This document shows positions 1 through 64,000 of a DNA stretch of 64,000 nucleotides, in pieces. Below the pieces are notes generated by a model. The model ran no database searches. It worked only from the letters and a program-made list of their open reading frames with translations, and had not been told where the DNA came from. The translations under genes and the position numbers were made by a program. Source of the stretch: Waterburya sp. (lineage in GTDB: Bacteria; Cyanobacteriota; Cyanobacteriia; Cyanobacteriales; Xenococcaceae); NCBI GenBank assembly GCA_965217895.1, contig CBDCJV010000002.1, positions 3,136,001-3,200,000 of the forward strand, read 5' to 3'. Position 1 is the stretch's first letter; each line of letters begins with the position of its first letter.

Positions 1-1
1 A

Positions 2-1546
2 GCAATACCCGAAGAAGCTCCAGGCTTTAAGTTTAATTTGTGTGCCATTGACCATGAGTTTATTTTTCTTGGTCCTATTATTGAAGAATTGCAGTTAAAT
101 AAATATGGCTTAAAGTACCTTACTTGCGACCCTCATACTTTTTGCCCTCACCCAGACGGTAAATACTTTTTGGCACATCAATCTCTGGAAAAAACTCAAG
201 TAGCGATCGCTCGCTACAGCGAAAGAGATGCAGCTAAATATGTCGAGTTTATCGGTTATTGGTCAAAATTAATGAGTGCGATCGCGCCTTTTTTTAATGC
301 TCCACCTCAGTCTATCTTCGGTATTGCTAAAGGCTATAGGGGCAAAAATTTAGCAGATGTTTTGGCGCTCGCTGGCTCAAAAGATAAGGCATTAAACTTT
401 ATCCGCACCATGATTACCGCTCCAGAGGATCTGCTTAATGAATACTTTGATACGGAGTTAGTTAAAGCTCCCTTGGCTAGATTGGCAGCCGAAATTGGCG
501 CACCTCCTTCCCAAAAGGGCATCACCGCAGGCTTAATGATGTTGGCGATGCGTCATCACCCAGGCATGGCTCGCCCTCAAGGTGGCACAGGAGCATTAAC
601 TCAGGCATTAGTTGAATTAGTTCAGGCAAAGGGAGGCAAGATTTTAACCGAACAAATGGTCAAAGAAGTGATTATCGAAGATAACTGCGCTGTTGGGGTA
701 AAAATAGCTAGGGGCAAGGAATATCGAGCTAATAAAGCCGTAATTTCTAATATTGATGTCCGTCGGCTGTTTTTACAGTTAATCGATCGAGATGCAGTTA
801 AGCCAGATTTAAGAGAAAAAGTTGATCGCCGTATTACCAATAACAACGAAACCATCCTCAAGATTGACTGTGCTTTATCTGAAGCTCCCCGTTTTACAGC
901 ATATCAGAACGAAAACAACGAGCATTTAATCGGCACTGTGTTAATTGCCGACTCGGTTGCTCATGTCGAACAGGCGCACTCTTTAGCCACCATGGGACAA
1001 ATCCCTGATGCCAACCCGTCGATGTATCTAGATATTCCTTCTGTCTTAGATCCCACCCTCGCCCCAGAAGGGAAACATACCCTTTGGATTGAATTTTTTG
1101 CGCCCTATCAAATAGCAGGAAAAGAGAATACCGGTTTATACGGCACTGGCTGGACAGATGAACTAAAAAACAAAGTCGCCGATAATGTTATTGATAAGCT
1201 TGCCGACTATGCCCCCAATATCAAAGATTCAATCATTGCCCGTCGGGTAGAAAGCCCTGCCGAGTTGGGAGAAAGATTAGGTTCATACAAAGGCAATTAT
1301 TATCATTTAGATATGACCTTGGATCAAATGATCTTCTTACGTCCTCTGCCAGAAATTGCCAACTATACTACCCCAATTAAAAACCTTTATCTTACAGGGG
1401 CAGGAACTCATCCAGGAGGATCGATTTCGGGGATGCCTGGACGCAATTGCGCCCGCGTATTTCTCAATCAGCAACAGCCTCTAGTTAAGGCACAACAGTC
1501 GGTTAATTCTCTGTTGCGATCGCTTTTAGGCATTAATGAAACCTAA
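2..1546 (+). CDS. crtO: Beta-carotene ketolase CrtO (phytoene dehydrogenase-like FAD oxidoreductase), 5' end outside the window
   Basis: Frame is open from base 2 (AIPEEAPGFKFNLCAIDHEFI). It carries GGTGALTQAL and the C-terminal LYLTGAGTHPGGSISGMPGRNCA typical of cyanobacterial CrtO. Confidence 0.85.
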   Translation, partial: AIPEEAPGFKFNLCAIDHEFIFLGPIIEELQLNKYGLKYLTCDPHTFCPHPDGKYFLAHQSLEKTQVAIARYSERDAAKYVEFIGYWSKLMSAIAPFFNAPPQSIFGIAKGYRGKNLADVLALAGSKDKALNFIRTMITAPEDLLNEYFDTELVKAPLARLAAEIGAPPSQKGITAGLMMLAMRHHPGMARPQGGTGALTQALVELVQAKGGKILTEQMVKEVIIEDNCAVGVKIARGKEYRANKAVISNIDVRRLFLQLIDRDAVKPDLREKVDRRITNNNETILKIDCALSEAPRFTAYQNENNEHLIGTVLIADSVAHVEQAHSLATMGQIPDANPSMYLDIPSVLDPTLAPEGKHTLWIEFFAPYQIAGKENTGLYGTGWTDELKNKVADNVIDKLADYAPNIKDSIIARRVESPAELGERLGSYKGNYYHLDMTLDQMIFLRPLPEIANYTTPIKNLYLTGAGTHPGGSISGMPGRNCARVFLNQQQPLVKAQQSVNSLLRSLLGINET

Positions 1547-1591
1547 AATGATATGAAACACTTAAATGTTTGCTACAAATATTTGATTTAT

Positions 1592-1615
1592 GGACTTGGG
1601 GACTTGGGGACTTGG
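1592..1615 (+). repeat. Short tandem repeat (GGACTTGG)x3
   Basis: ggacttggggacttggggacttgg directly visible. Confidence 0.7.
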
Positions 1616-1761
1616 AGACGGGGTGATATTATTTGTCTCGGATATTTCCTCAACTGATATAACTTAACCCTTACATATATGTACATACTTTATAGCTTTT
1701 TTAAACATTATCTAAAATAATCATCACGGTATATACCTAAATAGATATTCAAAAAATACTT

Positions 1762-2295
1762 ATGATAAGTTCATCTAAACTCTTTTCTCAACGAAATTTC
1801 CCGAGAATTTCCCTCGCTACGGCTGCTTTAGGTTTGGCGATCGCTCTCAATAGCTGCGGAACACAACAATCAGACCAATATGAGGCAACCGCCACATCTA
1901 AAATGACTTGGGTAGTAAACTACTCTAACGATCCATCGGGGGATAAGCGACCTAAAATTGAGGAGTTTGAGTCGGTTTCTTTGGTTAACCGTAACGGAGA
2001 AAAGCCAGACGGTGCAGTCTATCAAGATGACAAAGGCATTTGGTGGCCCAAAGAACCTCCTAAGCCTACTCTTGATGAAATAGAAGCAAAAAAAAGACCT
2101 ACTGATAAAATTGGCAACCCCGAACGACTGCGAGAGGTGGAATATCGGGTCAAGTTTGACCAAGATGGGGAGAGACTAAACTTGCCAACTAATTATGATG
2201 TTTATCGACAGGTAGTTAAAGCTTATCCTGATACTCCTTTAACTTTTACTATGGGACTCAATAACGGTTCAGTAACCAAAGCCACTCCTCAATAA
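1762..2295 (+). CDS. Hypothetical lipoprotein
   Basis: 177-aa ORF with a hydrophobic signal peptide ending in a lipobox-like ALNSC. Confidence 0.7.
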   Translation: MISSSKLFSQRNFPRISLATAALGLAIALNSCGTQQSDQYEATATSKMTWVVNYSNDPSGDKRPKIEEFESVSLVNRNGEKPDGAVYQDDKGIWWPKEPPKPTLDEIEAKKRPTDKIGNPERLREVEYRVKFDQDGERLNLPTNYDVYRQVVKAYPDTPLTFTMGLNNGSVTKATPQ

Positions 2296-2392
2296 ACAAT
2301 GGGCAATTATCAATTATTCATTGTTTATTAATTTGGAAATAGAAGATAGTCTTCGTAAAAAGTAAAAACTCGCTTACGCTTGTTTTATATTT

Positions 2393-2536
2393 AATTCTAC
2401 CCACCTACTTAGCTGGACAAATTTTTGAAGATGAATACGAAAAGCGCGATCGCAGTTATTAAAGAAGTAGAAGTCCGTTTTCAAAGGCGACAAAGTGATA
2501 CCAAGCGTTTTCTATTCAATTCTGCCTAGCTACTTA
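2393..2536 (+). mobile_element. IS630-like transposase C-terminal remnant with terminal repeat
   Basis: Reads LAGQIFEDEYE/AIAVIKEVEVRFQRRQSDTKRFLFNSA* with one frameshift, resembling cyanobacterial IS630 C-termini. It is bounded by related aattct...ctactta ends at 2393-2411 and 2518-2536. Confidence 0.55.
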
Positions 2537-2732
2537 TCTCTATTTGTAATGTCAGCCTGGAGTGCAGACTACAATAAACAGGTATTGACCAATGCCGATT
2601 TCACCAATCAAGATTTTACCGATGCCTTACTTAGTCCCACTACCAAAAGAGAACTGTGTGAAATAGCCAGCAGTACTAATCTCCAGCTACAGGCAGGACA
2701 GGAACAATAAAGATACCTTGTACTGTCCTTGA
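2537..2732 (+). pseudogene. Pentapeptide-repeat protein pseudogene (internal deletion plus frameshift)
   Basis: AWSADYNKQVLTNADFTNQ is fused directly to DFTDALLSPTTKRELCEIA. The tail NKDTLYCP* lies in another frame. Confidence 0.7.
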
Positions 2733-2827
2733 ATTAAGACTAACGGCTAATTTGAGTCAAAAATGTCACAATAGAGATAATTAATTTTGGTCATCAAGAT
2801 CGATAGTCGGATCTTATAGAACAGCTT

Positions 2828-5752
2828 GTGAATCTAATCGTCTCTACGTCTGAGTTAAATTTGTCAGAATTATTCCCTTTTGAACTTGATGAATTTCAAG
2901 AAAAGGCGATCGCCGCATTGGCAGCAGGTAAATCCGTAGTCATCTGCGCTCCCACAGGTTCAGGAAAAACGTTAATCGGTGAATATGCAATTCATCGCGC
3001 TTTACAACATGGTAAGCGAGTATTTTATACCACTCCTCTTAAAGCTCTTTCTAACCAAAAATTTCGAGATTTTCAAGAACAGTTTGGGGTAGGAGATCCT
3101 CAGAAAATTGGTTTATTAACGGGGGATACCATTGTTAATCCTAATGCTGCTGTGGTGGTGATGACCACAGAGATTTTTCGCAATATGCTCTACGAGACAC
3201 CGATTGGGCAGCTAGGAACTTCTCTCAAGGATGTAGAGGCAGTAGTACTAGATGAATGTCACTATATTAGTAATCGTTACCGAGGTACGGTATGGGAAGA
3301 GTCAATTATTTATTGCCCACCCCAAATACAGCTAGTGGCTCTCTCGGCTACGATTGGTAATCCTCAAGAGTTAACCGACTGGATTACCAAAGTTCGCAAT
3401 TCTAATGCCGATAACCCAGAGAAATACGAGTGCGAGCTTATCAATTCAGATTTTCGCCCTGTACCTTTAAGATATTACTTTTGCGATCACCGTGGAATGC
3501 ACCGACTGCTGAATCAAAACGAAACTGAGATCAGCGCCAAACTCAAAGCTGCTGCACCTCGCCAAGGGCAAAAACCCAAACGCCTCAAGATTAAAGACTG
3601 TCCGAAAATTTATCAGGTGGTGCAGCAGCTACAGAAGAAAGATATGCTGCCTGCGATCTATATCATCTTTAGTCGTCGGGGTTGCGACAAGTCTGTAGAT
3701 ACCCTTGATGGATTAGATTTGGTGACTTTTGAGGAAGGACAGCAAATTGAAAGTGTCTTGCTCTATTTTTTTCTAGCTGAAAATACTGAGTTACAGACGG
3801 CATTGTTAGAACACTTTGCCGATTCTAATCCAGAGCTGGCAGAACTGTTGCGAGATTATTTAGCCAACAACGAGCAGGCAGAATCTAAGTTAGCACAGTA
3901 TCTCAACGCCGATCCTAATCAAAAATATTTGCTGTGGCAGTTTCTGTGTGAAAGCTCCCAAATTGCCAGAATCGATCAGATTGAACCCTTGATGCGGGGT
4001 GTTGCCTCTCACCACGCAGGCTTGTTACCAGCCTGGAAAGAATTAGTCGAAAGATTATTTGAACAGGGACTAGTTAAGATTGTCTTTGCTACGGCTACCC
4101 TAGCAGCAGGGATTAATATGCCTGCCCGCACCACGGTAATGTCTGCCCTGTCAAAACGCACTGATGGGGGACACAGTATGCTCAGTCCCTCGGAATTTTT
4201 GCAGATTGCAGGTAGAGCGGGCAGAAGAGGTAAAGATGATGTAGGTCATGTAGTGACCATGCAAACTCCCTTTGAGGGAGCAAAAGAAGCAGCGTTCTTG
4301 GCAACTTCCACCGCTGAACCCCTGAGAAGCTGGTTTACTCCTTCCTATGGCATGGTATTAAATTTGCTCCAAAAATATAGTTTACCCGAAGTTAAAGAAT
4401 TACTAGAAAGAAGTTTTGCCGAGTATTTATCCCAAAAAAGACTTGCCCCCGAACAAAGTGCGATCGCCGAAATCACCACCGAGTTAGCCAAGTTAGACGT
4501 AGCATTAGCAGCCACTTCTCCTGGGCAGTTAGCTAGCTATCAAAAACTACAGGAGCGAGCCAAAGAAGAACAACGACTCCTAGAAATTCTGCAACAGCAA
4601 GCGGAGGCAGATCAAAAAAGCAAAATCAAGCCTTTGGTTTCTCAAATTGAACCAGGCAGAATTGTTGGTCTTAAGGGCAGGCATATTCGGCTAAGTTCAC
4701 CTTTAGCTGCGGTATTGGTAGATAAAATTCCTGGTTCAGGTAAAGCATCTAATTTACTCTGCTTGGGAGTAGATAACTGCTGGTATATTGCAGCCAACGC
4801 CGACGTTACCGAAATTAACGAAGGAGCTTTGCCTACCGAGGAGATCGCTGAGATATCTATACCGCCTCTAGATAACGTTAAACTAGGTAAATGGCGCAAT
4901 GGCGATGAAGCTACAGCGATCGCCATCAAACAAATCGTCAACTATTTAATTCCGCCAACTCCCGCCCCCGAAGTAGTTGAGCAACAGCAAAGATTAGATA
5001 GCGTTCACCAAGAAATAGATAACCATCCTGTGCAGCAGGCAAATAATCCTCATCGCCTATTAAAAAAACACAATAAGCGGATACAGCTAAGAGAGAAACT
5101 TCATAAAACTCAAATCAAATATCAAAAGCAAAAGTCGAATCAGTCTTACTATTGGTCAGAATTTCTTAATTTAATCAATGTTTTGCAAGACTTTGAAGCT
5201 TTAGATGAATATAGCCCTACTTTTTTAGGACAAGCTGCTGCCACCATTCGCGGCGACAACGAACTGTGGCTGGCTTTAGTTTTTGTTTCTGGAGAACTAG
5301 AATATTTAGAACCCCATCACCTAGCAGCTACCGTCTGTGCCTTAATTACCGAAACTCCTCGCGCCGATGTTTGGTGTGACTTTCCTCCGCCTAAAGAAAT
5401 ATTAGAAGCATTAGGAGTTAAAAAAAGAGGTTCAACCACTTCAGGGGACGAAACAGCCTCCTCTAGTTTACAGAAGATACGCACCCGTTTATTTCAGGCT
5501 CAACGCCGTCACGAGGTTAGTTTGCCAGTCTGGCGGGAGTACGAGCTAGTCGGGCTATGCGAACAGTGGGCGTTGGGTACGGACTGGAATAATCTTTGCG
5601 AAAGCGTTAGTTTAGCAGAGGGAGATATTGTGAGAATGCTACGTCGCACCGTCGATGTTTTGTCTCAAATCCCCCAAATTCCTAATATTTCTGCTACTTT
5701 ATCTAACAATGCTAGAGATGCTAGCGCGATGATGAAACGTTTTCCGATTTAA
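2828..5752 (+). CDS. Ski2-like (HelY-type) DEAD/DEAH-box RNA helicase
   Basis: Motifs APTGSGKT, PLKALSNQK, DECH, SAT, HHAGL and QIAGRAGRRG, plus a C-terminal DSHCT-like EGDIVRMLRR. Confidence 0.9.
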   Translation: MNLIVSTSELNLSELFPFELDEFQEKAIAALAAGKSVVICAPTGSGKTLIGEYAIHRALQHGKRVFYTTPLKALSNQKFRDFQEQFGVGDPQKIGLLTGDTIVNPNAAVVVMTTEIFRNMLYETPIGQLGTSLKDVEAVVLDECHYISNRYRGTVWEESIIYCPPQIQLVALSATIGNPQELTDWITKVRNSNADNPEKYECELINSDFRPVPLRYYFCDHRGMHRLLNQNETEISAKLKAAAPRQGQKPKRLKIKDCPKIYQVVQQLQKKDMLPAIYIIFSRRGCDKSVDTLDGLDLVTFEEGQQIESVLLYFFLAENTELQTALLEHFADSNPELAELLRDYLANNEQAESKLAQYLNADPNQKYLLWQFLCESSQIARIDQIEPLMRGVASHHAGLLPAWKELVERLFEQGLVKIVFATATLAAGINMPARTTVMSALSKRTDGGHSMLSPSEFLQIAGRAGRRGKDDVGHVVTMQTPFEGAKEAAFLATSTAEPLRSWFTPSYGMVLNLLQKYSLPEVKELLERSFAEYLSQKRLAPEQSAIAEITTELAKLDVALAATSPGQLASYQKLQERAKEEQRLLEILQQQAEADQKSKIKPLVSQIEPGRIVGLKGRHIRLSSPLAAVLVDKIPGSGKASNLLCLGVDNCWYIAANADVTEINEGALPTEEIAEISIPPLDNVKLGKWRNGDEATAIAIKQIVNYLIPPTPAPEVVEQQQRLDSVHQEIDNHPVQQANNPHRLLKKHNKRIQLREKLHKTQIKYQKQKSNQSYYWSEFLNLINVLQDFEALDEYSPTFLGQAAATIRGDNELWLALVFVSGELEYLEPHHLAATVCALITETPRADVWCDFPPPKEILEALGVKKRGSTTSGDETASSSLQKIRTRLFQAQRRHEVSLPVWREYELVGLCEQWALGTDWNNLCESVSLAEGDIVRMLRRTVDVLSQIPQIPNISATLSNNARDASAMMKRFPI

Positions 5753-5801
5753 ACAAACTGTACTAAATATTAAATTGGCGTTTTAATCTTGACGCGATCG
5801 C

Positions 5802-6618
5802 CTACTTGCGTGCTTTAACATACAAATTTGTAGCAACTTGCCACTCTCCATGTTCTGTAATCAATCGGTCAACAGCTTTTTTATATTCATTTATATTCAG
5901 CTTGCAGTAATTTTTTTTGTTCTGCGGATAGATTTGATAAAGGATTACCTCTGGGGTAAAATTCCCGATCAATCCTTACAGAATCGTTATTTTGGTCAAG
6001 CTTATATTTGTTGTATTGGTGACTTTCAATCTCAATATTTTGAAAACCAGACTGTTGTAATAATAAACGGCATTTGTCAGGAGCCCATAGAGGTCGAAGT
6101 ATATGAGGTAAATCGATGCCAAATAAGTCTTGACAGACTTTAACTTTAATCTCTGCCAAGTAAGATGTTCGATCGGGAGTAGTAAAAGCGAGGTATCCTC
6201 TTGGCTTGAGCCAGTCATAGCACTTATTAAGAATTGCCGAAATATTGCTAAAATATACAATTGCCGAACAGCAGAAAATAGTGTCAAACTGTTTTGCTTG
6301 AAAATTAATTGACTCTACATCCGCTTCAATTAATTTCAAATTATCTATTCTCTCGGCTGCAATTTTCTCTCTAGCCTGAGCTAACATACCTGATGATATA
6401 TCAACACCAATTACAGAGCCTTCGGAAGCTACTTTTTTAGCAGCAGGAATTGCTACCAAACCTGTCCCCGTAGCCAGATCGAGAATAGTCTGTCCAGATT
6501 TAGGAGGCATATATGCTAATAAACGCTTTGCTTCTTTTGGATGAGCATCACCCTCATCATCATAGGCGGTTCGGTAATTAAAAAAATCAATCACCTTTTG
6601 CTTATAATCTTCTGCCAT
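5802..6618 (-). pseudogene. Class I SAM-dependent methyltransferase, C-terminally truncated by a 10-bp duplication
   Basis: SAM motif LDLATGTG and VDISSGML. The ORF stops at 5887. Removing one copy of the tandem TTTATATTCA (5880-5899) restores ...EYKKAVDRLITEHGEWQVATNLYVKARK*, ending at 5802. Confidence 0.7.
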
Positions 6619-6676
6619 TGCTTTTCTAGTTGCCAGTTGTTACGATATGACAATTTCTTAACCCTAGCATGGGCAA

Positions 6677-7702
6677 TTAATCTTCATACCAACTCGAACG
6701 CCAGGCAGCTTGGGCTTCTGCAACATCAGATTCTTGCTTAATCATTTTATACTGGCTATTTAATTTACTAATTTCGCCCATTAAATTATGCAGTTTTCCT
6801 CTTTGAGCATTAAGTAAAGGATCGCCAAACTCAAGTTCAGCTATACGCAAACGTAATAGACTAACTTGGGCTATATTCTTAGGAGATTTAGACTTATTCT
6901 TATCCTGCTCACTTTCAATTGCCAGATGAATAATATTAGGAGAATTTTTTAATTTATTGCCTCTTCCTCCTTTGTTGCCATCTGCCTGAATTGCCACATC
7001 AATGATTTTACTGGGTATGCGATCGGGTATAATTCCTGAATCCTGTAAACATCGATTAGCTTTTTGAGAAGTGTAGTCTAACGTCTTTTTGATAGTTCGT
7101 TCAATTTGCTTATGCCACAGGACAAGGTGTTCTGGATTGTTGAAGTTAATCTCCTGCTTTGGTAGTTGTGGAGAAATGTTTTCAGGCTCTAATTCAGCCT
7201 CTAAAGAAGCATCTAATTCAATAAACTCAATCTTCTCTAATTCAGCCTTGATTGAGGCAAAATCGACTTCTGCTGTCTTTTCGTTTTCTTCACTAACGCT
7301 GTCTTCCTTTTCTTCTTTTCTGCGTTTAGGTTTGGGCAAATTTTTAATTAATTCTGCCATCAAATTTAACTCTTGTGGCGGTGGGTCTAGTTCTTTTTGC
7401 TCAATAATAAGAGATAGAGCTGGTTCAATCTCAATGCCAATTTTTCTTAAAGCTTGCTGTAGGTTTTGTCGATTGCCTAAAGATAACCCTAGAAATGATT
7501 GGGGATAAAACTGGGTACAAATTTGATAACTGGCTAAGACTAACTGTTGTTTTGCAGAATGGCTGAGAGAATTTAAGTAATTTTGGTATAGATTTTCAAG
7601 TTCAACCGCTATTTTGGCTGTAGTTGATTCTAGGTTATTGAGGTCTTGTTTAATTTGCTGAATCGATTTTGTCATCCTATATTCAGTTATCCGTTGGGAC
7701 AT
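6677..7702 (-). CDS. Conserved hypothetical cyanobacterial coiled-coil protein
   Basis: 341-aa ORF with YQICTQFYP and a C-terminal EAQAAWRSSWYED. Confidence 0.75.
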   Translation of the reverse strand: MSQRITEYRMTKSIQQIKQDLNNLESTTAKIAVELENLYQNYLNSLSHSAKQQLVLASYQICTQFYPQSFLGLSLGNRQNLQQALRKIGIEIEPALSLIIEQKELDPPPQELNLMAELIKNLPKPKRRKEEKEDSVSEENEKTAEVDFASIKAELEKIEFIELDASLEAELEPENISPQLPKQEINFNNPEHLVLWHKQIERTIKKTLDYTSQKANRCLQDSGIIPDRIPSKIIDVAIQADGNKGGRGNKLKNSPNIIHLAIESEQDKNKSKSPKNIAQVSLLRLRIAELEFGDPLLNAQRGKLHNLMGEISKLNSQYKMIKQESDVAEAQAAWRSSWYED

Positions 7703-7839
7703 TGGCTTAGGACTTAGGGAAAATCTCCTAGCACGTAGTTAGTTCATCACTAAGTCTTTACTTTCTAAGCACTTTTTTTTGAATTTATCTAAGCCATGAT
7801 GCTTTGCTAAATAAGAGTTTTCAATGACCTCAAGCCCAA

Positions 7840-8049
7840 TTAATCAATGTCAATTGAATGTGGTTTATCACTATTGTTTGAAGTTGCAGAATTATTGTTC
7901 ACTTGATTATAGCCCTGATTTTCCAACCATTTGGACAAAGGTTCTTCATTTAAGTTCAAATGCAAAATACCAGAGGCAAAACCACCAGCAAAGGCAATTG
8001 GCTGTTGAATAAATTTTTGTAGGGCAGGTGTAAGCTCGCTTAGAAACAT
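7840..8049 (-). CDS. Small conserved hypothetical cyanobacterial protein
   Basis: 69 aa, QPIAFAGGFASGILHLNL...SIDID. Confidence 0.7.
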   Translation of the reverse strand: MFLSELTPALQKFIQQPIAFAGGFASGILHLNLNEEPLSKWLENQGYNQVNNNSATSNNSDKPHSIDID

Positions 8050-8250
8050 AAACTTAAAGACGATAAAAATGCTGAATTTTGATAAATTTGAAAGCTATCT
8101 TCAAAATTGTAGCGTGTCTAGCTAGATAATCAAAAATTTTTTGCCATCCTCAACGGAGAAAACCTAGGCAACGCAACTGTCTTGCAAACTAAAAGAATAT
8201 CGAGCGATCGCACTGAGCATGACAAACTTTTTTGGTTAATTGATAATTGT

Positions 8251-9447
8251 TCAGGCGATACTACCTCGCTTACGAGCTTCTTTATAAGATGTTCCCACGT
8301 TGCGTAAGCCTGCTTTAATTAACTGTTGTTCTAAAAGTCCAAAAAAGCGAGCGCGATCGCCTCCTCGAACTACAGCTTGATTATGTGCCTCTGCTAGGGC
8401 AACGGGATAACCATAGCCTTTATGTACCTGAGCCAGTACAATACCTAAAGAGCGATCAAATAAATCTTTGTCTTCAGCTACCCAAGCAGGGACTTCAATC
8501 CGAGCTATTTCTGCCCCTACGTTGATATAGCAAAAATAAACCCGTTGAGCATCTTCATAAAGATCGAGAATACGTAAGTTACTGCGGTATAAAGGACTTC
8601 TTTGCCCTGGTAGTAGCTGACTACTCCAAAAAGTTGAATCACGCAAAGAGTCAATTTTCTGACAGGGATAGTTATTAACTAAATCACCACAGTTAACCAC
8701 ACAGTTAGGGTGTTCATGCTCACAGGTTTGCAAACGCAAAAAGTTTAGTCCTTCTGTACTGCGGGAGGCACTTACATAACCAACCATGGGAATTTTAGTG
8801 GCTCTTAGTCGTTCACAAGCAGCCAAAATTGGCGGTAATATTTTATCCCGCGCTTCAACAGGCAAACCATCTAAAAACCAGTAGATTAACGATCCATCGA
8901 CCAAAGCCAGATTGGGAGTATCATAATGTTCTCCTGGGGGAAGTACCCAGTTACAGGCTATATCCGCCAAAATCTCTGCCTCGGAAACTGTACGTCGATA
9001 ACCCATCCATTCTTCTAGACGAATACCCCATTGTCTAGAAACATATAAATCTTCAGTCTTATAAAATACTTCTGGTACGCTATCTAATAAAGGATGTAGA
9101 CTCTGCCCGTAGTGGATCATAATCTGACCAATATTAATTAAGTAGCAATAGGCAATTTCGTGGTGGGAAGGGGAAATTTGCGAACCGTCTGTGGCAAAAA
9201 CGCTATGGCTATAGGGAGCTATGGGAATATCAAAACACCGATCTAAAGGTTCGACGGGTGTGGCAGCAGCAAATAAAAGGCGATCGCCAAAATCAGCTTG
9301 AGCTTCAATTAATTTTGCTTGGGTACTAGCTGCTTGCTGCTGTAACTTTTTAGCCAGTTCTAGACGTTCGCCAGAGGCGATCGCCTCTTTGTGCATATGT
9401 TGACTAATACCTGGAATCTGTCCCGCTATTTTCGATAGATCTAGCAT
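8251..9447 (-). CDS. NurA-domain nuclease
   Basis: Motifs ATDGSQ, LVDGSL and GYPVALAEAHNQAVV. Confidence 0.85.
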   Translation of the reverse strand: MLDLSKIAGQIPGISQHMHKEAIASGERLELAKKLQQQAASTQAKLIEAQADFGDRLLFAAATPVEPLDRCFDIPIAPYSHSVFATDGSQISPSHHEIAYCYLINIGQIMIHYGQSLHPLLDSVPEVFYKTEDLYVSRQWGIRLEEWMGYRRTVSEAEILADIACNWVLPPGEHYDTPNLALVDGSLIYWFLDGLPVEARDKILPPILAACERLRATKIPMVGYVSASRSTEGLNFLRLQTCEHEHPNCVVNCGDLVNNYPCQKIDSLRDSTFWSSQLLPGQRSPLYRSNLRILDLYEDAQRVYFCYINVGAEIARIEVPAWVAEDKDLFDRSLGIVLAQVHKGYGYPVALAEAHNQAVVRGGDRARFFGLLEQQLIKAGLRNVGTSYKEARKRGSIA

Positions 9448-9468
9448 TGTAAGATGATGACTTATTAG

Positions 9469-10122
9469 TTAATGTACTACATTCAACCAGTTTTCTACCT
9501 CTTGCCAACCTAAACCCTGACGTATTACTTCTGGTTCATCGGTGGCAAAATTGAGGATAGTTGAGACATTAAAACCTGGGTCAATACCATTGTCGATAAT
9601 TATATCTACCTGATTTTCTAGAGCATCAAAAAGATAAGCTTTTTCCACGTCCATAGTCGGGTATTCGCCATCTTCATCTCTGATATGTGCCGATGTCGAG
9701 ATCAGGGGATTACCTAGGCTTTCCAGTAATGCTTGACATAAGACATTATCTGGGACTCTAATACCAGTTGTCTTGCGTTTAGGACTCATTACTAGCTTTG
9801 GCACTTGTTTACTAGCAGGAAGTAAAAACGTATATGGTCCAGGAATTAGATGTTTCATAATCCGATAGGCGCGATCGCTTACCGTAGCGTATTGAGATAT
9901 ATTAGATAGGGAAGAACATAAAAAAGTCAGAGGTTTATCGTTAGACATCTGCTTAATTCTTCTCACTTTTTCGACTGCCGATTTGACGCTGAGATCGCAG
10001 CCAATAGCATAAACCGTATCGGTAGGATATAACATCACCGCCCCTTTTTTTAGTTCGGCGACAATCTGCTCGACAGTTCTTGGTTGGGGATTATGGGGAT
10101 GTAGCTCGTGTAAAATAGCCAT
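9469..10122 (-). CDS. SUA5/YciO/YrdC family protein (threonylcarbamoyl-AMP synthase-like)
   Basis: Motifs YPTDTVYAIGC, PGPYTFLL, GIRVPD and STSA. ATG start placed at 10122. Confidence 0.9.
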   Translation of the reverse strand: MAILHELHPHNPQPRTVEQIVAELKKGAVMLYPTDTVYAIGCDLSVKSAVEKVRRIKQMSNDKPLTFLCSSLSNISQYATVSDRAYRIMKHLIPGPYTFLLPASKQVPKLVMSPKRKTTGIRVPDNVLCQALLESLGNPLISTSAHIRDEDGEYPTMDVEKAYLFDALENQVDIIIDNGIDPGFNVSTILNFATDEPEVIRQGLGWQEVENWLNVVH

Positions 10123-10217
10123 AAAGATTAGCAAATAGTAGTGAATATTTTTTCCTTACCAATCTATACAAAGGCTAAGATCATTTCAAGATTGAGCAAG
10201 TATACTGATGGTGTTTT

Positions 10218-11465
10218 ATGGGCAAGATTGGTTATTTAGAATGTCCGACGGGAATTGCTGGGGATATGTGTTTGGGAGCATTGGTAGATTGTGGTTTACC
10301 CTGGCAACATTTGGTTAGTGGTCTTAAAAGTTTGGGGATAGAACAAGAATATCAACTAAGAACTGAAAAAGTTATTCGCAATGGACAATCAGCAACTAAA
10401 GTTTATGTTGATTTGCAACCAGAACATCGGTCTACTGATAAAGATGATCACCATCATCATTATGCTGCCAGACATTTACCAGAAATTAAAAAATTAATTA
10501 GCTCTGCCACTTTACCAGATAGAGTCAAGCAATGGAGTCTAGATATTTTTCAGCATTTAGCGATCGCCGAAGGTGCAGTTCACGGTATTCCCCCCGAAAA
10601 AGTCCATTTTCATGAGGTAGGTGCAACGGATGCCATCGTCGATATTGTCGGCACCTGCATTGGTTTAGACTGGCTAGGTATTGAGCAGCTATATTGTTCG
10701 CCTATGCCCACTGGAGGCGGTACGATTAAGGCTGCCCACGGAATATTGTCTGTTCCCGTGCCTGCGGTGGTCAAGCTGTGGTCAACAAGGGAAGTGCCAG
10801 TCTATAGTAATGGTATCAAAAAAGAACTAGTTACACCAACTGGTGCAGCGATCGCCATTACTCTGGCTACCGATTTTGGTGAACCCCCTGCCATGAAACT
10901 AGCTAAAATTGGACTAGGTGCAGGTTCGCGAGATTTAGAGATTCCTAATATTCTTCGCTTGTGGATCGGGCAAAGCCTCGAATCAGCAGCACAGCCACAG
11001 ATAAAACTAAAGCAAGAAACCGTTACGGTACTCGAAACCCAAATCGACGATCTCAATCCTCAAGTGGTGGCATACACCCTTGAACGGTTAATGGCTGCTG
11101 GTGCATTAGATGTATTTACCCAAAGCATCATCATGAAAAAATCGCGATCGGCTATTTTGCTGACGGTTATCTGTCATCCTGAATTAATGAATACTTGCAA
11201 AGCGATAATCTTCCGCGAAACAACTACTTTAGGTATTAGAGAACGCTCTCAACAAAGGAGTATTCTTAATCGAGAAATAAAGTCCGTAGAAACTGAATAC
11301 GGTGCGGTAAGAGTCAAAATTGCTAGCTGGACTCAAGGGGATCGAAAGCAAATTATTAATGTACAGCCAGAGTATGAAGACTGTGCAATTCTGGCACGTA
11401 AACATGATGTGCCTTGGAGAGAAATATCACGAAAAGCTATAGAGGCTTGGAATAAAAGTAAGTAA
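10218..11465 (+). CDS. larC: Nickel pincer cofactor biosynthesis protein LarC
   Basis: GIAGDM, a His-rich patch, HFHEVGATDAIVD, ELVTPTGAA, ETTTLGIR and PEYEDC. Confidence 0.9.
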   Translation: MGKIGYLECPTGIAGDMCLGALVDCGLPWQHLVSGLKSLGIEQEYQLRTEKVIRNGQSATKVYVDLQPEHRSTDKDDHHHHYAARHLPEIKKLISSATLPDRVKQWSLDIFQHLAIAEGAVHGIPPEKVHFHEVGATDAIVDIVGTCIGLDWLGIEQLYCSPMPTGGGTIKAAHGILSVPVPAVVKLWSTREVPVYSNGIKKELVTPTGAAIAITLATDFGEPPAMKLAKIGLGAGSRDLEIPNILRLWIGQSLESAAQPQIKLKQETVTVLETQIDDLNPQVVAYTLERLMAAGALDVFTQSIIMKKSRSAILLTVICHPELMNTCKAIIFRETTTLGIRERSQQRSILNREIKSVETEYGAVRVKIASWTQGDRKQIINVQPEYEDCAILARKHDVPWREISRKAIEAWNKSK

Positions 11466-11622
11466 TAGTCTACTCGTGAAAAAATTATAATTTTAGGAAA
11501 TGCTTTTCGATATTATAAAAAGATGTAGAAACTTAAAAATTGCGTTTCTACATCTAATGATTTGAATCTAAAATATGGCAATTAATAGCTACTGTCTCAA
11601 TAGCTATCACCTGTTTATCAAA

Positions 11623-12162
11623 TTAATAAGCATCCTGTAACTCATAAAATTCAGGGGATACATAGTCTTTTCTCAAAGGCCAACCAATCCAATCTTCGTT
11701 CATCAAAATACGCTTGAGATTAGGATGACCTTCGTAGACAATACCAAACATATCGTAGCTTTCCCGCTCTTGCCAGTCTGCTGCCTTCCAAATCCAGTAA
11801 ACTGAAGGAACTTGAGGATTATCTCTCGGCAAAAAGACTTTTAGACGAACTTCTTGTGGTTGTTCTACATCATCGTCAACTTTAATTAGATGATAAAAGC
11901 TAACTAGTTCTTTGCCTGGCCCTAGGTCGTAAGCCCCTTGACACTGAAGGTAATTATAACCATAAGCATATAAAGCAGTGGCAATAGGCAATAATAAATC
12001 TGCATCTACCTTAATCATCTCAATGTTAGAGACATCAGGATTTAAAGCCTCGTTATCAAAACCATTTTCGCTTAGCCAGCTAGAAGTCTGACCAGCAGCA
12101 ACTATTTCTGAGGCTGCTACGTCTTCATCAGGATTTTGATTCTCTTTATTTTCCTCAGCCAC
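11623..12162 (-). CDS. ndhJ: NAD(P)H-quinone oxidoreductase subunit J
   Basis: [27 protein letters not shown]...GWPLRKDY; operon order ndhC-K-J. Confidence 0.97.
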
Positions 12163-12889
12163 GTTCTACCTCCTCTGTTTCTGCTGACTCTATTGCAGGT
12201 AAAGGCATTCCCATTGCTTCGGCGAGCTTCCTTGGTGGTGCTTGACGAGTTTGAGACTGCACGTATTTACCAGTTAAAATTGGCTCTACAGCCTTCATAT
12301 TGTGTGCAGTGCTGTAGTAGCGGTGGGTCTGCTCTAAAACCTCGGCTCGCTCCTGTAAAGATTGATTAGAGATCTTCTTGCGTAGCTTAATGATGGCATC
12401 AAAAATAGCCTCTGGACGAGGAGGACAGCCAGGAATATATACATCCACGGGAATTAATTTGTCTACTCCTCTGACTGCGGTAGTAGAGTCTGTGCTAAAC
12501 ATTCCTCCTGTGATAGTACAAGCACCCATAGCAATTACGTACTTGGGTTCAGGCATTCCCTCATAAAGACGGACTAAAGCTGGTGCCATTTTCATAGTGA
12601 TTGTGCCTGCGGTAATAATCAAATCCGATTGGCGAGGACTTGAACGAGGTACTAAACCATAGCGGTCAAAGTCAAATCTAGAGCCAATTAAAGCTGCAAA
12701 TTCAATAAAGCAACAGGCTGTACCATATAGCATGGGCCATAGGCTAGAGAGTTTTGCCCAATTATAAAGATCATCTACCGTAGTTAAGATGACGTTTTCT
12801 GATAAATCCTGAGTGACCTCGGTCGGATTAATTGGATTAAGAATTTTTTCTGCTTGCTGTTGTTCAAATGTTTGGGAATTCATGACCAT
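12155..12889 (-). CDS. ndhK: NAD(P)H-quinone oxidoreductase subunit K
   Basis: Motifs [17 protein letters not shown] and PGCPPRPE. The ATG overlaps the ndhC stop. Confidence 0.97.
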
Positions 12890-13242
12890 TCCAAAGCTCC
12901 TTTTCTCCACGCGTATACTAAAGCAACTACCAAGATGGCAATAAATATTAATGCTTCTACAAATGCTAACAATCCTAAACGGCTGAAAGCTACTGCCCAG
13001 GGATATAAAAATACTGTTTCTACATCAAAGACAACGAAAACCAAAGCGAACATATAATAGCGGATATTAAATTGAATCCAGGCTCCCCCAATAGGTTCCA
13101 TTCCCGATTCGTAAGTTGTTTGGCGTTCTGGACCGCCTTCACTGGGTCTTAGTAGTTTAGAAGCAGTTAGAGCTAGGGCTGGAACTGCACTACAGATAAG
13201 TAAGAAACCCAAGAAATATTCATAGCCATTGAGAACAAACAA
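12880..13242 (-). CDS. ndhC: NAD(P)H-quinone oxidoreductase subunit C
   Basis: Motifs [20 protein letters not shown] and WRKGALEWS. Confidence 0.97.
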
Positions 13243-13475
13243 TTTTGATTTATTACTCCCTAGTAAATTGTGTATGTTTTAACCAACGCTCACAGCACCA
13301 AGGCGCACCTCCAAATATGTCTGTCCATTCATGTCGGATGTGGCGGAGTAATCTGTGACTATAACTGGCTAACTTTTATTAATTGTAATAGAATACCCCG
13401 TATTTTGATTTTGAAAAAAGATTAGCAGTAATTTAAAAACGCTAAGATAAACAACAAAAAAGCATTAAGCAACCC

Positions 13476-14906
13476 ATGTCTGATTTAATACTCTTTTGGC
13501 ATCGTCGTGATTTAAGGGTTTCTGATAACCTTGGATTAGCAGCAGCAGCAGAGCAAACTTCAAAAATAGTCGGTTTATTTTGTCTAGACTTTAATATTCT
13601 TGATCGCGATGATATTGCCCCTGCCAGGGTCACATACATGATTGGCTGTTTACAGGAATTAAAGCAAAATTATCAGCAGCTTGGCAGTCAATTAATTATT
13701 GTGCAAGGAAAACCTCAGAAAGCTATTGCTCAAATAGCGATCGCACTTAAGGCAAAGGCAGTATTTTGGAACTTAGATGTCGAACCTTACGCAAAAGAGC
13801 GAGATCGCACTGTAACCGATGCGCTCAAAGAAAAAGGTATCGAGACTAAAAACTTTTGGGATCAGTTATTACACGCTCCAGGAGATGTGCTAACTAAATC
13901 TTCTGGTGAACCCTACAAAGTTTATACTCCTTTCTGGCGTAGCTGGAATCAAGAGGAAAAACAAAAAATAACTAAAGAGATAAAAAAGCTATCGGGTTTA
14001 ACTAAAGCTGAATTAGAAGCAGCCAAGCAGGCTGGCGCGATCGCTTTGCCTTCGGCTCAAGATTTGGGCTACGGGTGGGAAAATCCCTTAATGCTTGAGC
14101 CAGGAGAAACCGCAGCGATAGAGAAGCTAGAAGAATTTTGCGATCGCGCTATCTACTGTTATGAAGAAGAGCGTAATTTTCCTTATGTGGATGGTACATC
14201 CAACCTCAGTGCCGCCTTAAAATTTGGCGCAGTAAGCATTCGCACCGTATGGCAAGCAACTTTAGATATTTTAGCTAACTGTCGCAGCGAAGAAGCCAAA
14301 AACGGCGTGATTACCTGGCAAAAAGAACTAGCCTGGCGAGAATTTTATCAGCACTGTATGTTTTTCTTTCCTGAATTAGCCAAAGGTTCATATCGCGATG
14401 AATTTAAAGACTTTCCTTGGGAAAACGACGAAACTAAGTTTCAGGCATGGTGTGAGGGAAAAACGGGTTATCCTATCGTCGATGCAGCGATGCGACAGCT
14501 AAATGAAACTGGCTGGATGCACAATCGTTGTCGGATGATTGTTGCCAGCTTTCTAACTAAAGATCTAATCATTGACTGGCGTTGGGGCGAAAAATATTTT
14601 ATGCAGAAGCTATTCGATGGTGATTTATCATCTAACAATGGTGGTTGGCAGTGGAGTGCCTCTAGCGGGATGGATCCTAAACCTTTACGCATCTTTAATC
14701 CTGCTTCTCAAGCAGCTAAATTTGACCAAGATGGAGAATACATCCGTCAATGGCTGCCCGAGATAAGCTCAATGGAAACAGAGTATCTGGTAACGGGTAA
14801 AATACCTGAGTTAGAAAGAGCCAGTTACGATTATCCTCAACCCATTGTCGATCATAAAGTTCAGCAACGGCAGTTCAAGGCACTGTATAAACAGCAAAAA
14901 GGCTAA
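13476..14906 (+). CDS. phrA: Class I CPD DNA photolyase
   Basis: Motifs WHRRDLRVSDN, WREFY, GKTGYPIVDAAMRQL, WMHNRCRMIVASFL and NNGGWQW. Confidence 0.92.
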   Translation: MSDLILFWHRRDLRVSDNLGLAAAAEQTSKIVGLFCLDFNILDRDDIAPARVTYMIGCLQELKQNYQQLGSQLIIVQGKPQKAIAQIAIALKAKAVFWNLDVEPYAKERDRTVTDALKEKGIETKNFWDQLLHAPGDVLTKSSGEPYKVYTPFWRSWNQEEKQKITKEIKKLSGLTKAELEAAKQAGAIALPSAQDLGYGWENPLMLEPGETAAIEKLEEFCDRAIYCYEEERNFPYVDGTSNLSAALKFGAVSIRTVWQATLDILANCRSEEAKNGVITWQKELAWREFYQHCMFFFPELAKGSYRDEFKDFPWENDETKFQAWCEGKTGYPIVDAAMRQLNETGWMHNRCRMIVASFLTKDLIIDWRWGEKYFMQKLFDGDLSSNNGGWQWSASSGMDPKPLRIFNPASQAAKFDQDGEYIRQWLPEISSMETEYLVTGKIPELERASYDYPQPIVDHKVQQRQFKALYKQQKG

Positions 14907-15105
14907 ATATTTAAATATAAACTGCATCTATAGCTTGACGTATAGACCTGTTTGACATTTTGTAAATAATACCAATTCTCAAATTCAAAAATGCCTTATC
15001 TTTGTTGCTACTATCGATGTTATGGTAGTAGCGCGCTTACCATAGCTAGCGCGCTATTACGCAATGTGTATACGAACGCAACGGTATTTCCTTCGTCGCC
15101 TCGAT

Positions 15106-15471
<366 letters not shown>

Positions 15472-15583
15472 TTATATAGAAACTCAGGAAAACGGCAGCA
15501 CCGCGCGCGGTCGCGCTGATATTATAGCTGCCACCTTGGTCGCTGGGTCAGGGGCGCACTGGCAGACCTCGACCCGTCTGGAC

Positions 15584-16699
15584 TCAGCTACCCATAAGCG
15601 CCTGAGCAAGCCCGATGAATAGCGGTATTCCTAAGGCGATCGCAACTGGCGTACCGACGGCTGTGGACGAGCCGATGTAGGCAGAGGGATTGGCCGACGG
15701 GATACCAGCCCGTAAAGTGGGCGGTCCTGAGATGTCTGAACTGGAGGCGGCGATGACTGCCAGAAGCACGACGCCGCCAGGGCTGAATCCCGTGGTGATG
15801 TGGGCAATCCAGCCGAGGCCGAAGGCGATGAACCCATGCAGCAGCGGTGCCACCGCGGCATATACGACGTACCATTGAGCCACCTTGCGCAGCTCGCCAA
15901 TCCTTGCAGCAGCTTCCATACCCATTATCAGCATCAGTACCGAAAGTAAGCCCGCAAAGAGGGGAGAGTAAAAGCTTTCATAGACACTTTCTGGCTTGGT
16001 TATCAAACCCAAGGCAAGACCGAGCAGCAGTGCCGATAGGGCAGAACCCTGGAGGCTTTCCTCGACGATGGGCCAGATCTTGACTCGCTTGCTTGCACTA
16101 CCGCGCTGCTTGCTGGGATGTCTGTTTGCAGTAACGCCCTGCTCGCTAGGATACCCGCCCGCGCCTACGGTAACGCGCTGCTCGCTGAGAGACTCTTGCT
16201 TGCGGAGAGGCTTCTGCTTACCAGTATAAATGCTGGCCAAGACGATCGCAGTCACGAGGGCTGGGATGTCCATGAAGGGATAGAGTGCGGCGGCCCAAGG
16301 CTCGTATGCCATGCCTTGAGTATCCATTAGCTCCAGGGCAGCCGCGAGGGTAGAGCCACTCACTGCGCCGAATAAGCCTGCGGTCGCAATGCCATCCTCG
16401 GTTTTGACGTTCGGCAGCTTGCACAACGTATAGCGTCCGATGAACACGATCGCAATCCCTATTATTACGGCGAACAACGCGGGCAACAGTATTTGCGCCA
16501 GATCGGCGTCGCGGATCGCCTGACCACCAGTCAGGCCGACTTTCATGAGCAGCATGAAGACGATGAACTTATAGACTGGCTCTGGAATTGATAGTCGGCT
16601 ACCGACGGATGCAACGACCATACCACCAATCAGGAAACCGAGTGTCGGAGACTGTAACTGCCCCAGAAAAGTTGTAAAAAAATCGGATAAAAAATCCAC
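15584..16699 (-). CDS. sbtA: Sodium-dependent bicarbonate transporter SbtA
   Basis: Motifs GAVSGST, YPFMDIPALV and ASSSDISGPPTLRAGIPSANPSAYIG. GTG start with an AGGAGG RBS. Confidence 0.95.
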   Translation of the reverse strand: MDFLSDFFTTFLGQLQSPTLGFLIGGMVVASVGSRLSIPEPVYKFIVFMLLMKVGLTGGQAIRDADLAQILLPALFAVIIGIAIVFIGRYTLCKLPNVKTEDGIATAGLFGAVSGSTLAAALELMDTQGMAYEPWAAALYPFMDIPALVTAIVLASIYTGKQKPLRKQESLSEQRVTVGAGGYPSEQGVTANRHPSKQRGSASKRVKIWPIVEESLQGSALSALLLGLALGLITKPESVYESFYSPLFAGLLSVLMLIMGMEAAARIGELRKVAQWYVVYAAVAPLLHGFIAFGLGWIAHITTGFSPGGVVLLAVIAASSSDISGPPTLRAGIPSANPSAYIGSSTAVGTPVAIALGIPLFIGLAQALMGS

Positions 16700-16747
16700 G
16701 TTGTAAATTCCTCCTTAATTAAATCTTAGGGGTTAGGAGCTAACAAA

Positions 16748-16795
16748 ATAGAGTTATATCAATTACTATTTTATTTCTCATTGATTCAACTCTAT
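16748..16795. promoter_or_regulatory. Putative NdhR/CcmR (LysR) operator pair upstream of sbtA
   Basis: ATAG-N8-CAAT (16748-16763) and ATTG-N8-CTAT (16780-16795). Each is one mismatch from ATAG-N8-CTAT, and they are near-inverted copies of each other. Confidence 0.5.
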
Positions 16796-16974
16796 CATCG
16801 TTAGGTGTGTAAAAGCTGACCAAACTCCAAGAATTTTAGACGTATTATTTTATGCTATTGATAATTTAGGTTTATGATTTAAGCCTGAGTAATATTGATG
16901 AAAGATTAATAGTCAATCTATTGGGACGCGCTATATAGCGCAGACTACACGATAGCCACTAGAATACCTACTCC

Positions 16975-17080
16975 CATGCCCCAACTGAACGCCCAAATAT
17001 GCGAAGGGCAGGCTCTAGAGTAAACCGTAGGTGGCGATCGCGATCGCCAATATGGACAGCCTACCCTTCGCCTGGGGATG
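16975..17080. repeat. GC-rich nested inverted repeat with a central double HIP1
   Basis: gcgaagggcaggct (17001-17014) pairs with agcctacccttcgc (17058-17071), around the palindrome tggcgatcgcgatcgcca. Confidence 0.6.
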
Positions 17081-17140
17081 GTTTCGCCTTTGTCTTATTT
17101 ACGATAGTGTCCTTGTATTTTTAAAGCAGATAGATTCTTC

Positions 17141-18037
17141 CTACTTATGAGTAGATAATGCCTCTTGAATAACTGCTGGAATTTCACTGGGTTTTGTAGC
17201 TATTTTGACACCAACTTTTTTGAGCTTGCCAATCTTTAGGCGATCGCGATTGACAGCAGGAATAGAGCTAGATAAATGATTGCTAATAATTGTCACTGCA
17301 TCACGAAACACCTTTTCTTGAGGTGCTTTTAATCCTGCAACGTAAACAATAATTGGTTTATCGTCACCATTATTTTTACAGTAGGTAGTAATTTCTTCGG
17401 CTTGATTAATACTTTGACAAATAGAAACGATCGCTTTGGTGTTTGAATTTGACTGCAAAATTGATAACCATTGAAGCAGACTAGAGCCAATAATTCGATC
17501 CTCACCTAAACTGACAACTATGGACTGTCCCATATTTGCCTGATTTAATTCTGCTGCCACCTCATAGGAAAGGTGCTGGCTGGTAGTGAGTAATCCTACT
17601 TCTCCAGGGCAATAAAACTGAGGCTGTAACTTACCTAACCAAGCTTGCTGCGGAATTACAACTCCATGACTGCCAGGGCCTAAAACTAGCACGTCCTTAG
17701 CTTTAGCATATTTTAGAAGCTCGATCGTATCTAAAGGAGGAACTTTAGCAGTGAAAATAATGATTTCCTTAATTCCCGCAGCGATCGCTTCTTTTGCTGC
17801 ATCAAGTACTTGAAAGGGATTTACAAAAATTAGGCTAATATCGATTTGCTTAACTTGGTTTAGCACCTGCTCTACCAAATCAAAAACGGGAATATTATCA
17901 ACTTTACTGCCTCCATTACCAGGACTGATTCCCGCTACAATTTCAGTGCCATAGGCTTTCATTTGCACTGCATAAACAGCAGCCTGAGACTCTGTAATTC
18001 CTTGGACAATGACCTTTTTGGGTGAAAACCAGTTCAT
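17141..18037 (-). CDS. sucD: Succinyl-CoA synthetase alpha subunit-like protein (divergent; phospho-His motif absent)
   Basis: CoA-binding N-terminus (VIVQGITE...YGTEIVAGISPG, LGPGSHG); adjacent to sucC. Confidence 0.8.
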   Translation of the reverse strand: MNWFSPKKVIVQGITESQAAVYAVQMKAYGTEIVAGISPGNGGSKVDNIPVFDLVEQVLNQVKQIDISLIFVNPFQVLDAAKEAIAAGIKEIIIFTAKVPPLDTIELLKYAKAKDVLVLGPGSHGVVIPQQAWLGKLQPQFYCPGEVGLLTTSQHLSYEVAAELNQANMGQSIVVSLGEDRIIGSSLLQWLSILQSNSNTKAIVSICQSINQAEEITTYCKNNGDDKPIIVYVAGLKAPQEKVFRDAVTIISNHLSSSIPAVNRDRLKIGKLKKVGVKIATKPSEIPAVIQEALSTHK

Positions 18038-18138
18038 AGCAGAAAAACTTTCTATTAAAGAAATTAGAGCGGTTCAAATCAGAATCAAAACTCATCAACG
18101 AAGTATATTCTTCTTTACTTTTAACAAGTTTGACCAAC

Positions 18139-18227
18139 GGTCAGGCAAGCCCCGTATCACAACGCATTCCCTTGCGCCTATCGGCGACGCGGGGTCGTTG
18201 CTCCGTTTTACGGCGGGGACCCTGACC
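18139..18227. repeat. GC-rich hairpin element between sucC and sucD
   Basis: ggtcagg..ccccgt and gcgggg..cctgacc form terminal inverted arms within an AT-rich spacer. Confidence 0.55.
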
Positions 18228-18237
18228 AGCAAAACCT

Positions 18238-19503
18238 TTAATTTGATTTAACCACAGCTATGGCTTGGGCAATTGCTGCTTCTAAATTGCTAGACAAATA
18301 CATAGTCTCGGTAATTTTTATATCTTTCAGGTTATCCTGATTCAATAATCGTAAGATAAACTGAGGTTGAGGGTCGAGTTTAACTGGTGTTAGAGATTTT
18401 GTCTGCTTGGTAGACGTAGGCTTATTTGAGCGATCGCTTTCGACTGCTAGCTGTTCATTAGCAGATGAGGCTTTAGCGATTGACTGAGCATAATTAGCGA
18501 TCGCCTCAATCACTTCTCGACCGATCGCTTCTGTCTCCCAAATATTGACTAGAATAGCTTTTATGCTGGGTCTTGACTCCAGTTCGGCGAGAATTTCTGC
18601 TATTTGCTCTTGATATTCAGGGTTGTTTTTTGTGCTGCTCAGGCTTTGGGCAATTAGAATACCACAGGCAGGAGAAACTTTATTTTGCTCAAGTAAGTCC
18701 CAGGTCAATAACGCCAAATCGAAACTGTTGCAGATTATGGCAATTTTACCTGTGGTATTTTGCCAATCTAACCAACGCCATCTAGCCTGAGCAAAATCTT
18801 GGTTGGATTTTACGACATTTTGTTGATTAGTTTGTATTTGATACTGAGAAAAATTCAGGCTTTCAACTATAGGTTGTCTTGCCAGAGCATGATCGTTAAG
18901 CGTAATTTTTCCATCTAATGCCATCAACTCTCCTTTGCTATTGACCCCCAAAGGATTGATTTCAATTAGATCTAGATCTTTTTCGACAAACAAGTGATAC
19001 ATTTTGGCAATAATTTTGCTCACAGAGCAAATTAATTGACCTGAGAGTCCCATATTGGCAGCTAGGCGACGGGCATAGAATAAAGAAAATTCTGACTCGA
19101 CTACTACCTGCTGCAAATTAGCCAACAATGAATCTACATTCATGCCTCCTAATGCCGAACCAAGCAGCACAGGGCGTTGTAAATCATAGTCGAGGACTAT
19201 TGCCAGCAAAAACTCCCGCTCGGCATTATAGTGAGCTTCTGCTAAAATAAATTCAGGGTATTCATTTAAAATAGACAAATTAAAGATAATCCTGGCAGCC
19301 GCGATCGCATCAATAGTATTAGCAGCAAAACGGACACCCCCCGCTTTGCCTCTTCCTCCTGACCTCACCTGAGACTTCAAAACGACTGGATAAGGAATTT
19401 GCAGTTGCTTAATTTTTCTAGAATCTTTGATAGTCTGAGAAGGTAAAATAGGAATACCAACCATCTTAAACAATTCTTTAGCCTGATATTCTAGTAGTTC
19501 CAT
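18238..19503 (-). CDS. sucC: Succinyl-CoA synthetase beta subunit-like protein (divergent)
   Basis: MELLEYQAKELF, KSQVRSGGRGKAGGV, EINPL and ALDGK (ATP-grasp domain). Confidence 0.85.
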   Translation of the reverse strand: MELLEYQAKELFKMVGIPILPSQTIKDSRKIKQLQIPYPVVLKSQVRSGGRGKAGGVRFAANTIDAIAAARIIFNLSILNEYPEFILAEAHYNAEREFLLAIVLDYDLQRPVLLGSALGGMNVDSLLANLQQVVVESEFSLFYARRLAANMGLSGQLICSVSKIIAKMYHLFVEKDLDLIEINPLGVNSKGELMALDGKITLNDHALARQPIVESLNFSQYQIQTNQQNVVKSNQDFAQARWRWLDWQNTTGKIAIICNSFDLALLTWDLLEQNKVSPACGILIAQSLSSTKNNPEYQEQIAEILAELESRPSIKAILVNIWETEAIGREVIEAIANYAQSIAKASSANEQLAVESDRSNKPTSTKQTKSLTPVKLDPQPQFILRLLNQDNLKDIKITETMYLSSNLEAAIAQAIAVVKSN

Positions 19504-20002
19504 GTCCTAATTGTAAAGCGGTAATTTGTAAGCTAGATTTGGGTTAAAAACAGCATTCAAAAACTAGTATCTTAAATTAATTTGTCCTACTTAACCCTTG
19601 TCTAAGGTAGCTAATTCGTTATTTTCAAGTTGTTTTGTTATCTTATGTTTACATTATTAAGTTATTTGCCTCTAATCTTGAAAATTTAGTCAAGAAGCAA
19701 CTATGATAAGTACTGCTCAAAAGTTAGACTCGATTGTAGATGTAAACGATTACTTAAAAACAGCAAGTATGATGATTATGTCGAGGCTTTCGACCAGCAT
19801 TTTGTACTTGTATTCTAGTATCCCCTAAAGTTTGCTACTTTGGTTGCGGTTACTGTTAGTTTACAACTCCCTACTAAATAGATTCATAATTCAACTATGC
19901 CCTACAAATATCACGAACTGTTTTTTCACTCAGCGAGAAGCGTAATATTAGCAATTTAATCATCAAGTATTCAAGTACCTCGGAAAAAATACTGTTCGAC
20001 TC

Positions 20003-20761
20003 ATGACAGCTATGGCAAAATCTTATAACGATGGAAGGGGAATGGAAAAAGTTGTAATTATTATCAATGCCGACGTTAGTGAAGGAAAGCTAATTTCAGC
20101 GTCGCCAGTAACACAAAAAATGGTTGAAGCCCTACAGCGGAGTATCACCGAAAATTCTTTATCATCAACTGTGATGGAGATTGTTTCTGCTGCGACTCTT
20201 TGGTCTAAAAACTCTAACACCAAGGTAATTAAGAAAAGTCGAGATCCAGAGACGATTTACTGCCCTTTAACAATTCAAGTGCCAGAATATTTCGATTTTG
20301 CTCAAAAGCAAATATACTCTGCCTGCAAAGACGTTAATGCTAGAAGACGTTGGGTAGAAAAAAATTTAGGCTTTAAAACAAGTGTAGGTGATTCTTGGTT
20401 GGGTCATCTGTGGCTGCCAATAATTTTAGCTGACGAACCTTTATACGCAGAGATAATTGGTGAAGGCTCAATGCCTAACTCATACGAGCAACCTGTGGCA
20501 ATACCAAGTCGCCAGCTTAAATCTCTTCATAGTTTAGCAGGAAAGCTATTAGAGAATTTAGACGCACCACCATCAACCTACCTACTTCAGTTCAGTCTCT
20601 ATAATGGGGAGATTGTGTTTGATCGACTATGGCCTTTCCCTGCTGCACCTGCTCTAATAACCCTTAAAACCCAACAGCCCGATCTATTTACCTGTCATTG
20701 GCGATGTTTAACTCAGCAACCCATCAAAGATATTAGTATCTCAGATCCTATGCCAATTTAA
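20003..20761 (+). CDS. Conserved hypothetical cyanobacterial protein
   Basis: 252-aa ORF with LWLPIIL, YLLQF and FDRLWPFPAAPA. Confidence 0.75.
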   Translation: MTAMAKSYNDGRGMEKVVIIINADVSEGKLISASPVTQKMVEALQRSITENSLSSTVMEIVSAATLWSKNSNTKVIKKSRDPETIYCPLTIQVPEYFDFAQKQIYSACKDVNARRRWVEKNLGFKTSVGDSWLGHLWLPIILADEPLYAEIIGEGSMPNSYEQPVAIPSRQLKSLHSLAGKLLENLDAPPSTYLLQFSLYNGEIVFDRLWPFPAAPALITLKTQQPDLFTCHWRCLTQQPIKDISISDPMPI

Positions 20762-20811
20762 TTTAATAAGGATGATGGATGAGGAAATAAAATTGCTGTC
20801 TTCTTAGTTCC

Positions 20812-21255
20812 TCATCCTTTATCTTCTATCATTTTAGAGCGTCTAATATCAAGCCACTGTTGCAAGATTATAGCTGCTGCGTGGCGGTCAATTGCACCCT
20901 TGTTACGGGATGAAAATTTCTTTTGTGCTTTAAGTTGAGCCTCTGCTTCGACAGAGGTTAAACGCTCATCAACATATTCAATCGGCATTTGCAGAATATT
21001 ACCTATTTTGTCAGCAAAAATTTGAACCTGCTTGGCTTGCGAACCAATATGTCCCGCCAAAGTATAGGGCATACCAACGACCAATGTTTCAACTTCTCTC
21101 TCTTCAATTATTTTTTTTAATTGCTGAATATCTTCAGCCAAAGAAGTTCGATAAATAGTAGTTAGACCAGTGGCAATCAAGCCTGTCCCATCACAACCAG
21201 CCACTCCCATACGCTTTTTGCCAACATCCAACCCCAAAGCTGAAACTTTTTTCAT
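20812..21255 (-). CDS. ruvX: YqgF/RuvX RNase H-like pre-16S rRNA nuclease
   Basis: Motifs LGLDVGKKRMGVA, VDERLTSVEA and IDRHAAAIILQQWL. Confidence 0.93.
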   Translation of the reverse strand: MKKVSALGLDVGKKRMGVAGCDGTGLIATGLTTIYRTSLAEDIQQLKKIIEEREVETLVVGMPYTLAGHIGSQAKQVQIFADKIGNILQMPIEYVDERLTSVEAEAQLKAQKKFSSRNKGAIDRHAAAIILQQWLDIRRSKMIEDKG

Positions 21256-21374
21256 GGTGACTAACTGATCGATAGTAATTATTGAGAATATAGGTTAATC
21301 TTTTTATTTCAGTTTACGTAACTCGAAATTGATTATTATAAGGATTACGAATCATTTAAGTTTACCAAACAAGA

Positions 21375-23339
21375 GTGAAAGTTCCCCGACTTCATCCAGA
21401 TACAATTGAAGAAGTACAGCAGCGAGTTGATATTGTTGATGTCATCTCAGAGCATATTGTTCTCCGCAAACGAGGCAAAGATTTTCTGGGTTTATGTCCT
21501 TTTCACAACGAAAAGACACCAAGCTTTAGCGTTAGTCAGGACAAGCAGCTATATTATTGTTTTGGCTGTAGTGCTGGGGGAAATGCCTATAAATTTTTGA
21601 TGGAGATTGGCAAACAGTCTTTTGGAGAAGTTGTCTTAGATCTAGCACGTCGCTATCAGGTAGAAGTTAAAACAGTTGAACCTGAGCAAAGACAAGAAAT
21701 TCAGCGTCAGCTAGGTATTAGAGAGGAACTCTATCGAATATTAGCAGTCACCTCAAGTTTTTACCAACACGCTCTCCATCAGTCTTTTGGAGAATTGGCA
21801 CTCAACTATTTGCGTTATCAAAGACAGATAGAAGACGCAACTATCAGTAAGTTTCAACTAGGTTATGCGCCTGCGGGTTGGGAAACTCTTTATCGATATT
21901 TAGTTGAGCAAAAACGCTATCCCGTTAATTTTGTCGAACAGGCAGGATTAATTAAACCCCGTAAAACAGGTGGTGGGTACTACGATGTATTTCGCGATCG
22001 CCTAATGATTCCCATTATGGACATCCAAGGCAGAATTATCGGCTTTGGTAGTCGGAGTTTGCAGGAAGAAGATCAGCCAAAATATCTCAATTCCCCTGAA
22101 ACACCTTTATTTGACAAAAGTAAGACTTTGTTTGTCTTAGATCAGGCCAAGACTCATATCAGCCAGGCTGACAGTGCAGTGGTAGTAGAAGGCTATTTTG
22201 ATGCGATCGCTCTCCACGAAGCAGGTATTGGTAATGTGGTGGCATCTTTAGGTACGGCATTTACTCAAAATCAACTCAAGCAGCTACTGCGCTTTACTCC
22301 TTCTAAACAGGTAATTCTGAACTTTGATGGGGATAATGCTGGACAAAAAGCTACAGAAAGAGCGATCGCCGAAGTAGAAGATTTGGTCTATGGCGGAGTG
22401 GTACAGCTACGTATTCTTAATCTTCCTGAGGGCAAAGATGCCGATGAATTTGTTAAAGGCAGAGAAGATGGCGCAGTATTGTATTATCAGGCTATAGAAG
22501 CTGCCCCCTTATGGTTAGATTGGCTGATTAGCCGCTTGATGGCAGATAAGAATATGAAAGCTGCCGACGAGTTTCAACAGGTAGCAGCAGGAATGATCAT
22601 GCTGCTAAATAAACTACAGGATGCCAATCAACGCAACCATTATTTAACTCAATGTGCCGAATTACTCAGTCAGGGAGATGCCAGACTAGTTTTACAAAAT
22701 TTGGCTACCCTAAAGTCACAAATCAAATCGCCTCGCCCTAGATATCAAGGCAATTCTACTAAGAAACAGAAAAATAATTCTAACTCAGCCAAACCAGATT
22801 TTGCGATCGCTAGTCCCCCCGAAAGCGAACTATTAGAACAAGCAGAAACCTTATTGCTCAGGATCTATATTCACTATTCCCGATATCGAGAGCAGATTAT
22901 AGAGCAGCTAGAAACTAAAGACTTATTATTTAGCCTTGCTGCTCATCGGTTTTTATGGCAACAAATAATTGCCATTGAAGATGATCTACCTAGTCCATCA
23001 TTAGATAATGCTAACCCGCTATTAAGTGAATTGCATAACCGTAGTTTAGATTTTCCTGAAAAAATGATGATGGTGACAAAACTGTTTCATTTAGATGAAA
23101 AAACCCAAGAAGATGTTTTTCGTGCCGATATAAGAGTATCTGAAGCGATCGCCTCTCTAGAACAGGTAAACTATCAAAAGCGTCAAATATACTGTGCAGA
23201 ACAACTACAAAATCTCGATCCTGTTACAGATTTAAAGCTAATGAAATATTATTACCAAGAAATTCAAATCGCCGTCGAAAAAATTAGGCAACTAGAACAA
23301 ATACGCTTGGCTTTCTCACAAGATCCCATTATTCAATGA
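21375..23339 (+). CDS. dnaG: DNA primase
   Basis: CHC2 zinc finger CPFHNEKTPSF...CFGC, KYLNSPET, and TOPRIM VEGYFD and FDGD. Confidence 0.97.
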   Translation: MKVPRLHPDTIEEVQQRVDIVDVISEHIVLRKRGKDFLGLCPFHNEKTPSFSVSQDKQLYYCFGCSAGGNAYKFLMEIGKQSFGEVVLDLARRYQVEVKTVEPEQRQEIQRQLGIREELYRILAVTSSFYQHALHQSFGELALNYLRYQRQIEDATISKFQLGYAPAGWETLYRYLVEQKRYPVNFVEQAGLIKPRKTGGGYYDVFRDRLMIPIMDIQGRIIGFGSRSLQEEDQPKYLNSPETPLFDKSKTLFVLDQAKTHISQADSAVVVEGYFDAIALHEAGIGNVVASLGTAFTQNQLKQLLRFTPSKQVILNFDGDNAGQKATERAIAEVEDLVYGGVVQLRILNLPEGKDADEFVKGREDGAVLYYQAIEAAPLWLDWLISRLMADKNMKAADEFQQVAAGMIMLLNKLQDANQRNHYLTQCAELLSQGDARLVLQNLATLKSQIKSPRPRYQGNSTKKQKNNSNSAKPDFAIASPPESELLEQAETLLLRIYIHYSRYREQIIEQLETKDLLFSLAAHRFLWQQIIAIEDDLPSPSLDNANPLLSELHNRSLDFPEKMMMVTKLFHLDEKTQEDVFRADIRVSEAIASLEQVNYQKRQIYCAEQLQNLDPVTDLKLMKYYYQEIQIAVEKIRQLEQIRLAFSQDPIIQ

Positions 23340-23450
23340 TTGAGAGATGGAAGCAGCAGAATATGTCAAGGTCATACGTCTACTGTTCATTCATAGCGAT
23401 CGCTCTTTAAGTTAGGATTGGATCACAGGTGTTAATAAAGGGCTTCGCCC

Positions 23451-23660
23451 AGCTATTAGCTCTTAGCTCTTAGCTCGATCAAACATAGTCTTGAACTATG
23501 CCCGATCTTAGACATCGTGAAGACGGTGGGATCTTGAACCCAATGCGCTATGGCGCGTTAAACGCAGCGCGAACGCGCAGATCGTCGTAAGACGACTTCA
23601 AAGCTTTGCTTTGTGCGCTAAAAGCTAAAAGCTAAAGGCTAAAGGCTAAAGGCTAAAAGC
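23451..23660. repeat. Composite repeat: inverted heptamer tracts enclosing GC-rich mini-hairpins
   Basis: (TTAGCTC)n at ~23456-23476 and (GCTAAAA/G)x6 at ~23617-23660 enclose short hairpins such as gtcgtaagacgac and caaagctttg. Confidence 0.65.
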
Positions 23661-23716
23661 TTTTTTGATAAAAATATCATAGCTAAATGCGATCGCCTTT
23701 TTAATTTGAAAAAATG

Positions 23717-23732
23717 GTACGATATAAGGTAC
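23717..23732. promoter_or_regulatory. Putative YefM-YoeB autoregulatory operator
   Basis: GTAC-N8-GTAC about 20 bp upstream of the antitoxin ATG. GTAC-core palindromes are typical of yefM-yoeB promoters. Confidence 0.45.
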
Positions 23733-23751
23733 GCATTCAAAATCAAGGCTT

Positions 23752-24000
23752 ATGAAACCGTTCACTGTCAGAGAAGCTAGAGATAACCTATATAGACTTA
23801 TAGATCAGATCGCCGAAAGCCATCAGCCAATAACTATCAAAGGAAAGCGCAACGATGCAATATTAATATCAAGAGAAGACTGGGAAGCTATTTCCGAAAC
23901 GATATATCTTAATAATATTCCTGGAATGGTGGAATCTATTAAACAAGCAGCAGCAGAATCTTTAGAGGAGGGAACGCCTTTAGAGGAACTTGATTGGTGA
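23752..24000 (+). CDS. yefM: Phd/YefM family antitoxin
   Basis: TVREARDNLYRLIDQ...AILISREDWEAISETIYL. Confidence 0.9.
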   Translation: MKPFTVREARDNLYRLIDQIAESHQPITIKGKRNDAILISREDWEAISETIYLNNIPGMVESIKQAAAESLEEGTPLEELDW

Positions 24001-24257
24001 TAAAATGGCAAATCATATTATCAAAACAAGCAAAGAAAGATGCTAAGAAATTGGCTTCTAGCGGATTAAAGTCCAAAGCAGAAGTAATACTAGAAACATT
24101 ACAAAATAATCCCTATCAACCACCATACGAAAAATTAATCGGCAATTTAACAGGATATTATTCTCGTCGAATTAATATTCAACATCGCTTAATCTACGAA
24201 GTAAAAGAAGCAGAAAAAATAGTCAAAGTTCTAAGAATGTGGACTCACTACGAATAA
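23997..24257 (+). CDS. yoeB: Txe/YoeB family mRNA interferase toxin
   Basis: YEKLIGNLTGYYSRRINIQHRLIY...MWTHYE. GTGA overlap with the antitoxin. Confidence 0.92.
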   Translation: MIKWQIILSKQAKKDAKKLASSGLKSKAEVILETLQNNPYQPPYEKLIGNLTGYYSRRINIQHRLIYEVKEAEKIVKVLRMWTHYE

Positions 24258-24422
24258 ACACTTTCTAATGTAGCTAATTTACAGAAAAGCGATCGCGCCG
24301 TCATAGTAGAGACTGCATTGATAGACATAACCCTTGTCCTTCTTGTTCACTTGGACAAAGAAACTTGACCTCAATACTTTATACTTTTTGAGTAAAACTC
24401 CAGTTTTCAAGGTGGACAAAGT

Positions 24423-24875
24423 TCAAGAGGCTGGATATTGGTCAAATTTTTGCATTAATTCCAATAGTTCTTCTTGACTGGGTTGTCGTCCATCTTTTTT
24501 CAATTCTGCCAAGCCGATAAAATATTGCTCTCGCGAATCTGCGGGACAAAACATAATTAAGAACTTAGCTCTTTTTGCACTACGATTGGAAAAACCGTGA
24601 GGCGTGTTTTCTGGCACGCTCATTAAACTTCCTGAGACGGCAGTTATTTTCTGTTGACCTAGCACCAATTCTAATTCCCCTTCCACAACATAAAAGATCT
24701 CGGTCATCTGTTTGTGTATATGAGGACTTGGACCTTCGGTTTCTGGCTCTAAGGTATATTCAAAAAGTCCAAAGTGACCATGAGTATCCTTTCCTGTCAG
24801 CTTAAAAGTACAGTTATTCGTACCAATTGTTACCGACTGTCCTTCTCCTGGATGAAGAATGATGGGTAATGACAT
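24423..24875 (-). CDS. Cupin domain protein
   Basis: Cupin motifs PHIHKQMTEIFYVVEG and PENTPHGF. Confidence 0.85.
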   Translation of the reverse strand: MSLPIILHPGEGQSVTIGTNNCTFKLTGKDTHGHFGLFEYTLEPETEGPSPHIHKQMTEIFYVVEGELELVLGQQKITAVSGSLMSVPENTPHGFSNRSAKRAKFLIMFCPADSREQYFIGLAELKKDGRQPSQEELLELMQKFDQYPAS

Positions 24876-24887
24876 TTTTAAAACCTC

Positions 24888-24965
24888 TTAAGAATTGGGA
24901 ATTACTGCTACTGCATCAATCTCAAACAACATTTGATCGTCTGCTAGTCTAGGTACGGGAATTGC
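24888..24965 (-). pseudogene. C-terminal remnant of a RidA/YjgF family gene
   Basis: Reads AIPVPRLADDQMLFEIDAVAVIPNS* immediately after the uraD stop, with no start codon. Confidence 0.6.
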
Positions 24966-25472
24966 TTATTTTATTAATGTTTTTAGACGAATTTGAGCAA
25001 TTTTACTAATTTCTGATAAAGCCTGCTGTTTTTCTTGTGCTGGAGTATTTTTTAAACGAGTCTCAAAAGCTGCCAAAATACTATCTTTAGTCTGGTTTTT
25101 AACTGCAATAATAAAGGGAAAATCGAACTTATCTTTATAAGCCTGATTGAGAGATTGAAAACGCTGATATTCTGATTTGGATAAGCGATCTAAGCCAACT
25201 CCCGCTTGCTCTTGTACCGAAGCTTCTGCCATCTTCGTTTTACTACCCAAATCGGGATGAGCCTTGATTAACGCTACCTGTTCGGCCTCACTCATATTAT
25301 CTACCACTGCAACCATAGCTTGATATAAAGCATCAACATCTTTAAAAGGTCTGCTGTGCCATGTTTGGTTCGCAATTTCTGGCGTTTCCTCCCAAATCTC
25401 GCCTAAAGCAGCAGTGAATGACCCTTGAGACATCTGATTTAATTGAGCGATCGCATATTGTCGGTTATTCAT
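24966..25472 (-). CDS. uraD: OHCU decarboxylase
   Basis: Motifs IKAHPDLG, SVQEQAGVGL and LNQAYKDKFDFPFIIAV. Confidence 0.92.
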   Translation of the reverse strand: MNNRQYAIAQLNQMSQGSFTAALGEIWEETPEIANQTWHSRPFKDVDALYQAMVAVVDNMSEAEQVALIKAHPDLGSKTKMAEASVQEQAGVGLDRLSKSEYQRFQSLNQAYKDKFDFPFIIAVKNQTKDSILAAFETRLKNTPAQEKQQALSEISKIAQIRLKTLIK

Positions 25473-25493
25473 TTTTTCTCTGTTAAAACTGTC

Positions 25494-26234
25494 CTAAATC
25501 TTGTTTTTTAATGATACTAAGTAGCAAGTGCGATCTGCTCGTGAAAGGGTTTCACCGCAAACTAAAGGTTGTTGCTTCTTCCCATAAGCAATATAACGAT
25601 AGACTAAGATGGGAGTGCCTAAAGGTGCTTGGAGATGTTCGGCAATTTCAGATGTGGCATGGGTGCTTTCTAGAACCACTTCTGTAGATGCTAAGTAATA
25701 GCCAGATTGATGAAGAGTAGCGTAGGTAAAGCCCGTTTGCAATAATTCTGCCAGATTTTCTGCTATATCTACTGGAAAATAGGAAATGTCTATTGCGATC
25801 GCCTGACGGTTTGCGAGAATAATTTTTTGCTGTTGGTAAACTTCAGCTTCAGGCTGAGATAGTTCTAGTTGAGTACAAATTTTTGATGAAGCTTTAATAA
25901 GTTGAAAACTGAGATTATAAATTTCACCTGTTAGTCCTTGTCGAGATAAATCTTCGTTAAAAAAGGTGAGGGGATTTGAGAGGGAAAAGCCGATCTTTTG
26001 CTGCTGTTTGACAAAAGCACCTTTTCCTTGCTGTGTATATACAAGTCCCTGATTAATTAAATTGGCGATCGCTTTTCTAATCGTAGTTCTACTTACTCCA
26101 AACAAAGCACCAAGCTCGAATTCGCTGGGCAATAGTTCTCCTGGAGTATAAACTCCAACTTCAATTTCGGTTCTTAACTTTTCAGAAATAATTTGATGTA
26201 GTGGATTTTTGGCTTTTTTGGGCAGTTTCGCCAT
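25494..26234 (-). CDS. GntR family (HutC/UTRA) transcriptional regulator
   Basis: wHTH LPSEFELGALFGVSRTTIRKAI followed by a UTRA-length C-terminal domain. Confidence 0.9.
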   Translation of the reverse strand: MAKLPKKAKNPLHQIISEKLRTEIEVGVYTPGELLPSEFELGALFGVSRTTIRKAIANLINQGLVYTQQGKGAFVKQQQKIGFSLSNPLTFFNEDLSRQGLTGEIYNLSFQLIKASSKICTQLELSQPEAEVYQQQKIILANRQAIAIDISYFPVDIAENLAELLQTGFTYATLHQSGYYLASTEVVLESTHATSEIAEHLQAPLGTPILVYRYIAYGKKQQPLVCGETLSRADRTCYLVSLKNKI

Positions 26235-26695
26235 AGTTAAAAGTAATAGTTGCAGCAGACTAGATGATCAATATTGTAGGCAACATTATCTTGCAAGCAA
26301 CAAAATCCATTTAGGTGATGGTTTAGCGGTTAGTCAATGCTCATTTTTTGTGCTATACCTAGTCGGCACTAAAGATTAATAATTTTCTAGATCGATATTT
26401 ATTTTTTACCAGAATAAAAAGTGTGTAATATACTTAACTGATATATAAATGTATTTTTATTAAAGTTTGTATTTCAAGCATTTTTGTATATGAGCTTACA
26501 TATATGTTTTAAATATATAATTAGCGATTACAAGGCATTTATTCGCTGTCTCAAAGGTGATGGTTATAACTGTCAATGCAATTTCAAGATGTGACTTATA
26601 TATTCCAATTTTCATCTTGTATTCTTTTAAGTTATCAATCTACTTTTGTCAGGAAACCTCATTAATTTTGTTTAACTTACTAATAGAGATCCTAA

Positions 26696-29101
26696 ATGAT
26701 TCACAAAGTTTTTGACTCGTCAAATGAAAAATCAAGTATTGACCAACAATTAGAAGAAAATATTTTTTTTAATTTGAGTGAGAATAATCTGTCAGATGAT
26801 GACTTGAGCGGTATGAATATAGCCAGAACAGAAAAGGCAAAGCAGCAGATTTGGCAGGGCATAAGAACAGAAAAAAAAGGTAATTTCGAACAAGCAATTG
26901 CTCATTATCGTCTGGCAATTGAGGAAGATCCAGAGTCTGCCAAGGCTTACCAACTGTTATCTAATGCTCTTAAAAAAATTCGCGAGCAACGTCAATATAG
27001 GTCAAGTAATTTAAATAAAATAAAAAGCGAAATCTCAGAAAGTTTAGTTAAATCATATGTGGCTTTTAAAGAAGTAACAGTTGAAGAAACTAAAGACGCT
27101 AATTTTAATCAAGTTTCCCAAGTTTCTGGTGGTCACAAATCAGCTAAACAAAAAACAGAGCCGAAAGCTCCGCCGTTAGACGGTTTAAGCTCTCAGCAAC
27201 CAATTTCTAATTTATCTCAGACCGATATGTTGTCATCGTCAATGGTCTTAAATCCAGGCAAAGAAACAGTTGTGCTGCCAAGCGTTAGTGCTTTACCATC
27301 AGGAGAACTGGTTTTGCAAAAAAGTCTTTCGGCTGCTGAAATATATGTAGAGCAAGCTTTGGCATATTTTGAGCAAAAACAGTGGGATGAGAGTATTGCT
27401 GCTTGTAAAGAGGCATTAAGGATCTGTCCAGATATTGGCGAAGCATACAAAGTATGGGGCAACTGTCTGCAACAGTCTGGACATAGTGCCAAAGCAATTG
27501 GCATTTATGCTAAGGCTTTAGAAGTCCAGCCAGACATGGCAGATATCTACTGCAACTTGGGAAGTATCTATGCCAAGCAGCAAAAGTGGCAACGCTCAAT
27601 TGAGTATTATCAAAAATCCAGCCTAATAAATCCTAAAAATGCTAGTTCTTACCGTAATTTAGCCAAAGTTTGGAACAGGCTGGGAGAGTACGAAAAATCG
27701 GCGGAATGCTTTTTTAAAGCTTTAGAGCTTGAGCCTGGCATGATCTCTGCCCAAAATCATTTCGATCTAGCTAATAATTTGCTGGAGGAAAACAAGCTAG
27801 ATAGAGCGATCGCCTGCTATAAATACTGTGTTTACCTGGAAGCTAATTATTTTAGAGCCTATGTCAAGTTGGCTGATGCCTTAGAAAAAAACGGTCAAAC
27901 TGAAGAAGCGTTATTTTATTATAAAAGGTTGGCTCAGTTACAGGCAAAAGAGCATCAGCCCCTAGAAGCTCAGGCAAAATCCACTCAGCAGATCCGTAGT
28001 TTTTTAACTTCAGAGACTGGATCTTCAAAGCCAAAAATGCTTCTTCAGGGTGACAGTCCTCAAAAGTCAAATCTTCAGCTACAGCCCGCCAAAGACTTGA
28101 AGCTTGAGTTACAAATTAAAAAGTGCTTAGAAGCAGTCAAGCAACAGCCAAAGTCAGGGGAGATTTGGCTACAGCTGGGGAATCTTTATCTGCGCAATCA
28201 GCAGTGGCAGAATGCTATATCTAGCTATGGTCAAGCAATTAAGATTTCACCCCAGGAAAAGAAGTACTACATTTGTCTTAGTAAAGCTTGGTTTAAGGCA
28301 AATGACGACGTTAAAGCCTGTCAATCTCTATTTCGAGGGTTTGCCCTAGAGCCTAAAGGGGTTTCTGCTAAAAATTATTATTTATTAGGCAACAAGCTAT
28401 TAGAGCAAAATCAAGTTAAACAAGCGATCGCCTGTTATCGTCAGGCAATTACCAATGAAGCCAATTTTATTCAAGCCTATTGGCAGCTTAGTAAAATTCT
28501 AACGACTCAAAAAAAGATTCCTGAGGCAATTAGCTATCTTCGGCGGGCAATCAAAATTCAGCCGAAATTTCAAAATGCTTACCTACGTTTGGGAGATCTG
28601 TTTCTCCTGCAAAAAGAATACGAAGGCGCATCTGCCTGTTATCGGCAGTTGGTTAAGCAAAACCCTCAGAGTAATCAGGGCTTTCATCGTCTGGGGGATG
28701 TCTTATTAAAGCAGGAAAAATGGTCAGAGGCTGCTGTGGCTTATCAAAAAGCAATTCGGTTATTCCCTAAGAATTCCTGGTCTTATCAAAATTGAGGAGA
28801 TGCCTTATTAAAGCAAAAAAAATGGTCAGAGGCTGCTCAATGTTATCAGGCGGCGATCGCTTTAAACCCAGATTTTGTTTGGTCTTATCAAAATTTAGGA
28901 GATGCCTTATCAAAGCAAGAAAAATGGTCAGAGGCAACTGTAGCTTATCGTCAGGTATTAAAATTGCGCTCTGATTTACCCTGGACACATCTAAATTTGG
29001 GCGATGCTTTAGCTAAACTTTTTAGTTGGCAAGAGGCAATTTCTAGCTATGCTTTAGCTATTAGGCTTAACCTAAATTTTTCAGAAGCTTATGCCCATTA
29101 A
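26696..29101 (+). pseudogene. Tetratricopeptide-repeat protein interrupted by an in-frame TGA at 28793-28795
   Basis: Many TPR units. The frame continues GDALLKQKKWSEAAQCYQAAIALNP... to TAA at 29099-29101. The neighbouring repeat has TTA at the equivalent codon. Confidence 0.75.
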
Positions 29102-29453
29102 ACAACTATCGTCTAAAGACACTAGAGAAGCTAGCTTGTTAGTAGAATCGCTTACTTTGAGATCGCGAGGTTAGAGAGAGTTTTCGGTATAATGCCCTAA
29201 TTGACTGTTTATCAAGCAACTCTAATGTCACAATTATCTATAATTGGAGCTATCGTATTAGCAATTTTTTGCGATCGCCAAAACTAATAAAAATAGTAAA
29301 AAGTAATTTTGGTAACAGCAAAAATTATAAAATGGTATATATTTCTATCTTAAATAAAATCAAAATACCAGCCTCTAAATTAAGGACAATTTATCAGTCT
29401 AAATTTTGTCAACATTTTTATTCGGATGAAGATTTAAAAATGTTTTTCAAGAA

Positions 29454-29894
29454 GTGGTCAGCAGAAAAAAAGTAACATCAACATCATCGGTAAAGATCAT
29501 GGAAGTATCAGGGATATTAACGCCAATCGAAGACATAAACGATGCACTTCTAAAAACAGTAGAATATAGAAAAAATGGAGACTTTGATAGTGCCATTTTG
29601 ATTTACCAAAAATTAATACAGCTTCAGCCTGGTAATTCAGTCTTTTACGATCGAATAGCCCAAACTCAAGCTCAACAAAGCAGTTTTTCTGAAGCAATAG
29701 ACAATTATAAGCAAGCAATCAATTTGGGGATTAAGAACCCTATTTGGACTTATAAAAACTTAGGCGATGCTTTAAGAGAAGAAAACAGAATAGAAAAAGC
29801 CGAATTAACCTATTTTGAAACGATTAAAGTTGATTCTAGCAATTCGTTTGTCTATGATTGTTTAGGGCGGGTTCAAGCTCAACAGCATATTTAG
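29454..29894 (+). pseudogene. TPR-protein fragment
   Basis: Two to three TPR units, ending abruptly mid-repeat. Confidence 0.55.
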
Positions 29895-30030
29895 AATAGG
29901 TTCTTGCAGGGTTTTTGATATACCAAATCACTTCAATAAAAATATTCAGTTTATTAATAGTCCAATTGGCTATACTCATTCTTTAGAAGAACATATACAG
30001 TTAATAAAATTTTTAAAGAAAGACCTAGTA

Positions 30031-30411
30031 TTGCCTGAATATCTTTGTCAATATATTCTCACTTTCTGTGGTGGAGATGAAAAGAAAGAGAATATTAATG
30101 AGATAGTAGATTTCAATAGAAAGGTTTTAAATGAGGCAGACGTTTATTTAGTTGAGGTATGTACCTTAAAATTAATTCGCTATAAAAATGTGTTTCTCCA
30201 ACGAAGTAGATTTTTAGACTATAAGGTAAGAGGTATAGAAAAGCCTTCTCTAGAATTAGAGTCAGGTTATAAAGAATATGTTCAGAATGAAGATGATTTT
30301 GCTGAAATAGACTCTCCTGGTTCGAGAGTTACTTCTACACCTTTATTGTTGTCAGTATATGTAGTCATTTTTTATCCAAATTATTTATACCAATTTAAAT
30401 TAAACAGATGA
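30031..30411 (+). pseudogene. Probable gene fragment of unknown function
   Basis: AT-rich 126-aa ORF following the TPR fragment; family not recognised. Confidence 0.3.
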
Positions 30412-30488
30412 CACATCATTATTTGTAGGGGCGAATGGTAGTTCGCCCTTACGAGATATCTGTAGCAAACACCATTTGATTTGGTATA
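30386..30488. mobile_element. MITE-like element (TATACCAA...TTGGTATA) containing a 28-bp REP-like hairpin
   Basis: Terminal inverted repeats with GTAGGGGCGAATGGTAGTTCGCCCTTAC inside at 30425-30452. Confidence 0.5.
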
Positions 30489-30522
30489 GGAATCAAATTT
30501 GCCTATCTCACAAAGCATGAAT

Positions 30523-31995
30523 CTATTTTAGTAACTCTTCACCACGGCGAAATAATTCCCGCGCATAATCTGTCCAAGTGCCTTGTCCCCAATAGCGGAA
30601 ACAGCTAGTTTCTACTAGCATTACGTATAGCAATGCTTCCTGGTATTCCTTGGTTTTAGTTGTCGCAGGATCTTGAGCAACTAAAGCATCATATTTTTGA
30701 TGGAACATAGCACTTAGCTGATTCATCGGTTCGAGGACATTTTCGTAACCTTTAACCCAACTAAGGTCGTCTGTCCAAGATGCACCATCCATGTGAAACT
30801 GATGATCTGTTGACTGTAGAAGTGCGATCGCCTGTGCCACCTTTTCTGGTGTAGCATTATCAACATCGACTTGTTGCCAAATTTTGTGTTGTCCAACAGC
30901 CTGACAGATAGGATAGTCTTCTGGCTTGACTCCCGCAGCTTCTATTAGCTCAATATATTCCGTACCGTTAAGCCCGACAACACTATGATTATCTTTTAGT
31001 TCATGCCAAACGGGTTGATAGTCACGGGCAAATTCATTCATCATCACCCCGCCGTTTTCCCCGTCAGCGATTTGGCTAACGCAACTAGGTACAGATATAT
31101 CTCCTATTTTCTGTTTTCCTCTGCCTTTAGCTTCATGATATGGTTGCATTTGAGCCACAAGCTTGGTATCCGAACCTTGGGTTTTAATTAGTGCAGTGAT
31201 GCTAATAGTTTCTCCTCTAGAATTATGGGCAACTAGCCGATTAGGCAGATATTTATCATCATGATGTAAACTTGCACCATCTAATCTGGTGACAGAATGT
31301 TCCTGTACCAGTAGCCAACGATAGCCACACTCTTTAAGAGCTTTGATATATTCATAGAGAGTATCAGGATTGTTAGGCAGGTGCATTTCTGGAGGAGAAA
31401 AGCCTTTAACTCGCCCAAGTGCCTCAAAACCAAAGATAGCTGCAAAGTAATGTTGCCAAGCTTGAATCTGAAGTTTGATGTCGGGAATAGGTGTGGAGGG
31501 GACAACTGCATGACTCCACATCGTGCCTAGCCATTCAACATAAGGCTGATATTGTGAATTAGTAAGTTTCTTGAGGTTGTCTAAAATATCATTGCGTCCC
31601 ATTTGCTGAAAACCCCAAAGGAGATTTCCAGAATAGTCCAGCATAATGCGAGGATTACAACCATTCGCCACTAGTTCGGGTATCCAGTCCCCCATGCGAC
31701 TATAGCACCAGGCAAACACTCCTGCGTTATGATTGTCCCCATCATTGGGATGTTCAAACATATGTTGCAGGTTACATATTAGTTCGCCGTTTGCCCCTGC
31801 GGGGATTGTGGGCTGGTGCATATGCAGGGCGCAAGCAAAGCTGGCGTTTACCTGTTCAAGATTGATGTTGCTGTGGGGTAAAAATACAGGCTGATTGTGA
31901 TTGACTGCTGTGGCGATATCTGATTCCCAACCACAGATGTTGGGTAAACCATTAGTTGTTATTGATAAATTTTGAGGTTGTGTGGCGATTGGCAT
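30523..31995 (-). CDS. Glycoside hydrolase family 57 protein
   Basis: Motifs HMHQP, GFSPPEM, DGENG and ETSCFRYWG. Confidence 0.85.
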   Translation of the reverse strand: MPIATQPQNLSITTNGLPNICGWESDIATAVNHNQPVFLPHSNINLEQVNASFACALHMHQPTIPAGANGELICNLQHMFEHPNDGDNHNAGVFAWCYSRMGDWIPELVANGCNPRIMLDYSGNLLWGFQQMGRNDILDNLKKLTNSQYQPYVEWLGTMWSHAVVPSTPIPDIKLQIQAWQHYFAAIFGFEALGRVKGFSPPEMHLPNNPDTLYEYIKALKECGYRWLLVQEHSVTRLDGASLHHDDKYLPNRLVAHNSRGETISITALIKTQGSDTKLVAQMQPYHEAKGRGKQKIGDISVPSCVSQIADGENGGVMMNEFARDYQPVWHELKDNHSVVGLNGTEYIELIEAAGVKPEDYPICQAVGQHKIWQQVDVDNATPEKVAQAIALLQSTDHQFHMDGASWTDDLSWVKGYENVLEPMNQLSAMFHQKYDALVAQDPATTKTKEYQEALLYVMLVETSCFRYWGQGTWTDYARELFRRGEELLK

Positions 31996-32235
31996 GATTA
32001 TTTTCTAACATTACAAGATAACAACTCCATTCTATTGGTATTAACTATTATTGATACCAGGAAGTAATAAGTAATAATTATTAATGTTCAAGGTTCTGTA
32101 GCGATCGCCAAACTTTATTACACTAGCAATATAATCTATCCTTAACTTAAAACTGAGGTATTTTTACTTGCTTGCAAAGTAAAAATTGCAAGTCTAACGT
32201 CGCTTTGTTTTAAGCCTTAAGCCTTGTACCAATAT

Positions 32236-32865
32236 TTATAACTTTATTCTGTAATAACCATGAAAAAAATTGCGATAATCTTGCTCATTAACTTTCCAAT
32301 CTCCAGATTTGTCAATATCCCATTCTTTATTTTTTATAAAGTAAATAAACTTATCAATCAACTCTTCAAAGGAGTTAGCTAATAATCTTTTCTCATCTTC
32401 ATCGCGACCAAATAGAATGACTTGTCCTTTAATGCCTCTAATATCAGGATCGAGATCAATGCCGACATGATTCCCTCCTCCGTCATGAACTAAAGGAATC
32501 CATTTATTGTTAGCGTATAAATTTTTAATATGATCTGGTGGATATGAGGACATATCTGCTGCCAATTCTTGATTCATTTCTACTTGAATATCGCTCCATG
32601 TTTGCCAGTTTCTAATAATTGATTCAATTGGCAAAAGCTCCCAGCCGAAAAACAATCCTGAAGACGCTTGATTATTGTTTTTACTAAAGGCTATTTCTCC
32701 GTCATGTGCTTGATAAAAAGAGAGAACTGATTGGGGCAGTTGCAATTGGGTAAGCGACTCTAAATTATCTATTGCTGAACTGCTTGCTCCATCATTTAGT
32801 TGAAAAAAACTCCATAAATTTTTATGTTTAAATATATTACTAATTTCTTGCCAATATTCTTGCAT
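32236..32865 (-). CDS. SMI1/KNR4 family protein
   Basis: LPQSVLSFYQAHDG and WIPLVHDGGGNHVGIDLDP...GQVILFGRDED. Confidence 0.85.
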   Translation of the reverse strand: MQEYWQEISNIFKHKNLWSFFQLNDGASSSAIDNLESLTQLQLPQSVLSFYQAHDGEIAFSKNNNQASSGLFFGWELLPIESIIRNWQTWSDIQVEMNQELAADMSSYPPDHIKNLYANNKWIPLVHDGGGNHVGIDLDPDIRGIKGQVILFGRDEDEKRLLANSFEELIDKFIYFIKNKEWDIDKSGDWKVNEQDYRNFFHGYYRIKL

Positions 32866-32876
32866 GATTAAATTAT

Positions 32877-33563
32877 TTATACTTTATTTTTACGTTGATA
32901 AATTAAGGGAATTACAGATAATAAAGCCAAGAAAGTAAGAGCGAGAAAAAGCGAAAGGCGATTGCCTCCAGACATAGCTTCTTCGCCACTGACTCCAATC
33001 CATGTATATGCCAAACAACCAGGTATCACGCCGATAAAAGTAGCGAAAGTATAGTCAAGCCAATTAATAGAAGTTAAGCCAAATAAATAATTGACTAAGT
33101 TGTAAGGAGAAATAGGAATTAAGCGAGTGATTAAAACAAAAGAAAAAGGTCGTTTTAAAACTGCTTTTTGATATTTCGTTAGTCTTTTGCTTTTTTTAAA
33201 CTTACGTTGAGCAAAATCTTGAAATAGATAGCGCGCAGTTAGAAAGGCAAATAAAGCTCCCAAGGTAGCACTAATAATTGAGATAAAAGTACCATACCAC
33301 AAGCCAAAAAGACAACCGCCAACAATAGTTAAAATTGTCCCAGGAACACCGATTATTGTTAACCCAGTATAAATAGCAATAAATATAATTTCTATATGCC
33401 CTTCATATTGGCTGATAAAGTTTTTAAATAAAGTCGGATTGAGAAAAGTTTGCAAGGGCGTAAAAACACAAAGCAGGAAAAATGCTAATAAAGCGATCGC
33501 AATTATTATTGTCTTTTTGGAAACTGCTATTTTTTTAAACCCAAGGCTAATCTTTTTGAGCAT
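32877..33563 (-). CDS. TVP38/TMEM64 (DedA/VTT) membrane protein
   Basis: Motifs VPGTILTIVGG, RLIPISPYNLVNY and GVIPG. Confidence 0.88.
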   Translation of the reverse strand: MLKKISLGFKKIAVSKKTIIIAIALLAFFLLCVFTPLQTFLNPTLFKNFISQYEGHIEIIFIAIYTGLTIIGVPGTILTIVGGCLFGLWYGTFISIISATLGALFAFLTARYLFQDFAQRKFKKSKRLTKYQKAVLKRPFSFVLITRLIPISPYNLVNYLFGLTSINWLDYTFATFIGVIPGCLAYTWIGVSGEEAMSGGNRLSLFLALTFLALLSVIPLIYQRKNKV

Positions 33564-33573
33564 TATTTAATGT

Positions 33574-34566
33574 TTAAACTAGAGAACCGCCACAACTTGA
33601 GCCTGTTCCTGCTGTACACCCATAGCAGTAGTTTGCTGTCTTTATTTCTTTGATTACGTCTAAGTTATTTAGTTCTAAAAGTTTAGCAGCGGTTAATTGT
33701 TCTCGATCGGGAGTAGTAGCTTTAACATTTTCCATTTGGTTAAAGTCGCAATCATAAACGTTACCAAGATAGTCAATCGATAGCTCATTACGACACATAA
33801 CATGGCTTAGAGTAGCAGCATTATAATTACTTTCTAAAAATTGCAGATAGTCATTATGAATTTCTCTTTTTTGTAAAAATTGTTTGGTTCTACCAATGGG
33901 TATATTGGTAATAGTAAATAGATTATTAAATTTGATTTTAAAATGTTTTGCTAGATAGTTTTTGTAGTCCTGTTTTAGATTATGTTGTTCAGGTGTAAGA
34001 GAAAAATTAGTGTTAGTAGGTAGAGGGGGATTGTAAACCAAATCGATAATTAAATTAGGATCTTTTCCATAACCTAATTGATTTAACTTTTGAATTGCAC
34101 GAATCGAATCATTATATACTCCTGCTCCTCTTTGTTTGTCCACATTTGATTCAAGATAGCAGGGAAGAGAAGCAGTAACGCGAAGTTGGTTTCGAGCAAA
34201 ATATTCGGGCAAATCTTCGTATCCAGGCTCAAAAAAGATAGTCAAATTAGAACGAACAATAACCTCTTTATTTTTAGCCTTAGCTGCCTCTACTAACGGA
34301 CGAAATCCATAGTTCATCTCTGGCGCACCACCAGTCAAATCAACTGTTTCAATCTGAGGAAAACGATTAATTAATTCGATTAGCTGTTCACATATTTCGG
34401 GGGATAATTCCTCTGTACGTTTAGGACTTGCTTCAACATGACAATGAGTACAGGCTAAGTTACATTTTCTACCAAGATTAATTTGTAAAACCGTTATTTT
34501 ATCTTTAGCCAGAGGTGATTCTATTTTTTTATAAAAGGGGGTAATAGAAGTTTTAGTTGTAGACAT
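33574..34566 (-). CDS. arsS: Arsenosugar biosynthesis radical SAM protein ArsS
   Basis: CNLACTHCH, DLTGGAPE, YDCDFNQM and C-terminal CYGCTAGTGSSCGG; near an arsM-like gene. Confidence 0.9.
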   Translation of the reverse strand: MSTTKTSITPFYKKIESPLAKDKITVLQINLGRKCNLACTHCHVEASPKRTEELSPEICEQLIELINRFPQIETVDLTGGAPEMNYGFRPLVEAAKAKNKEVIVRSNLTIFFEPGYEDLPEYFARNQLRVTASLPCYLESNVDKQRGAGVYNDSIRAIQKLNQLGYGKDPNLIIDLVYNPPLPTNTNFSLTPEQHNLKQDYKNYLAKHFKIKFNNLFTITNIPIGRTKQFLQKREIHNDYLQFLESNYNAATLSHVMCRNELSIDYLGNVYDCDFNQMENVKATTPDREQLTAAKLLELNNLDVIKEIKTANYCYGCTAGTGSSCGGSLV

Positions 34567-34623
34567 TTTGATTACTATTTACTGTCGATCTATATTTCAC
34601 GAAGATGAGACTAACTACTAAAT

Positions 34624-35259
34624 TTATTTGGGTAATAAAAAATATGCAATACCACTCAAAATTGCTGCAATAGGTAAAGTTAATATCCATGAACTAAGAA
34701 CTTTGGAAAACATTCCTAAATTAGCAGTTTTAGAAACTACACCTACACACCAAGCCTTTTCTATTTTTAAAACGGTGCGAAAATAGTGTAATAAACTATA
34801 CAAAACAATCCCTAATATTATGGCAATTAAAGGACTAACCAAAAGAGGAATAAAAAATGATTTTCCTAAAGCTGTAAAATTCAATTGAGTACCGATCGCA
34901 GCTAGTCCAGCCCCCGTTAATGCCCCCGTGATTCCGTGAGTAGTAGAAATAGGAAACCCAGTCACAGTGGCGAGAATGACGGTTAAGGCTGCGCTTAAAG
35001 CCACTGCCAAATGAAATGACCCCGTATCGGCGATCGCATCAGGAACTAATCCTTTACCTGAGAAGTTTTCTAGTAGGGCATTAGCTAGAATTATCGAACA
35101 AATAGAACCAGCAAAAGTAGTCAAAGTTGCCCACCAAATAGCAACTTTATAGCTAGTTGTCTGACTGCCAAATAATGTTGCTACTCCCTTAAAATTATCG
35201 TTCGCCCCATTAGCATAAGCTAAAAAAACCGTCGCCAAAAAAATAGTAAAAGTCCACAT
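34624..35259 (-). pseudogene. PiT/PHO4 inorganic phosphate transporter with an apparent in-frame internal deletion
   Basis: N-terminal GANDN and PISTTH are present. The second PHO4 repeat is missing: KAWCV is joined directly to GVVSKTANL...SWILTLP, giving only 211 aa. Confidence 0.65.
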
Positions 35260-35406
35260 AATTACTGATTATCTACTAGATGAAACTATTTGGTGGGCAA
35301 AAAATAGCAAAAAATAGTTTTGTATTTTACCTACTAATAAGTTTTTGTTGCCCACCCTACAATGTTTAATGCTTAAAATTATCGTTCGCCCCTAGCTGTT
35401 CACTGA

Positions 35407-36612
35407 TTAACAACACTCTCCTGGAGAACAACAATCATCATTGCTAATATCTGTTAGGTTATATTCTGAACCTTTAGTTTCTCTGGCATGACGAATTGCC
35501 TTAGTTTTGCAGTTAAAATCTTGCGCGTCTTCTAAAGGAATACTCTCACAAGGTGCAATACCGATAACATCATCTGTATAAGGACTACAGCAGCTAGTCA
35601 TAATCTTATAGGTCTTATCGCAGACAGCCATTCTTTCTCCACGACAGAAAACATGACCATCATCATCTACAACCTGTTTCCAAGGGCCTTTATAAACTAT
35701 TGACTGCTTTCTTTCTAGACAAATCCCTTCCTTGCCTTTGTATGCCCGAACAGTCATAGAACGAAATTCTACGCCATCGATAACCTGCCAGGGGCTTTCT
35801 TCACGCTTGAGGATTTCTACGCCATAGAAACCTGCATCTTCAAACATCTTGAGAAAGTTGTCTTCTCTAAATGCCCCTGCAATACAGCCACTCCAAAGTT
35901 CGGGATCGTTGAGGATCGTAGGAGTAGGATCTTCATCACATACAATATCCGAAATCACTGCCCGACCACCACACTTAAGAACACGAAAGATTTCGCTAAA
36001 TAGCTGTTTTTTGTCTTGGGGACGAACAAGATTTAAGACACAGTTGGAAATTACCACATCTACACTATTATCGGGAATAAGAGGCTCTTGTTGTCTGAGG
36101 CGATCGCATTCTGCTTCATATTCGGCAATCTTGGCTACTGAGGTAACAGGATTTGCTTGTAACCATATTTGTAACTTATCTAAAGGTAATTTTAAATCTT
36201 GAATTTTACCTTTGACAAATTCCGTGTTGTGATAGCCTAACTTATTTGCCATCTCGCCCTGATATTTCCGCGCCAGATCGAGCATCACCTCGTTAAAGTC
36301 TACGCCGATAATTTTGCCTTTTGCAGCAACTTTTTGCGCCAAAATATAGCAATTTTTACCTGCACCCGAACCTAAGTCAACTACAGTCTCTCCCTCATTG
36401 ACATAGCGAGTAGGATCGCCACAGCCATAATCCTTGGCAATAATTTCTTTGGGCAGTATTTCTGTATAGTTTCCCTCATACTCTGTGGGACAACATAAAC
36501 TAGGCTGCTGTTGTCTTGCACCCTCTTGATATCTTTCTAGTACGGTAGATTCAATATCATAATCTAGGGTGGTTGATGGAGTTGGCTGTTGGTCAGTTGC
36601 AATCTCAGTCAC
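35407..36612 (-). CDS. arsM: Arsenite methyltransferase ArsM-like protein
   Basis: LCCP, YGCGDP, VDLGSGAG, SNCVLNL, WSGCIAGA and a Cys-rich C-terminus; upstream of arsS. Confidence 0.8.
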   Translation of the reverse strand: MTEIATDQQPTPSTTLDYDIESTVLERYQEGARQQQPSLCCPTEYEGNYTEILPKEIIAKDYGCGDPTRYVNEGETVVDLGSGAGKNCYILAQKVAAKGKIIGVDFNEVMLDLARKYQGEMANKLGYHNTEFVKGKIQDLKLPLDKLQIWLQANPVTSVAKIAEYEAECDRLRQQEPLIPDNSVDVVISNCVLNLVRPQDKKQLFSEIFRVLKCGGRAVISDIVCDEDPTPTILNDPELWSGCIAGAFREDNFLKMFEDAGFYGVEILKREESPWQVIDGVEFRSMTVRAYKGKEGICLERKQSIVYKGPWKQVVDDDGHVFCRGERMAVCDKTYKIMTSCCSPYTDDVIGIAPCESIPLEDAQDFNCKTKAIRHARETKGSEYNLTDISNDDCCSPGECC

Positions 36613-36852
36613 AGGTGGCTATCCTTTTACTTAACTTTGGCTATATACAGGTTAATCGTAGGGAGTATAGATTCAATCCTTCTTAGTAGATAAATTACTC
36701 CCTGATGATTTAATTTTTTATGTTCTGTTATTCTCTATTATTTAAGTTAACTGAGATTAAAACTTCCTGAGAATATACTTTGGTAAATCTAAAGCTTTTT
36801 CCGTAATTTTGCCATCTTTAATTGGAAATTCTCTATCAAAGGATGATTGATG

Positions 36853-37461
36853 CTAAATATATTTTTGCCATATAGCTAAATCTTCAGGGCGATCCACATC
36901 TGATAAAGTTTTAAGATAATAAGTGTTTAAATTTAATTGAGTGGCGATCGCTTTTGTCTGATTTAGTACTCGATCTGTTCCCCAATTTATATTTGCAAAC
37001 AGTTCGGGTCTAGTACGGTTTAAGCCAATTAAATAATATCCGCCATCGGTTGCCGAGCCTATTACTAAATCTAGATCCGACAATGAATTAAAAGCTGCTT
37101 CTAATATTGCTCGATCAATATCAGGACAGTCAGTACCAATAGTTACGACTCTTTTGCTTCCTAAACTGAAAGCTCGCTCAAACGCCGATCGCATTTTATC
37201 ACCCAAATCTCCTCTAACCTGGGGAATATATTCGAGATCTTTTCCTAACCATTCTGCTATTAGTTGTTTATTCCCTCCTGCAAAATGTACTTCTATGGTA
37301 ATGTCACGGTAAGACTTGAGATTTCTTGCAGTGTTGAGAGTATGTTCGCTCATCTGTCGCTGTAATTCTGCTGCACCTTCTGCATCCAAAGCTGGAATCA
37401 TACGAGTTTTTGTTTTTCCCGCTTCAGGATAGCGACTAAAAATAATTAAAGTTTCCCTCAT
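36853..37461 (-). CDS. TIGR04282-type (DUF2064) arsenosugar-associated glycosyltransferase
   Basis: Motifs PEAGKTKTRM, GDLGDKM, IGTDCP, DGGYYLIG and LSDVDRPEDL. Confidence 0.85.
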   Translation of the reverse strand: MRETLIIFSRYPEAGKTKTRMIPALDAEGAAELQRQMSEHTLNTARNLKSYRDITIEVHFAGGNKQLIAEWLGKDLEYIPQVRGDLGDKMRSAFERAFSLGSKRVVTIGTDCPDIDRAILEAAFNSLSDLDLVIGSATDGGYYLIGLNRTRPELFANINWGTDRVLNQTKAIATQLNLNTYYLKTLSDVDRPEDLAIWQKYI

Positions 37462-37530
37462 GAAATAAGCGGTAATAGGCAGTTGTATAAAAGTCAGTTA
37501 AGGGCGTACAGAAGTCAAAAGTCATACTAA

Positions 37531-39062
37531 TAGGACTTACGCACTCGCCCCCTAAATCCCCCAAGTTTGAGGTAGGGCTGTTTCATTCTCTAAAAAAGAA
37601 ATGCGATCGCGAATAAATCTATTCACTACACCTATCAGTGACACAAAGAAAGTAATAATGGCAAATTATAGCTTAAATAACTGATTGCCTCAGTCATAGA
37701 ATCGAAACCATGAACTCTCAGTAGGTTAATAACCCAACTTTTAATCAAAGAGATGTTTGTGGATGCTTTGCCGTGAAGTTGAGGGCTGTTATCTTCTTTC
37801 GTTACGACATCCTTAAACGGCACTCAATACGGCGACGCAGGTTCGCCGTCCGTACCTCCCCAATGCCAACGATTCTCGATACCCCAATGTCGGCCAATAC
37901 CTTGGGGAATAAGCCAAGAAGTTGCTGTTCACAAGTAGCAGATAACAAGTAGCGCAGCCTGGAGGCTGCCGACGTTGCTCCGCAACGGCCAGACGCGAAG
38001 CGCGTCTGCAAGTTCAACCTCTGCCACAGCAAGCAAAGCTTGCAAAGTCGTCGAAGACGACGACATGGAGCGATAGCTCCTGTGTCAGACAAAGGGCTTG
38101 CCCGCATGTATTCAAGAGTTGAATTATTTTTTCACCTTTTCCTCATCAATGAAGAGGCTGCATATCCAACTTCGGAGTTTTTCTTAATTGCTATCTGCTA
38201 TTTGCACACGCTGGAGCGTGTCGCCATCGCGAAGCGATGTCGGCGTTCTCCAGAACGCGCTACTTGCTACTTAACTCCGAAGGAGTTGGGTAAAGAACTA
38301 ATATAATAAGTCGCCGAATCCGATTCGTAATCGTGATTACCTCTTGTTGGCGAACGGAAAATTTTGATGATACTATGAACTCCAACTCATTGAGAATCAA
38401 TGTTTGATGGAGGAGCCAATACTTCTACAGTTCGATGAGTTAGTCGATTTCTCGTCTTCTCGATCTGCTCAAAGCAACTAATCGCCTTTGTACTTGTTGC
38501 TTGAAATTCAACAGCGGAGTGGAATAAGCGCGGGAAACCCACGCATTTCCTCCGCTCAATTTGTCGATGTAATGTTTTTTGATTTCTTTTAACCACAATT
38601 AGGTAGTTATTACCACTGTCGATAATTGCTGAGACTGTTTTTTTTGACAATGTAGAGCATCCATCGTGAACACCACTCCTTTTAAATGCAGCAATTCTAA
38701 TAAGTCTTGCACGGCGACAATCTCACTTTGTTTCTTATTTTCCCTAACTTTTATGCCTAAAATTTCCCCGCCTTCATGAGTCAAAGCCGAAACCATCATG
38801 ACGAAGTTTTGCTGTTGTCCATAACAGTCGTTGACAGTATTTTTCAAACTTTTGCCATCAATTGCAATCCATTCACCTGCTTTTCGCTCATCAGGTATTT
38901 GTTTCAAATAGTCAATTAAGCTTTTATTCCAGTCTTTTAAAGTCATTGAGCGGTTAAATTAGGTTTTATATCAATTTACCGCACTTTAGCTCTAGAATGA
39001 AACAGCCCTACCCAAACTTGGGGGGCTAGGGGGGCAAAACTCGTTAAACTGCGTAAGTCTTA
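37531..39062. mobile_element. Outer MITE-like element with TAGGACTTACGCA / TGCGTAAGTCTTA ends, hosting the ISAs1 relic
   Basis: 13-bp inverted repeats with one mismatch at 37531-37543 and 39050-39062. The inner ccccctaaatccccca / tggggggctagggggg arms are split by the IS. Confidence 0.6.
37572..39011 (-). mobile_element. ISAs1-family insertion sequence, degenerate
   Basis: Perfect terminal inverted repeats GTAGGGCTGTTTCATTCT. Transposase fragments IAIDGKSL, FTMDALHCQKK, VKRNQKTL and HWGIENR.HW..KDVVTKED carry an N-terminal deletion, a stop and insertions. Confidence 0.88.
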
Positions 39063-39109
39063 ACTAGTTAAATACTAGACTGTTACCAGAGAGAATAATT
39101 AAATTAAAA

Positions 39110-39964
39110 GTGAACTTTTATCTTGGCTGTGCAGTTTGGTCATATAAAGATTGGGTAGGTAACTTGTATCCTCCTAAAAGCCAACCGCGAGATTTTTTAA
39201 AGCTATATAGCCAGCGTTTTACTACGGTAGAAGGAAATACGACTTTTTATGCTGTTCCTTCAGAAGCAACAGTAAAAAAATGGGTGGCACAAACTCCCGT
39301 TGGTTTTAAACTATGTCCTAAGCTAAATCGCCATATTACTCATCAAGGTTTGTTATCTCCTTATATATCTCATGCCTTGAGTTTTTTAGAGAGAATTTCT
39401 GGTTTAAACGATCGCTTGGGGACAACATTTATCCAGCTACCTCCTAGCTATAGTCCAGAAAATTTTGCTGATTTAAGCGAGTTTTTGACCGCCTGTAGCC
39501 AGTCTAATTTATCTTTGGCTTTGGAAGTGCGACACTTAGATTGGTTTAAACAGCAGTATAGCGATCGCCTTAATTCTTTGCTGGCAGAATTAAACATAGC
39601 CAGAACTCTACTTGACACTCGCCCTATCTACAATTGTCCAGACGATCCCCAAATTAATTCCCTCAGAAAGAAACCTGATGTTCCTCTTCAGCAGGTAGTT
39701 ACGGGAAACACTGCTTTTGTCCGTTTTATTAGCCATCCCGATTCGCAATACAATCAGGCTTATCTAAAACAGTGGGCAGCTAACTTAAATAACTGGTTAT
39801 GTCAAGGGAAAACAGTTTATTTTTTCGTTCATTGTCCCCAAGAAGTGCGATCGCCTGATACTGCTAAGTATTTTTACTCTTTATTAAAGGCTTATAACTT
39901 TGATATTCCTGCTTTGCCATGGAATAAGCTTGATCCCCATCCTACGCAATTAAGTTTGTTTTGA
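39110..39964 (+). CDS. DUF72 family protein
   Basis: Motifs GCAVWSYKDW, VEGNTTFY, QLPPSY and EVRHLDWF. Confidence 0.88.
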   Translation: MNFYLGCAVWSYKDWVGNLYPPKSQPRDFLKLYSQRFTTVEGNTTFYAVPSEATVKKWVAQTPVGFKLCPKLNRHITHQGLLSPYISHALSFLERISGLNDRLGTTFIQLPPSYSPENFADLSEFLTACSQSNLSLALEVRHLDWFKQQYSDRLNSLLAELNIARTLLDTRPIYNCPDDPQINSLRKKPDVPLQQVVTGNTAFVRFISHPDSQYNQAYLKQWAANLNNWLCQGKTVYFFVHCPQEVRSPDTAKYFYSLLKAYNFDIPALPWNKLDPHPTQLSLF

Positions 39965-40041
39965 TTTTTTTAATTGTAAAAAATTGTAAATTTATAGCAG
40001 AATAGAGAAATATCAAGTTTTATTAAACGTATAATTGTTTT

Positions 40042-40180
40042 GAATAGAGAAGAAAGTTTACTTTGAATTACTTTGAGCTAGCTAATTCTCAATTTACGAC
40101 TCGATCAAGATATTGCTTAACAGTTCTATAAAAACGATGTTAGGGGTGTTGTTTGGCTGACGACATCCCTAAATTTTTTT
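40042..40180 (+). ncRNA. Putative small RNA, copy 1 (5' end approximate)
   Basis: TATAAT at 40030, a conserved core ATTTACGACTCGA..ATATTGCTTAAC, and a terminator hairpin with T-run shared with copy 2. Confidence 0.55.
40140..40180 (+). terminator. Rho-independent terminator
   Basis: 13-bp stem TTAGGGGTGTTGT/ACGACATCCCTAA followed by a T-run. Confidence 0.75.
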
Positions 40181-40366
40181 GATGACCTTGTAGAAAATCT
40201 TGAGGCAAAACTCAAAAGCAGACATTGTAAGAATCTACCTTTAGCAAAAGTTTAAAAAACTTAACATTAGCCCAACCTTCGTGGCAGTCAGCAATTCAAA
40301 CCCCTAAATATCTTTATGATTTTTCAGGAGAATGATAAAGTTTGGAGATCGGCGTAAAATAGAGAA

Positions 40367-40510
40367 TATTATAGACTCATTAACAGCAAGAGTTCTAGGT
40401 GGCACTAGTAACTCTAATATTGATTTACGACTCGACTCAAATATTGCTTAACGATTCTATATGGTTGGTATTAGGGGTGTTGTTTGGCTGACAACGCTCC
40501 TAATTTTTTT
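40367..40510 (+). ncRNA. Putative small RNA, copy 2 (5' end approximate)
   Basis: TAAAAT at 40355, a 5' hairpin agagttctag..ctagtaactct, and the same core and terminator as copy 1. Confidence 0.55.
40471..40510 (+). terminator. Rho-independent terminator
   Basis: Stem TTAGGGGTGTTGT/ACAACGCTCCTAA followed by a T-run. Confidence 0.75.
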
Positions 40511-40657
40511 GTTTTACGAGCAATTTAAGTTCTTGTAACTAAAATATAGGTTAATTGTAAACTCAACTTCCTGTCTTCAGTAAATATACTAGTTTTTTCA
40601 ACTAATTTGGCTTGTTTATTTTAAAGTTTTGATGAACTTTTCCGTAATTTAGCTTAT

Positions 40658-41179
40658 TTACTTTATCTTAACTTCATTAAACTGAGCAGAAAGACCAGTA
40701 ATGCTGGTTTGTTCGTACTTTTCAAAAGGTTGATGAATCCAAGGATTATCAGGCAGATAGTCAACATAATAATCAGGTATTTTTATCGACGTACTTTTGT
40801 ACCAAATTACAGCAGTGCGAATGTCTACTATGCTTGCACCATATTTTGTAGTCAGCCAGTTCAAAGATTCGGCTAAACTAACCCCAGAGTCAACCAAATC
40901 ATCTACCAGCAAAATGCGATTACCTAAAGGTTGAATCGTCGCCAGATGTTCAGAAAACTTAATTTGACCGCGCTGTTGATTATTGTCTCCCCCATAAGAA
41001 GCAGTAGAGAGAATGGCTAATGGTTGGTCATATAGCCGACAAAGAATATCTCCCACTCTCAAACCACCTTTTGCCAAGCACACAATTTGATTAAACTGCC
41101 AATCTGACCGATATATCTTGACAGCCAGAGTTTCGATTTTATGATGATATTCTGACCATGTAATGTGTAAATCTGTCAT
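40658..41179 (-). CDS. Purine phosphoribosyltransferase (type I PRTase)
   Basis: LAKGGL, the PRPP loop ILLVDDLVDSGVS, and WIHQPFE. Confidence 0.88.
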   Translation of the reverse strand: MTDLHITWSEYHHKIETLAVKIYRSDWQFNQIVCLAKGGLRVGDILCRLYDQPLAILSTASYGGDNNQQRGQIKFSEHLATIQPLGNRILLVDDLVDSGVSLAESLNWLTTKYGASIVDIRTAVIWYKSTSIKIPDYYVDYLPDNPWIHQPFEKYEQTSITGLSAQFNEVKIK

Positions 41180-41200
41180 GAAAATAGGAATTTAAAGTAA

Positions 41201-42835
41201 TTGGACATCAGCGAAAAGTCAATAGATCGAGAAAAGCTTAACTTCACTACCAAGCTGGCATATGGTGCTGGGGATATGGGCCCAGCCATCACGGCTAATA
41301 TTTTAGTATTTTTTCTGTTATATTTCTTTACTAATGTGGCGGGACTACCTGCGGGTTTAGCGGGAAGCATTTTAGCTATTGGTAAGGTTGGAGATGCGAT
41401 TAACGATCCCATTGCGGGAATTTTGAGCGATCGCACTCGTACCAGATGGGGAAGGCGTATACCCTGGATGCTATTTGGCGCAATTCCCTTTGGAATTTTC
41501 TTTTTTCTTCAATGGATTGTACCTACATTTAGCGAAGATCCTAACGTCAATAATTGGGGACTGTTTGCCTATTATGTAGTCGTAGCAACGCTGTTTAATA
41601 TAGCCTATACGGCAGTGAATTTACCTTATACGGCACTAACTCCCGAACTAACCCAAGACTACGATGAACGAACCAGCTTAAATAGTTTTCGCTTTGCCTT
41701 TTCCATTGGTGGAAGTATTTTATCTTTAATTTTAGCGACGGTTATTTTTAAAGTTTATTCTGACGATCCCAAGCAACAATATTTAATTTTGGGAGGAGTT
41801 TCTAGTTTAATCTCAATAATTGCCTTATTTTGGTGTACCTTTAGGATTCAAGAACGAGGTGCAGCACCGCTTTTGCAACAGCAAGGAAAAAAAATATTCG
41901 GCTTTATTTTAACTGCGGTTGGGGCATTAGGAACAGCTTATGGTGCCAGCCAAATAGCTAGTAGTACGAGAGTTAGCGTTCTAGGCATTGCCAGTATTTT
42001 ATTTGGTTTACAGTTTATTGGTTTTGGTTTGACCTTGATTTTAGCTAAGACCGAATCTCATTTAAATAGTTCTGAAGCAGTTGAAGCGAGAAATTTGGCT
42101 AATAGTGTTCCCAGTGTTCCGATTCGAGAACAGTTAAAGGTGGCATTTGCCAATAAAGCATTTTTATATGTAATTGGCATCTACTTATGTTCTTGGTTGG
42201 GAGTGCAGCTAACCGCTTCAATTCTGATTTACTATGTCGTCAGTTGGATGGGAATGGATGAAGCTGCTTTTCCGACATTTGCGATCGCCGTACAGGGAAC
42301 AGCCTTAGTCATGCTGTTTTTCTGGAAGTTTGTCAGCGACAAGCTGGGTAAAAAAGCTGTTTATTATCTTGGGATGGTTGTTTGGATTGTTGCTCAAGCA
42401 GGCTTATTCTTGATTCAGCCTGGTCAAACCAGAGAACTCTATATCTTGGCTATCATGGCTGGTTTTGGTGTCTCTGTAGCCTATCTTATTCCTTGGTCAA
42501 TGATTCCCGATGTGGTGGATTTAGATGAACTAAATACGGAACAAAGAAGGGAAGGAGTTTTTTACAGTTTTATGGTACTGCTGCAAAAGCTTGGTTTAGC
42601 CTTAGCATTATTTTTAGTCGGACAAGCCTTAGAATTCTCTGGTTTTGTTGCCCGAATACCAGGAGAACCTATCCCAGTACAGCCAGATAGTGCATTACTA
42701 GCTATCCGTATTGCGATCGCGCCTTTGCCTACAGTATTTCTAATTATTGGTTTAGTTTTGACCTATTTCTATCCGATTACCAAAGAAGTCCACGCCGATA
42801 TTCGGATGCAGCTAAAAGCCAGAAAAAATAGTTAA
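41201..42835 (+). CDS. MFS glycoside-pentoside-hexuronide (MelB-like) symporter
   Basis: KLAYGAGD, DAINDPIAGILSDRTRTRWGRRIPW and RREGVFY. Confidence 0.9.
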   Translation: MDISEKSIDREKLNFTTKLAYGAGDMGPAITANILVFFLLYFFTNVAGLPAGLAGSILAIGKVGDAINDPIAGILSDRTRTRWGRRIPWMLFGAIPFGIFFFLQWIVPTFSEDPNVNNWGLFAYYVVVATLFNIAYTAVNLPYTALTPELTQDYDERTSLNSFRFAFSIGGSILSLILATVIFKVYSDDPKQQYLILGGVSSLISIIALFWCTFRIQERGAAPLLQQQGKKIFGFILTAVGALGTAYGASQIASSTRVSVLGIASILFGLQFIGFGLTLILAKTESHLNSSEAVEARNLANSVPSVPIREQLKVAFANKAFLYVIGIYLCSWLGVQLTASILIYYVVSWMGMDEAAFPTFAIAVQGTALVMLFFWKFVSDKLGKKAVYYLGMVVWIVAQAGLFLIQPGQTRELYILAIMAGFGVSVAYLIPWSMIPDVVDLDELNTEQRREGVFYSFMVLLQKLGLALALFLVGQALEFSGFVARIPGEPIPVQPDSALLAIRIAIAPLPTVFLIIGLVLTYFYPITKEVHADIRMQLKARKNS

Positions 42836-42859
42836 AAACACAATTAGAAATATACACAA

Positions 42860-43055
42860 CATATTGAAAAACCAAGCACCCAGTTATTAAGCCAAAACTA
42901 AACCTTAGATTAGGAAACAGAGATAGTTTTAGCATTGGCTGTTTGTGACGATTTTCTATAGCCAAAAAGAGCAGAAAACCCAAAACAGCACTAATGAGCA
43001 AGATAAGTACAATTTTTTGCTCGAAACCCTGCTGTTGTCCTAAAGACATACTGGC
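42860..43055 (-). pseudogene. Internal fragment of a DHA2 (EmrB/QacA-type) MFS gene
   Basis: SLGQQQGF...LFLAIENRHKQPMLKLSLFPNLRFSFGL resembles the middle of 14-TM MFS exporters; no full gene is present. Confidence 0.55.
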
Positions 43056-43085
43056 TGAATACTGTTATAGATTCGTTCTACTTAA

Positions 43086-43475
43086 TTAATGCCGATAATA
43101 TTCGCTGCTGCTAGGATCTTCTTCTCTAGATCTGTCATCTCTATAATATCTATCTTCTTCTCTACTAGGTCGATCTCGATCCCAATAAATATCATTTTCA
43201 TTTTCACGATCTCTTTCATATTCTATTTCTCTTCGACGCTGTTCGGCCTCTTGGTAATCTCTACTGCCTCTACCATCCCTATATTCAATTTCATCTTTTC
43301 CCAAATCTTCATCTGCTTCTTGCCTATACTTTGATTCGTTAGGTTCGCCTTTAGCTAAATAGCCTCTCTTATCTAAGACGATGTTTTGCTGAATAGGATT
43401 TAACTCAATTGAGTTTTTACCCTGACAAATATTGATCGACAAAGCCAATGAACCAGCACAAATTATTTCTAACAT
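43086..43475 (-). CDS. Hypothetical protein with a low-complexity R/D/E-rich C-terminus
   Basis: 129-aa ORF with a hydrophobic N-terminus and repeated RDxxSREED. Confidence 0.55.
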   Translation of the reverse strand: MLEIICAGSLALSINICQGKNSIELNPIQQNIVLDKRGYLAKGEPNESKYRQEADEDLGKDEIEYRDGRGSRDYQEAEQRRREIEYERDRENENDIYWDRDRPSREEDRYYRDDRSREEDPSSSEYYRH

Positions 43476-43577
43476 AATATTTTTTTGTTTAAGATATTGA
43501 TATTATAGAAAACAGGCATTTCAATTAATGCCTGCATAATTTTGTCTTAGAAAAATAGCAATTAGATAGATCTTAAT

Positions 43578-44288
43578 CTAAACAATATTAATATCTTGAG
43601 AAGGAATAAAATCAACGTTTCCTTCGATAATGGCAAAAGTTTCGCCATCAAATGATACTTCTCCCGAACCTTGATTGTAGCTAAAGCGATCTATCTCATC
43701 AGTATCTATACCAAATCCTTCGGCAACTACTTCAATCTTGTCATCTTCTTGAAAGAAAAAGTCTTGGATAGTGTCAATTCCTGTACCTAAAATAGTGGCA
43801 AAGACAAAGGTATCCGATCCTATACCTCCATTAAGAAGATCGTCTCCTGCCTCTCCTTCTAAGATATCGTCGCCATCGCCACCGACCAAAATATCATTAC
43901 CCGAACTCCCTAATAAAGTATCATTATCAGCTTCCCCATAGAGTTCGTCGTCACCATCTCCACCATCTAAGGTATCATCTCCATTAAAGCCAAAGAGAAT
44001 ATCTCGATCTAATTCTCCAGAAAGTAAATCATCACCTTCTCCCCCTGAGAGGGTATCTAGACCATTGTAGCCAAGTAAGGTGTCGTCACCATCTTCTCCA
44101 GCTACATAATCATCACCTTCTCCGCCATTAATATTGTCATTACCATCAAAGCCAAGGAGAGTATCATTACCCAAGTAACCATCTATAGTATCGTCTCCCT
44201 CACGACCATCCATTAAATCATCTTCTGCACTTAAGGGAAAAATAACTCGGAAATCATCGCTCTGTGAAGTACCAACAAAATTAGCCAT
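43578..44288 (-). CDS. RTX/hemolysin-type calcium-binding repeat protein
   Basis: Multiple GGxGxDxL nonapeptides and a C-terminal DTIQDF. Confidence 0.88.
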   Translation of the reverse strand: MANFVGTSQSDDFRVIFPLSAEDDLMDGREGDDTIDGYLGNDTLLGFDGNDNINGGEGDDYVAGEDGDDTLLGYNGLDTLSGGEGDDLLSGELDRDILFGFNGDDTLDGGDGDDELYGEADNDTLLGSSGNDILVGGDGDDILEGEAGDDLLNGGIGSDTFVFATILGTGIDTIQDFFFQEDDKIEVVAEGFGIDTDEIDRFSYNQGSGEVSFDGETFAIIEGNVDFIPSQDINIV

Positions 44289-44908
44289 ATTGATTATTTT
44301 CTCTCTTGCATTAAGGTAAAAACTTGACGCTGTAGTATTTATAAATTAATAAACACCTGCATAGTTAAAAAGTTAAAGAATTAAGATAAAAAAGTTGGTA
44401 AAGCCATTAGATATTATTTGGTTGACAAGTTTTCAACTTTTTGTATACCTTGAAAATTAGCTGTAGACGTAATGATTTATTAAATTGTTTCCGATCTAAA
44501 ATATTCTTTAGTTTATGGAATTAGTAATAGTAAAAAACAACTTTATTAATTTAAAAAATAAAAGTGATGCTTGCACCTAGTAGAGTGAGCGTAAATAAAG
44601 TAAGTATTAAGAGAAAAGCGATCGCGAAAAACAGCTTTTAAGCTAAACAGCGAAACCATTTTTTATCTATTTAACCTTAAAAGACTTAGAGCCTAGAGCT
44701 ACGAACAGTACTATTTTGAAGTCAGGGATTTCTTTTTTGGGCGAGGAGGTTTAACAATTCCTAAGACAACAGTTAGGACAGTTAAGCAGTTAGAACAGTT
44801 AAAGCAGTTGAAAAGCCTAATTTACCGTTGATTATCTTCAACTCCAAAAGGGCTTTGATAGCTGTTGTTTCGTTAATAATTAAATTTTGTCCGAACCATT
44901 ACTAAGAA

Positions 44909-46237
44909 TCAATTTGCAAAAATTAATTCTAATCGTTGCTGCGATCGCTTTAATGCTTCAGTGGGAGTTTGTTTGCCTAAAAGACTAGCTTCAATCGCCC
45001 GACCTAAATTCTCTGAAAGTCTAGTATATTGAGGGATAATCGGACGAGATTTTGCCCACTTCATTTGATCGAGAAAGACTTTTACTACAGGGTTTGACTC
45101 TACAAAATCTTGATATTCTTGGCTTTGTTGCGACCTGATATTTACGGGTAAATAGCCTGTTTGTAATGCCCAAGCAGTTTGAAACTCTTCGCTAAGGATA
45201 TATTCTAAGAATTTTAGGCTGGCTTGTTCTCTCTCTGGAACTGTTTTAAACACAAATAGATTTTCGCCACCAATTACCGCAGCAGGCTTTTTATCAACAG
45301 GGATAGGAAAAACATCATAATCTATATTGGCTAATTTTAACTCAGCCAATGTCCAAGGTCCTGTAACTTGCATTGCCACCTTACCAGCGATAAAGTCATC
45401 AATTTCGTAACCCCTTTCGGGTGGAGACAAGACAGCTACCCCAGATTGAACTAGATCCGATCCTAACTGTAAGGCTGCGATCGCGCCATCGTTAACTAAA
45501 TCTGGTTGACCATTTTTTAGCAAATCTCCTCCAGCACTGTAAATAAAAGGCAGCCAGGTAAATACATTCCATTCTCCTTTCCCCAAAGATAGATAAATAC
45601 CGTGTCGATCTAGGCGTTTGTCGTTATTAGTATCCTGGGTTAAAGCTTTAGCTGTTTGTTTTAATTCTGTCCAAGTTCGAGGAACTTTAGTAACTCCTGC
45701 TTGTTTAAATAAACTGGGGCGATAAAATACTGCGCCGTTGTTGGTAGCTAAAGGAACAGATAAAATATGTCCGTCTAGCTTCATCGAGTCAAACATGGCT
45801 GGATCTATTTCTGATTTTAGCGGTGAATTATCCAGCCAGTCTTCTAAAGGTAATAATGCACCCAACTGAGCAAGTTTACCCGTAATTTGGGGAACAAACC
45901 AGAGAATGTCAGGAGGTTGATTGCTAACGGTAGCAGCTAATATTTTTGGTAGTTGAGCATCAGGTTGACCGATATATAAAGCCTCGACCTCAATATCTGG
46001 GTTTTTTTGGTTAAACTGGGTAACTAATCCCTGAAAAATATCGCGATTTTCAGGAGGATTAATACCGTGCCAAAAAGTTATCTTAATATTTTCCTGCCTG
46101 TTTGTTTGCCCTCGGCTGCTACAACCACCAATTAATAACAAGCATAAAAGACCAAAAATAAATAAGACTATGATGCAAATTTGATAGTTGAATTTATAAT
46201 TACTTTTCGATAACTCTCGATTAAACACTATTAGCAT
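44909..46237 (-). CDS. Sugar ABC transporter substrate-binding lipoprotein
   Basis: Lipobox-like GGCS and ITFWHG, PPDILW, GKVAMQVTGPW, GGENL. Confidence 0.88.
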   Translation of the reverse strand: MLIVFNRELSKSNYKFNYQICIIVLFIFGLLCLLLIGGCSSRGQTNRQENIKITFWHGINPPENRDIFQGLVTQFNQKNPDIEVEALYIGQPDAQLPKILAATVSNQPPDILWFVPQITGKLAQLGALLPLEDWLDNSPLKSEIDPAMFDSMKLDGHILSVPLATNNGAVFYRPSLFKQAGVTKVPRTWTELKQTAKALTQDTNNDKRLDRHGIYLSLGKGEWNVFTWLPFIYSAGGDLLKNGQPDLVNDGAIAALQLGSDLVQSGVAVLSPPERGYEIDDFIAGKVAMQVTGPWTLAELKLANIDYDVFPIPVDKKPAAVIGGENLFVFKTVPEREQASLKFLEYILSEEFQTAWALQTGYLPVNIRSQQSQEYQDFVESNPVVKVFLDQMKWAKSRPIIPQYTRLSENLGRAIEASLLGKQTPTEALKRSQQRLELIFAN

Positions 46238-46240
46238 AGG

Positions 46241-46352
46241 TATAGCCGTACAAAATTAGATTAGGACACATAAGATATCTGCTCGAAAGTAGCAAGTAGC
46301 AAGTAGCAAGTAGCAAGTTTAAAATGTCCTAACGTTCGTACGTGATGCTATA
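46241..46352. mobile_element. MITE-like element with an internal (AGTAGCA)x4 tract
   Basis: Inverted ends tatagc..cgtac..ttaggaca and tgtcctaa..gtacg..gctata. Confidence 0.5.
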
Positions 46353-46459
46353 TATTGAGCAAATTTTGGTAATTACAAATATTTTAGATACTTAGAAGTA
46401 TACAAGATAAGAATCTTTGTGTATTAGCCGACTATTAAACAGGATAATCTTAGAAAAAG

Positions 46460-47485
46460 ATGAAGCGTAAAGCCTTTCAACGTAAACTTTACCATATTTT
46501 AGAAAATGCTGACTACGGTAATTGGATTAGTAGATTAGACCAAATTTTCTTTTCTGTCTTAATCTTGCTAGATATTAGTGCTTTTATTTTAGAAACTTCA
46601 CAACCGATAAATCAAAATTATCATTGGCTGTTTAGAGACATTGGTATCTTTTCTACCGTAGTTTTTACCGTAGAATATGGATTGCGTTTATGGCTATGTA
46701 CTGTTGAACATCAATTTCATCATCCCGTATGGGGTAGGCTGCGCTATGCTTTTACACCAATGGCGATTATTGATTTTATCTCTACCTTTCCTTTTTACCT
46801 GTTGTTAGTGTTTCACAACTTAGCTGTGCTTAAAACCCTAAGACTGCTTAGATTGGCGCGGATTCTCAAAATTGGTAGACACTCAAAATCGGTTCGTTCT
46901 CTAGTTAGAGTGATTATCAGTAAGCAGGAAGAACTATTTATTACCCTCTCAATCATTGCTTTTTTGCTAATTATTGCTTCAAGCTTAATGTTTTTTGCCG
47001 AACACGATGCCCAACCAGAAGCCTTTTCCAGTATTCCTGCTGCTATGTGGTGGGGAGTTATCACTTTAACCACTGTTGGCTATGGCGATATTTATCCAGT
47101 TACCGTCACAGGTAAATTATTAGGCGCAAGTTTAGCCTGTTTTGGTATTGGCGTGTTTGTTCTTCCCGCAGGTATTGTTGCTTCTAGCTTTGCAGCCGAA
47201 GTTAGTAGGGATGAAATAAATCCTGCACGTATAGTCAAAGAAAATCTTGAACCAGAGTCCATAGATATCCAAGATAATAACTTTTTTGAGCAGCAATCCA
47301 GCTTAAATCAATCATTGCAGCAAATACAGGCAGATGCCAAATTATTGAAACATTGTTTGCAAACTGCGCAAACAGAGTTAGGAGATATAGAATCTAGTCA
47401 AGATGCGATCGCATCTTGGGCAATGTTTCTTTATGTTCAGGCAAAACAAGAATCTGACTTATTAAAAATAGCAAATAAAGAATAA
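46460..47485 (+). CDS. Voltage-gated-type potassium channel (6TM ion transporter)
   Basis: S4-like LRLLRLARILK and selectivity filter TTVGYGD. Confidence 0.92.
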   Translation: MKRKAFQRKLYHILENADYGNWISRLDQIFFSVLILLDISAFILETSQPINQNYHWLFRDIGIFSTVVFTVEYGLRLWLCTVEHQFHHPVWGRLRYAFTPMAIIDFISTFPFYLLLVFHNLAVLKTLRLLRLARILKIGRHSKSVRSLVRVIISKQEELFITLSIIAFLLIIASSLMFFAEHDAQPEAFSSIPAAMWWGVITLTTVGYGDIYPVTVTGKLLGASLACFGIGVFVLPAGIVASSFAAEVSRDEINPARIVKENLEPESIDIQDNNFFEQQSSLNQSLQQIQADAKLLKHCLQTAQTELGDIESSQDAIASWAMFLYVQAKQESDLLKIANKE

Positions 47486-47501
47486 GTAATGAGTACAAAA
47501 C

Positions 47502-48878
47502 TCAGGATTTAATTGCCTCAACTCTCATTTTTACACCACCATCAGGAGTAAAAGTAAAGCCACGACGAGCGGGTTTGATAGAGCGATTATCCAGCAGTTC
47601 TAATTTTACTTTAGACAAGATAGTTGCTAAAACTAACTTCATTTCATATAGGGCAAAGGCATAACCCAAGCAGCGACGATTTCCTCCACCAAAAGGTAAA
47701 TATTCATAGGGTGAAAATTGTCTTTCCATAAATCTTTCTGGTTTAAACTTTTTGGGTTCAGGATATATATCTTCCCGTTGATGAGTTAGATAAATACTGG
47801 GCAATAAAGATGTACCAGGTTCAAACTCATATCCCATTAATTCAAAAGGTTGTTTTAACTTTCTCCCAACAAACACAACCACAGGATTTAGTCTCAAAGT
47901 TTCTGATACTACTGCACTTAGATAGGGAAGTTTGGCAATCTCGGTAAACGAACCATTGTCAGCCAGAGAATCTAATTCTGCTTGGCATTTTTGACCAACT
48001 TCAGGTAGACGATGTAGCCAATAAAACGACCAAGCCAAAGAACTTGCAGTAGTTTCATGTCCTGCAAACAGCATGGTCATTAGCTCGTCTCGTATTTCCT
48101 CATCACTCATAGGTTGCCCATCTTCGTATCGTGCCTCGAGTAATAGGCTAAGAAGATCTTCTCCTAAAGCATCTGGATTCTGCCTACGGCGATCGCATTC
48201 TGCCTGTAAAATTTCCTCGATCTGACGCTTTTGTCGCAAAAACTTATTCCAGGGAGTTAAGCCACCTAAGTCTTTTTGTAACCAAGGAAAAAACAGAAAA
48301 AAAGAGTTTAAAGGTGAATTAAATATGTCTAGGTAATCTACTAGAATCTTACTCAGGCGATCGTATCTTTTCCCTGACTCTAAACCAAAAATTGTTCTTA
48401 AAATAATTCGCAGCGAGATTTCTTGGGTATAGTCACGAATACAGATAGTTTGATCAACTTGCCATTGAGATATAACTTCCTTGGTGGCATCGACCATAGT
48501 TTGACCATAGCTTTTCATTCTCTCTCCATGAAAAGGTGGCATCAATAGCTTACGCTGTCTTTGGTGTTGCACACCATCAAGTAATACTAAAGAACTATCT
48601 CCTAACAGAAGTCTAATTGGTGCATTAGATTGTTGGTCAACTTCAAACAGGTTGGGATCGGCAGTAAAAACTTTTTCTATTGCTTGAGGATCGCTAAAAA
48701 TAGCAGAAGGTGGAAATAGAGAAGACTTGGGCGCGTAAAAAATATCTCCATATTTGCGTTGAAACTTTTCTAAAGTTCCAAATTGGTCAAGTATTGCCTG
48801 AATGAGTATTAATGGTGGTGGAATTTTTGAACCTGGAGGCAGTTTGGGTTTGGTTGAGGATGTAGGCGCAGTAGTCAT
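47502..48878 (-). CDS. Cytochrome P450 (CYP110-like)
   Basis: Motifs AGHETT, ETLR, PERF and FGGGNRRCLG. Confidence 0.95.
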   Translation of the reverse strand: MTTAPTSSTKPKLPPGSKIPPPLILIQAILDQFGTLEKFQRKYGDIFYAPKSSLFPPSAIFSDPQAIEKVFTADPNLFEVDQQSNAPIRLLLGDSSLVLLDGVQHQRQRKLLMPPFHGERMKSYGQTMVDATKEVISQWQVDQTICIRDYTQEISLRIILRTIFGLESGKRYDRLSKILVDYLDIFNSPLNSFFLFFPWLQKDLGGLTPWNKFLRQKRQIEEILQAECDRRRQNPDALGEDLLSLLLEARYEDGQPMSDEEIRDELMTMLFAGHETTASSLAWSFYWLHRLPEVGQKCQAELDSLADNGSFTEIAKLPYLSAVVSETLRLNPVVVFVGRKLKQPFELMGYEFEPGTSLLPSIYLTHQREDIYPEPKKFKPERFMERQFSPYEYLPFGGGNRRCLGYAFALYEMKLVLATILSKVKLELLDNRSIKPARRGFTFTPDGGVKMRVEAIKS

Positions 48879-48906
48879 AACTAGCGGTGATTATTGATTA
48901 CTAAGT

Positions 48907-49203
48907 TTAGGCTTTCTTGACTCTACGCTGAGCATCAGGACAAGGAGGAGAGGCAAGAGAGCCATCTAGCCAGCCAACAGCCTGATTGAGATGCTGTAAA
49001 GCTTCTTGGGGTTGCTCTTTTAGTAAAAACACCAGTGCAGAAGTTAGCTGTTGTTTTGCCTGGGCTTGTCGATTGCCTTTTAAGCGATGCCAATCTTGAT
49101 GGGCAATTAAACTGCGTTCGACTAAAGCCTGAGCTAGTTCTAAATCGGTTAAATCAGCAGAAACTTTGCTTTGATTCGTAGATAAAGGCGTTACTTTAAA
49201 CAT
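48907..49203 (-). CDS. Small conserved cyanobacterial hypothetical protein
   Basis: ELAQALVER..DWHRLKGNR...GWLDGSLASPPCP. Confidence 0.75.
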   Translation of the reverse strand: MFKVTPLSTNQSKVSADLTDLELAQALVERSLIAHQDWHRLKGNRQAQAKQQLTSALVFLLKEQPQEALQHLNQAVGWLDGSLASPPCPDAQRRVKKA

Positions 49204-49253
49204 AGGTTAATATCGTGTCAATCTAACTATATTGCTTCACTTTAATTCTAACG

Positions 49254-49598
49254 ATGTCATCTCCCCAATCTGGCAATACGCAAGAAAACGAATTAGAAAA
49301 GATTTTAATTGAAGTTGAAACATCACTTCTACAGCTACAGAAGCGTCATGCTCAAGTTAAACAAGATTTGAAAGCGCGATCGCACCTTTTAGAGCGTCAA
49401 CAAGAACTCAAACAGCAGCAAAAAAATAAATCTATTCCTCAACCCTTAAAGACTGAACTACGCAGCCTTCAGCAAGAGCTAGATAGCCTAGAGCTAAACC
49501 TCGAAAGCGTTTTGCTACCCGATATCTTTTGGCAAGTAGTACGCTTTGTCTTTTTAGGAATTGCGATCGGCTGGTTTCTTCACATTTGGGCAACCTAA
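49254..49598 (+). CDS. Hypothetical coiled-coil protein with a C-terminal TM helix
   Basis: Coiled coil followed by FWQVVRFVFLGIAIGWFL. Confidence 0.75.
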   Translation: MSSPQSGNTQENELEKILIEVETSLLQLQKRHAQVKQDLKARSHLLERQQELKQQQKNKSIPQPLKTELRSLQQELDSLELNLESVLLPDIFWQVVRFVFLGIAIGWFLHIWAT

Positions 49599-49701
49599 AG
49601 ACAGTTAAGATAGTCATTCTGGTGGTGCAACGCGCTTTAAACCGCGTCTACATAGAAAACACCCGAACTCAGGTCAATTTAGGACAGCAAGGAACATTAG
49701 A

Positions 49702-50940
49702 CTAACTGCGCATTACCCGTTCAACAGTTTTAAGCTGTCGAATAAAAAGCATCGAACCAGCCAAACAAACTAAACCATTAAAAACAAAGGTATTAACTAC
49801 TCCAATCTGACTAGCCAGCCACCCAGAAAATAAATTGCCAAAGGGAACTACACCCATAAAAGCCATAGAAACTAGGCTCATTAATCTGCCTATTTTGTCA
49901 TCATCGACTATGGTTTGTATGACTGTATTGGTAGAAGCTAGCTGTAAAATGACGCTAAAGCCAATCAGCACCATAACTGGGAGAGAAAACAATAAAATAT
50001 TAGAGAAAGAGAAAATAATAAAGCCAGTTCCCAGTAGCATAGGCGCGATCGCGATCGCCTTTTCTAAACCATATATATGCGACCTAGAACTAAGATAAAC
50101 GCTGGCAATTAAAGCCCCCAGTGCCGAAGCACCCATCAGTAATCCTAAAGTCTGGGAATCGCCTTTAAGAATATCAGCAGCAAAAATGGGGATCAAAATT
50201 ACATAGGGTAAGCCGACAAAGCCTAGCAAGGATAGCAATAGCAGCATCGAACGAATTGCCGAATTGTTATAAGCATAGTCAAATCCTTCCCTCAGCTTTT
50301 GCATGGTGGAGGTAGTGCTAGAAGCAATCTTAGTTGCGGGAACTTTCATCACCAAAAAAGCAGCAATTACCGCTATATAACTAATGCCGTCAAGCAAAAA
50401 GCAAATGCCCGCACCGACGCTAGCCACTAAAAAACCAGCTACCGCCGGACCAATTAATCTGGCACTACTAATCAAAGATGAATTAAGGGCGATCGCATTT
50501 CCTAAATCTTCTGGCTGTTCGATAATTTCCTTAACAAAAGCCTGAAGTGTCGGCAAATACAGGGCGTTAACTATACCTTGGAAAACTGAAAGTGCGATAA
50601 TTTGCCAAACGTTGATTATGCCCGTCAAAGCCAATATTGCCAAGAGTAAAGACTGTACCATCGATAAAATCTGAGTGACAATTACAATTCGATGGCGCGA
50701 ACCGCGATCGGCAATTACCCCAGCTATGGGAGAAATAAATAAAGTAGGAATACGACTGGCAAACCCGACTACACCCAGTAGCCAAGCTGACTCGGTTAAT
50801 TGATAAACTAACCAACTAGTAGCCAGAATAGTACTCCAGTTACCAATCTGAGAAATCCCTTGACCAATAAAATAAAGACAATAATTTCGATAGCGAAAGG
50901 CACGTAAAATTGGCAGTTTTTTTTCAATTTTTAGCTTCAA
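49702..50940 (-). CDS. MFS transporter (DHA3/MFS_3-like efflux)
   Basis: About 12 TM segments; GQGISQIGNW, GVIADR and ARLIGPAVAG. Confidence 0.88.
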   Translation of the reverse strand: MKLKIEKKLPILRAFRYRNYCLYFIGQGISQIGNWSTILATSWLVYQLTESAWLLGVVGFASRIPTLFISPIAGVIADRGSRHRIVIVTQILSMVQSLLLAILALTGIINVWQIIALSVFQGIVNALYLPTLQAFVKEIIEQPEDLGNAIALNSSLISSARLIGPAVAGFLVASVGAGICFLLDGISYIAVIAAFLVMKVPATKIASSTTSTMQKLREGFDYAYNNSAIRSMLLLLSLLGFVGLPYVILIPIFAADILKGDSQTLGLLMGASALGALIASVYLSSRSHIYGLEKAIAIAPMLLGTGFIIFSFSNILLFSLPVMVLIGFSVILQLASTNTVIQTIVDDDKIGRLMSLVSMAFMGVVPFGNLFSGWLASQIGVVNTFVFNGLVCLAGSMLFIRQLKTVERVMRS

Positions 50941-50991
50941 AAGTTTTATCCAGTTGGTTAATCAATTGCAGAAGCGGATTATGATAAACCT

Positions 50992-51891
50992 CTACAGCAT
51001 TAGAAATGTAATTAATTGCTGCCATTGGGTAAGATCGCCATTTTTATTAGCCAGAATTTGATTTAGATCGTCGAAATCTCGGTGAAGGCTGTCTTTCAAC
51101 TGACTAGCTTTCTGTTCATAAGCTCTAACCTGCTGAATATTTGACTCTCCCCGCAGTAGATATCGCCAGAAATAATCAAACAGATCTACTAATACTCGAA
51201 AAGGAAAAGGTGCATTGTCATAATCTAGACTAGCTAAATATGCTTCATATTCGCGATCCATCCCCCGAATGATTAAATACTCTAGATAGTTGAGTTTGAC
51301 AAAAGGGTTTTTAGGAAATTGCGCGAGTGCAGTCTGCATTATCTCTAAAGATTTCTCTGTTTGCCCGTGTTTGAGCAGAAATAGAGCATAGCGTTTAATC
51401 GCCCAGGTGTAAGCAGGATTGAGGTCTAAAACCCGTTCGTAACAACTTTGTGCTGCCTCTGTCCGTTCGTATTTTTCCAGAAAATAGGCGTAGTGAGAAA
51501 GAGTCCAAAGATCTTTATCGTATCCGTCATTCAATGCTTGTTCGTACCATTTGGCAGCACGCTCCATCTGGAAATTTCTTTCGAGAATATAGGCATAGTA
51601 ATTTGCTCCCAAACGATCTTCTTGTAGCTTAAAAGCTTTATCTAAATGCCATAGAGCCAGACTGTAATTATAAATTTTGCCGTGACACTGACCGATTCCA
51701 AAATGATAATCAGAAACTTCTTGCTGTCTGAGTAAATAGCGATACAGAGACATTGCCACATTGTAAACATCTTCTTCTCTGAGAAAATCTGCTACCTCAG
51801 TTACAGTTTCCAAAGGATACTGCTGATGATTATCCAAAATTTGCTGATATTCTTTCTCGCGGGCTAATTCCAGTAATTTATTGTTAGTCAT
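50992..51891 (-). CDS. TPR-like protein
   Basis: Helical repeats, e.g. YAYFLEKYERTEAAQSCYERVLDLNP. Confidence 0.75.
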   Translation of the reverse strand: MTNNKLLELAREKEYQQILDNHQQYPLETVTEVADFLREEDVYNVAMSLYRYLLRQQEVSDYHFGIGQCHGKIYNYSLALWHLDKAFKLQEDRLGANYYAYILERNFQMERAAKWYEQALNDGYDKDLWTLSHYAYFLEKYERTEAAQSCYERVLDLNPAYTWAIKRYALFLLKHGQTEKSLEIMQTALAQFPKNPFVKLNYLEYLIIRGMDREYEAYLASLDYDNAPFPFRVLVDLFDYFWRYLLRGESNIQQVRAYEQKASQLKDSLHRDFDDLNQILANKNGDLTQWQQLITFLML

Positions 51892-51942
51892 TGGTTATTA
51901 GTTATTAGTTATTAGTTATTGGTTGTTAGTTATTAGTTGTTA
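51892..51942. repeat. Heptamer tandem repeat (GTTATTA)n
   Basis: About seven degenerate copies fill the intergenic spacer. Confidence 0.75.
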
Positions 51943-53298
51943 TTTCTCCTGCTCCCTACTGCCTAGCCAAAAAGGATTAACTCCCCGTTCGGCTAATACT
52001 GTCCAGGCGGTTGCACCAACATGAAGGCTGCGAAAATAAAGCCAGGGATTACCATCAGGCTGAACAAAACCCGTGGTCAAGGTGGTTTTATTGGTAGTGG
52101 GCATTCCACCTGATGGCTCTTGTCCAGCTTCAAGCATTGCCAAGACAGCCTCAGCTTTTCGGGGTTGATTTGTTGCTTGATATGCCAATGCCATTTGTGC
52201 CGTACCTTCGTACCAAATACCGTCCCTGTCTTGGTTAAAATCAAAACCCCCTGCAACTTTGTGATGCTGTTCGGCATATTCAAGACATTGCCAATAGGGT
52301 TTAGAGGTTGTTTTTAAAGCCAAAGGTGTCCAGGCTTGGGCATCTAAAGGAATGACTTCTCGGTAAATAGTGGCTCCATCGTCTTCTGTTCCCGTCCAAA
52401 AGTTGCCCGCGTCGCTATTCCACATAGCAAAGACAAACTGTTGAGCATAATTGGCTCGTTCTTGCCAAGCGGGTTCTTTGGTAAGCAGATAAAGTCGTGT
52501 AAAAGCTGCATAGAGATCGAGGTTGTGTTCGGTAGACTTGTAGCTCAACTTTGTTTGTTGCCCTTCCCAACCTGTGTAGCCTCCTGTATAGCCCCCCGCA
52601 CCCCTTAAATCGCGACAGTTTTGTTCGATCCACTGCCCAAGGGCGATCGCCGATTCTAAATATTCTTCTCCTCCATAGCTTTGGTAATATCCTAGTAATG
52701 CCAGCATTGCCCAGGCAACGTTGCCCGTATGAGTACTAACGTTAAACTCGTTTTCTTGCCAGCTTTTAGTAGACTCGTCATATTTGCCAGGAAGTAAAAA
52801 AGAAGTTGAGTCAGGATCAAATTTGCCTCCCTTGTAAGCATTGCGAATTCGTCCATCATGAAAAAAGCGATCGCCTTTTTGGGCTGCGACTAGAGTATTG
52901 ACTATTTGTTTGGCTCGTTCTCGGTCATCCGAAGCGATAAAAGCCAAAGCAGCAACGGCATTGTCATAGGTAAAAGCTACCTTTTGGGAAATCGAATCGA
53001 ACTCAGGACTGTTATCAATTGCTGCATAGCTAACCATAAAACCAAAGTCTTTTTTGCTGCTATCTTTACTGCTATTCTTATCAGTTTGGGTTGTTGTCAA
53101 AGAGCGATCAAATACTTCTGCTAGATAGCTATAGCTGTTGTTTTTTACTGTGGAATCAACAGAAAAATTATCGAAACCTATTAAAACAGTAATTGTAATT
53201 AAAACCAGACAAGAAAATTGAATAAGCCAGTGCGATCGCTTATAAATAGATTTTTGGAAATTATTAGTTAATAAAAACATTATTAAGTACCCAAACAA
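51940..53298 (-). CDS. Membrane-anchored or secreted (alpha/alpha)-barrel glycosidase-like protein, family unassigned
   Basis: N-terminal TM helix and motifs AFTYDNA, TGNVAW, KSTEHNLD, PLDAQAW, GIWYEGT and HVGATAW; next to a glucan synthase. Confidence 0.55.
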   Translation of the reverse strand: MFGYLIMFLLTNNFQKSIYKRSHWLIQFSCLVLITITVLIGFDNFSVDSTVKNNSYSYLAEVFDRSLTTTQTDKNSSKDSSKKDFGFMVSYAAIDNSPEFDSISQKVAFTYDNAVAALAFIASDDRERAKQIVNTLVAAQKGDRFFHDGRIRNAYKGGKFDPDSTSFLLPGKYDESTKSWQENEFNVSTHTGNVAWAMLALLGYYQSYGGEEYLESAIALGQWIEQNCRDLRGAGGYTGGYTGWEGQQTKLSYKSTEHNLDLYAAFTRLYLLTKEPAWQERANYAQQFVFAMWNSDAGNFWTGTEDDGATIYREVIPLDAQAWTPLALKTTSKPYWQCLEYAEQHHKVAGGFDFNQDRDGIWYEGTAQMALAYQATNQPRKAEAVLAMLEAGQEPSGGMPTTNKTTLTTGFVQPDGNPWLYFRSLHVGATAWTVLAERGVNPFWLGSREQEK

Positions 53299-53415
53299 AA
53301 TAAATTACACATTTAATTTCCCCTTTTCCCTTTTCCCTTTTCCCTAAAACAGTATATGCGGACAAGTTCTTTAGCTAAAAAACTATGGGTTTCAAAGTAG
53401 ATGCGATTTATATAG

Positions 53416-55590
53416 CTAATTATTAAAATTTCTAGTTAAAGGATAAATACGAAAGATTGAACTAATCAAAGACCAGACAGATTTAACCTCACTGATTGAT
53501 TGTTTTTGCCATCGATTTGGTTGACCAAAAATAAAGCTAACTAATTTTCTTTGTTTACTCAGATCTAATTCAACAAAATCGATTTCTGCTAATAAGTTGC
53601 TTTGTCGATCTAAATTAACTTTGTCGATTGAAACAGGAGCATTAAATAAACCAATCTCAGGAATGTTTAAAGTAGCAATTCGCTCTACAGCATTTAAAGA
53701 AGTGAGATTGTTAATATTAAAAAAAGTTGTTGCGCCATGCTCAGATAAGCTTTTGGTAGTGCCGTCAAGTATTCTATCCTCGAACGTTAGTTGACAATTT
53801 AGCTGACAGGGAAAGCGAATTGCTAAAACTTTTTGGGGTACGTCGATCGCAATCAAGATTGCAATAAATAAAATGGCGGTGTTATAAATAGCCCAAAACA
53901 AACCAATACCAACTGAATCTAAATCTTGTTGCCATTGCCAGTTAAGAAACTGAGTGCCAATAGTTACTAAATAAAGCAGAAACAAGATTATTAAAGGGCT
54001 GGCAGCCTGCCAATTTAAGACGGCTTTTTTTGAGAATACTCCTTTAGGAGTGACTTTAAAACCTTTACCAAAAGGATTAATTAAAGTATTGATCACCATA
54101 AAAGCGATGGGAAAGGCAATAATTGCTCCATATACTTCCGCCCAAAAAAACGAACGTCTGCTACCATTTAGCCAAGCGAAAACTACGGCAAAAGTAAAGT
54201 AATAAGGCATAAAAAAGAACAGCAGTTCGCTAAAGCTAGCTTGAATAGGTGCAATTCCCCACCAAAAGTACCCTAGAGGTAAACACAGAAAAACGACATA
54301 GGCAGCAGATTGAAACCAGTAGAGAATGCCCAAGCCGTGAATAAAACGCTGTAACCAGTTCAAACCTGGCAAGATAAAAGGATTAGCTCGACAAAATAAA
54401 GTTTGAATCGTTCCCTGTCCCCAACGTAAACGCTGATCGATATAGCCACCAATATTTTCCGCTGCTAGTCCTGCTGAGAGAGATTCATTTAGATAAATAA
54501 CGCGATCGCCTATTGCCTGAATCTTGAGAGAGGTTACAAAGTCTTCAGTCAAAGTTTCGGTGGGAATACCGCCGATCTTGTCTAAAACTCGACGACGCAC
54601 CACGAAAGAAGAACCACAGCAGATAACTGAATTAGCTGCATCACGACCTGAGAGAATCGCCCCAAAAAAGATATCTTCGTCGTTGGTAATAACGCTTTGC
54701 AAGCCCAAATTATGTCGGATGGGGTCGCTATTGTAGTAGGCTTTGTTGGTTTGTACCAGAGCAATATCTGACTGTTGAAAAAAGCCAATGGTGCGGGTCA
54801 GAAAGTTGCGTGTAGGAATAAAGTCGCAGTCAAATACGGCTACTAATTCGCCCTGGATTTGTCCTAAAGCGTGGTTAATATTACCTGCTTTAGCGTGACG
54901 GTTATCGGGACGAGTAATATAATAACAGCCCAATTCTTGAGCCAAATCTCTCATTTCCCGTCGGCGCAGATCATCAAGGAGATAAATTCGTTTGTGGGCA
55001 TAGTCCATTCCCTGACAGCCAATAATTGTTCGGCGCAGCATAGCAGCAGGCTCGTTATAGGTAGGGACGAGAACATCTATCCAGGGAGTATATTCCCCTT
55101 GCAATACAGCTTGGGATCTAAAATCTGCCTCGATAGCGCGATCGCGTTCAAAAACAGCCAATAACAGCGAAGAAATACCCAAAATCCAGCCTAAAATCTC
55201 TAAAATTAACAGAAAAATACTGAGGGTGCCGTTGAGCAAGTTATCTAAATTGAGGGTGGCAAACAGTCGCCATAAAAAATAGCGTCCTAACAACAATAGC
55301 AAAATGCCCATTACTATCAATCGTAACCATTTTGGCGGATTTACTGGATATAGCTGAATAATGAGAAAAGTAACTGCAACCCCGACCAAACTAGGTAAAA
55401 TCAGAGAACTGGTTTCAGGTGCAACGCTGCCAAAAGTTAGCTGACTACCCTGCCAAAAACTAGACAATTCGGCAGTTGTTCCCCACCAATTTATTTTTGT
55501 CAACAGCAGAAACAAAATTCCTCCTGTCGCCGTAACTACTATTCCCTGTTCGATCAATGTCCACCAACTAGCTTTTAGTTTATTTGCCAC
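53416..55590 (-). CDS. Cellulose-synthase-like processive GT2 (BcsA/XcsA type) with a PilZ-like C-terminus
   Basis: Motifs PTYNE, LLDD, HAKAGN, FDCD, CCGS, TED, QRLRW and FKVTPKG. Confidence 0.9.
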   Translation of the reverse strand: MANKLKASWWTLIEQGIVVTATGGILFLLLTKINWWGTTAELSSFWQGSQLTFGSVAPETSSLILPSLVGVAVTFLIIQLYPVNPPKWLRLIVMGILLLLLGRYFLWRLFATLNLDNLLNGTLSIFLLILEILGWILGISSLLLAVFERDRAIEADFRSQAVLQGEYTPWIDVLVPTYNEPAAMLRRTIIGCQGMDYAHKRIYLLDDLRRREMRDLAQELGCYYITRPDNRHAKAGNINHALGQIQGELVAVFDCDFIPTRNFLTRTIGFFQQSDIALVQTNKAYYNSDPIRHNLGLQSVITNDEDIFFGAILSGRDAANSVICCGSSFVVRRRVLDKIGGIPTETLTEDFVTSLKIQAIGDRVIYLNESLSAGLAAENIGGYIDQRLRWGQGTIQTLFCRANPFILPGLNWLQRFIHGLGILYWFQSAAYVVFLCLPLGYFWWGIAPIQASFSELLFFFMPYYFTFAVVFAWLNGSRRSFFWAEVYGAIIAFPIAFMVINTLINPFGKGFKVTPKGVFSKKAVLNWQAASPLIILFLLYLVTIGTQFLNWQWQQDLDSVGIGLFWAIYNTAILFIAILIAIDVPQKVLAIRFPCQLNCQLTFEDRILDGTTKSLSEHGATTFFNINNLTSLNAVERIATLNIPEIGLFNAPVSIDKVNLDRQSNLLAEIDFVELDLSKQRKLVSFIFGQPNRWQKQSISEVKSVWSLISSIFRIYPLTRNFNN

Positions 55591-56929
55591 CGAACAATCC
55601 CCCTCTTATGTCACGTTTAAAAACTACTTCCGCACTACGTCCTACATCACAGAACTGTGTCGAATTAGCCTCAAGCGGTCGATCTAGCTTTACTCTTACT
55701 GCTACCTGACGGCGGACGCTATCTGGTGGCGGTACGGCAATATCTCCTCCTGTTTGAATCCGTCCCGAACCTGCCCGAACCGACTCAACTTTTCCACTGA
55801 CCAAATCACCATTTTCTGCACCCAATAAACGCACCTTGACAGGTTTACCTGGATAAATTTTTCCTGCATCCTGCTCGGAGAAAAAGGCTTCTACCCAAAG
55901 GTTTTGACAGTTTAATACCTCCAAAATGGGAACACTCGCTTCAGCGTATTCGCCCGATTTCGATTCCACCGACCAAATAGGACCACTGGTGGGACTAGGA
56001 ATCTTGGCCTGTTGATTGAGTGACAACTGGCGATCTATTTCAACTAATTCGGCCTCAGTAGTTTGCTGGCGCACCCTTGCTTCAGCAAGCTGCTGCTGCA
56101 TATCATTGATGTCAGTACTAAGTTCTCGCTGACGAATCTCTGAATATCCCAAAGTACGAGAACCTTCTAACTGTAATCCTGCTTGGGCTGCTTTTGCCTT
56201 TTGTTTGGCTTGGTTTACTTGCAATCGCGCATTTTTTACTTCGTTTTGAGCGCGATTAAAATTCAACTGAGATCTTTCTAACTTATCTTGAGAAAACACC
56301 CCCTGTTTAGCTAAATTAGTGATGCGTTCTAGCTCTTTTTTAGCAGTATTGGCAGCAAATAAAGCTCGATCTAGCTGATTTTTAGCAATATCTATTTGTT
56401 GATCTTCATAGTTCACTCCCAAGTCTTGTTGAGTGTTAGCTTCCTGCTCTAATTTAGCGATCGCTTTACGGCGATCGCCAATTTGCGCTTCAACACCAAG
56501 TACAGTTTGTTTTGCCTGTTCGATCTGGGAAATAAGACTTTGCTTGGTTACTTCAAGTTCACTGCTTTGACGTAAATTTTTTACCGTACCAATGTTTTCC
56601 CCGACAGAAATAGACTGACCTGGCTGGAGATTTTTTAGCTGTAAATTACCAGCAAGAGGATTGCGAACTTTGACAATTTCGGCATTAATAAATGCCTGAC
56701 GACTACGCACATTTGAATAGTTCTGCTGTACCATAAGTCCAACTGCTGTGGCTACACCCAATGCCATCACTAAACGTAAAGCTCGAAATGCTTTTACCCG
56801 CACAGGAACTGATGCAGGTGGTAGAGGTTTGTATTGAACCAGAGGTAGTTTCTCTAATCTGGTTAGAGATGTTTTAGATTCTGGTTCGGGCAATTCGGGT
56901 AATTTATTGGCTGATTTACGATTGGACAA
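55580..56929 (-). CDS. HlyD-family membrane fusion protein
   Basis: One N-terminal TM helix, a long coiled coil and a barrel-sandwich IPSPTSG; overlaps the GT2 start. Confidence 0.85.
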   Translation of the reverse strand: MSNRKSANKLPELPEPESKTSLTRLEKLPLVQYKPLPPASVPVRVKAFRALRLVMALGVATAVGLMVQQNYSNVRSRQAFINAEIVKVRNPLAGNLQLKNLQPGQSISVGENIGTVKNLRQSSELEVTKQSLISQIEQAKQTVLGVEAQIGDRRKAIAKLEQEANTQQDLGVNYEDQQIDIAKNQLDRALFAANTAKKELERITNLAKQGVFSQDKLERSQLNFNRAQNEVKNARLQVNQAKQKAKAAQAGLQLEGSRTLGYSEIRQRELSTDINDMQQQLAEARVRQQTTEAELVEIDRQLSLNQQAKIPSPTSGPIWSVESKSGEYAEASVPILEVLNCQNLWVEAFFSEQDAGKIYPGKPVKVRLLGAENGDLVSGKVESVRAGSGRIQTGGDIAVPPPDSVRRQVAVRVKLDRPLEANSTQFCDVGRSAEVVFKRDIRGGLFGGK

Positions 56930-56974
56930 GCTTCTCTCCCCAATTACTTATTTAAAATATTCAAAAAAAACCTT

Positions 56975-57991
56975 TTAGGCGATCGCAACCCGATTGGAAG
57001 GTGTATCCTCTCCTGTAGCTGATTTAGCAAAACAATTGTGAGCATCAAAAAACTTTAGTTGTCGATAGAGCATTGATACTTGGGGCATCTGTATCCCTAC
57101 CTGCCAAGCCGTTCGTAAGGGATTACCAAAAATAGCCTCTACTTCAAGCGATCGCCCTTGATTAAAATCGATTTTCATGCTGGTTTCATAGTCTTTCATC
57201 GCTGCACTTTGTTTAATTCGTTTTTGAACGAACACTTCGGGAATATAGCGACCATAAGCCTTGGCTGCGGTAACTATTTCCGCCATTAACTGTTCGATAG
57301 AAGTGCGAACGTGAGCGTTATTAAACATTTCTTGATTGGTAGAATTCAAAACCACCGAAAGACCATTAACAGGGATATTGCAGATTAGCTTTTGCCAACG
57401 AGCCAAAAATAAGTCTTCATGTAGCTGAATCATCACATCAGCTAGAGCAAAGTCGGCTGCAATCTGACACATTCTGCTACTGACTCCCGCAGCACGATAG
57501 CCAGGAACATAATCTGCTAAGGTAATCAAACCATAGTCGAGATGACGAATATGTCCTGGTGCGATCTTATAGTTCAGAGTAAAACAAACGCCTCCCATCA
57601 CGCGATCGCTACCTATAATCTCAGCAATCTCCTCTTCCATACCCCAGCCATTTTGCAGCACCAGCACCACGCCGTTATTTTTAAGAACTTGAGGCAAGAT
57701 TTGGGGCAGTAAATGATTACTGGTAGTTTTGAGAGCAACAATAACTACATCACAAGGAGGCATCTGGCTAGCGTTGTTGTAAGCTCGAACAGAAGGTAAA
57801 GTAAAATCGCCGTCGGGAGATTCAATAATCAATCCGTGTTGGCAAACGTGGCTAAAATCGCGATTTAACAGAAAATGTACGTCAAAGCCCGCTCTTTGTA
57901 AACAAGCACCGTAGAAAGCACCGATCGCTCCAGTGCCAATAATGGCGTAGCTACGACGGTCATCGGTCGTTGAGCATTTATCATTTATCAT
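56975..57991 (-). CDS. 2-dehydropantoate 2-reductase (ApbA/PanE) family protein
   Basis: Motifs IIGTGAIG, LQNG, RWQKL and TSMKIDF...LEVEAI. Confidence 0.85.
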   Translation of the reverse strand: MINDKCSTTDDRRSYAIIGTGAIGAFYGACLQRAGFDVHFLLNRDFSHVCQHGLIIESPDGDFTLPSVRAYNNASQMPPCDVVIVALKTTSNHLLPQILPQVLKNNGVVLVLQNGWGMEEEIAEIIGSDRVMGGVCFTLNYKIAPGHIRHLDYGLITLADYVPGYRAAGVSSRMCQIAADFALADVMIQLHEDLFLARWQKLICNIPVNGLSVVLNSTNQEMFNNAHVRTSIEQLMAEIVTAAKAYGRYIPEVFVQKRIKQSAAMKDYETSMKIDFNQGRSLEVEAIFGNPLRTAWQVGIQMPQVSMLYRQLKFFDAHNCFAKSATGEDTPSNRVAIA

Positions 57992-58785
57992 TTGCCAGTA
58001 TTCCTACTTCCTACAGAAACGCCTAAGCAAAATTCTTTAATCTCTCGCGCTACTTTGGCTGGTTGTTCTACCTGTAAATAGTGACCCGCATCGGCAATGT
58101 TCACCAAATGGGCATTAGGCATTTGTTTGGCTAACAATTTTCCTTTGCGGGGAGAAATAATTACATCATCACCGCCAGTTAAAATCAAGGCGGGAATTCG
58201 TACAGAAGAGATCGCCTCACTTAAATCGATTTGACTAATACCCATAAAGTCATTCGCAGCTTTGCTCAAACGAGTATGTTTAAACTCATTTAAAACCAAA
58301 TTTTTGACCTCTTCTGGTACTTCAGGGGCAAAACTTTGCCCTAGGGTTGCCAAATCCCATTCTCCACTGATAGCCGATGCCCAAAAGTCGGGATGAAGCT
58401 GAATCTTGGCTGCTGTGGTCATCAAAATTAGTCGTGTGACTCGTTGAGGATAAGACAAGGCAAACTGTAGCCCGATCAAACCGCCCAATGATTGACCAAC
58501 GTAGCAAATTGGCTGTTCGATATTTAGTGCCGTCAAGAAAGCTGCTAAAAAATCGGCAACCTCTGTTAAAGAATTAGGAACTGTTCCAGATGTGTTCCCG
58601 TGTCCTGGCAAGTCTACCGCTATCGAACAAATACTACTATCCAATTGAGACATCATTGGCAACCAATGACGGCTACTGCCCCCCGCCCCGTGTACCAGCA
58701 ACATCAAGGATTCTGTATCAGGACTAGGTAATCCTTGAGGGGCTATATAATTGACGTTGTAATCTGCAACTTTTATTGATGGCAT
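57988..58785 (-). CDS. Alpha/beta hydrolase
   Basis: HGAGG, DLPGHG, nucleophile elbow GQSLGG, and catalytic D (GGDD) and H (AGH). Confidence 0.9.
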   Translation of the reverse strand: MPSIKVADYNVNYIAPQGLPSPDTESLMLLVHGAGGSSRHWLPMMSQLDSSICSIAVDLPGHGNTSGTVPNSLTEVADFLAAFLTALNIEQPICYVGQSLGGLIGLQFALSYPQRVTRLILMTTAAKIQLHPDFWASAISGEWDLATLGQSFAPEVPEEVKNLVLNEFKHTRLSKAANDFMGISQIDLSEAISSVRIPALILTGGDDVIISPRKGKLLAKQMPNAHLVNIADAGHYLQVEQPAKVAREIKEFCLGVSVGSRNTGK

Positions 58786-58872
58786 AATTTTAAAAGGATG
58801 AGGAATAAGGAAAGAAGTGCAGCTATGGCAAGAAGGCTAAAAAACTAACCGCTACTCTTTACTTGCTACTTC

Positions 58873-60252
58873 CTACTCCCTACTCTCCCGTACGCGCGAA
58901 CGGCCGTTCGCCCGTACTTCTGACTTCTCTTCAGATTCCATCACAATACTAGACAGCATCGTGTTCATCTTATTGACTGATTCAATATATTCTTTTTCGG
59001 GAACAGATTCGCCGACGATTCCCGCCCCAGCATTAAGATACACGCTGTCACCATATTGATATGCCGAACGAATGGCGATCGCAATATCTGCCGTACCGTC
59101 GCTATCTACCCAGCCAATGCCACCTGCATAGAGTCCTCTGGGTCGATCTTCAAGGCGATCAATCCACTCCAAAGCCAGTTTTTTATTAATTCCTGAAACG
59201 GTAATCCCAGGAAATAGCACCTTCAAAGCATCCCACAGAGATTTGTCAGTTTTAAGCTGTCCGCCAACCCGCGAGGAAAGATGTTGAACGGTACGATATT
59301 TTTTAACTTCCATAAAGTCAAATACCTGTACGGTTTCTGGTTGACATACTTGCGTCACCTCTTTTTGAGCTAGCCAAACAGATAAAGCGTGTTCTTTAAC
59401 TTCTTTAGCATCGGTAAACAGTTCATCATGGAGCAAAGCATCTTTGGCGGGATCGGCTTCGCGATGTCTAGTTCCCGCTAAAGGATTAGTAATTACAAAT
59501 CCGCTAGCATTGACCTCCATCAAAATCTCAGGACTAAAACCAACCGAACGCACATCTCCTAACTTAAAACAGTAAGAACGAGCCGAGTTGTTGACCGCAG
59601 CACCCATGTTATAAGTACCCAGTACGTCTAAGTTGCCTTTGACTTCTACTGAACGAGAGATAATTGCCTTGTGTAATTCGCCCCGTTGAATTGCCGAAAC
59701 TAGATCGCCGACTCTTGACTCATATTCTTGGTTGTCCCCTGGTTCTGCCTTTGGCGGGGTTACTTGATATTCTGGCTGTTGAACTTCAACAGATATTGCC
59801 TCTAATAGTTTCGAGGGAGAATTGATGCTACGAATATGTACTCCTTTATCTGTAATTCGTAGCTCAATTTCTGGCACAAAAAAATAAAGCATCGGCTGGG
59901 AGATCGCCTTTGAGTATGCCGAATAGAACCGAGCAATATCAAAACCGACATAGCCATAAGCCGTCCAATTTTCTACGGGTAGATGACTCAACACCGACTC
60001 TACCTGCTTGAGCGGATCGCTGACAGCTTCAGAATAAGTTTCACCTAAATAGTTACTGTAAATTGTGTCCGTTCCCACCGCCACATCAGCCAAGGGATTA
60101 GCAACAATACGCACCTCGTTTTCCTGCTCATACAGCATATAGTCAGTGAATATATCGGCTGCGATCGCATTCCTCAGCAGCATCTGAGGGTCAGTTTTAC
60201 CTGGAACAAAGACTTCGTGATAGGTCTGTAAATTATCGGCTAGTAAATACAT
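58873..60252 (-). CDS. Salicylate synthase (Irp9/MbtI-type MST enzyme)
   Basis: HKAIISR, ARSYCF, GFSPE, TNPLAGTR, KEVKEHALSV, VQHLSSRV, LFPGITVSGI and AGAGIV. These match the Irp9/MbtI pattern better than TrpE or MenF. Confidence 0.85.
   Translation of the reverse strand: MYLLADNLQTYHEVFVPGKTDPQMLLRNAIAADIFTDYMLYEQENEVRIVANPLADVAVGTDTIYSNYLGETYSEAVSDPLKQVESVLSHLPVENWTAYGYVGFDIARFYSAYSKAISQPMLYFFVPEIELRITDKGVHIRSINSPSKLLEAISVEVQQPEYQVTPPKAEPGDNQEYESRVGDLVSAIQRGELHKAIISRSVEVKGNLDVLGTYNMGAAVNNSARSYCFKLGDVRSVGFSPEILMEVNASGFVITNPLAGTRHREADPAKDALLHDELFTDAKEVKEHALSVWLAQKEVTQVCQPETVQVFDFMEVKKYRTVQHLSSRVGGQLKTDKSLWDALKVLFPGITVSGINKKLALEWIDRLEDRPRGLYAGGIGWVDSDGTADIAIAIRSAYQYGDSVYLNAGAGIVGESVPEKEYIESVNKMNTMLSSIVMESEEKSEVRANGRSRVRESRE
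58890..58917. repeat. 28-bp REP-like palindrome inside the 3' end of the salicylate synthase gene
   Basis: GTACGCGCGAACGGCCGTTCGCCCGTAC. Confidence 0.7.
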
Positions 60253-60290
60253 GATTAGTTGTTAGTTGTTGATTAAGGAAAAAAATAGTA

Positions 60291-60785
60291 TTAAACGGCA
60301 ACTGTTTGTGGTTTTGATTCTTCGGCAGTCCAAGCTTCAACTGCTTCTTTAATTGCCTGCATCTGAACTTTTGTATTGCGATTGAGAAATGACTCCATTT
60401 TTTCTACTGCCCATGCGCCTTCTGCTGGTGCAAATTTCTGCTCCCAGGTCATGACTGTACCGACGTTTTGCGGTAGCTCCTCATAAGTCCAGTAGATTTT
60501 CATCATCTCAAATGGAAAAGCCTGCTTGACTCGTTGCGCTTCGGCTTTTTTGCCAGGCTTATCGATGATGCGAGTCGAAACCCAAGTGCGAGAAGGATGA
60601 TCCTCTTCGGGAAAAGTAGTCAGTTGAAACGTTACTTTGTTGCCGTCTCTTTCTAAAACTTTGGCTTCTTCATACTCAGTAAATAGCTGAGGCCATAGTT
60701 CGATATTATTAGTCAAATCAAAAACGGTATCAAAGTCTTTGAGGATGACAATGGTATTGTGAGTGTATCCAGGTAATTCTGACAT
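60291..60785 (-). CDS. Polyketide aromatase/cyclase (SRPBCC; WhiE-ORFVI/TcmN type)
   Basis: GYTHNTIVI..VFDLTNNIELWPQLFTEY..VLERDGNKVTFQL..WVSTR..PFEMMKIYWTY..GTVMTWEQKF..NRNTKVQM parallels WhiE-VI along its whole length. Confidence 0.85.
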   Translation of the reverse strand: MSELPGYTHNTIVILKDFDTVFDLTNNIELWPQLFTEYEEAKVLERDGNKVTFQLTTFPEEDHPSRTWVSTRIIDKPGKKAEAQRVKQAFPFEMMKIYWTYEELPQNVGTVMTWEQKFAPAEGAWAVEKMESFLNRNTKVQMQAIKEAVEAWTAEESKPQTVAV

Positions 60786-60850
60786 TTATTTGTTGCTCCT
60801 ATTTAAATTTATTAATTGAAAAAAAACAGAGGTGTTGTAGAGCTACTTCC

Positions 60851-60878
60851 GTACGGGCGATTCGCGAATCGCCCGTAC
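60851..60878. repeat. Perfect 28-bp REP-like palindrome
   Basis: GTACGGGCGATTCGCGAATCGCCCGTAC is its own reverse complement. Confidence 0.8.
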
Positions 60879-60913
60879 TGTACTTATTACTTTTCTCTTT
60901 ATCCCTCATTGCT

Positions 60914-61699
60914 TTAGGGAACTATTCCTACCGCCCGAACCCAGCTAGCGTCTAGGTCTTTGATCTTTAAAGGAAAACAGGATACCTGAAAGCCCGTAGA
61001 GGGCAAACTATCTAAATTTGCTAGGCGTTCGATCTGGATGTATTCTCGTTCTCGTCCGTAAAAGTGTGCCGGCCAAAGGTTAGCGCGATCGCCTGTTTCC
61101 CAGAAGTCTTCGAGCATGGTTACAAAGGGGCGATCGAATCCATAGGTATCGATGCCGATCACTTTAATTCCCTGTTTTACCAGCCATTCGGTAGCCTCAC
61201 GGCTCATCCCAGGAGCGTCGCTAAAGTATTCCCGTTTGCCCCACAGCTTATCTGTTCCCGTCCAAAGTAAAACTATGTCTAAAGGTTTTAGTTCGTGTTG
61301 GGCTTGCTGGAGAGCGTTTTGAATATCCTCAACGGTGATAAATTCTCCCGCTTTTTTATGAGTTAAATCTAAACGAACTCCAGGACGATAAAACCAATCT
61401 AGAGGGAGAAGGTCTACGCTGCGAGCGGGTTGACCTTCACTCTCCACACCATAGTGAATTGGTGCATCAATATGAGTACCCATGTGGGTGGGTAAGGTTA
61501 CCGTATCGAGGGTAATAAAAGCGCGATCGGGAAAATCTTCTACCCCTAGGCGACGAGGATCGGATTTAGCTTGGTTACGAGCTTCTACCTTGCCGCAAAA
61601 CTCCTTTGCCCCTCGATAATGATCCAGTCGGTCTACCTTTATTTCTAAAGGTTCAGAAACCGAATTTTCGACTAAGACACTAAGATCGACTAGCTGCAC
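60914..61699 (-). CDS. Cyclase family protein (kynurenine formamidase-like fold, as in type II PKS cyclases)
   Basis: Motifs THMGTHIDAPIHY, GIDTYGFD, LWPAH, IERLANL and ASWVRAV. GTG start placed at 61699. Confidence 0.85.
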   Translation of the reverse strand: MQLVDLSVLVENSVSEPLEIKVDRLDHYRGAKEFCGKVEARNQAKSDPRRLGVEDFPDRAFITLDTVTLPTHMGTHIDAPIHYGVESEGQPARSVDLLPLDWFYRPGVRLDLTHKKAGEFITVEDIQNALQQAQHELKPLDIVLLWTGTDKLWGKREYFSDAPGMSREATEWLVKQGIKVIGIDTYGFDRPFVTMLEDFWETGDRANLWPAHFYGREREYIQIERLANLDSLPSTGFQVSCFPLKIKDLDASWVRAVGIVP

Positions 61700-62015
61700 T
61701 TTCAGTTTGCTCCTGTTTCTGCATATATGCCTCAATGTGGATCATTGCTTCATCGAGAGCCAAGTTAGTATCGGTAATGCCGACAATTGGTAGGGCTAGT
61801 AAGATAGCTGCAATGATTTCTTCTTTAGTCGCCCCTTCTTCCATCGCTCGTTCGACGTGGGTATTAATACCTCGTAGACCACGATGAGCAGCAAAAATGC
61901 CTAAGATGATTAATTCATTGGTTTTCATCCCCAAGGGAGAATATTCTCTGGCAGATTTAGCTAGATCGAAAAAGCTTTGAGCCACTTCGGGGGCTTCTTT
62001 CATCATGTTTTTCAT
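61680..62015 (-). CDS. Carboxymuconolactone decarboxylase/AhpD-like protein
   Basis: LGMKTNELIILG..HVERAMEEGATKEEI; no CxxC motif. Confidence 0.8.
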   Translation of the reverse strand: MKNMMKEAPEVAQSFFDLAKSAREYSPLGMKTNELIILGIFAAHRGLRGINTHVERAMEEGATKEEIIAAILLALPIVGITDTNLALDEAMIHIEAYMQKQEQTESAASRS

Positions 62016-62417
62016 TTAATTTTCTCCTTGTTCTAAAATAATGTGTCCTTCTTTGGGTGATGGTGCTAAAGGGCCAGAGGCAAAAACCACCACAATTTCT
62101 TCCTCGCCAACGTTGTAAATAGAGTGAGCCTTTCCTTGGGGAGTCAGCACTGCCTGACCCGCCTGGAAATTCACGTCTCCCACACCTTCGACTACAATTT
62201 TTCCTTGACCTTGCAAGACATAAAAGCATTCTTCACTGTGGGGATGGGCATGGTTTAAAACTTTCCCGCCAACGGGGACGGTTGCTGTTCCCATGATCAT
62301 TTTGGTTGAGCCAACGCTGGTAGGAGAAATCAGAACATGAATCTGACCGCCTCGGTCTTCGATAGTAGCAACGTCTTCTGGACCCATTGCTAGCTTTTGG
62401 TTTTGAACTGTAGTCAT
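62016..62417 (-). CDS. Cupin-fold polyketide cyclase (WhiE-ORFII/TcmJ/CurC type)
   Basis: RGGQIHVLISPTSVGST...HAHPHSEECFYV...VVFASGPLAPSPKEGH parallels WhiE-II. Confidence 0.8.
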   Translation of the reverse strand: MTTVQNQKLAMGPEDVATIEDRGGQIHVLISPTSVGSTKMIMGTATVPVGGKVLNHAHPHSEECFYVLQGQGKIVVEGVGDVNFQAGQAVLTPQGKAHSIYNVGEEEIVVVFASGPLAPSPKEGHIILEQGEN

Positions 62418-62426
62418 AATTGATTG

Positions 62427-62454
62427 TTAGAGGCAAACGACCGTTCGCCCGTAC
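62427..62454. repeat. Degenerate 28-bp REP-like hairpin
   Basis: TTAGAGGCAAACGACCGTTCGCCCGTAC. Confidence 0.6.
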
Positions 62455-62469
62455 ATAAATAATTGGTAA

Positions 62470-63999
62470 TTAATTTTTCTGCACAAGCTGACGAGCTTTG
62501 AGCAAGGCTTGACGATGAATCTTTCCCGTTGAGGTGCGGGGTAGCTGGTCTAAAAAGTGAATTGCTTTTGGAGCTTTAAAGCTGGGTAAATTAGCACGAA
62601 CTAATTTACGCAAACTGTCTTTTAATCGCCCTGACTCTTCAAAACCAGATTTGAGACTGATATATGCCACTGCCTGAGTTAGATTCTGTCCGCCACCAGA
62701 TTCGGGAACAACAGCTGCATCTAAAACCGCTTCGTGTTGAAGTAAAATATCTTCAATTTCAAAGGGAGATACCCACTTACCACTGACTTTAAACAAATCA
62801 TCTTTGCGTCCCATGAAAAAGAAATAACCATCTTCATCGCAGATATATTTGTCTCCAGTCCGCATCGTATTACCATAGATAACCTCTCGCGTTTGCTGGT
62901 GGCGATTCCAGTATTGCAGCATCAGACTTGCTCCCCCGACCTGGAGATTGCCAATTTCGCCTTTAGATAGGTCAAAACCGCGATCGTCTACAATCCGCAC
63001 ATCATAACCAGGAACTGGCTTACCGCAGCTACCAGGACGACATTCTCCTACACGATTAGATAAAAAAATATGCAGAAATTCACTCGTGCCAATGCCTTCG
63101 CAGATCTCAAGATCAAAGCGATCGCGCCATTTATGCCAGATACTTTTAGGTAGCTGTTCGGCTGCTGAAAGACACAGCCTCAAGGAACTAGTATCTAAAG
63201 GCGCAATTTCTTGTACTGCCCAAATCCCTGAATAAATTGCAGGAATGGCAAATAAAACCGTCGGTCGATAGCGATTAATATCGGCAATGATATCAAAAAC
63301 ATTATTGGCATCAGTCAATACCGCAGCAGCCCCAACCGCCATCGGCATATATAAAGTGTTGCCCAAACCATAGGCAAAGGGCATTTTGGCTACTGAATAG
63401 ACAATATCGTCTTGATTCAAACCAATAGTTGCCCGTGCATACTCTTCGGCGCACATTGCCATGCTGCGATGCAGGTGAACCACACCTTTTGGTTTACCCG
63501 TACTGCCAGAAGTATAAAGCCAGAATGCTGGTTCGTCTGGGGAAGTACGGGCTGGATTGGGGACATGATTTATTTGACTAGATCTTTGGGTAAAAGAAGT
63601 TTCGCCATCGGTAATAATGGTTTGACGTAAAAACTCAGAGTTATTTAGAGATAGTTTACTTTGCCAGTCTTGATTAGTAATTAAAATCTTTGCCCGACAG
63701 TCTTGCACAATATATTGAATATCTTCAATCGTACAGGCGGTATTAATCGGCACTGGTACTGCCCCCATCCAGATTGCCCCCCAAAAAGCAAAGACAAATT
63801 CAGGACTATCGCTTAGCAAGATAGCAACACGATTTTCTCGTTCTAAGCCCAGTTCGGACAGTAGTGCTGCTGCTTGGCAAACTTCCTCATTAACTTTGCG
63901 ACAGCTATAGGCTAGATCTTGATAGTAGAAAGCAATTCGTTCGCCATCTTCTTGGACAAGACTAGACTTAAGAAAGTAAGCTGCAACATTAAAGATTTC
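62470..63999 (-). CDS. Benzoate-CoA ligase family adenylating enzyme (probable salicylate-CoA/ACP ligase), 5' end outside the window
   Basis: Frame open to the window edge (EIFNVAAYFL...). Motifs WLYTSGSTGKPKG, FAYGLGN, GIGTSEFLHIFLSN, RTGD and LPRTSTGKI. Confidence 0.88.
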   Translation of the reverse strand, partial: EIFNVAAYFLKSSLVQEDGERIAFYYQDLAYSCRKVNEEVCQAAALLSELGLERENRVAILLSDSPEFVFAFWGAIWMGAVPVPINTACTIEDIQYIVQDCRAKILITNQDWQSKLSLNNSEFLRQTIITDGETSFTQRSSQINHVPNPARTSPDEPAFWLYTSGSTGKPKGVVHLHRSMAMCAEEYARATIGLNQDDIVYSVAKMPFAYGLGNTLYMPMAVGAAAVLTDANNVFDIIADINRYRPTVLFAIPAIYSGIWAVQEIAPLDTSSLRLCLSAAEQLPKSIWHKWRDRFDLEICEGIGTSEFLHIFLSNRVGECRPGSCGKPVPGYDVRIVDDRGFDLSKGEIGNLQVGGASLMLQYWNRHQQTREVIYGNTMRTGDKYICDEDGYFFFMGRKDDLFKVSGKWVSPFEIEDILLQHEAVLDAAVVPESGGGQNLTQAVAYISLKSGFEESGRLKDSLRKLVRANLPSFKAPKAIHFLDQLPRTSTGKIHRQALLKARQLVQKN

Positions 64000-64000
64000 A

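What the first reader, a model, noticed from the sequence alone, without database searches (positions are those of the whole stretch)
56975..64000. Probable salicylate-primed type II (aromatic) polyketide cluster in a cyanobacterium
Seen: tightly packed minus-strand genes for an aryl-CoA ligase, a WhiE-II/TcmJ-type cupin, a CMD/AhpD protein, a metal-dependent cyclase, a WhiE-VI/TcmN-type aromatase, an Irp9/MbtI-type salicylate synthase, an alpha/beta hydrolase and a PanE-like reductase. Known: these three cyclase types are hallmarks of actinobacterial type II PKS clusters. Salicylate synthase plus ligase priming a type II PKS is the logic of thermorubin biosynthesis, and type II PKSs are rare in cyanobacteria. 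From memory and unverified, a related cluster with unknown product occurs in Gloeocapsa sp. PCC 7428. Inference: a salicylate-started polycyclic aromatic polyketide, with KS/CLF/ACP probably just beyond base 64000. No NRPS or iron-uptake genes are seen, which argues against a siderophore.
Basis: partly seen in the sequence, partly recalled or inferred. Interest (0 to 1): 0.9.

Follow-up and report, generated by a model that had tools for sequence, protein, structure and literature searches.

The report
Cyanobacterial salicylate-started aromatic polyketide cluster
These genes are a cut-down copy of the pathway for the antibiotic thermorubin and should make a four-ring aromatic compound; because the same genes are in a cultured producer of gloeocapsin, a sheath sunscreen pigment of unsolved structure, they are a testable candidate for making it.

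Summary
Confirmed and extended. The eight genes are real. KSα, CLF, ACP and an AcpS-type PPTase lie just past base 64000. Eleven core genes keep the order of the Laceyella thermorubin cluster at 37-64% identity. The CLF is 75% identical to Gloeocapsa PCC 7428 gloCLF, whose PKS made salicyl + 11 malonyl C29 products in vitro (PMC11744666). The cluster type is therefore known; its native product is not.

Thermorubin's two methyltransferases, ARD-like and ferritin-like genes are missing from the cluster, so I predict an unmethylated, uncleaved salicyl-tetracene polyphenol (C29H20O10, or its quinone/pyranone forms).

New lead: the CLF was in only 3 of 401 sampled genomes of the phylum. Yet Phormidesmis ULC007, a cultured gloeocapsin producer, has CLF and aromatase at the same gene spacing. 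Exopolysaccharide genes lie inside or beside 10 of 14 readable cluster copies, about three independent arrangements. I put it at about 50% that the family makes gloeocapsin or a congener. No metabolite or expression data exist here, and Lara 2022 could not be read. Novelty: new variant of a known kind.

The parts
62470..64000 (-). Salicylate:CoA/ACP ligase (starts at L001:2026, just beyond the window). Upstream of it, outside the window in L001 (G000:C2:3198001-3218000): AcpS-type PPTase 2048-2416, ACP 2493-2798, CLF 2845-4056, KSα 4167-5444, MTHFR-like stub 5525-5611 (all minus); ISP-domain gene 6052-6558 and FabD paralog 6743-7657 (plus)
   Evidence: TIGR02262 above cut-off; best PDB matches are benzoate- and anthranilate-CoA ligases; 52% to Laceyella. 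Upstream genes:
62016..62417 (-). Cupin, probable ring cyclase
   Evidence: PF07883; 50% to the Laceyella orthologue in the same position; weak PDB link to Tcm-type cupins
61680..62015 (-). CMD/AhpD-like protein lacking the CxxC motif; role unknown (cyclase helper or oxidation)
   Evidence: PF02627; 55% to Laceyella; alignment to AhpD shows no Cys pair; dN/dS 0.017
60914..61699 (-). Metal-dependent cyclase (Pfam Cyclase family)
   Evidence: PF04199; 64% to Laceyella
60291..60785 (-). Monodomain TcmN/WhiE-type aromatase-cyclase (first rings, C9-C14 type)
   Evidence: PDB 3tvr E 3e-30, TcmN E 2e-27; orthologue PSB21939.1 is named Phormidesmis priestleyi ULC007
58873..60252 (-). Salicylate synthase (MbtI/Irp9 type)
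   Evidence: TIGR03494 above cut-off; best PDB matches MbtI and Irp9; MbtI K205, E252, T271, E297, H334, T361, Y385, R405, E434 and K438 kept (positions counted from the alignment; their roles are recalled)
57988..58785 (-). Alpha/beta hydrolase, probable chain-release thioesterase (GQSLG)
   Evidence: PF00561; 52% to the last gene of the Laceyella run
56975..57991 (-). PanE-like 2-keto-acid reductase; cluster-specific, absent from the Laceyella locus
   Evidence: NF004887; only copy in the genome; in 13 of 61 family genomes: 11 of 12 cluster-bearing, the decayed copy G430, and one 48% paralog
55580..56929 (-). HlyD-like periplasmic adaptor of the embedded exopolysaccharide module
   Evidence: PF13437; in 7 of 61 family genomes, always beside PanE
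53416..55590 (-). BcsA/CelA-like cellulose-synthase-type GT2
   Evidence: TIGR03030 484 bits, below the cut-off of 699; two paralogs elsewhere at 42-43%
51940..53298 (-). Putative secreted glycoside-hydrolase-like protein of an unnamed family
   Evidence: Weak GH127 hit, E 3e-4; Atlas neighbours are clusters without a Pfam family, nearest with one GH88 at 0.90; a lead only
50992..51891 (-). TPR protein, cluster-specific
   Evidence: In 11 of 61 family genomes: 10 of 12 cluster-bearing plus decayed G430; 57% orthologue upstream of the cluster in G402 and L012
49702..50940 (-). MFS transporter, candidate exporter; end of the run
   Evidence: PF05977; orthologues at 80% or more in 11 of 12 cluster-bearing genomes plus G430; 45-55% homologues in 3 others

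Best explanation
A salicylate-primed type II PKS of the thermorubin/gloPKS family without thermorubin's late tailoring, most likely making an exported sheath pigment. (1) The MST enzyme turns chorismate into salicylate [inferred]. (2) The ligase activates salicylate and loads it on the ACP [shown for gloSCL]. (3) The FabD paralog supplies malonyl [inferred]. (4) KSα-CLF adds 11 malonyl units to give a C29 chain [shown for gloKS-CLF]. (5) The aromatase, cupin and metal-dependent cyclase (perhaps with CMD) close four linear rings (C9-C14, C7-C16, C5-C18, C3-C20), and the hydrolase releases the acid [inferred from the same gene set and the recalled thermorubin structure]. (6) Without the methyltransferases and the ring-cleaving oxygenases, the product stays a pentahydroxy-tetracene acetic acid with a salicyl-beta-diketone arm, C29H20O10 (528.1056). 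Its free phenols allow oxidation to a tetracenequinone (C29H18O11) and closure to a fused 2-aryl-pyranone, a flavone-like ring (C29H18O9 or C29H16O10) [inferred]. (7) The MFS exports it into an exopolysaccharide sheath as a pH-sensitive light screen, i.e. gloeocapsin or a congener [inferred]. My odds: about 0.9 for steps 1-4, about 0.75 for steps 5-6, about 0.55 for the whole including the pigment role.
For: Complete minimal PKS, loading and cyclase set. Same 11-gene order as thermorubin (the Laceyella CLF cluster holds a protein named TheF). gloPKS chemistry: C29H20O10 and C29H22O11, 11 malonyl units, and orange/brown products in the malonyl-only reaction. CLF residues 95-200 identical to gloCLF at 97 of 106. 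ARD-like, LCM-type methyltransferase and ferritin-like genes have no tblastn hit in G000 (PF03079 none, control rang in 5 of 14); ARD-like and ferritin-like not found in 5 of 5 other cluster genomes (no positive control). Purifying selection, dN/dS 0.017-0.42 in 37 of 38 comparisons. Pigment link: CLF PSB21932.1 (Phormidesmis priestleyi) and aromatase PSB21939.1 (named ULC007) are seven accessions apart as in the window, each with a longest contig of 497,214 bp; ULC007 is a gloeocapsin producer (PMC10359912). The CLF is rare: 3 of 401 and 3 of 401. The CLF subclades cover Chroococcidiopsidales-type, pleurocapsalean and Leptolyngbya-type hosts, matching the three lineages reported for gloeocapsin. 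Gloeocapsin has been described as anthraquinone-like, or as a coumarin or flavonoid; the predicted quinone-pyranone combines two of these. Exopolysaccharide hallmark genes lie inside or within 3 kb of 10 of 14 readable copies, against 1.6% for random points in G000.
Against: No metabolite, knockout or expression data. Only one producer genome could be tested, and only two of its cluster genes were seen by name; its salicylate synthase was not shown. ULC007 has three NRPS/PKS-like clusters (PMC5313606), any of which could make the pigment. The EPS neighbours reduce to about three independent arrangements, and 4 of 14 copies have none. The window's lineage lost the MTHFR-like flavoprotein that many relatives carry, so its product may differ from theirs. 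Whether this organism or PCC 7428 is pigmented is not known to me. The roles given to ARD-like and ferritin-like genes in thermorubin are my inference, since McCord 2022 was not readable. gloPPTase did not activate gloACP in vitro. Generic methyltransferases exist elsewhere in the genome and could act in trans.
Confidence: 0.55

Rival explanations
1. Same C29 chemistry, but the product is a diffusible antibiotic or allelochemical (a desmethyl pre-thermorubin) exported by the MFS. The EPS genes are passengers.
For: Ancestry from the thermorubin pathway, which makes a ribosome-binding antibiotic (abstracts). Patchy presence within one genus, 12 of 39, with a decayed copy (G430). TolC or DevBCA-type exporters flank several copies.
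Against: The genes that I take to build thermorubin's pyrone and methyl groups are absent. No obvious self-resistance gene besides the MFS. It does not explain the hit in the gloeocapsin producer or the EPS module kept inside the run under purifying selection.
Confidence: 0.25
2. In the window's lineage the cluster makes a shunt or altered product, because the MTHFR-like flavoprotein needed for the family's real end product was deleted.
For: Only a 29-codon stub remains. The protein has Tyr where the housekeeping MetF has the Asp of GDP (GGYP), which suggests a repurposed tailoring flavoenzyme.
Against: The loss is shared by 5 genomes (G000, G431, G449, G455, G456), and in the two comparisons made (G455, G449) the other genes stay under purifying selection. 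L011 also lacks it at that place.
Confidence: 0.1
3. The product is an iron chelator, like the salicylate-capped siderophores of other cyanobacteria.
For: The same ACP-(PPTase)-ligase-salicylate synthase cassette sits beside NRPS/type I PKS genes in 6 of 7 other loci read, two of them with TonB receptors. A salicyl-beta-diketone can bind iron (general chemistry).
Against: No NRPS-like hit within about 40 kb other than the ligase itself; no TonB-dependent receptor found in the genome by profile or with two cyanobacterial receptors as queries.
Confidence: 0.05
4. In vivo the PKS is mostly acetate-primed (C24-C26 products), and salicylate serves another purpose.
For: gloKS-CLF made dodeca- and tridecaketides from malonyl-CoA alone.
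Against: Ligase and salicylate synthase are fixed inside the run in cyanobacteria and Laceyella. The CLF lacks the Gln linked (recalled) to starter decarboxylation.
Confidence: 0.05

Closest known systems
gloPKS of Gloeocapsa sp. PCC 7428 (Li et al. 2025, PMC11744666; abstract, introduction, results, conclusions and part of methods read; supplement not readable)
   Same: CLF 75% identical; ACP has Q31/S34/T35 at the same numbers; cluster encodes KS-CLF, ACP, PPTase and salicylate:CoA ligase. A named relative (L012, CLF 94% to gloCLF) has the same order from KSα to PanE.
   Different: The PCC 7428 locus itself was not read. Compared with L012, the window adds a divergent FabD paralog, an ISP-domain gene, an HlyD/BcsA/hydrolase module and a downstream TPR-MFS, and has lost the MTHFR-like gene. 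The native gloPKS product is unknown.
Thermorubin (the) cluster of Laceyella sacchari (locus L013; McCord 2022 seen only as a reference title)
   Same: Eleven genes in the same order at 37-64% identity: KSα, CLF, ACP, PPTase, ligase, cupin, CMD, metal cyclase, aromatase, salicylate synthase, hydrolase.
   Different: Lacks the ARD-like cupin, LCM-type methyltransferase, ferritin-like protein and the class I methyltransferase between ACP and PPTase. Has a different MFS. Adds PanE, FabD, TPR and EPS genes.
WhiE spore-pigment and tetracenomycin type II PKSs
   Same: Monodomain aromatase most like these; long unreduced chain; no ketoreductase in the cluster. WhiE is a precedent (recalled) for a type II PKS pigment fixed to the cell envelope.
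   Different: Aryl starter; the CLF scores higher against a FabF than against act CLF; no TcmI-type cyclase seen.
Salicylate-capped NRPS/PKS clusters of cyanobacteria (anachelin-type; name recalled)
   Same: Share the ACP-PPTase-ligase-salicylate synthase loading cassette at 44-67% identity.
   Different: They have a KS III-ACP protein and NRPS/type I PKS modules beside the cassette, and some carry TonB receptors. No CLF or cyclases were seen in the stretches read.
Gloeocapsin (pigment; no pathway given in the papers searched)
   Same: Producer strain ULC007 holds the aromatase and, by contig and accession spacing, the CLF orthologue; lineages and proposed chemical classes fit.
   Different: Structure unsolved ('remains enigmatic', PMC13213007), so no chemical identity can be tested here.

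Membership tests
Aromatic type II PKS | Adjacent KSα with Cys-His-His and a catalytically altered CLF | tested here: met
   KSα has STGCTAG, HGSST and GHSL; the CLF has Arg at the Cys position and Glu at the first His
Aromatic type II PKS | Discrete ACP with the phosphopantetheine Ser | tested here: met
   LDST motif; no Pfam hit itself but orthologues hit PF00550
Aromatic type II PKS | Aromatase/cyclase genes | tested here: met
   TcmN-type E 2e-27 and 3e-30; the cupin and metal cyclase by orthology only
Classical actinobacterial CLF | Gln in place of the active-site Cys (recalled) | tested here: not met
   Arg in the window, gloCLF, the Phormidesmis CLF and TheF
Thermorubin/gloPKS salicylate-primed type II PKS | Salicylate synthase and aryl ligase inside the PKS run | tested here: met
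Thermorubin/gloPKS salicylate-primed type II PKS | Salicyl loading and 11 extensions (C29) | not testable with these tools
   Shown for gloPKS; inferred here from 97 of 106 identity in CLF residues 95-200
Thermorubin cluster proper | Two methyltransferases, ARD-like and ferritin-like genes in the cluster | tested here: not met
   Absent from the locus; no hit for 3 of the 4 in the genome; the fourth hits only generic methyltransferases at 29-36% over about 100-170 aa
Salicylate synthase (MbtI/Irp9) | Family cut-off plus Lys205-type base and lyase-site residues; no glutamine amidotransferase partner in the run | tested here: met
   activity itself not tested
Salicylate-capped siderophore cluster | NRPS modules and a TonB-dependent receptor | tested here: not met
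Gloeocapsin pathway (undefined) | Present in gloeocapsin producers | tested here: inconclusive
   1 of 1 testable producer (ULC007); G. alpina, G. compacta and Solentia not tested
Gloeocapsin pathway (undefined) | Product matches the pigment; knockout loses it | not testable with these tools
   Needs chemistry and genetics

The most novel reading that the evidence does not exclude
This cluster family is the biosynthetic pathway of gloeocapsin, the second cyanobacterial sheath sunscreen. The pigment is a salicylate-started C29 tetracene(quinone)-pyranone related to thermorubin, and in this lineage its genes are fused into one run with a cellulose-synthase-type secretion module that builds the sheath holding it.
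Probability: 0.5. Interest if true: 0.9.

Novelty: new variant of a known kind. Interest (0 to 1): 0.76.

Why it matters
Gloeocapsin is one of only two long-recognised cyanobacterial sheath sunscreens and is proposed as a fossil and astrobiology biosignature, yet it 'remains enigmatic' as of April 2026 (PMC13213007). A candidate gene cluster in a cultured axenic producer, with exact masses to look for and a sister PKS already expressed in E. coli (PMC11744666), makes the structure and pathway testable with a knockout, a labelling experiment or a reconstitution. It would also allow the pigment to be dated by gene trees. Even if the pigment link fails, the cluster predicts the native gloPKS product and a natural uncleaved thermorubin precursor, and it shows a salicyl-loading cassette shared between type II PKS and NRPS pathways.

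Tried and rejected
McCord 2022 (thermorubin genes) and Lara 2022 (gloeocapsin) are not held. The supplement of PMC11744666, with the glo cluster map and Table S1, could not be read. All three may bear on gene roles and on whether the pigment link is already in print.

Literature on the link: 'gloeocapsin' gave 21 papers; 'gloeocapsin' plus 'polyketide' gave 4. In the parts or passages read from those 4 none ties the pigment to a PKS. One search was too broad to be informative; one search listed 14 papers, none with 'type II polyketide'.

The metagenome scan with P0070 returned one close locus (L021, same order from KS to cupin) among 28; the rest were distant KS genes.

Scytonemin as an alternative sunscreen: scyC is in 7 of 61 family genomes. 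Only G452 (cluster split over two contigs) and G430 (decayed cluster) share both, but Fisher p = 0.64, so this is not used.

Promoter and terminator scans were at chance level. PanE as housekeeping was rejected. The salicylate synthase tree was largely unresolved, so no direction of transfer is claimed. One dN/dS row (ISP against G455) was dropped as misaligned. Earlier scan findings: nothing shown. No structure or complex prediction was run.
Full report
VERDICT. The cluster type is published (gloPKS; thermorubin). What is open is its product. The comparative evidence points to an uncleaved, unmethylated thermorubin-like tetracene and, at about even odds, to the unsolved sheath pigment gloeocapsin.

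OBSERVATION. All eight ORFs are present on the minus strand at 56975-64000. Salicylate synthase (TIGR03494, 351 bits against 325), the benzoate-CoA ligase family (504 against 375) and the PanE-like family (398 against 360) pass curated cut-offs. The salicylate synthase matches MbtI and Irp9 best and keeps ten MbtI active-site positions (counted; roles recalled). The aromatase matches TcmN and related monodomain cyclases. The cupin and metal cyclase cannot be typed by sequence alone.

PARTS BEYOND THE WINDOW. The window is G000:C2:3136001-3200000; L001 is C2:3198001-3218000. In L001 coordinates, minus strand: ligase start 2026; AcpS-type PPTase 2048-2416 (likely start; TIGR00556 above cut-off, 44% to Laceyella); ACP 2493-2798 (LQLDST with Q31/S34/T35 as in gloACP, plus a ~25-aa tail); CLF 2845-4056; KSα 4167-5444; a 29-codon MTHFR-like stub at 5525-5611. 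Plus strand: a stand-alone Type ISP C-terminal domain gene 6052-6558 and a FabD paralog 6743-7657 (TIGR00128 above cut-off; 53% to a second FabD elsewhere; same position in 8 of the 11 cyanobacterial loci). KSα keeps Cys-His-His; the CLF has Arg at the Cys position.

EXTENT. Seventeen genes from KSα to the MFS run on one strand with gaps of -20 to 128 bp. Among 61 family genomes the CLF is in 11, all in the own genus; a twelfth copy, G451, is frameshifted and was missed by that search, and G430 holds a decayed copy with a transposase and a deletion from CLF to the aromatase. PanE (11 of 12), TPR (10 of 12), the MFS (11 of 12) and the ISP gene (11 of 12) track the cluster. The HlyD of the HlyD-BcsA-hydrolase module occurs in 7 of 61 genomes, always next to PanE. 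dN/dS against G455 and G449 is 0.017-0.42 in 37 of 38 comparisons; one misaligned row was dropped. An MTHFR-like gene that precedes KSα in many relatives (7 of 61 family genomes) survives here only as the stub.

KNOWN RELATIVES. A scan of GTDB genomes gave 15 loci: 11 cyanobacterial, Laceyella sacchari and 3 actinobacterial. The cyanobacterial loci share the core gene order as far as their contigs reach. The Laceyella locus has the same 11 core genes in the same order at 37-64% identity, and the Laceyella CLF cluster includes a protein named TheF. It also has an ARD-like cupin, an LCM-type methyltransferase, a ferritin-like protein and a second methyltransferase. The first three have no tblastn hit in G000; the fourth hits only generic methyltransferases. 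PF03079 is not found in G000, and the ARD-like and ferritin-like proteins were not found in 5 of 5 other cluster genomes (no positive control). The Gloeocapsa PCC 7428 CLF (AFZ33250.1) is 75% identical overall and 97 of 106 in residues 95-200. Li et al. 2025 (PMC11744666; abstract to conclusions and part of the methods read; supplement not readable) showed salicyl loading by gloSCL and products C29H20O10 and C29H22O11 with 11 malonyl units, and state that the in vivo profile is unclear. McCord 2022 was seen only as a reference title.

MECHANISM. Shown for the sister system: salicyl loading and 11 extensions. Inferred here: salicylate synthesis; malonyl supply by the FabD paralog; four linear ring closures; release by the hydrolase. 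The thermorubin structure (recalled) is a C29 backbone whose terminal ring was oxidised and cleaved to a pyrone and which carries three methyl groups. I assign that work to the four genes missing here (inference). Without them the chain stops at C29H20O10, the linear acid less four waters. Free phenols would let it oxidise to a tetracenequinone and let one phenol close onto the salicyl-diketone as a fused 2-aryl-pyranone; in thermorubin that phenol is methylated (recalled). The roles of CMD, PanE, TPR and the ISP protein are unexplained.

THE PIGMENT LEAD. Exopolysaccharide hallmark genes lie inside or within 3 kb of 10 of 14 cluster copies with a readable downstream flank: the BcsA module in G000, G431, G449, G455, G456, G444 and decayed G430; Wzc/Wzx genes beside G101 and G444; WecG-type genes right after PanE in G402 and L012. 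G428, G451, G452 and L011 show none; two copies end at contig edges and were left out. A random point in G000 has such a neighbour 1.6% of the time, but kin are not independent and there are about three distinct arrangements. This prompted a check on gloeocapsin. PMC13213007 (parts 1-4 of 7 read) calls it enigmatic and places its Raman signal in the range of anthraquinone derivatives on one axis, while its clustering separates it from all other compounds. PMC10359912 (passages) reports it as probably anthraquinone-like, or a coumarin or flavonoid, confirmed in three lineages, with Phormidesmis nigrescens ULC007 as a producer. The protein look-ups name a 'polyketide cyclase [Phormidesmis priestleyi ULC007]', PSB21939.1, 64% identical at the level of its cluster representative. 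A Phormidesmis priestleyi CLF, PSB21932.1 (strain suffix cut off in the output), is 73% identical and has the same longest contig, 497,214 bp. The seven-accession spacing equals the CLF-to-aromatase spacing in the window. The CLF was found in 3 of 401 genomes in each of two overlapping samples, G000 included, so the overlap is unlikely by chance, though some lineages are far richer (12 of 39 in the own genus; 2 of 3 in the genus of G011). A quick CLF tree groups the cyanobacterial sequences (SH-aLRT 98, with one long-branch row) into Leptolyngbya-type, Rhizonema, pleurocapsalean and Chroococcidiopsidales-type subclades, with TheF outside. Against: one producer tested, two of its genes seen, no chemistry, ULC007 has three NRPS/PKS-like clusters (PMC5313606, whole text read), and the window's lineage lacks the MTHFR-like gene.

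RIVALS. A diffusible antibiotic (0.25) fits the ancestry, the patchy presence and nearby TolC exporters. An altered product after loss of the MTHFR-like gene (0.10) is possible. An iron chelator (0.05) is unlikely: the salicylate synthase occurs in 14 of 401 genomes, and in 6 of the 7 non-PKS loci read (of 11) it sits in an ACP-(PPTase)-ligase cassette beside NRPS/type I PKS genes, two with TonB receptors, but no TonB receptor was found in G000 by two searches. Acetate priming in vivo (0.05) runs against the fixed loading genes.

NOVELTY. The system is a new variant of a known kind. Of the 21 papers that name gloeocapsin, 4 also say 'polyketide'; in the parts I read of those 4 and of two others, none ties the pigment to a PKS. 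The remaining 15 were seen as listings only. Lara 2022 is not held and is cited in PMC13213007 next to 'pigment biosynthetic gene clusters', so it may already mention candidates. Other papers were seen as passages only: PMC10132072, PMC12664062, PMC12340950, PMC12417992, PMC12391972, PMC6202449, PMC11368868.

SCORES. Interest 0.76. Most novel reading (gloeocapsin pathway): probability 0.5, interest if true 0.9.

Noticed in passing
L063-L068 (G212, G002, G306, G266, G029, G318): A salicyl-loading cassette (ACP, AcpS-type PPTase in most, ligase, salicylate synthase) closely related to the window's sits beside a KS III-ACP protein and NRPS/type I PKS modules; two loci carry TonB receptors. The same starter module thus appears to serve type II PKS and siderophore-like lines.
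   Followed up: partly
P0221, P0222, P0235, P0249: Chamaesiphon records carry this salicylate synthase family, and Chamaesiphon polonicus has a third unknown sheath pigment whose Raman spectrum clusters with quercetin. Gene context not read.
   Followed up: no
L005:7724-8635, L012:4837-5763: MTHFR-like protein found only with the cluster in the family search; Tyr replaces the Asp of the MetF GDP motif. A candidate repurposed flavin tailoring enzyme.
   Followed up: partly
L059:9184-15380 (G430): Decayed cluster copy: transposase insertion, MTHFR-like and KSα fused by a deletion, CLF to aromatase lost. This genome has scyC.
   Followed up: partly
L010:16087-17439: A transposase sits between the aromatase and the contig end, splitting that cluster copy.
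   Followed up: partly
window 51940-56929: HlyD / BcsA / hydrolase-like trio resembling the tripartite cellulose secretion system of Thermosynechococcus (recalled). The third protein belongs to a family without a Pfam model, auto-labelled 'methylaspartate ammonia-lyase'.
   Followed up: partly
L006:17389-17829, L061:9866-10306: A MAPEG-family membrane protein is inserted between salicylate synthase and hydrolase in these cluster copies.
   Followed up: no
L011:276-2424; G000:C2:2527319-2535926: Two O-methyltransferases lie near one cluster copy; three related genes (41-52%) lie together elsewhere in G000 and could act in trans.
   Followed up: no
L001:7712-8476: Aspartyl beta-hydroxylase / LpxO-like dioxygenase next to FabD, seen only in the window's close relatives among the loci read.
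   Followed up: no
window 47502-48878: Cytochrome P450 about 0.8 kb beyond the MFS on the same strand; not seen at this place in the relatives read.
   Followed up: partly
window 32877-37461: Run of VTT-domain, radical SAM (DUF3641), phosphate transporter, methyltransferase and DUF2064 genes, resembling an arsenosugar cluster (resemblance recalled).
   Followed up: no
P0081, P0090, P0098; L021: Related CLFs (54-62%) occur in Bacillus pseudomycoides, B. cytotoxicus, a Rickettsiella endosymbiont and a metagenome contig with the same KS-CLF-ACP-PPTase-ligase-cupin order.
   Followed up: no
window 60851-60878: A 12-bp-stem hairpin between the metal cyclase and the aromatase; a similar short sequence recurs near 62450 and 58910.
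   Followed up: no
L058:11531-12781: FAD-dependent halogenase-like gene and a TolC/DevBCA-type exporter downstream of the cluster in G428.
   Followed up: no
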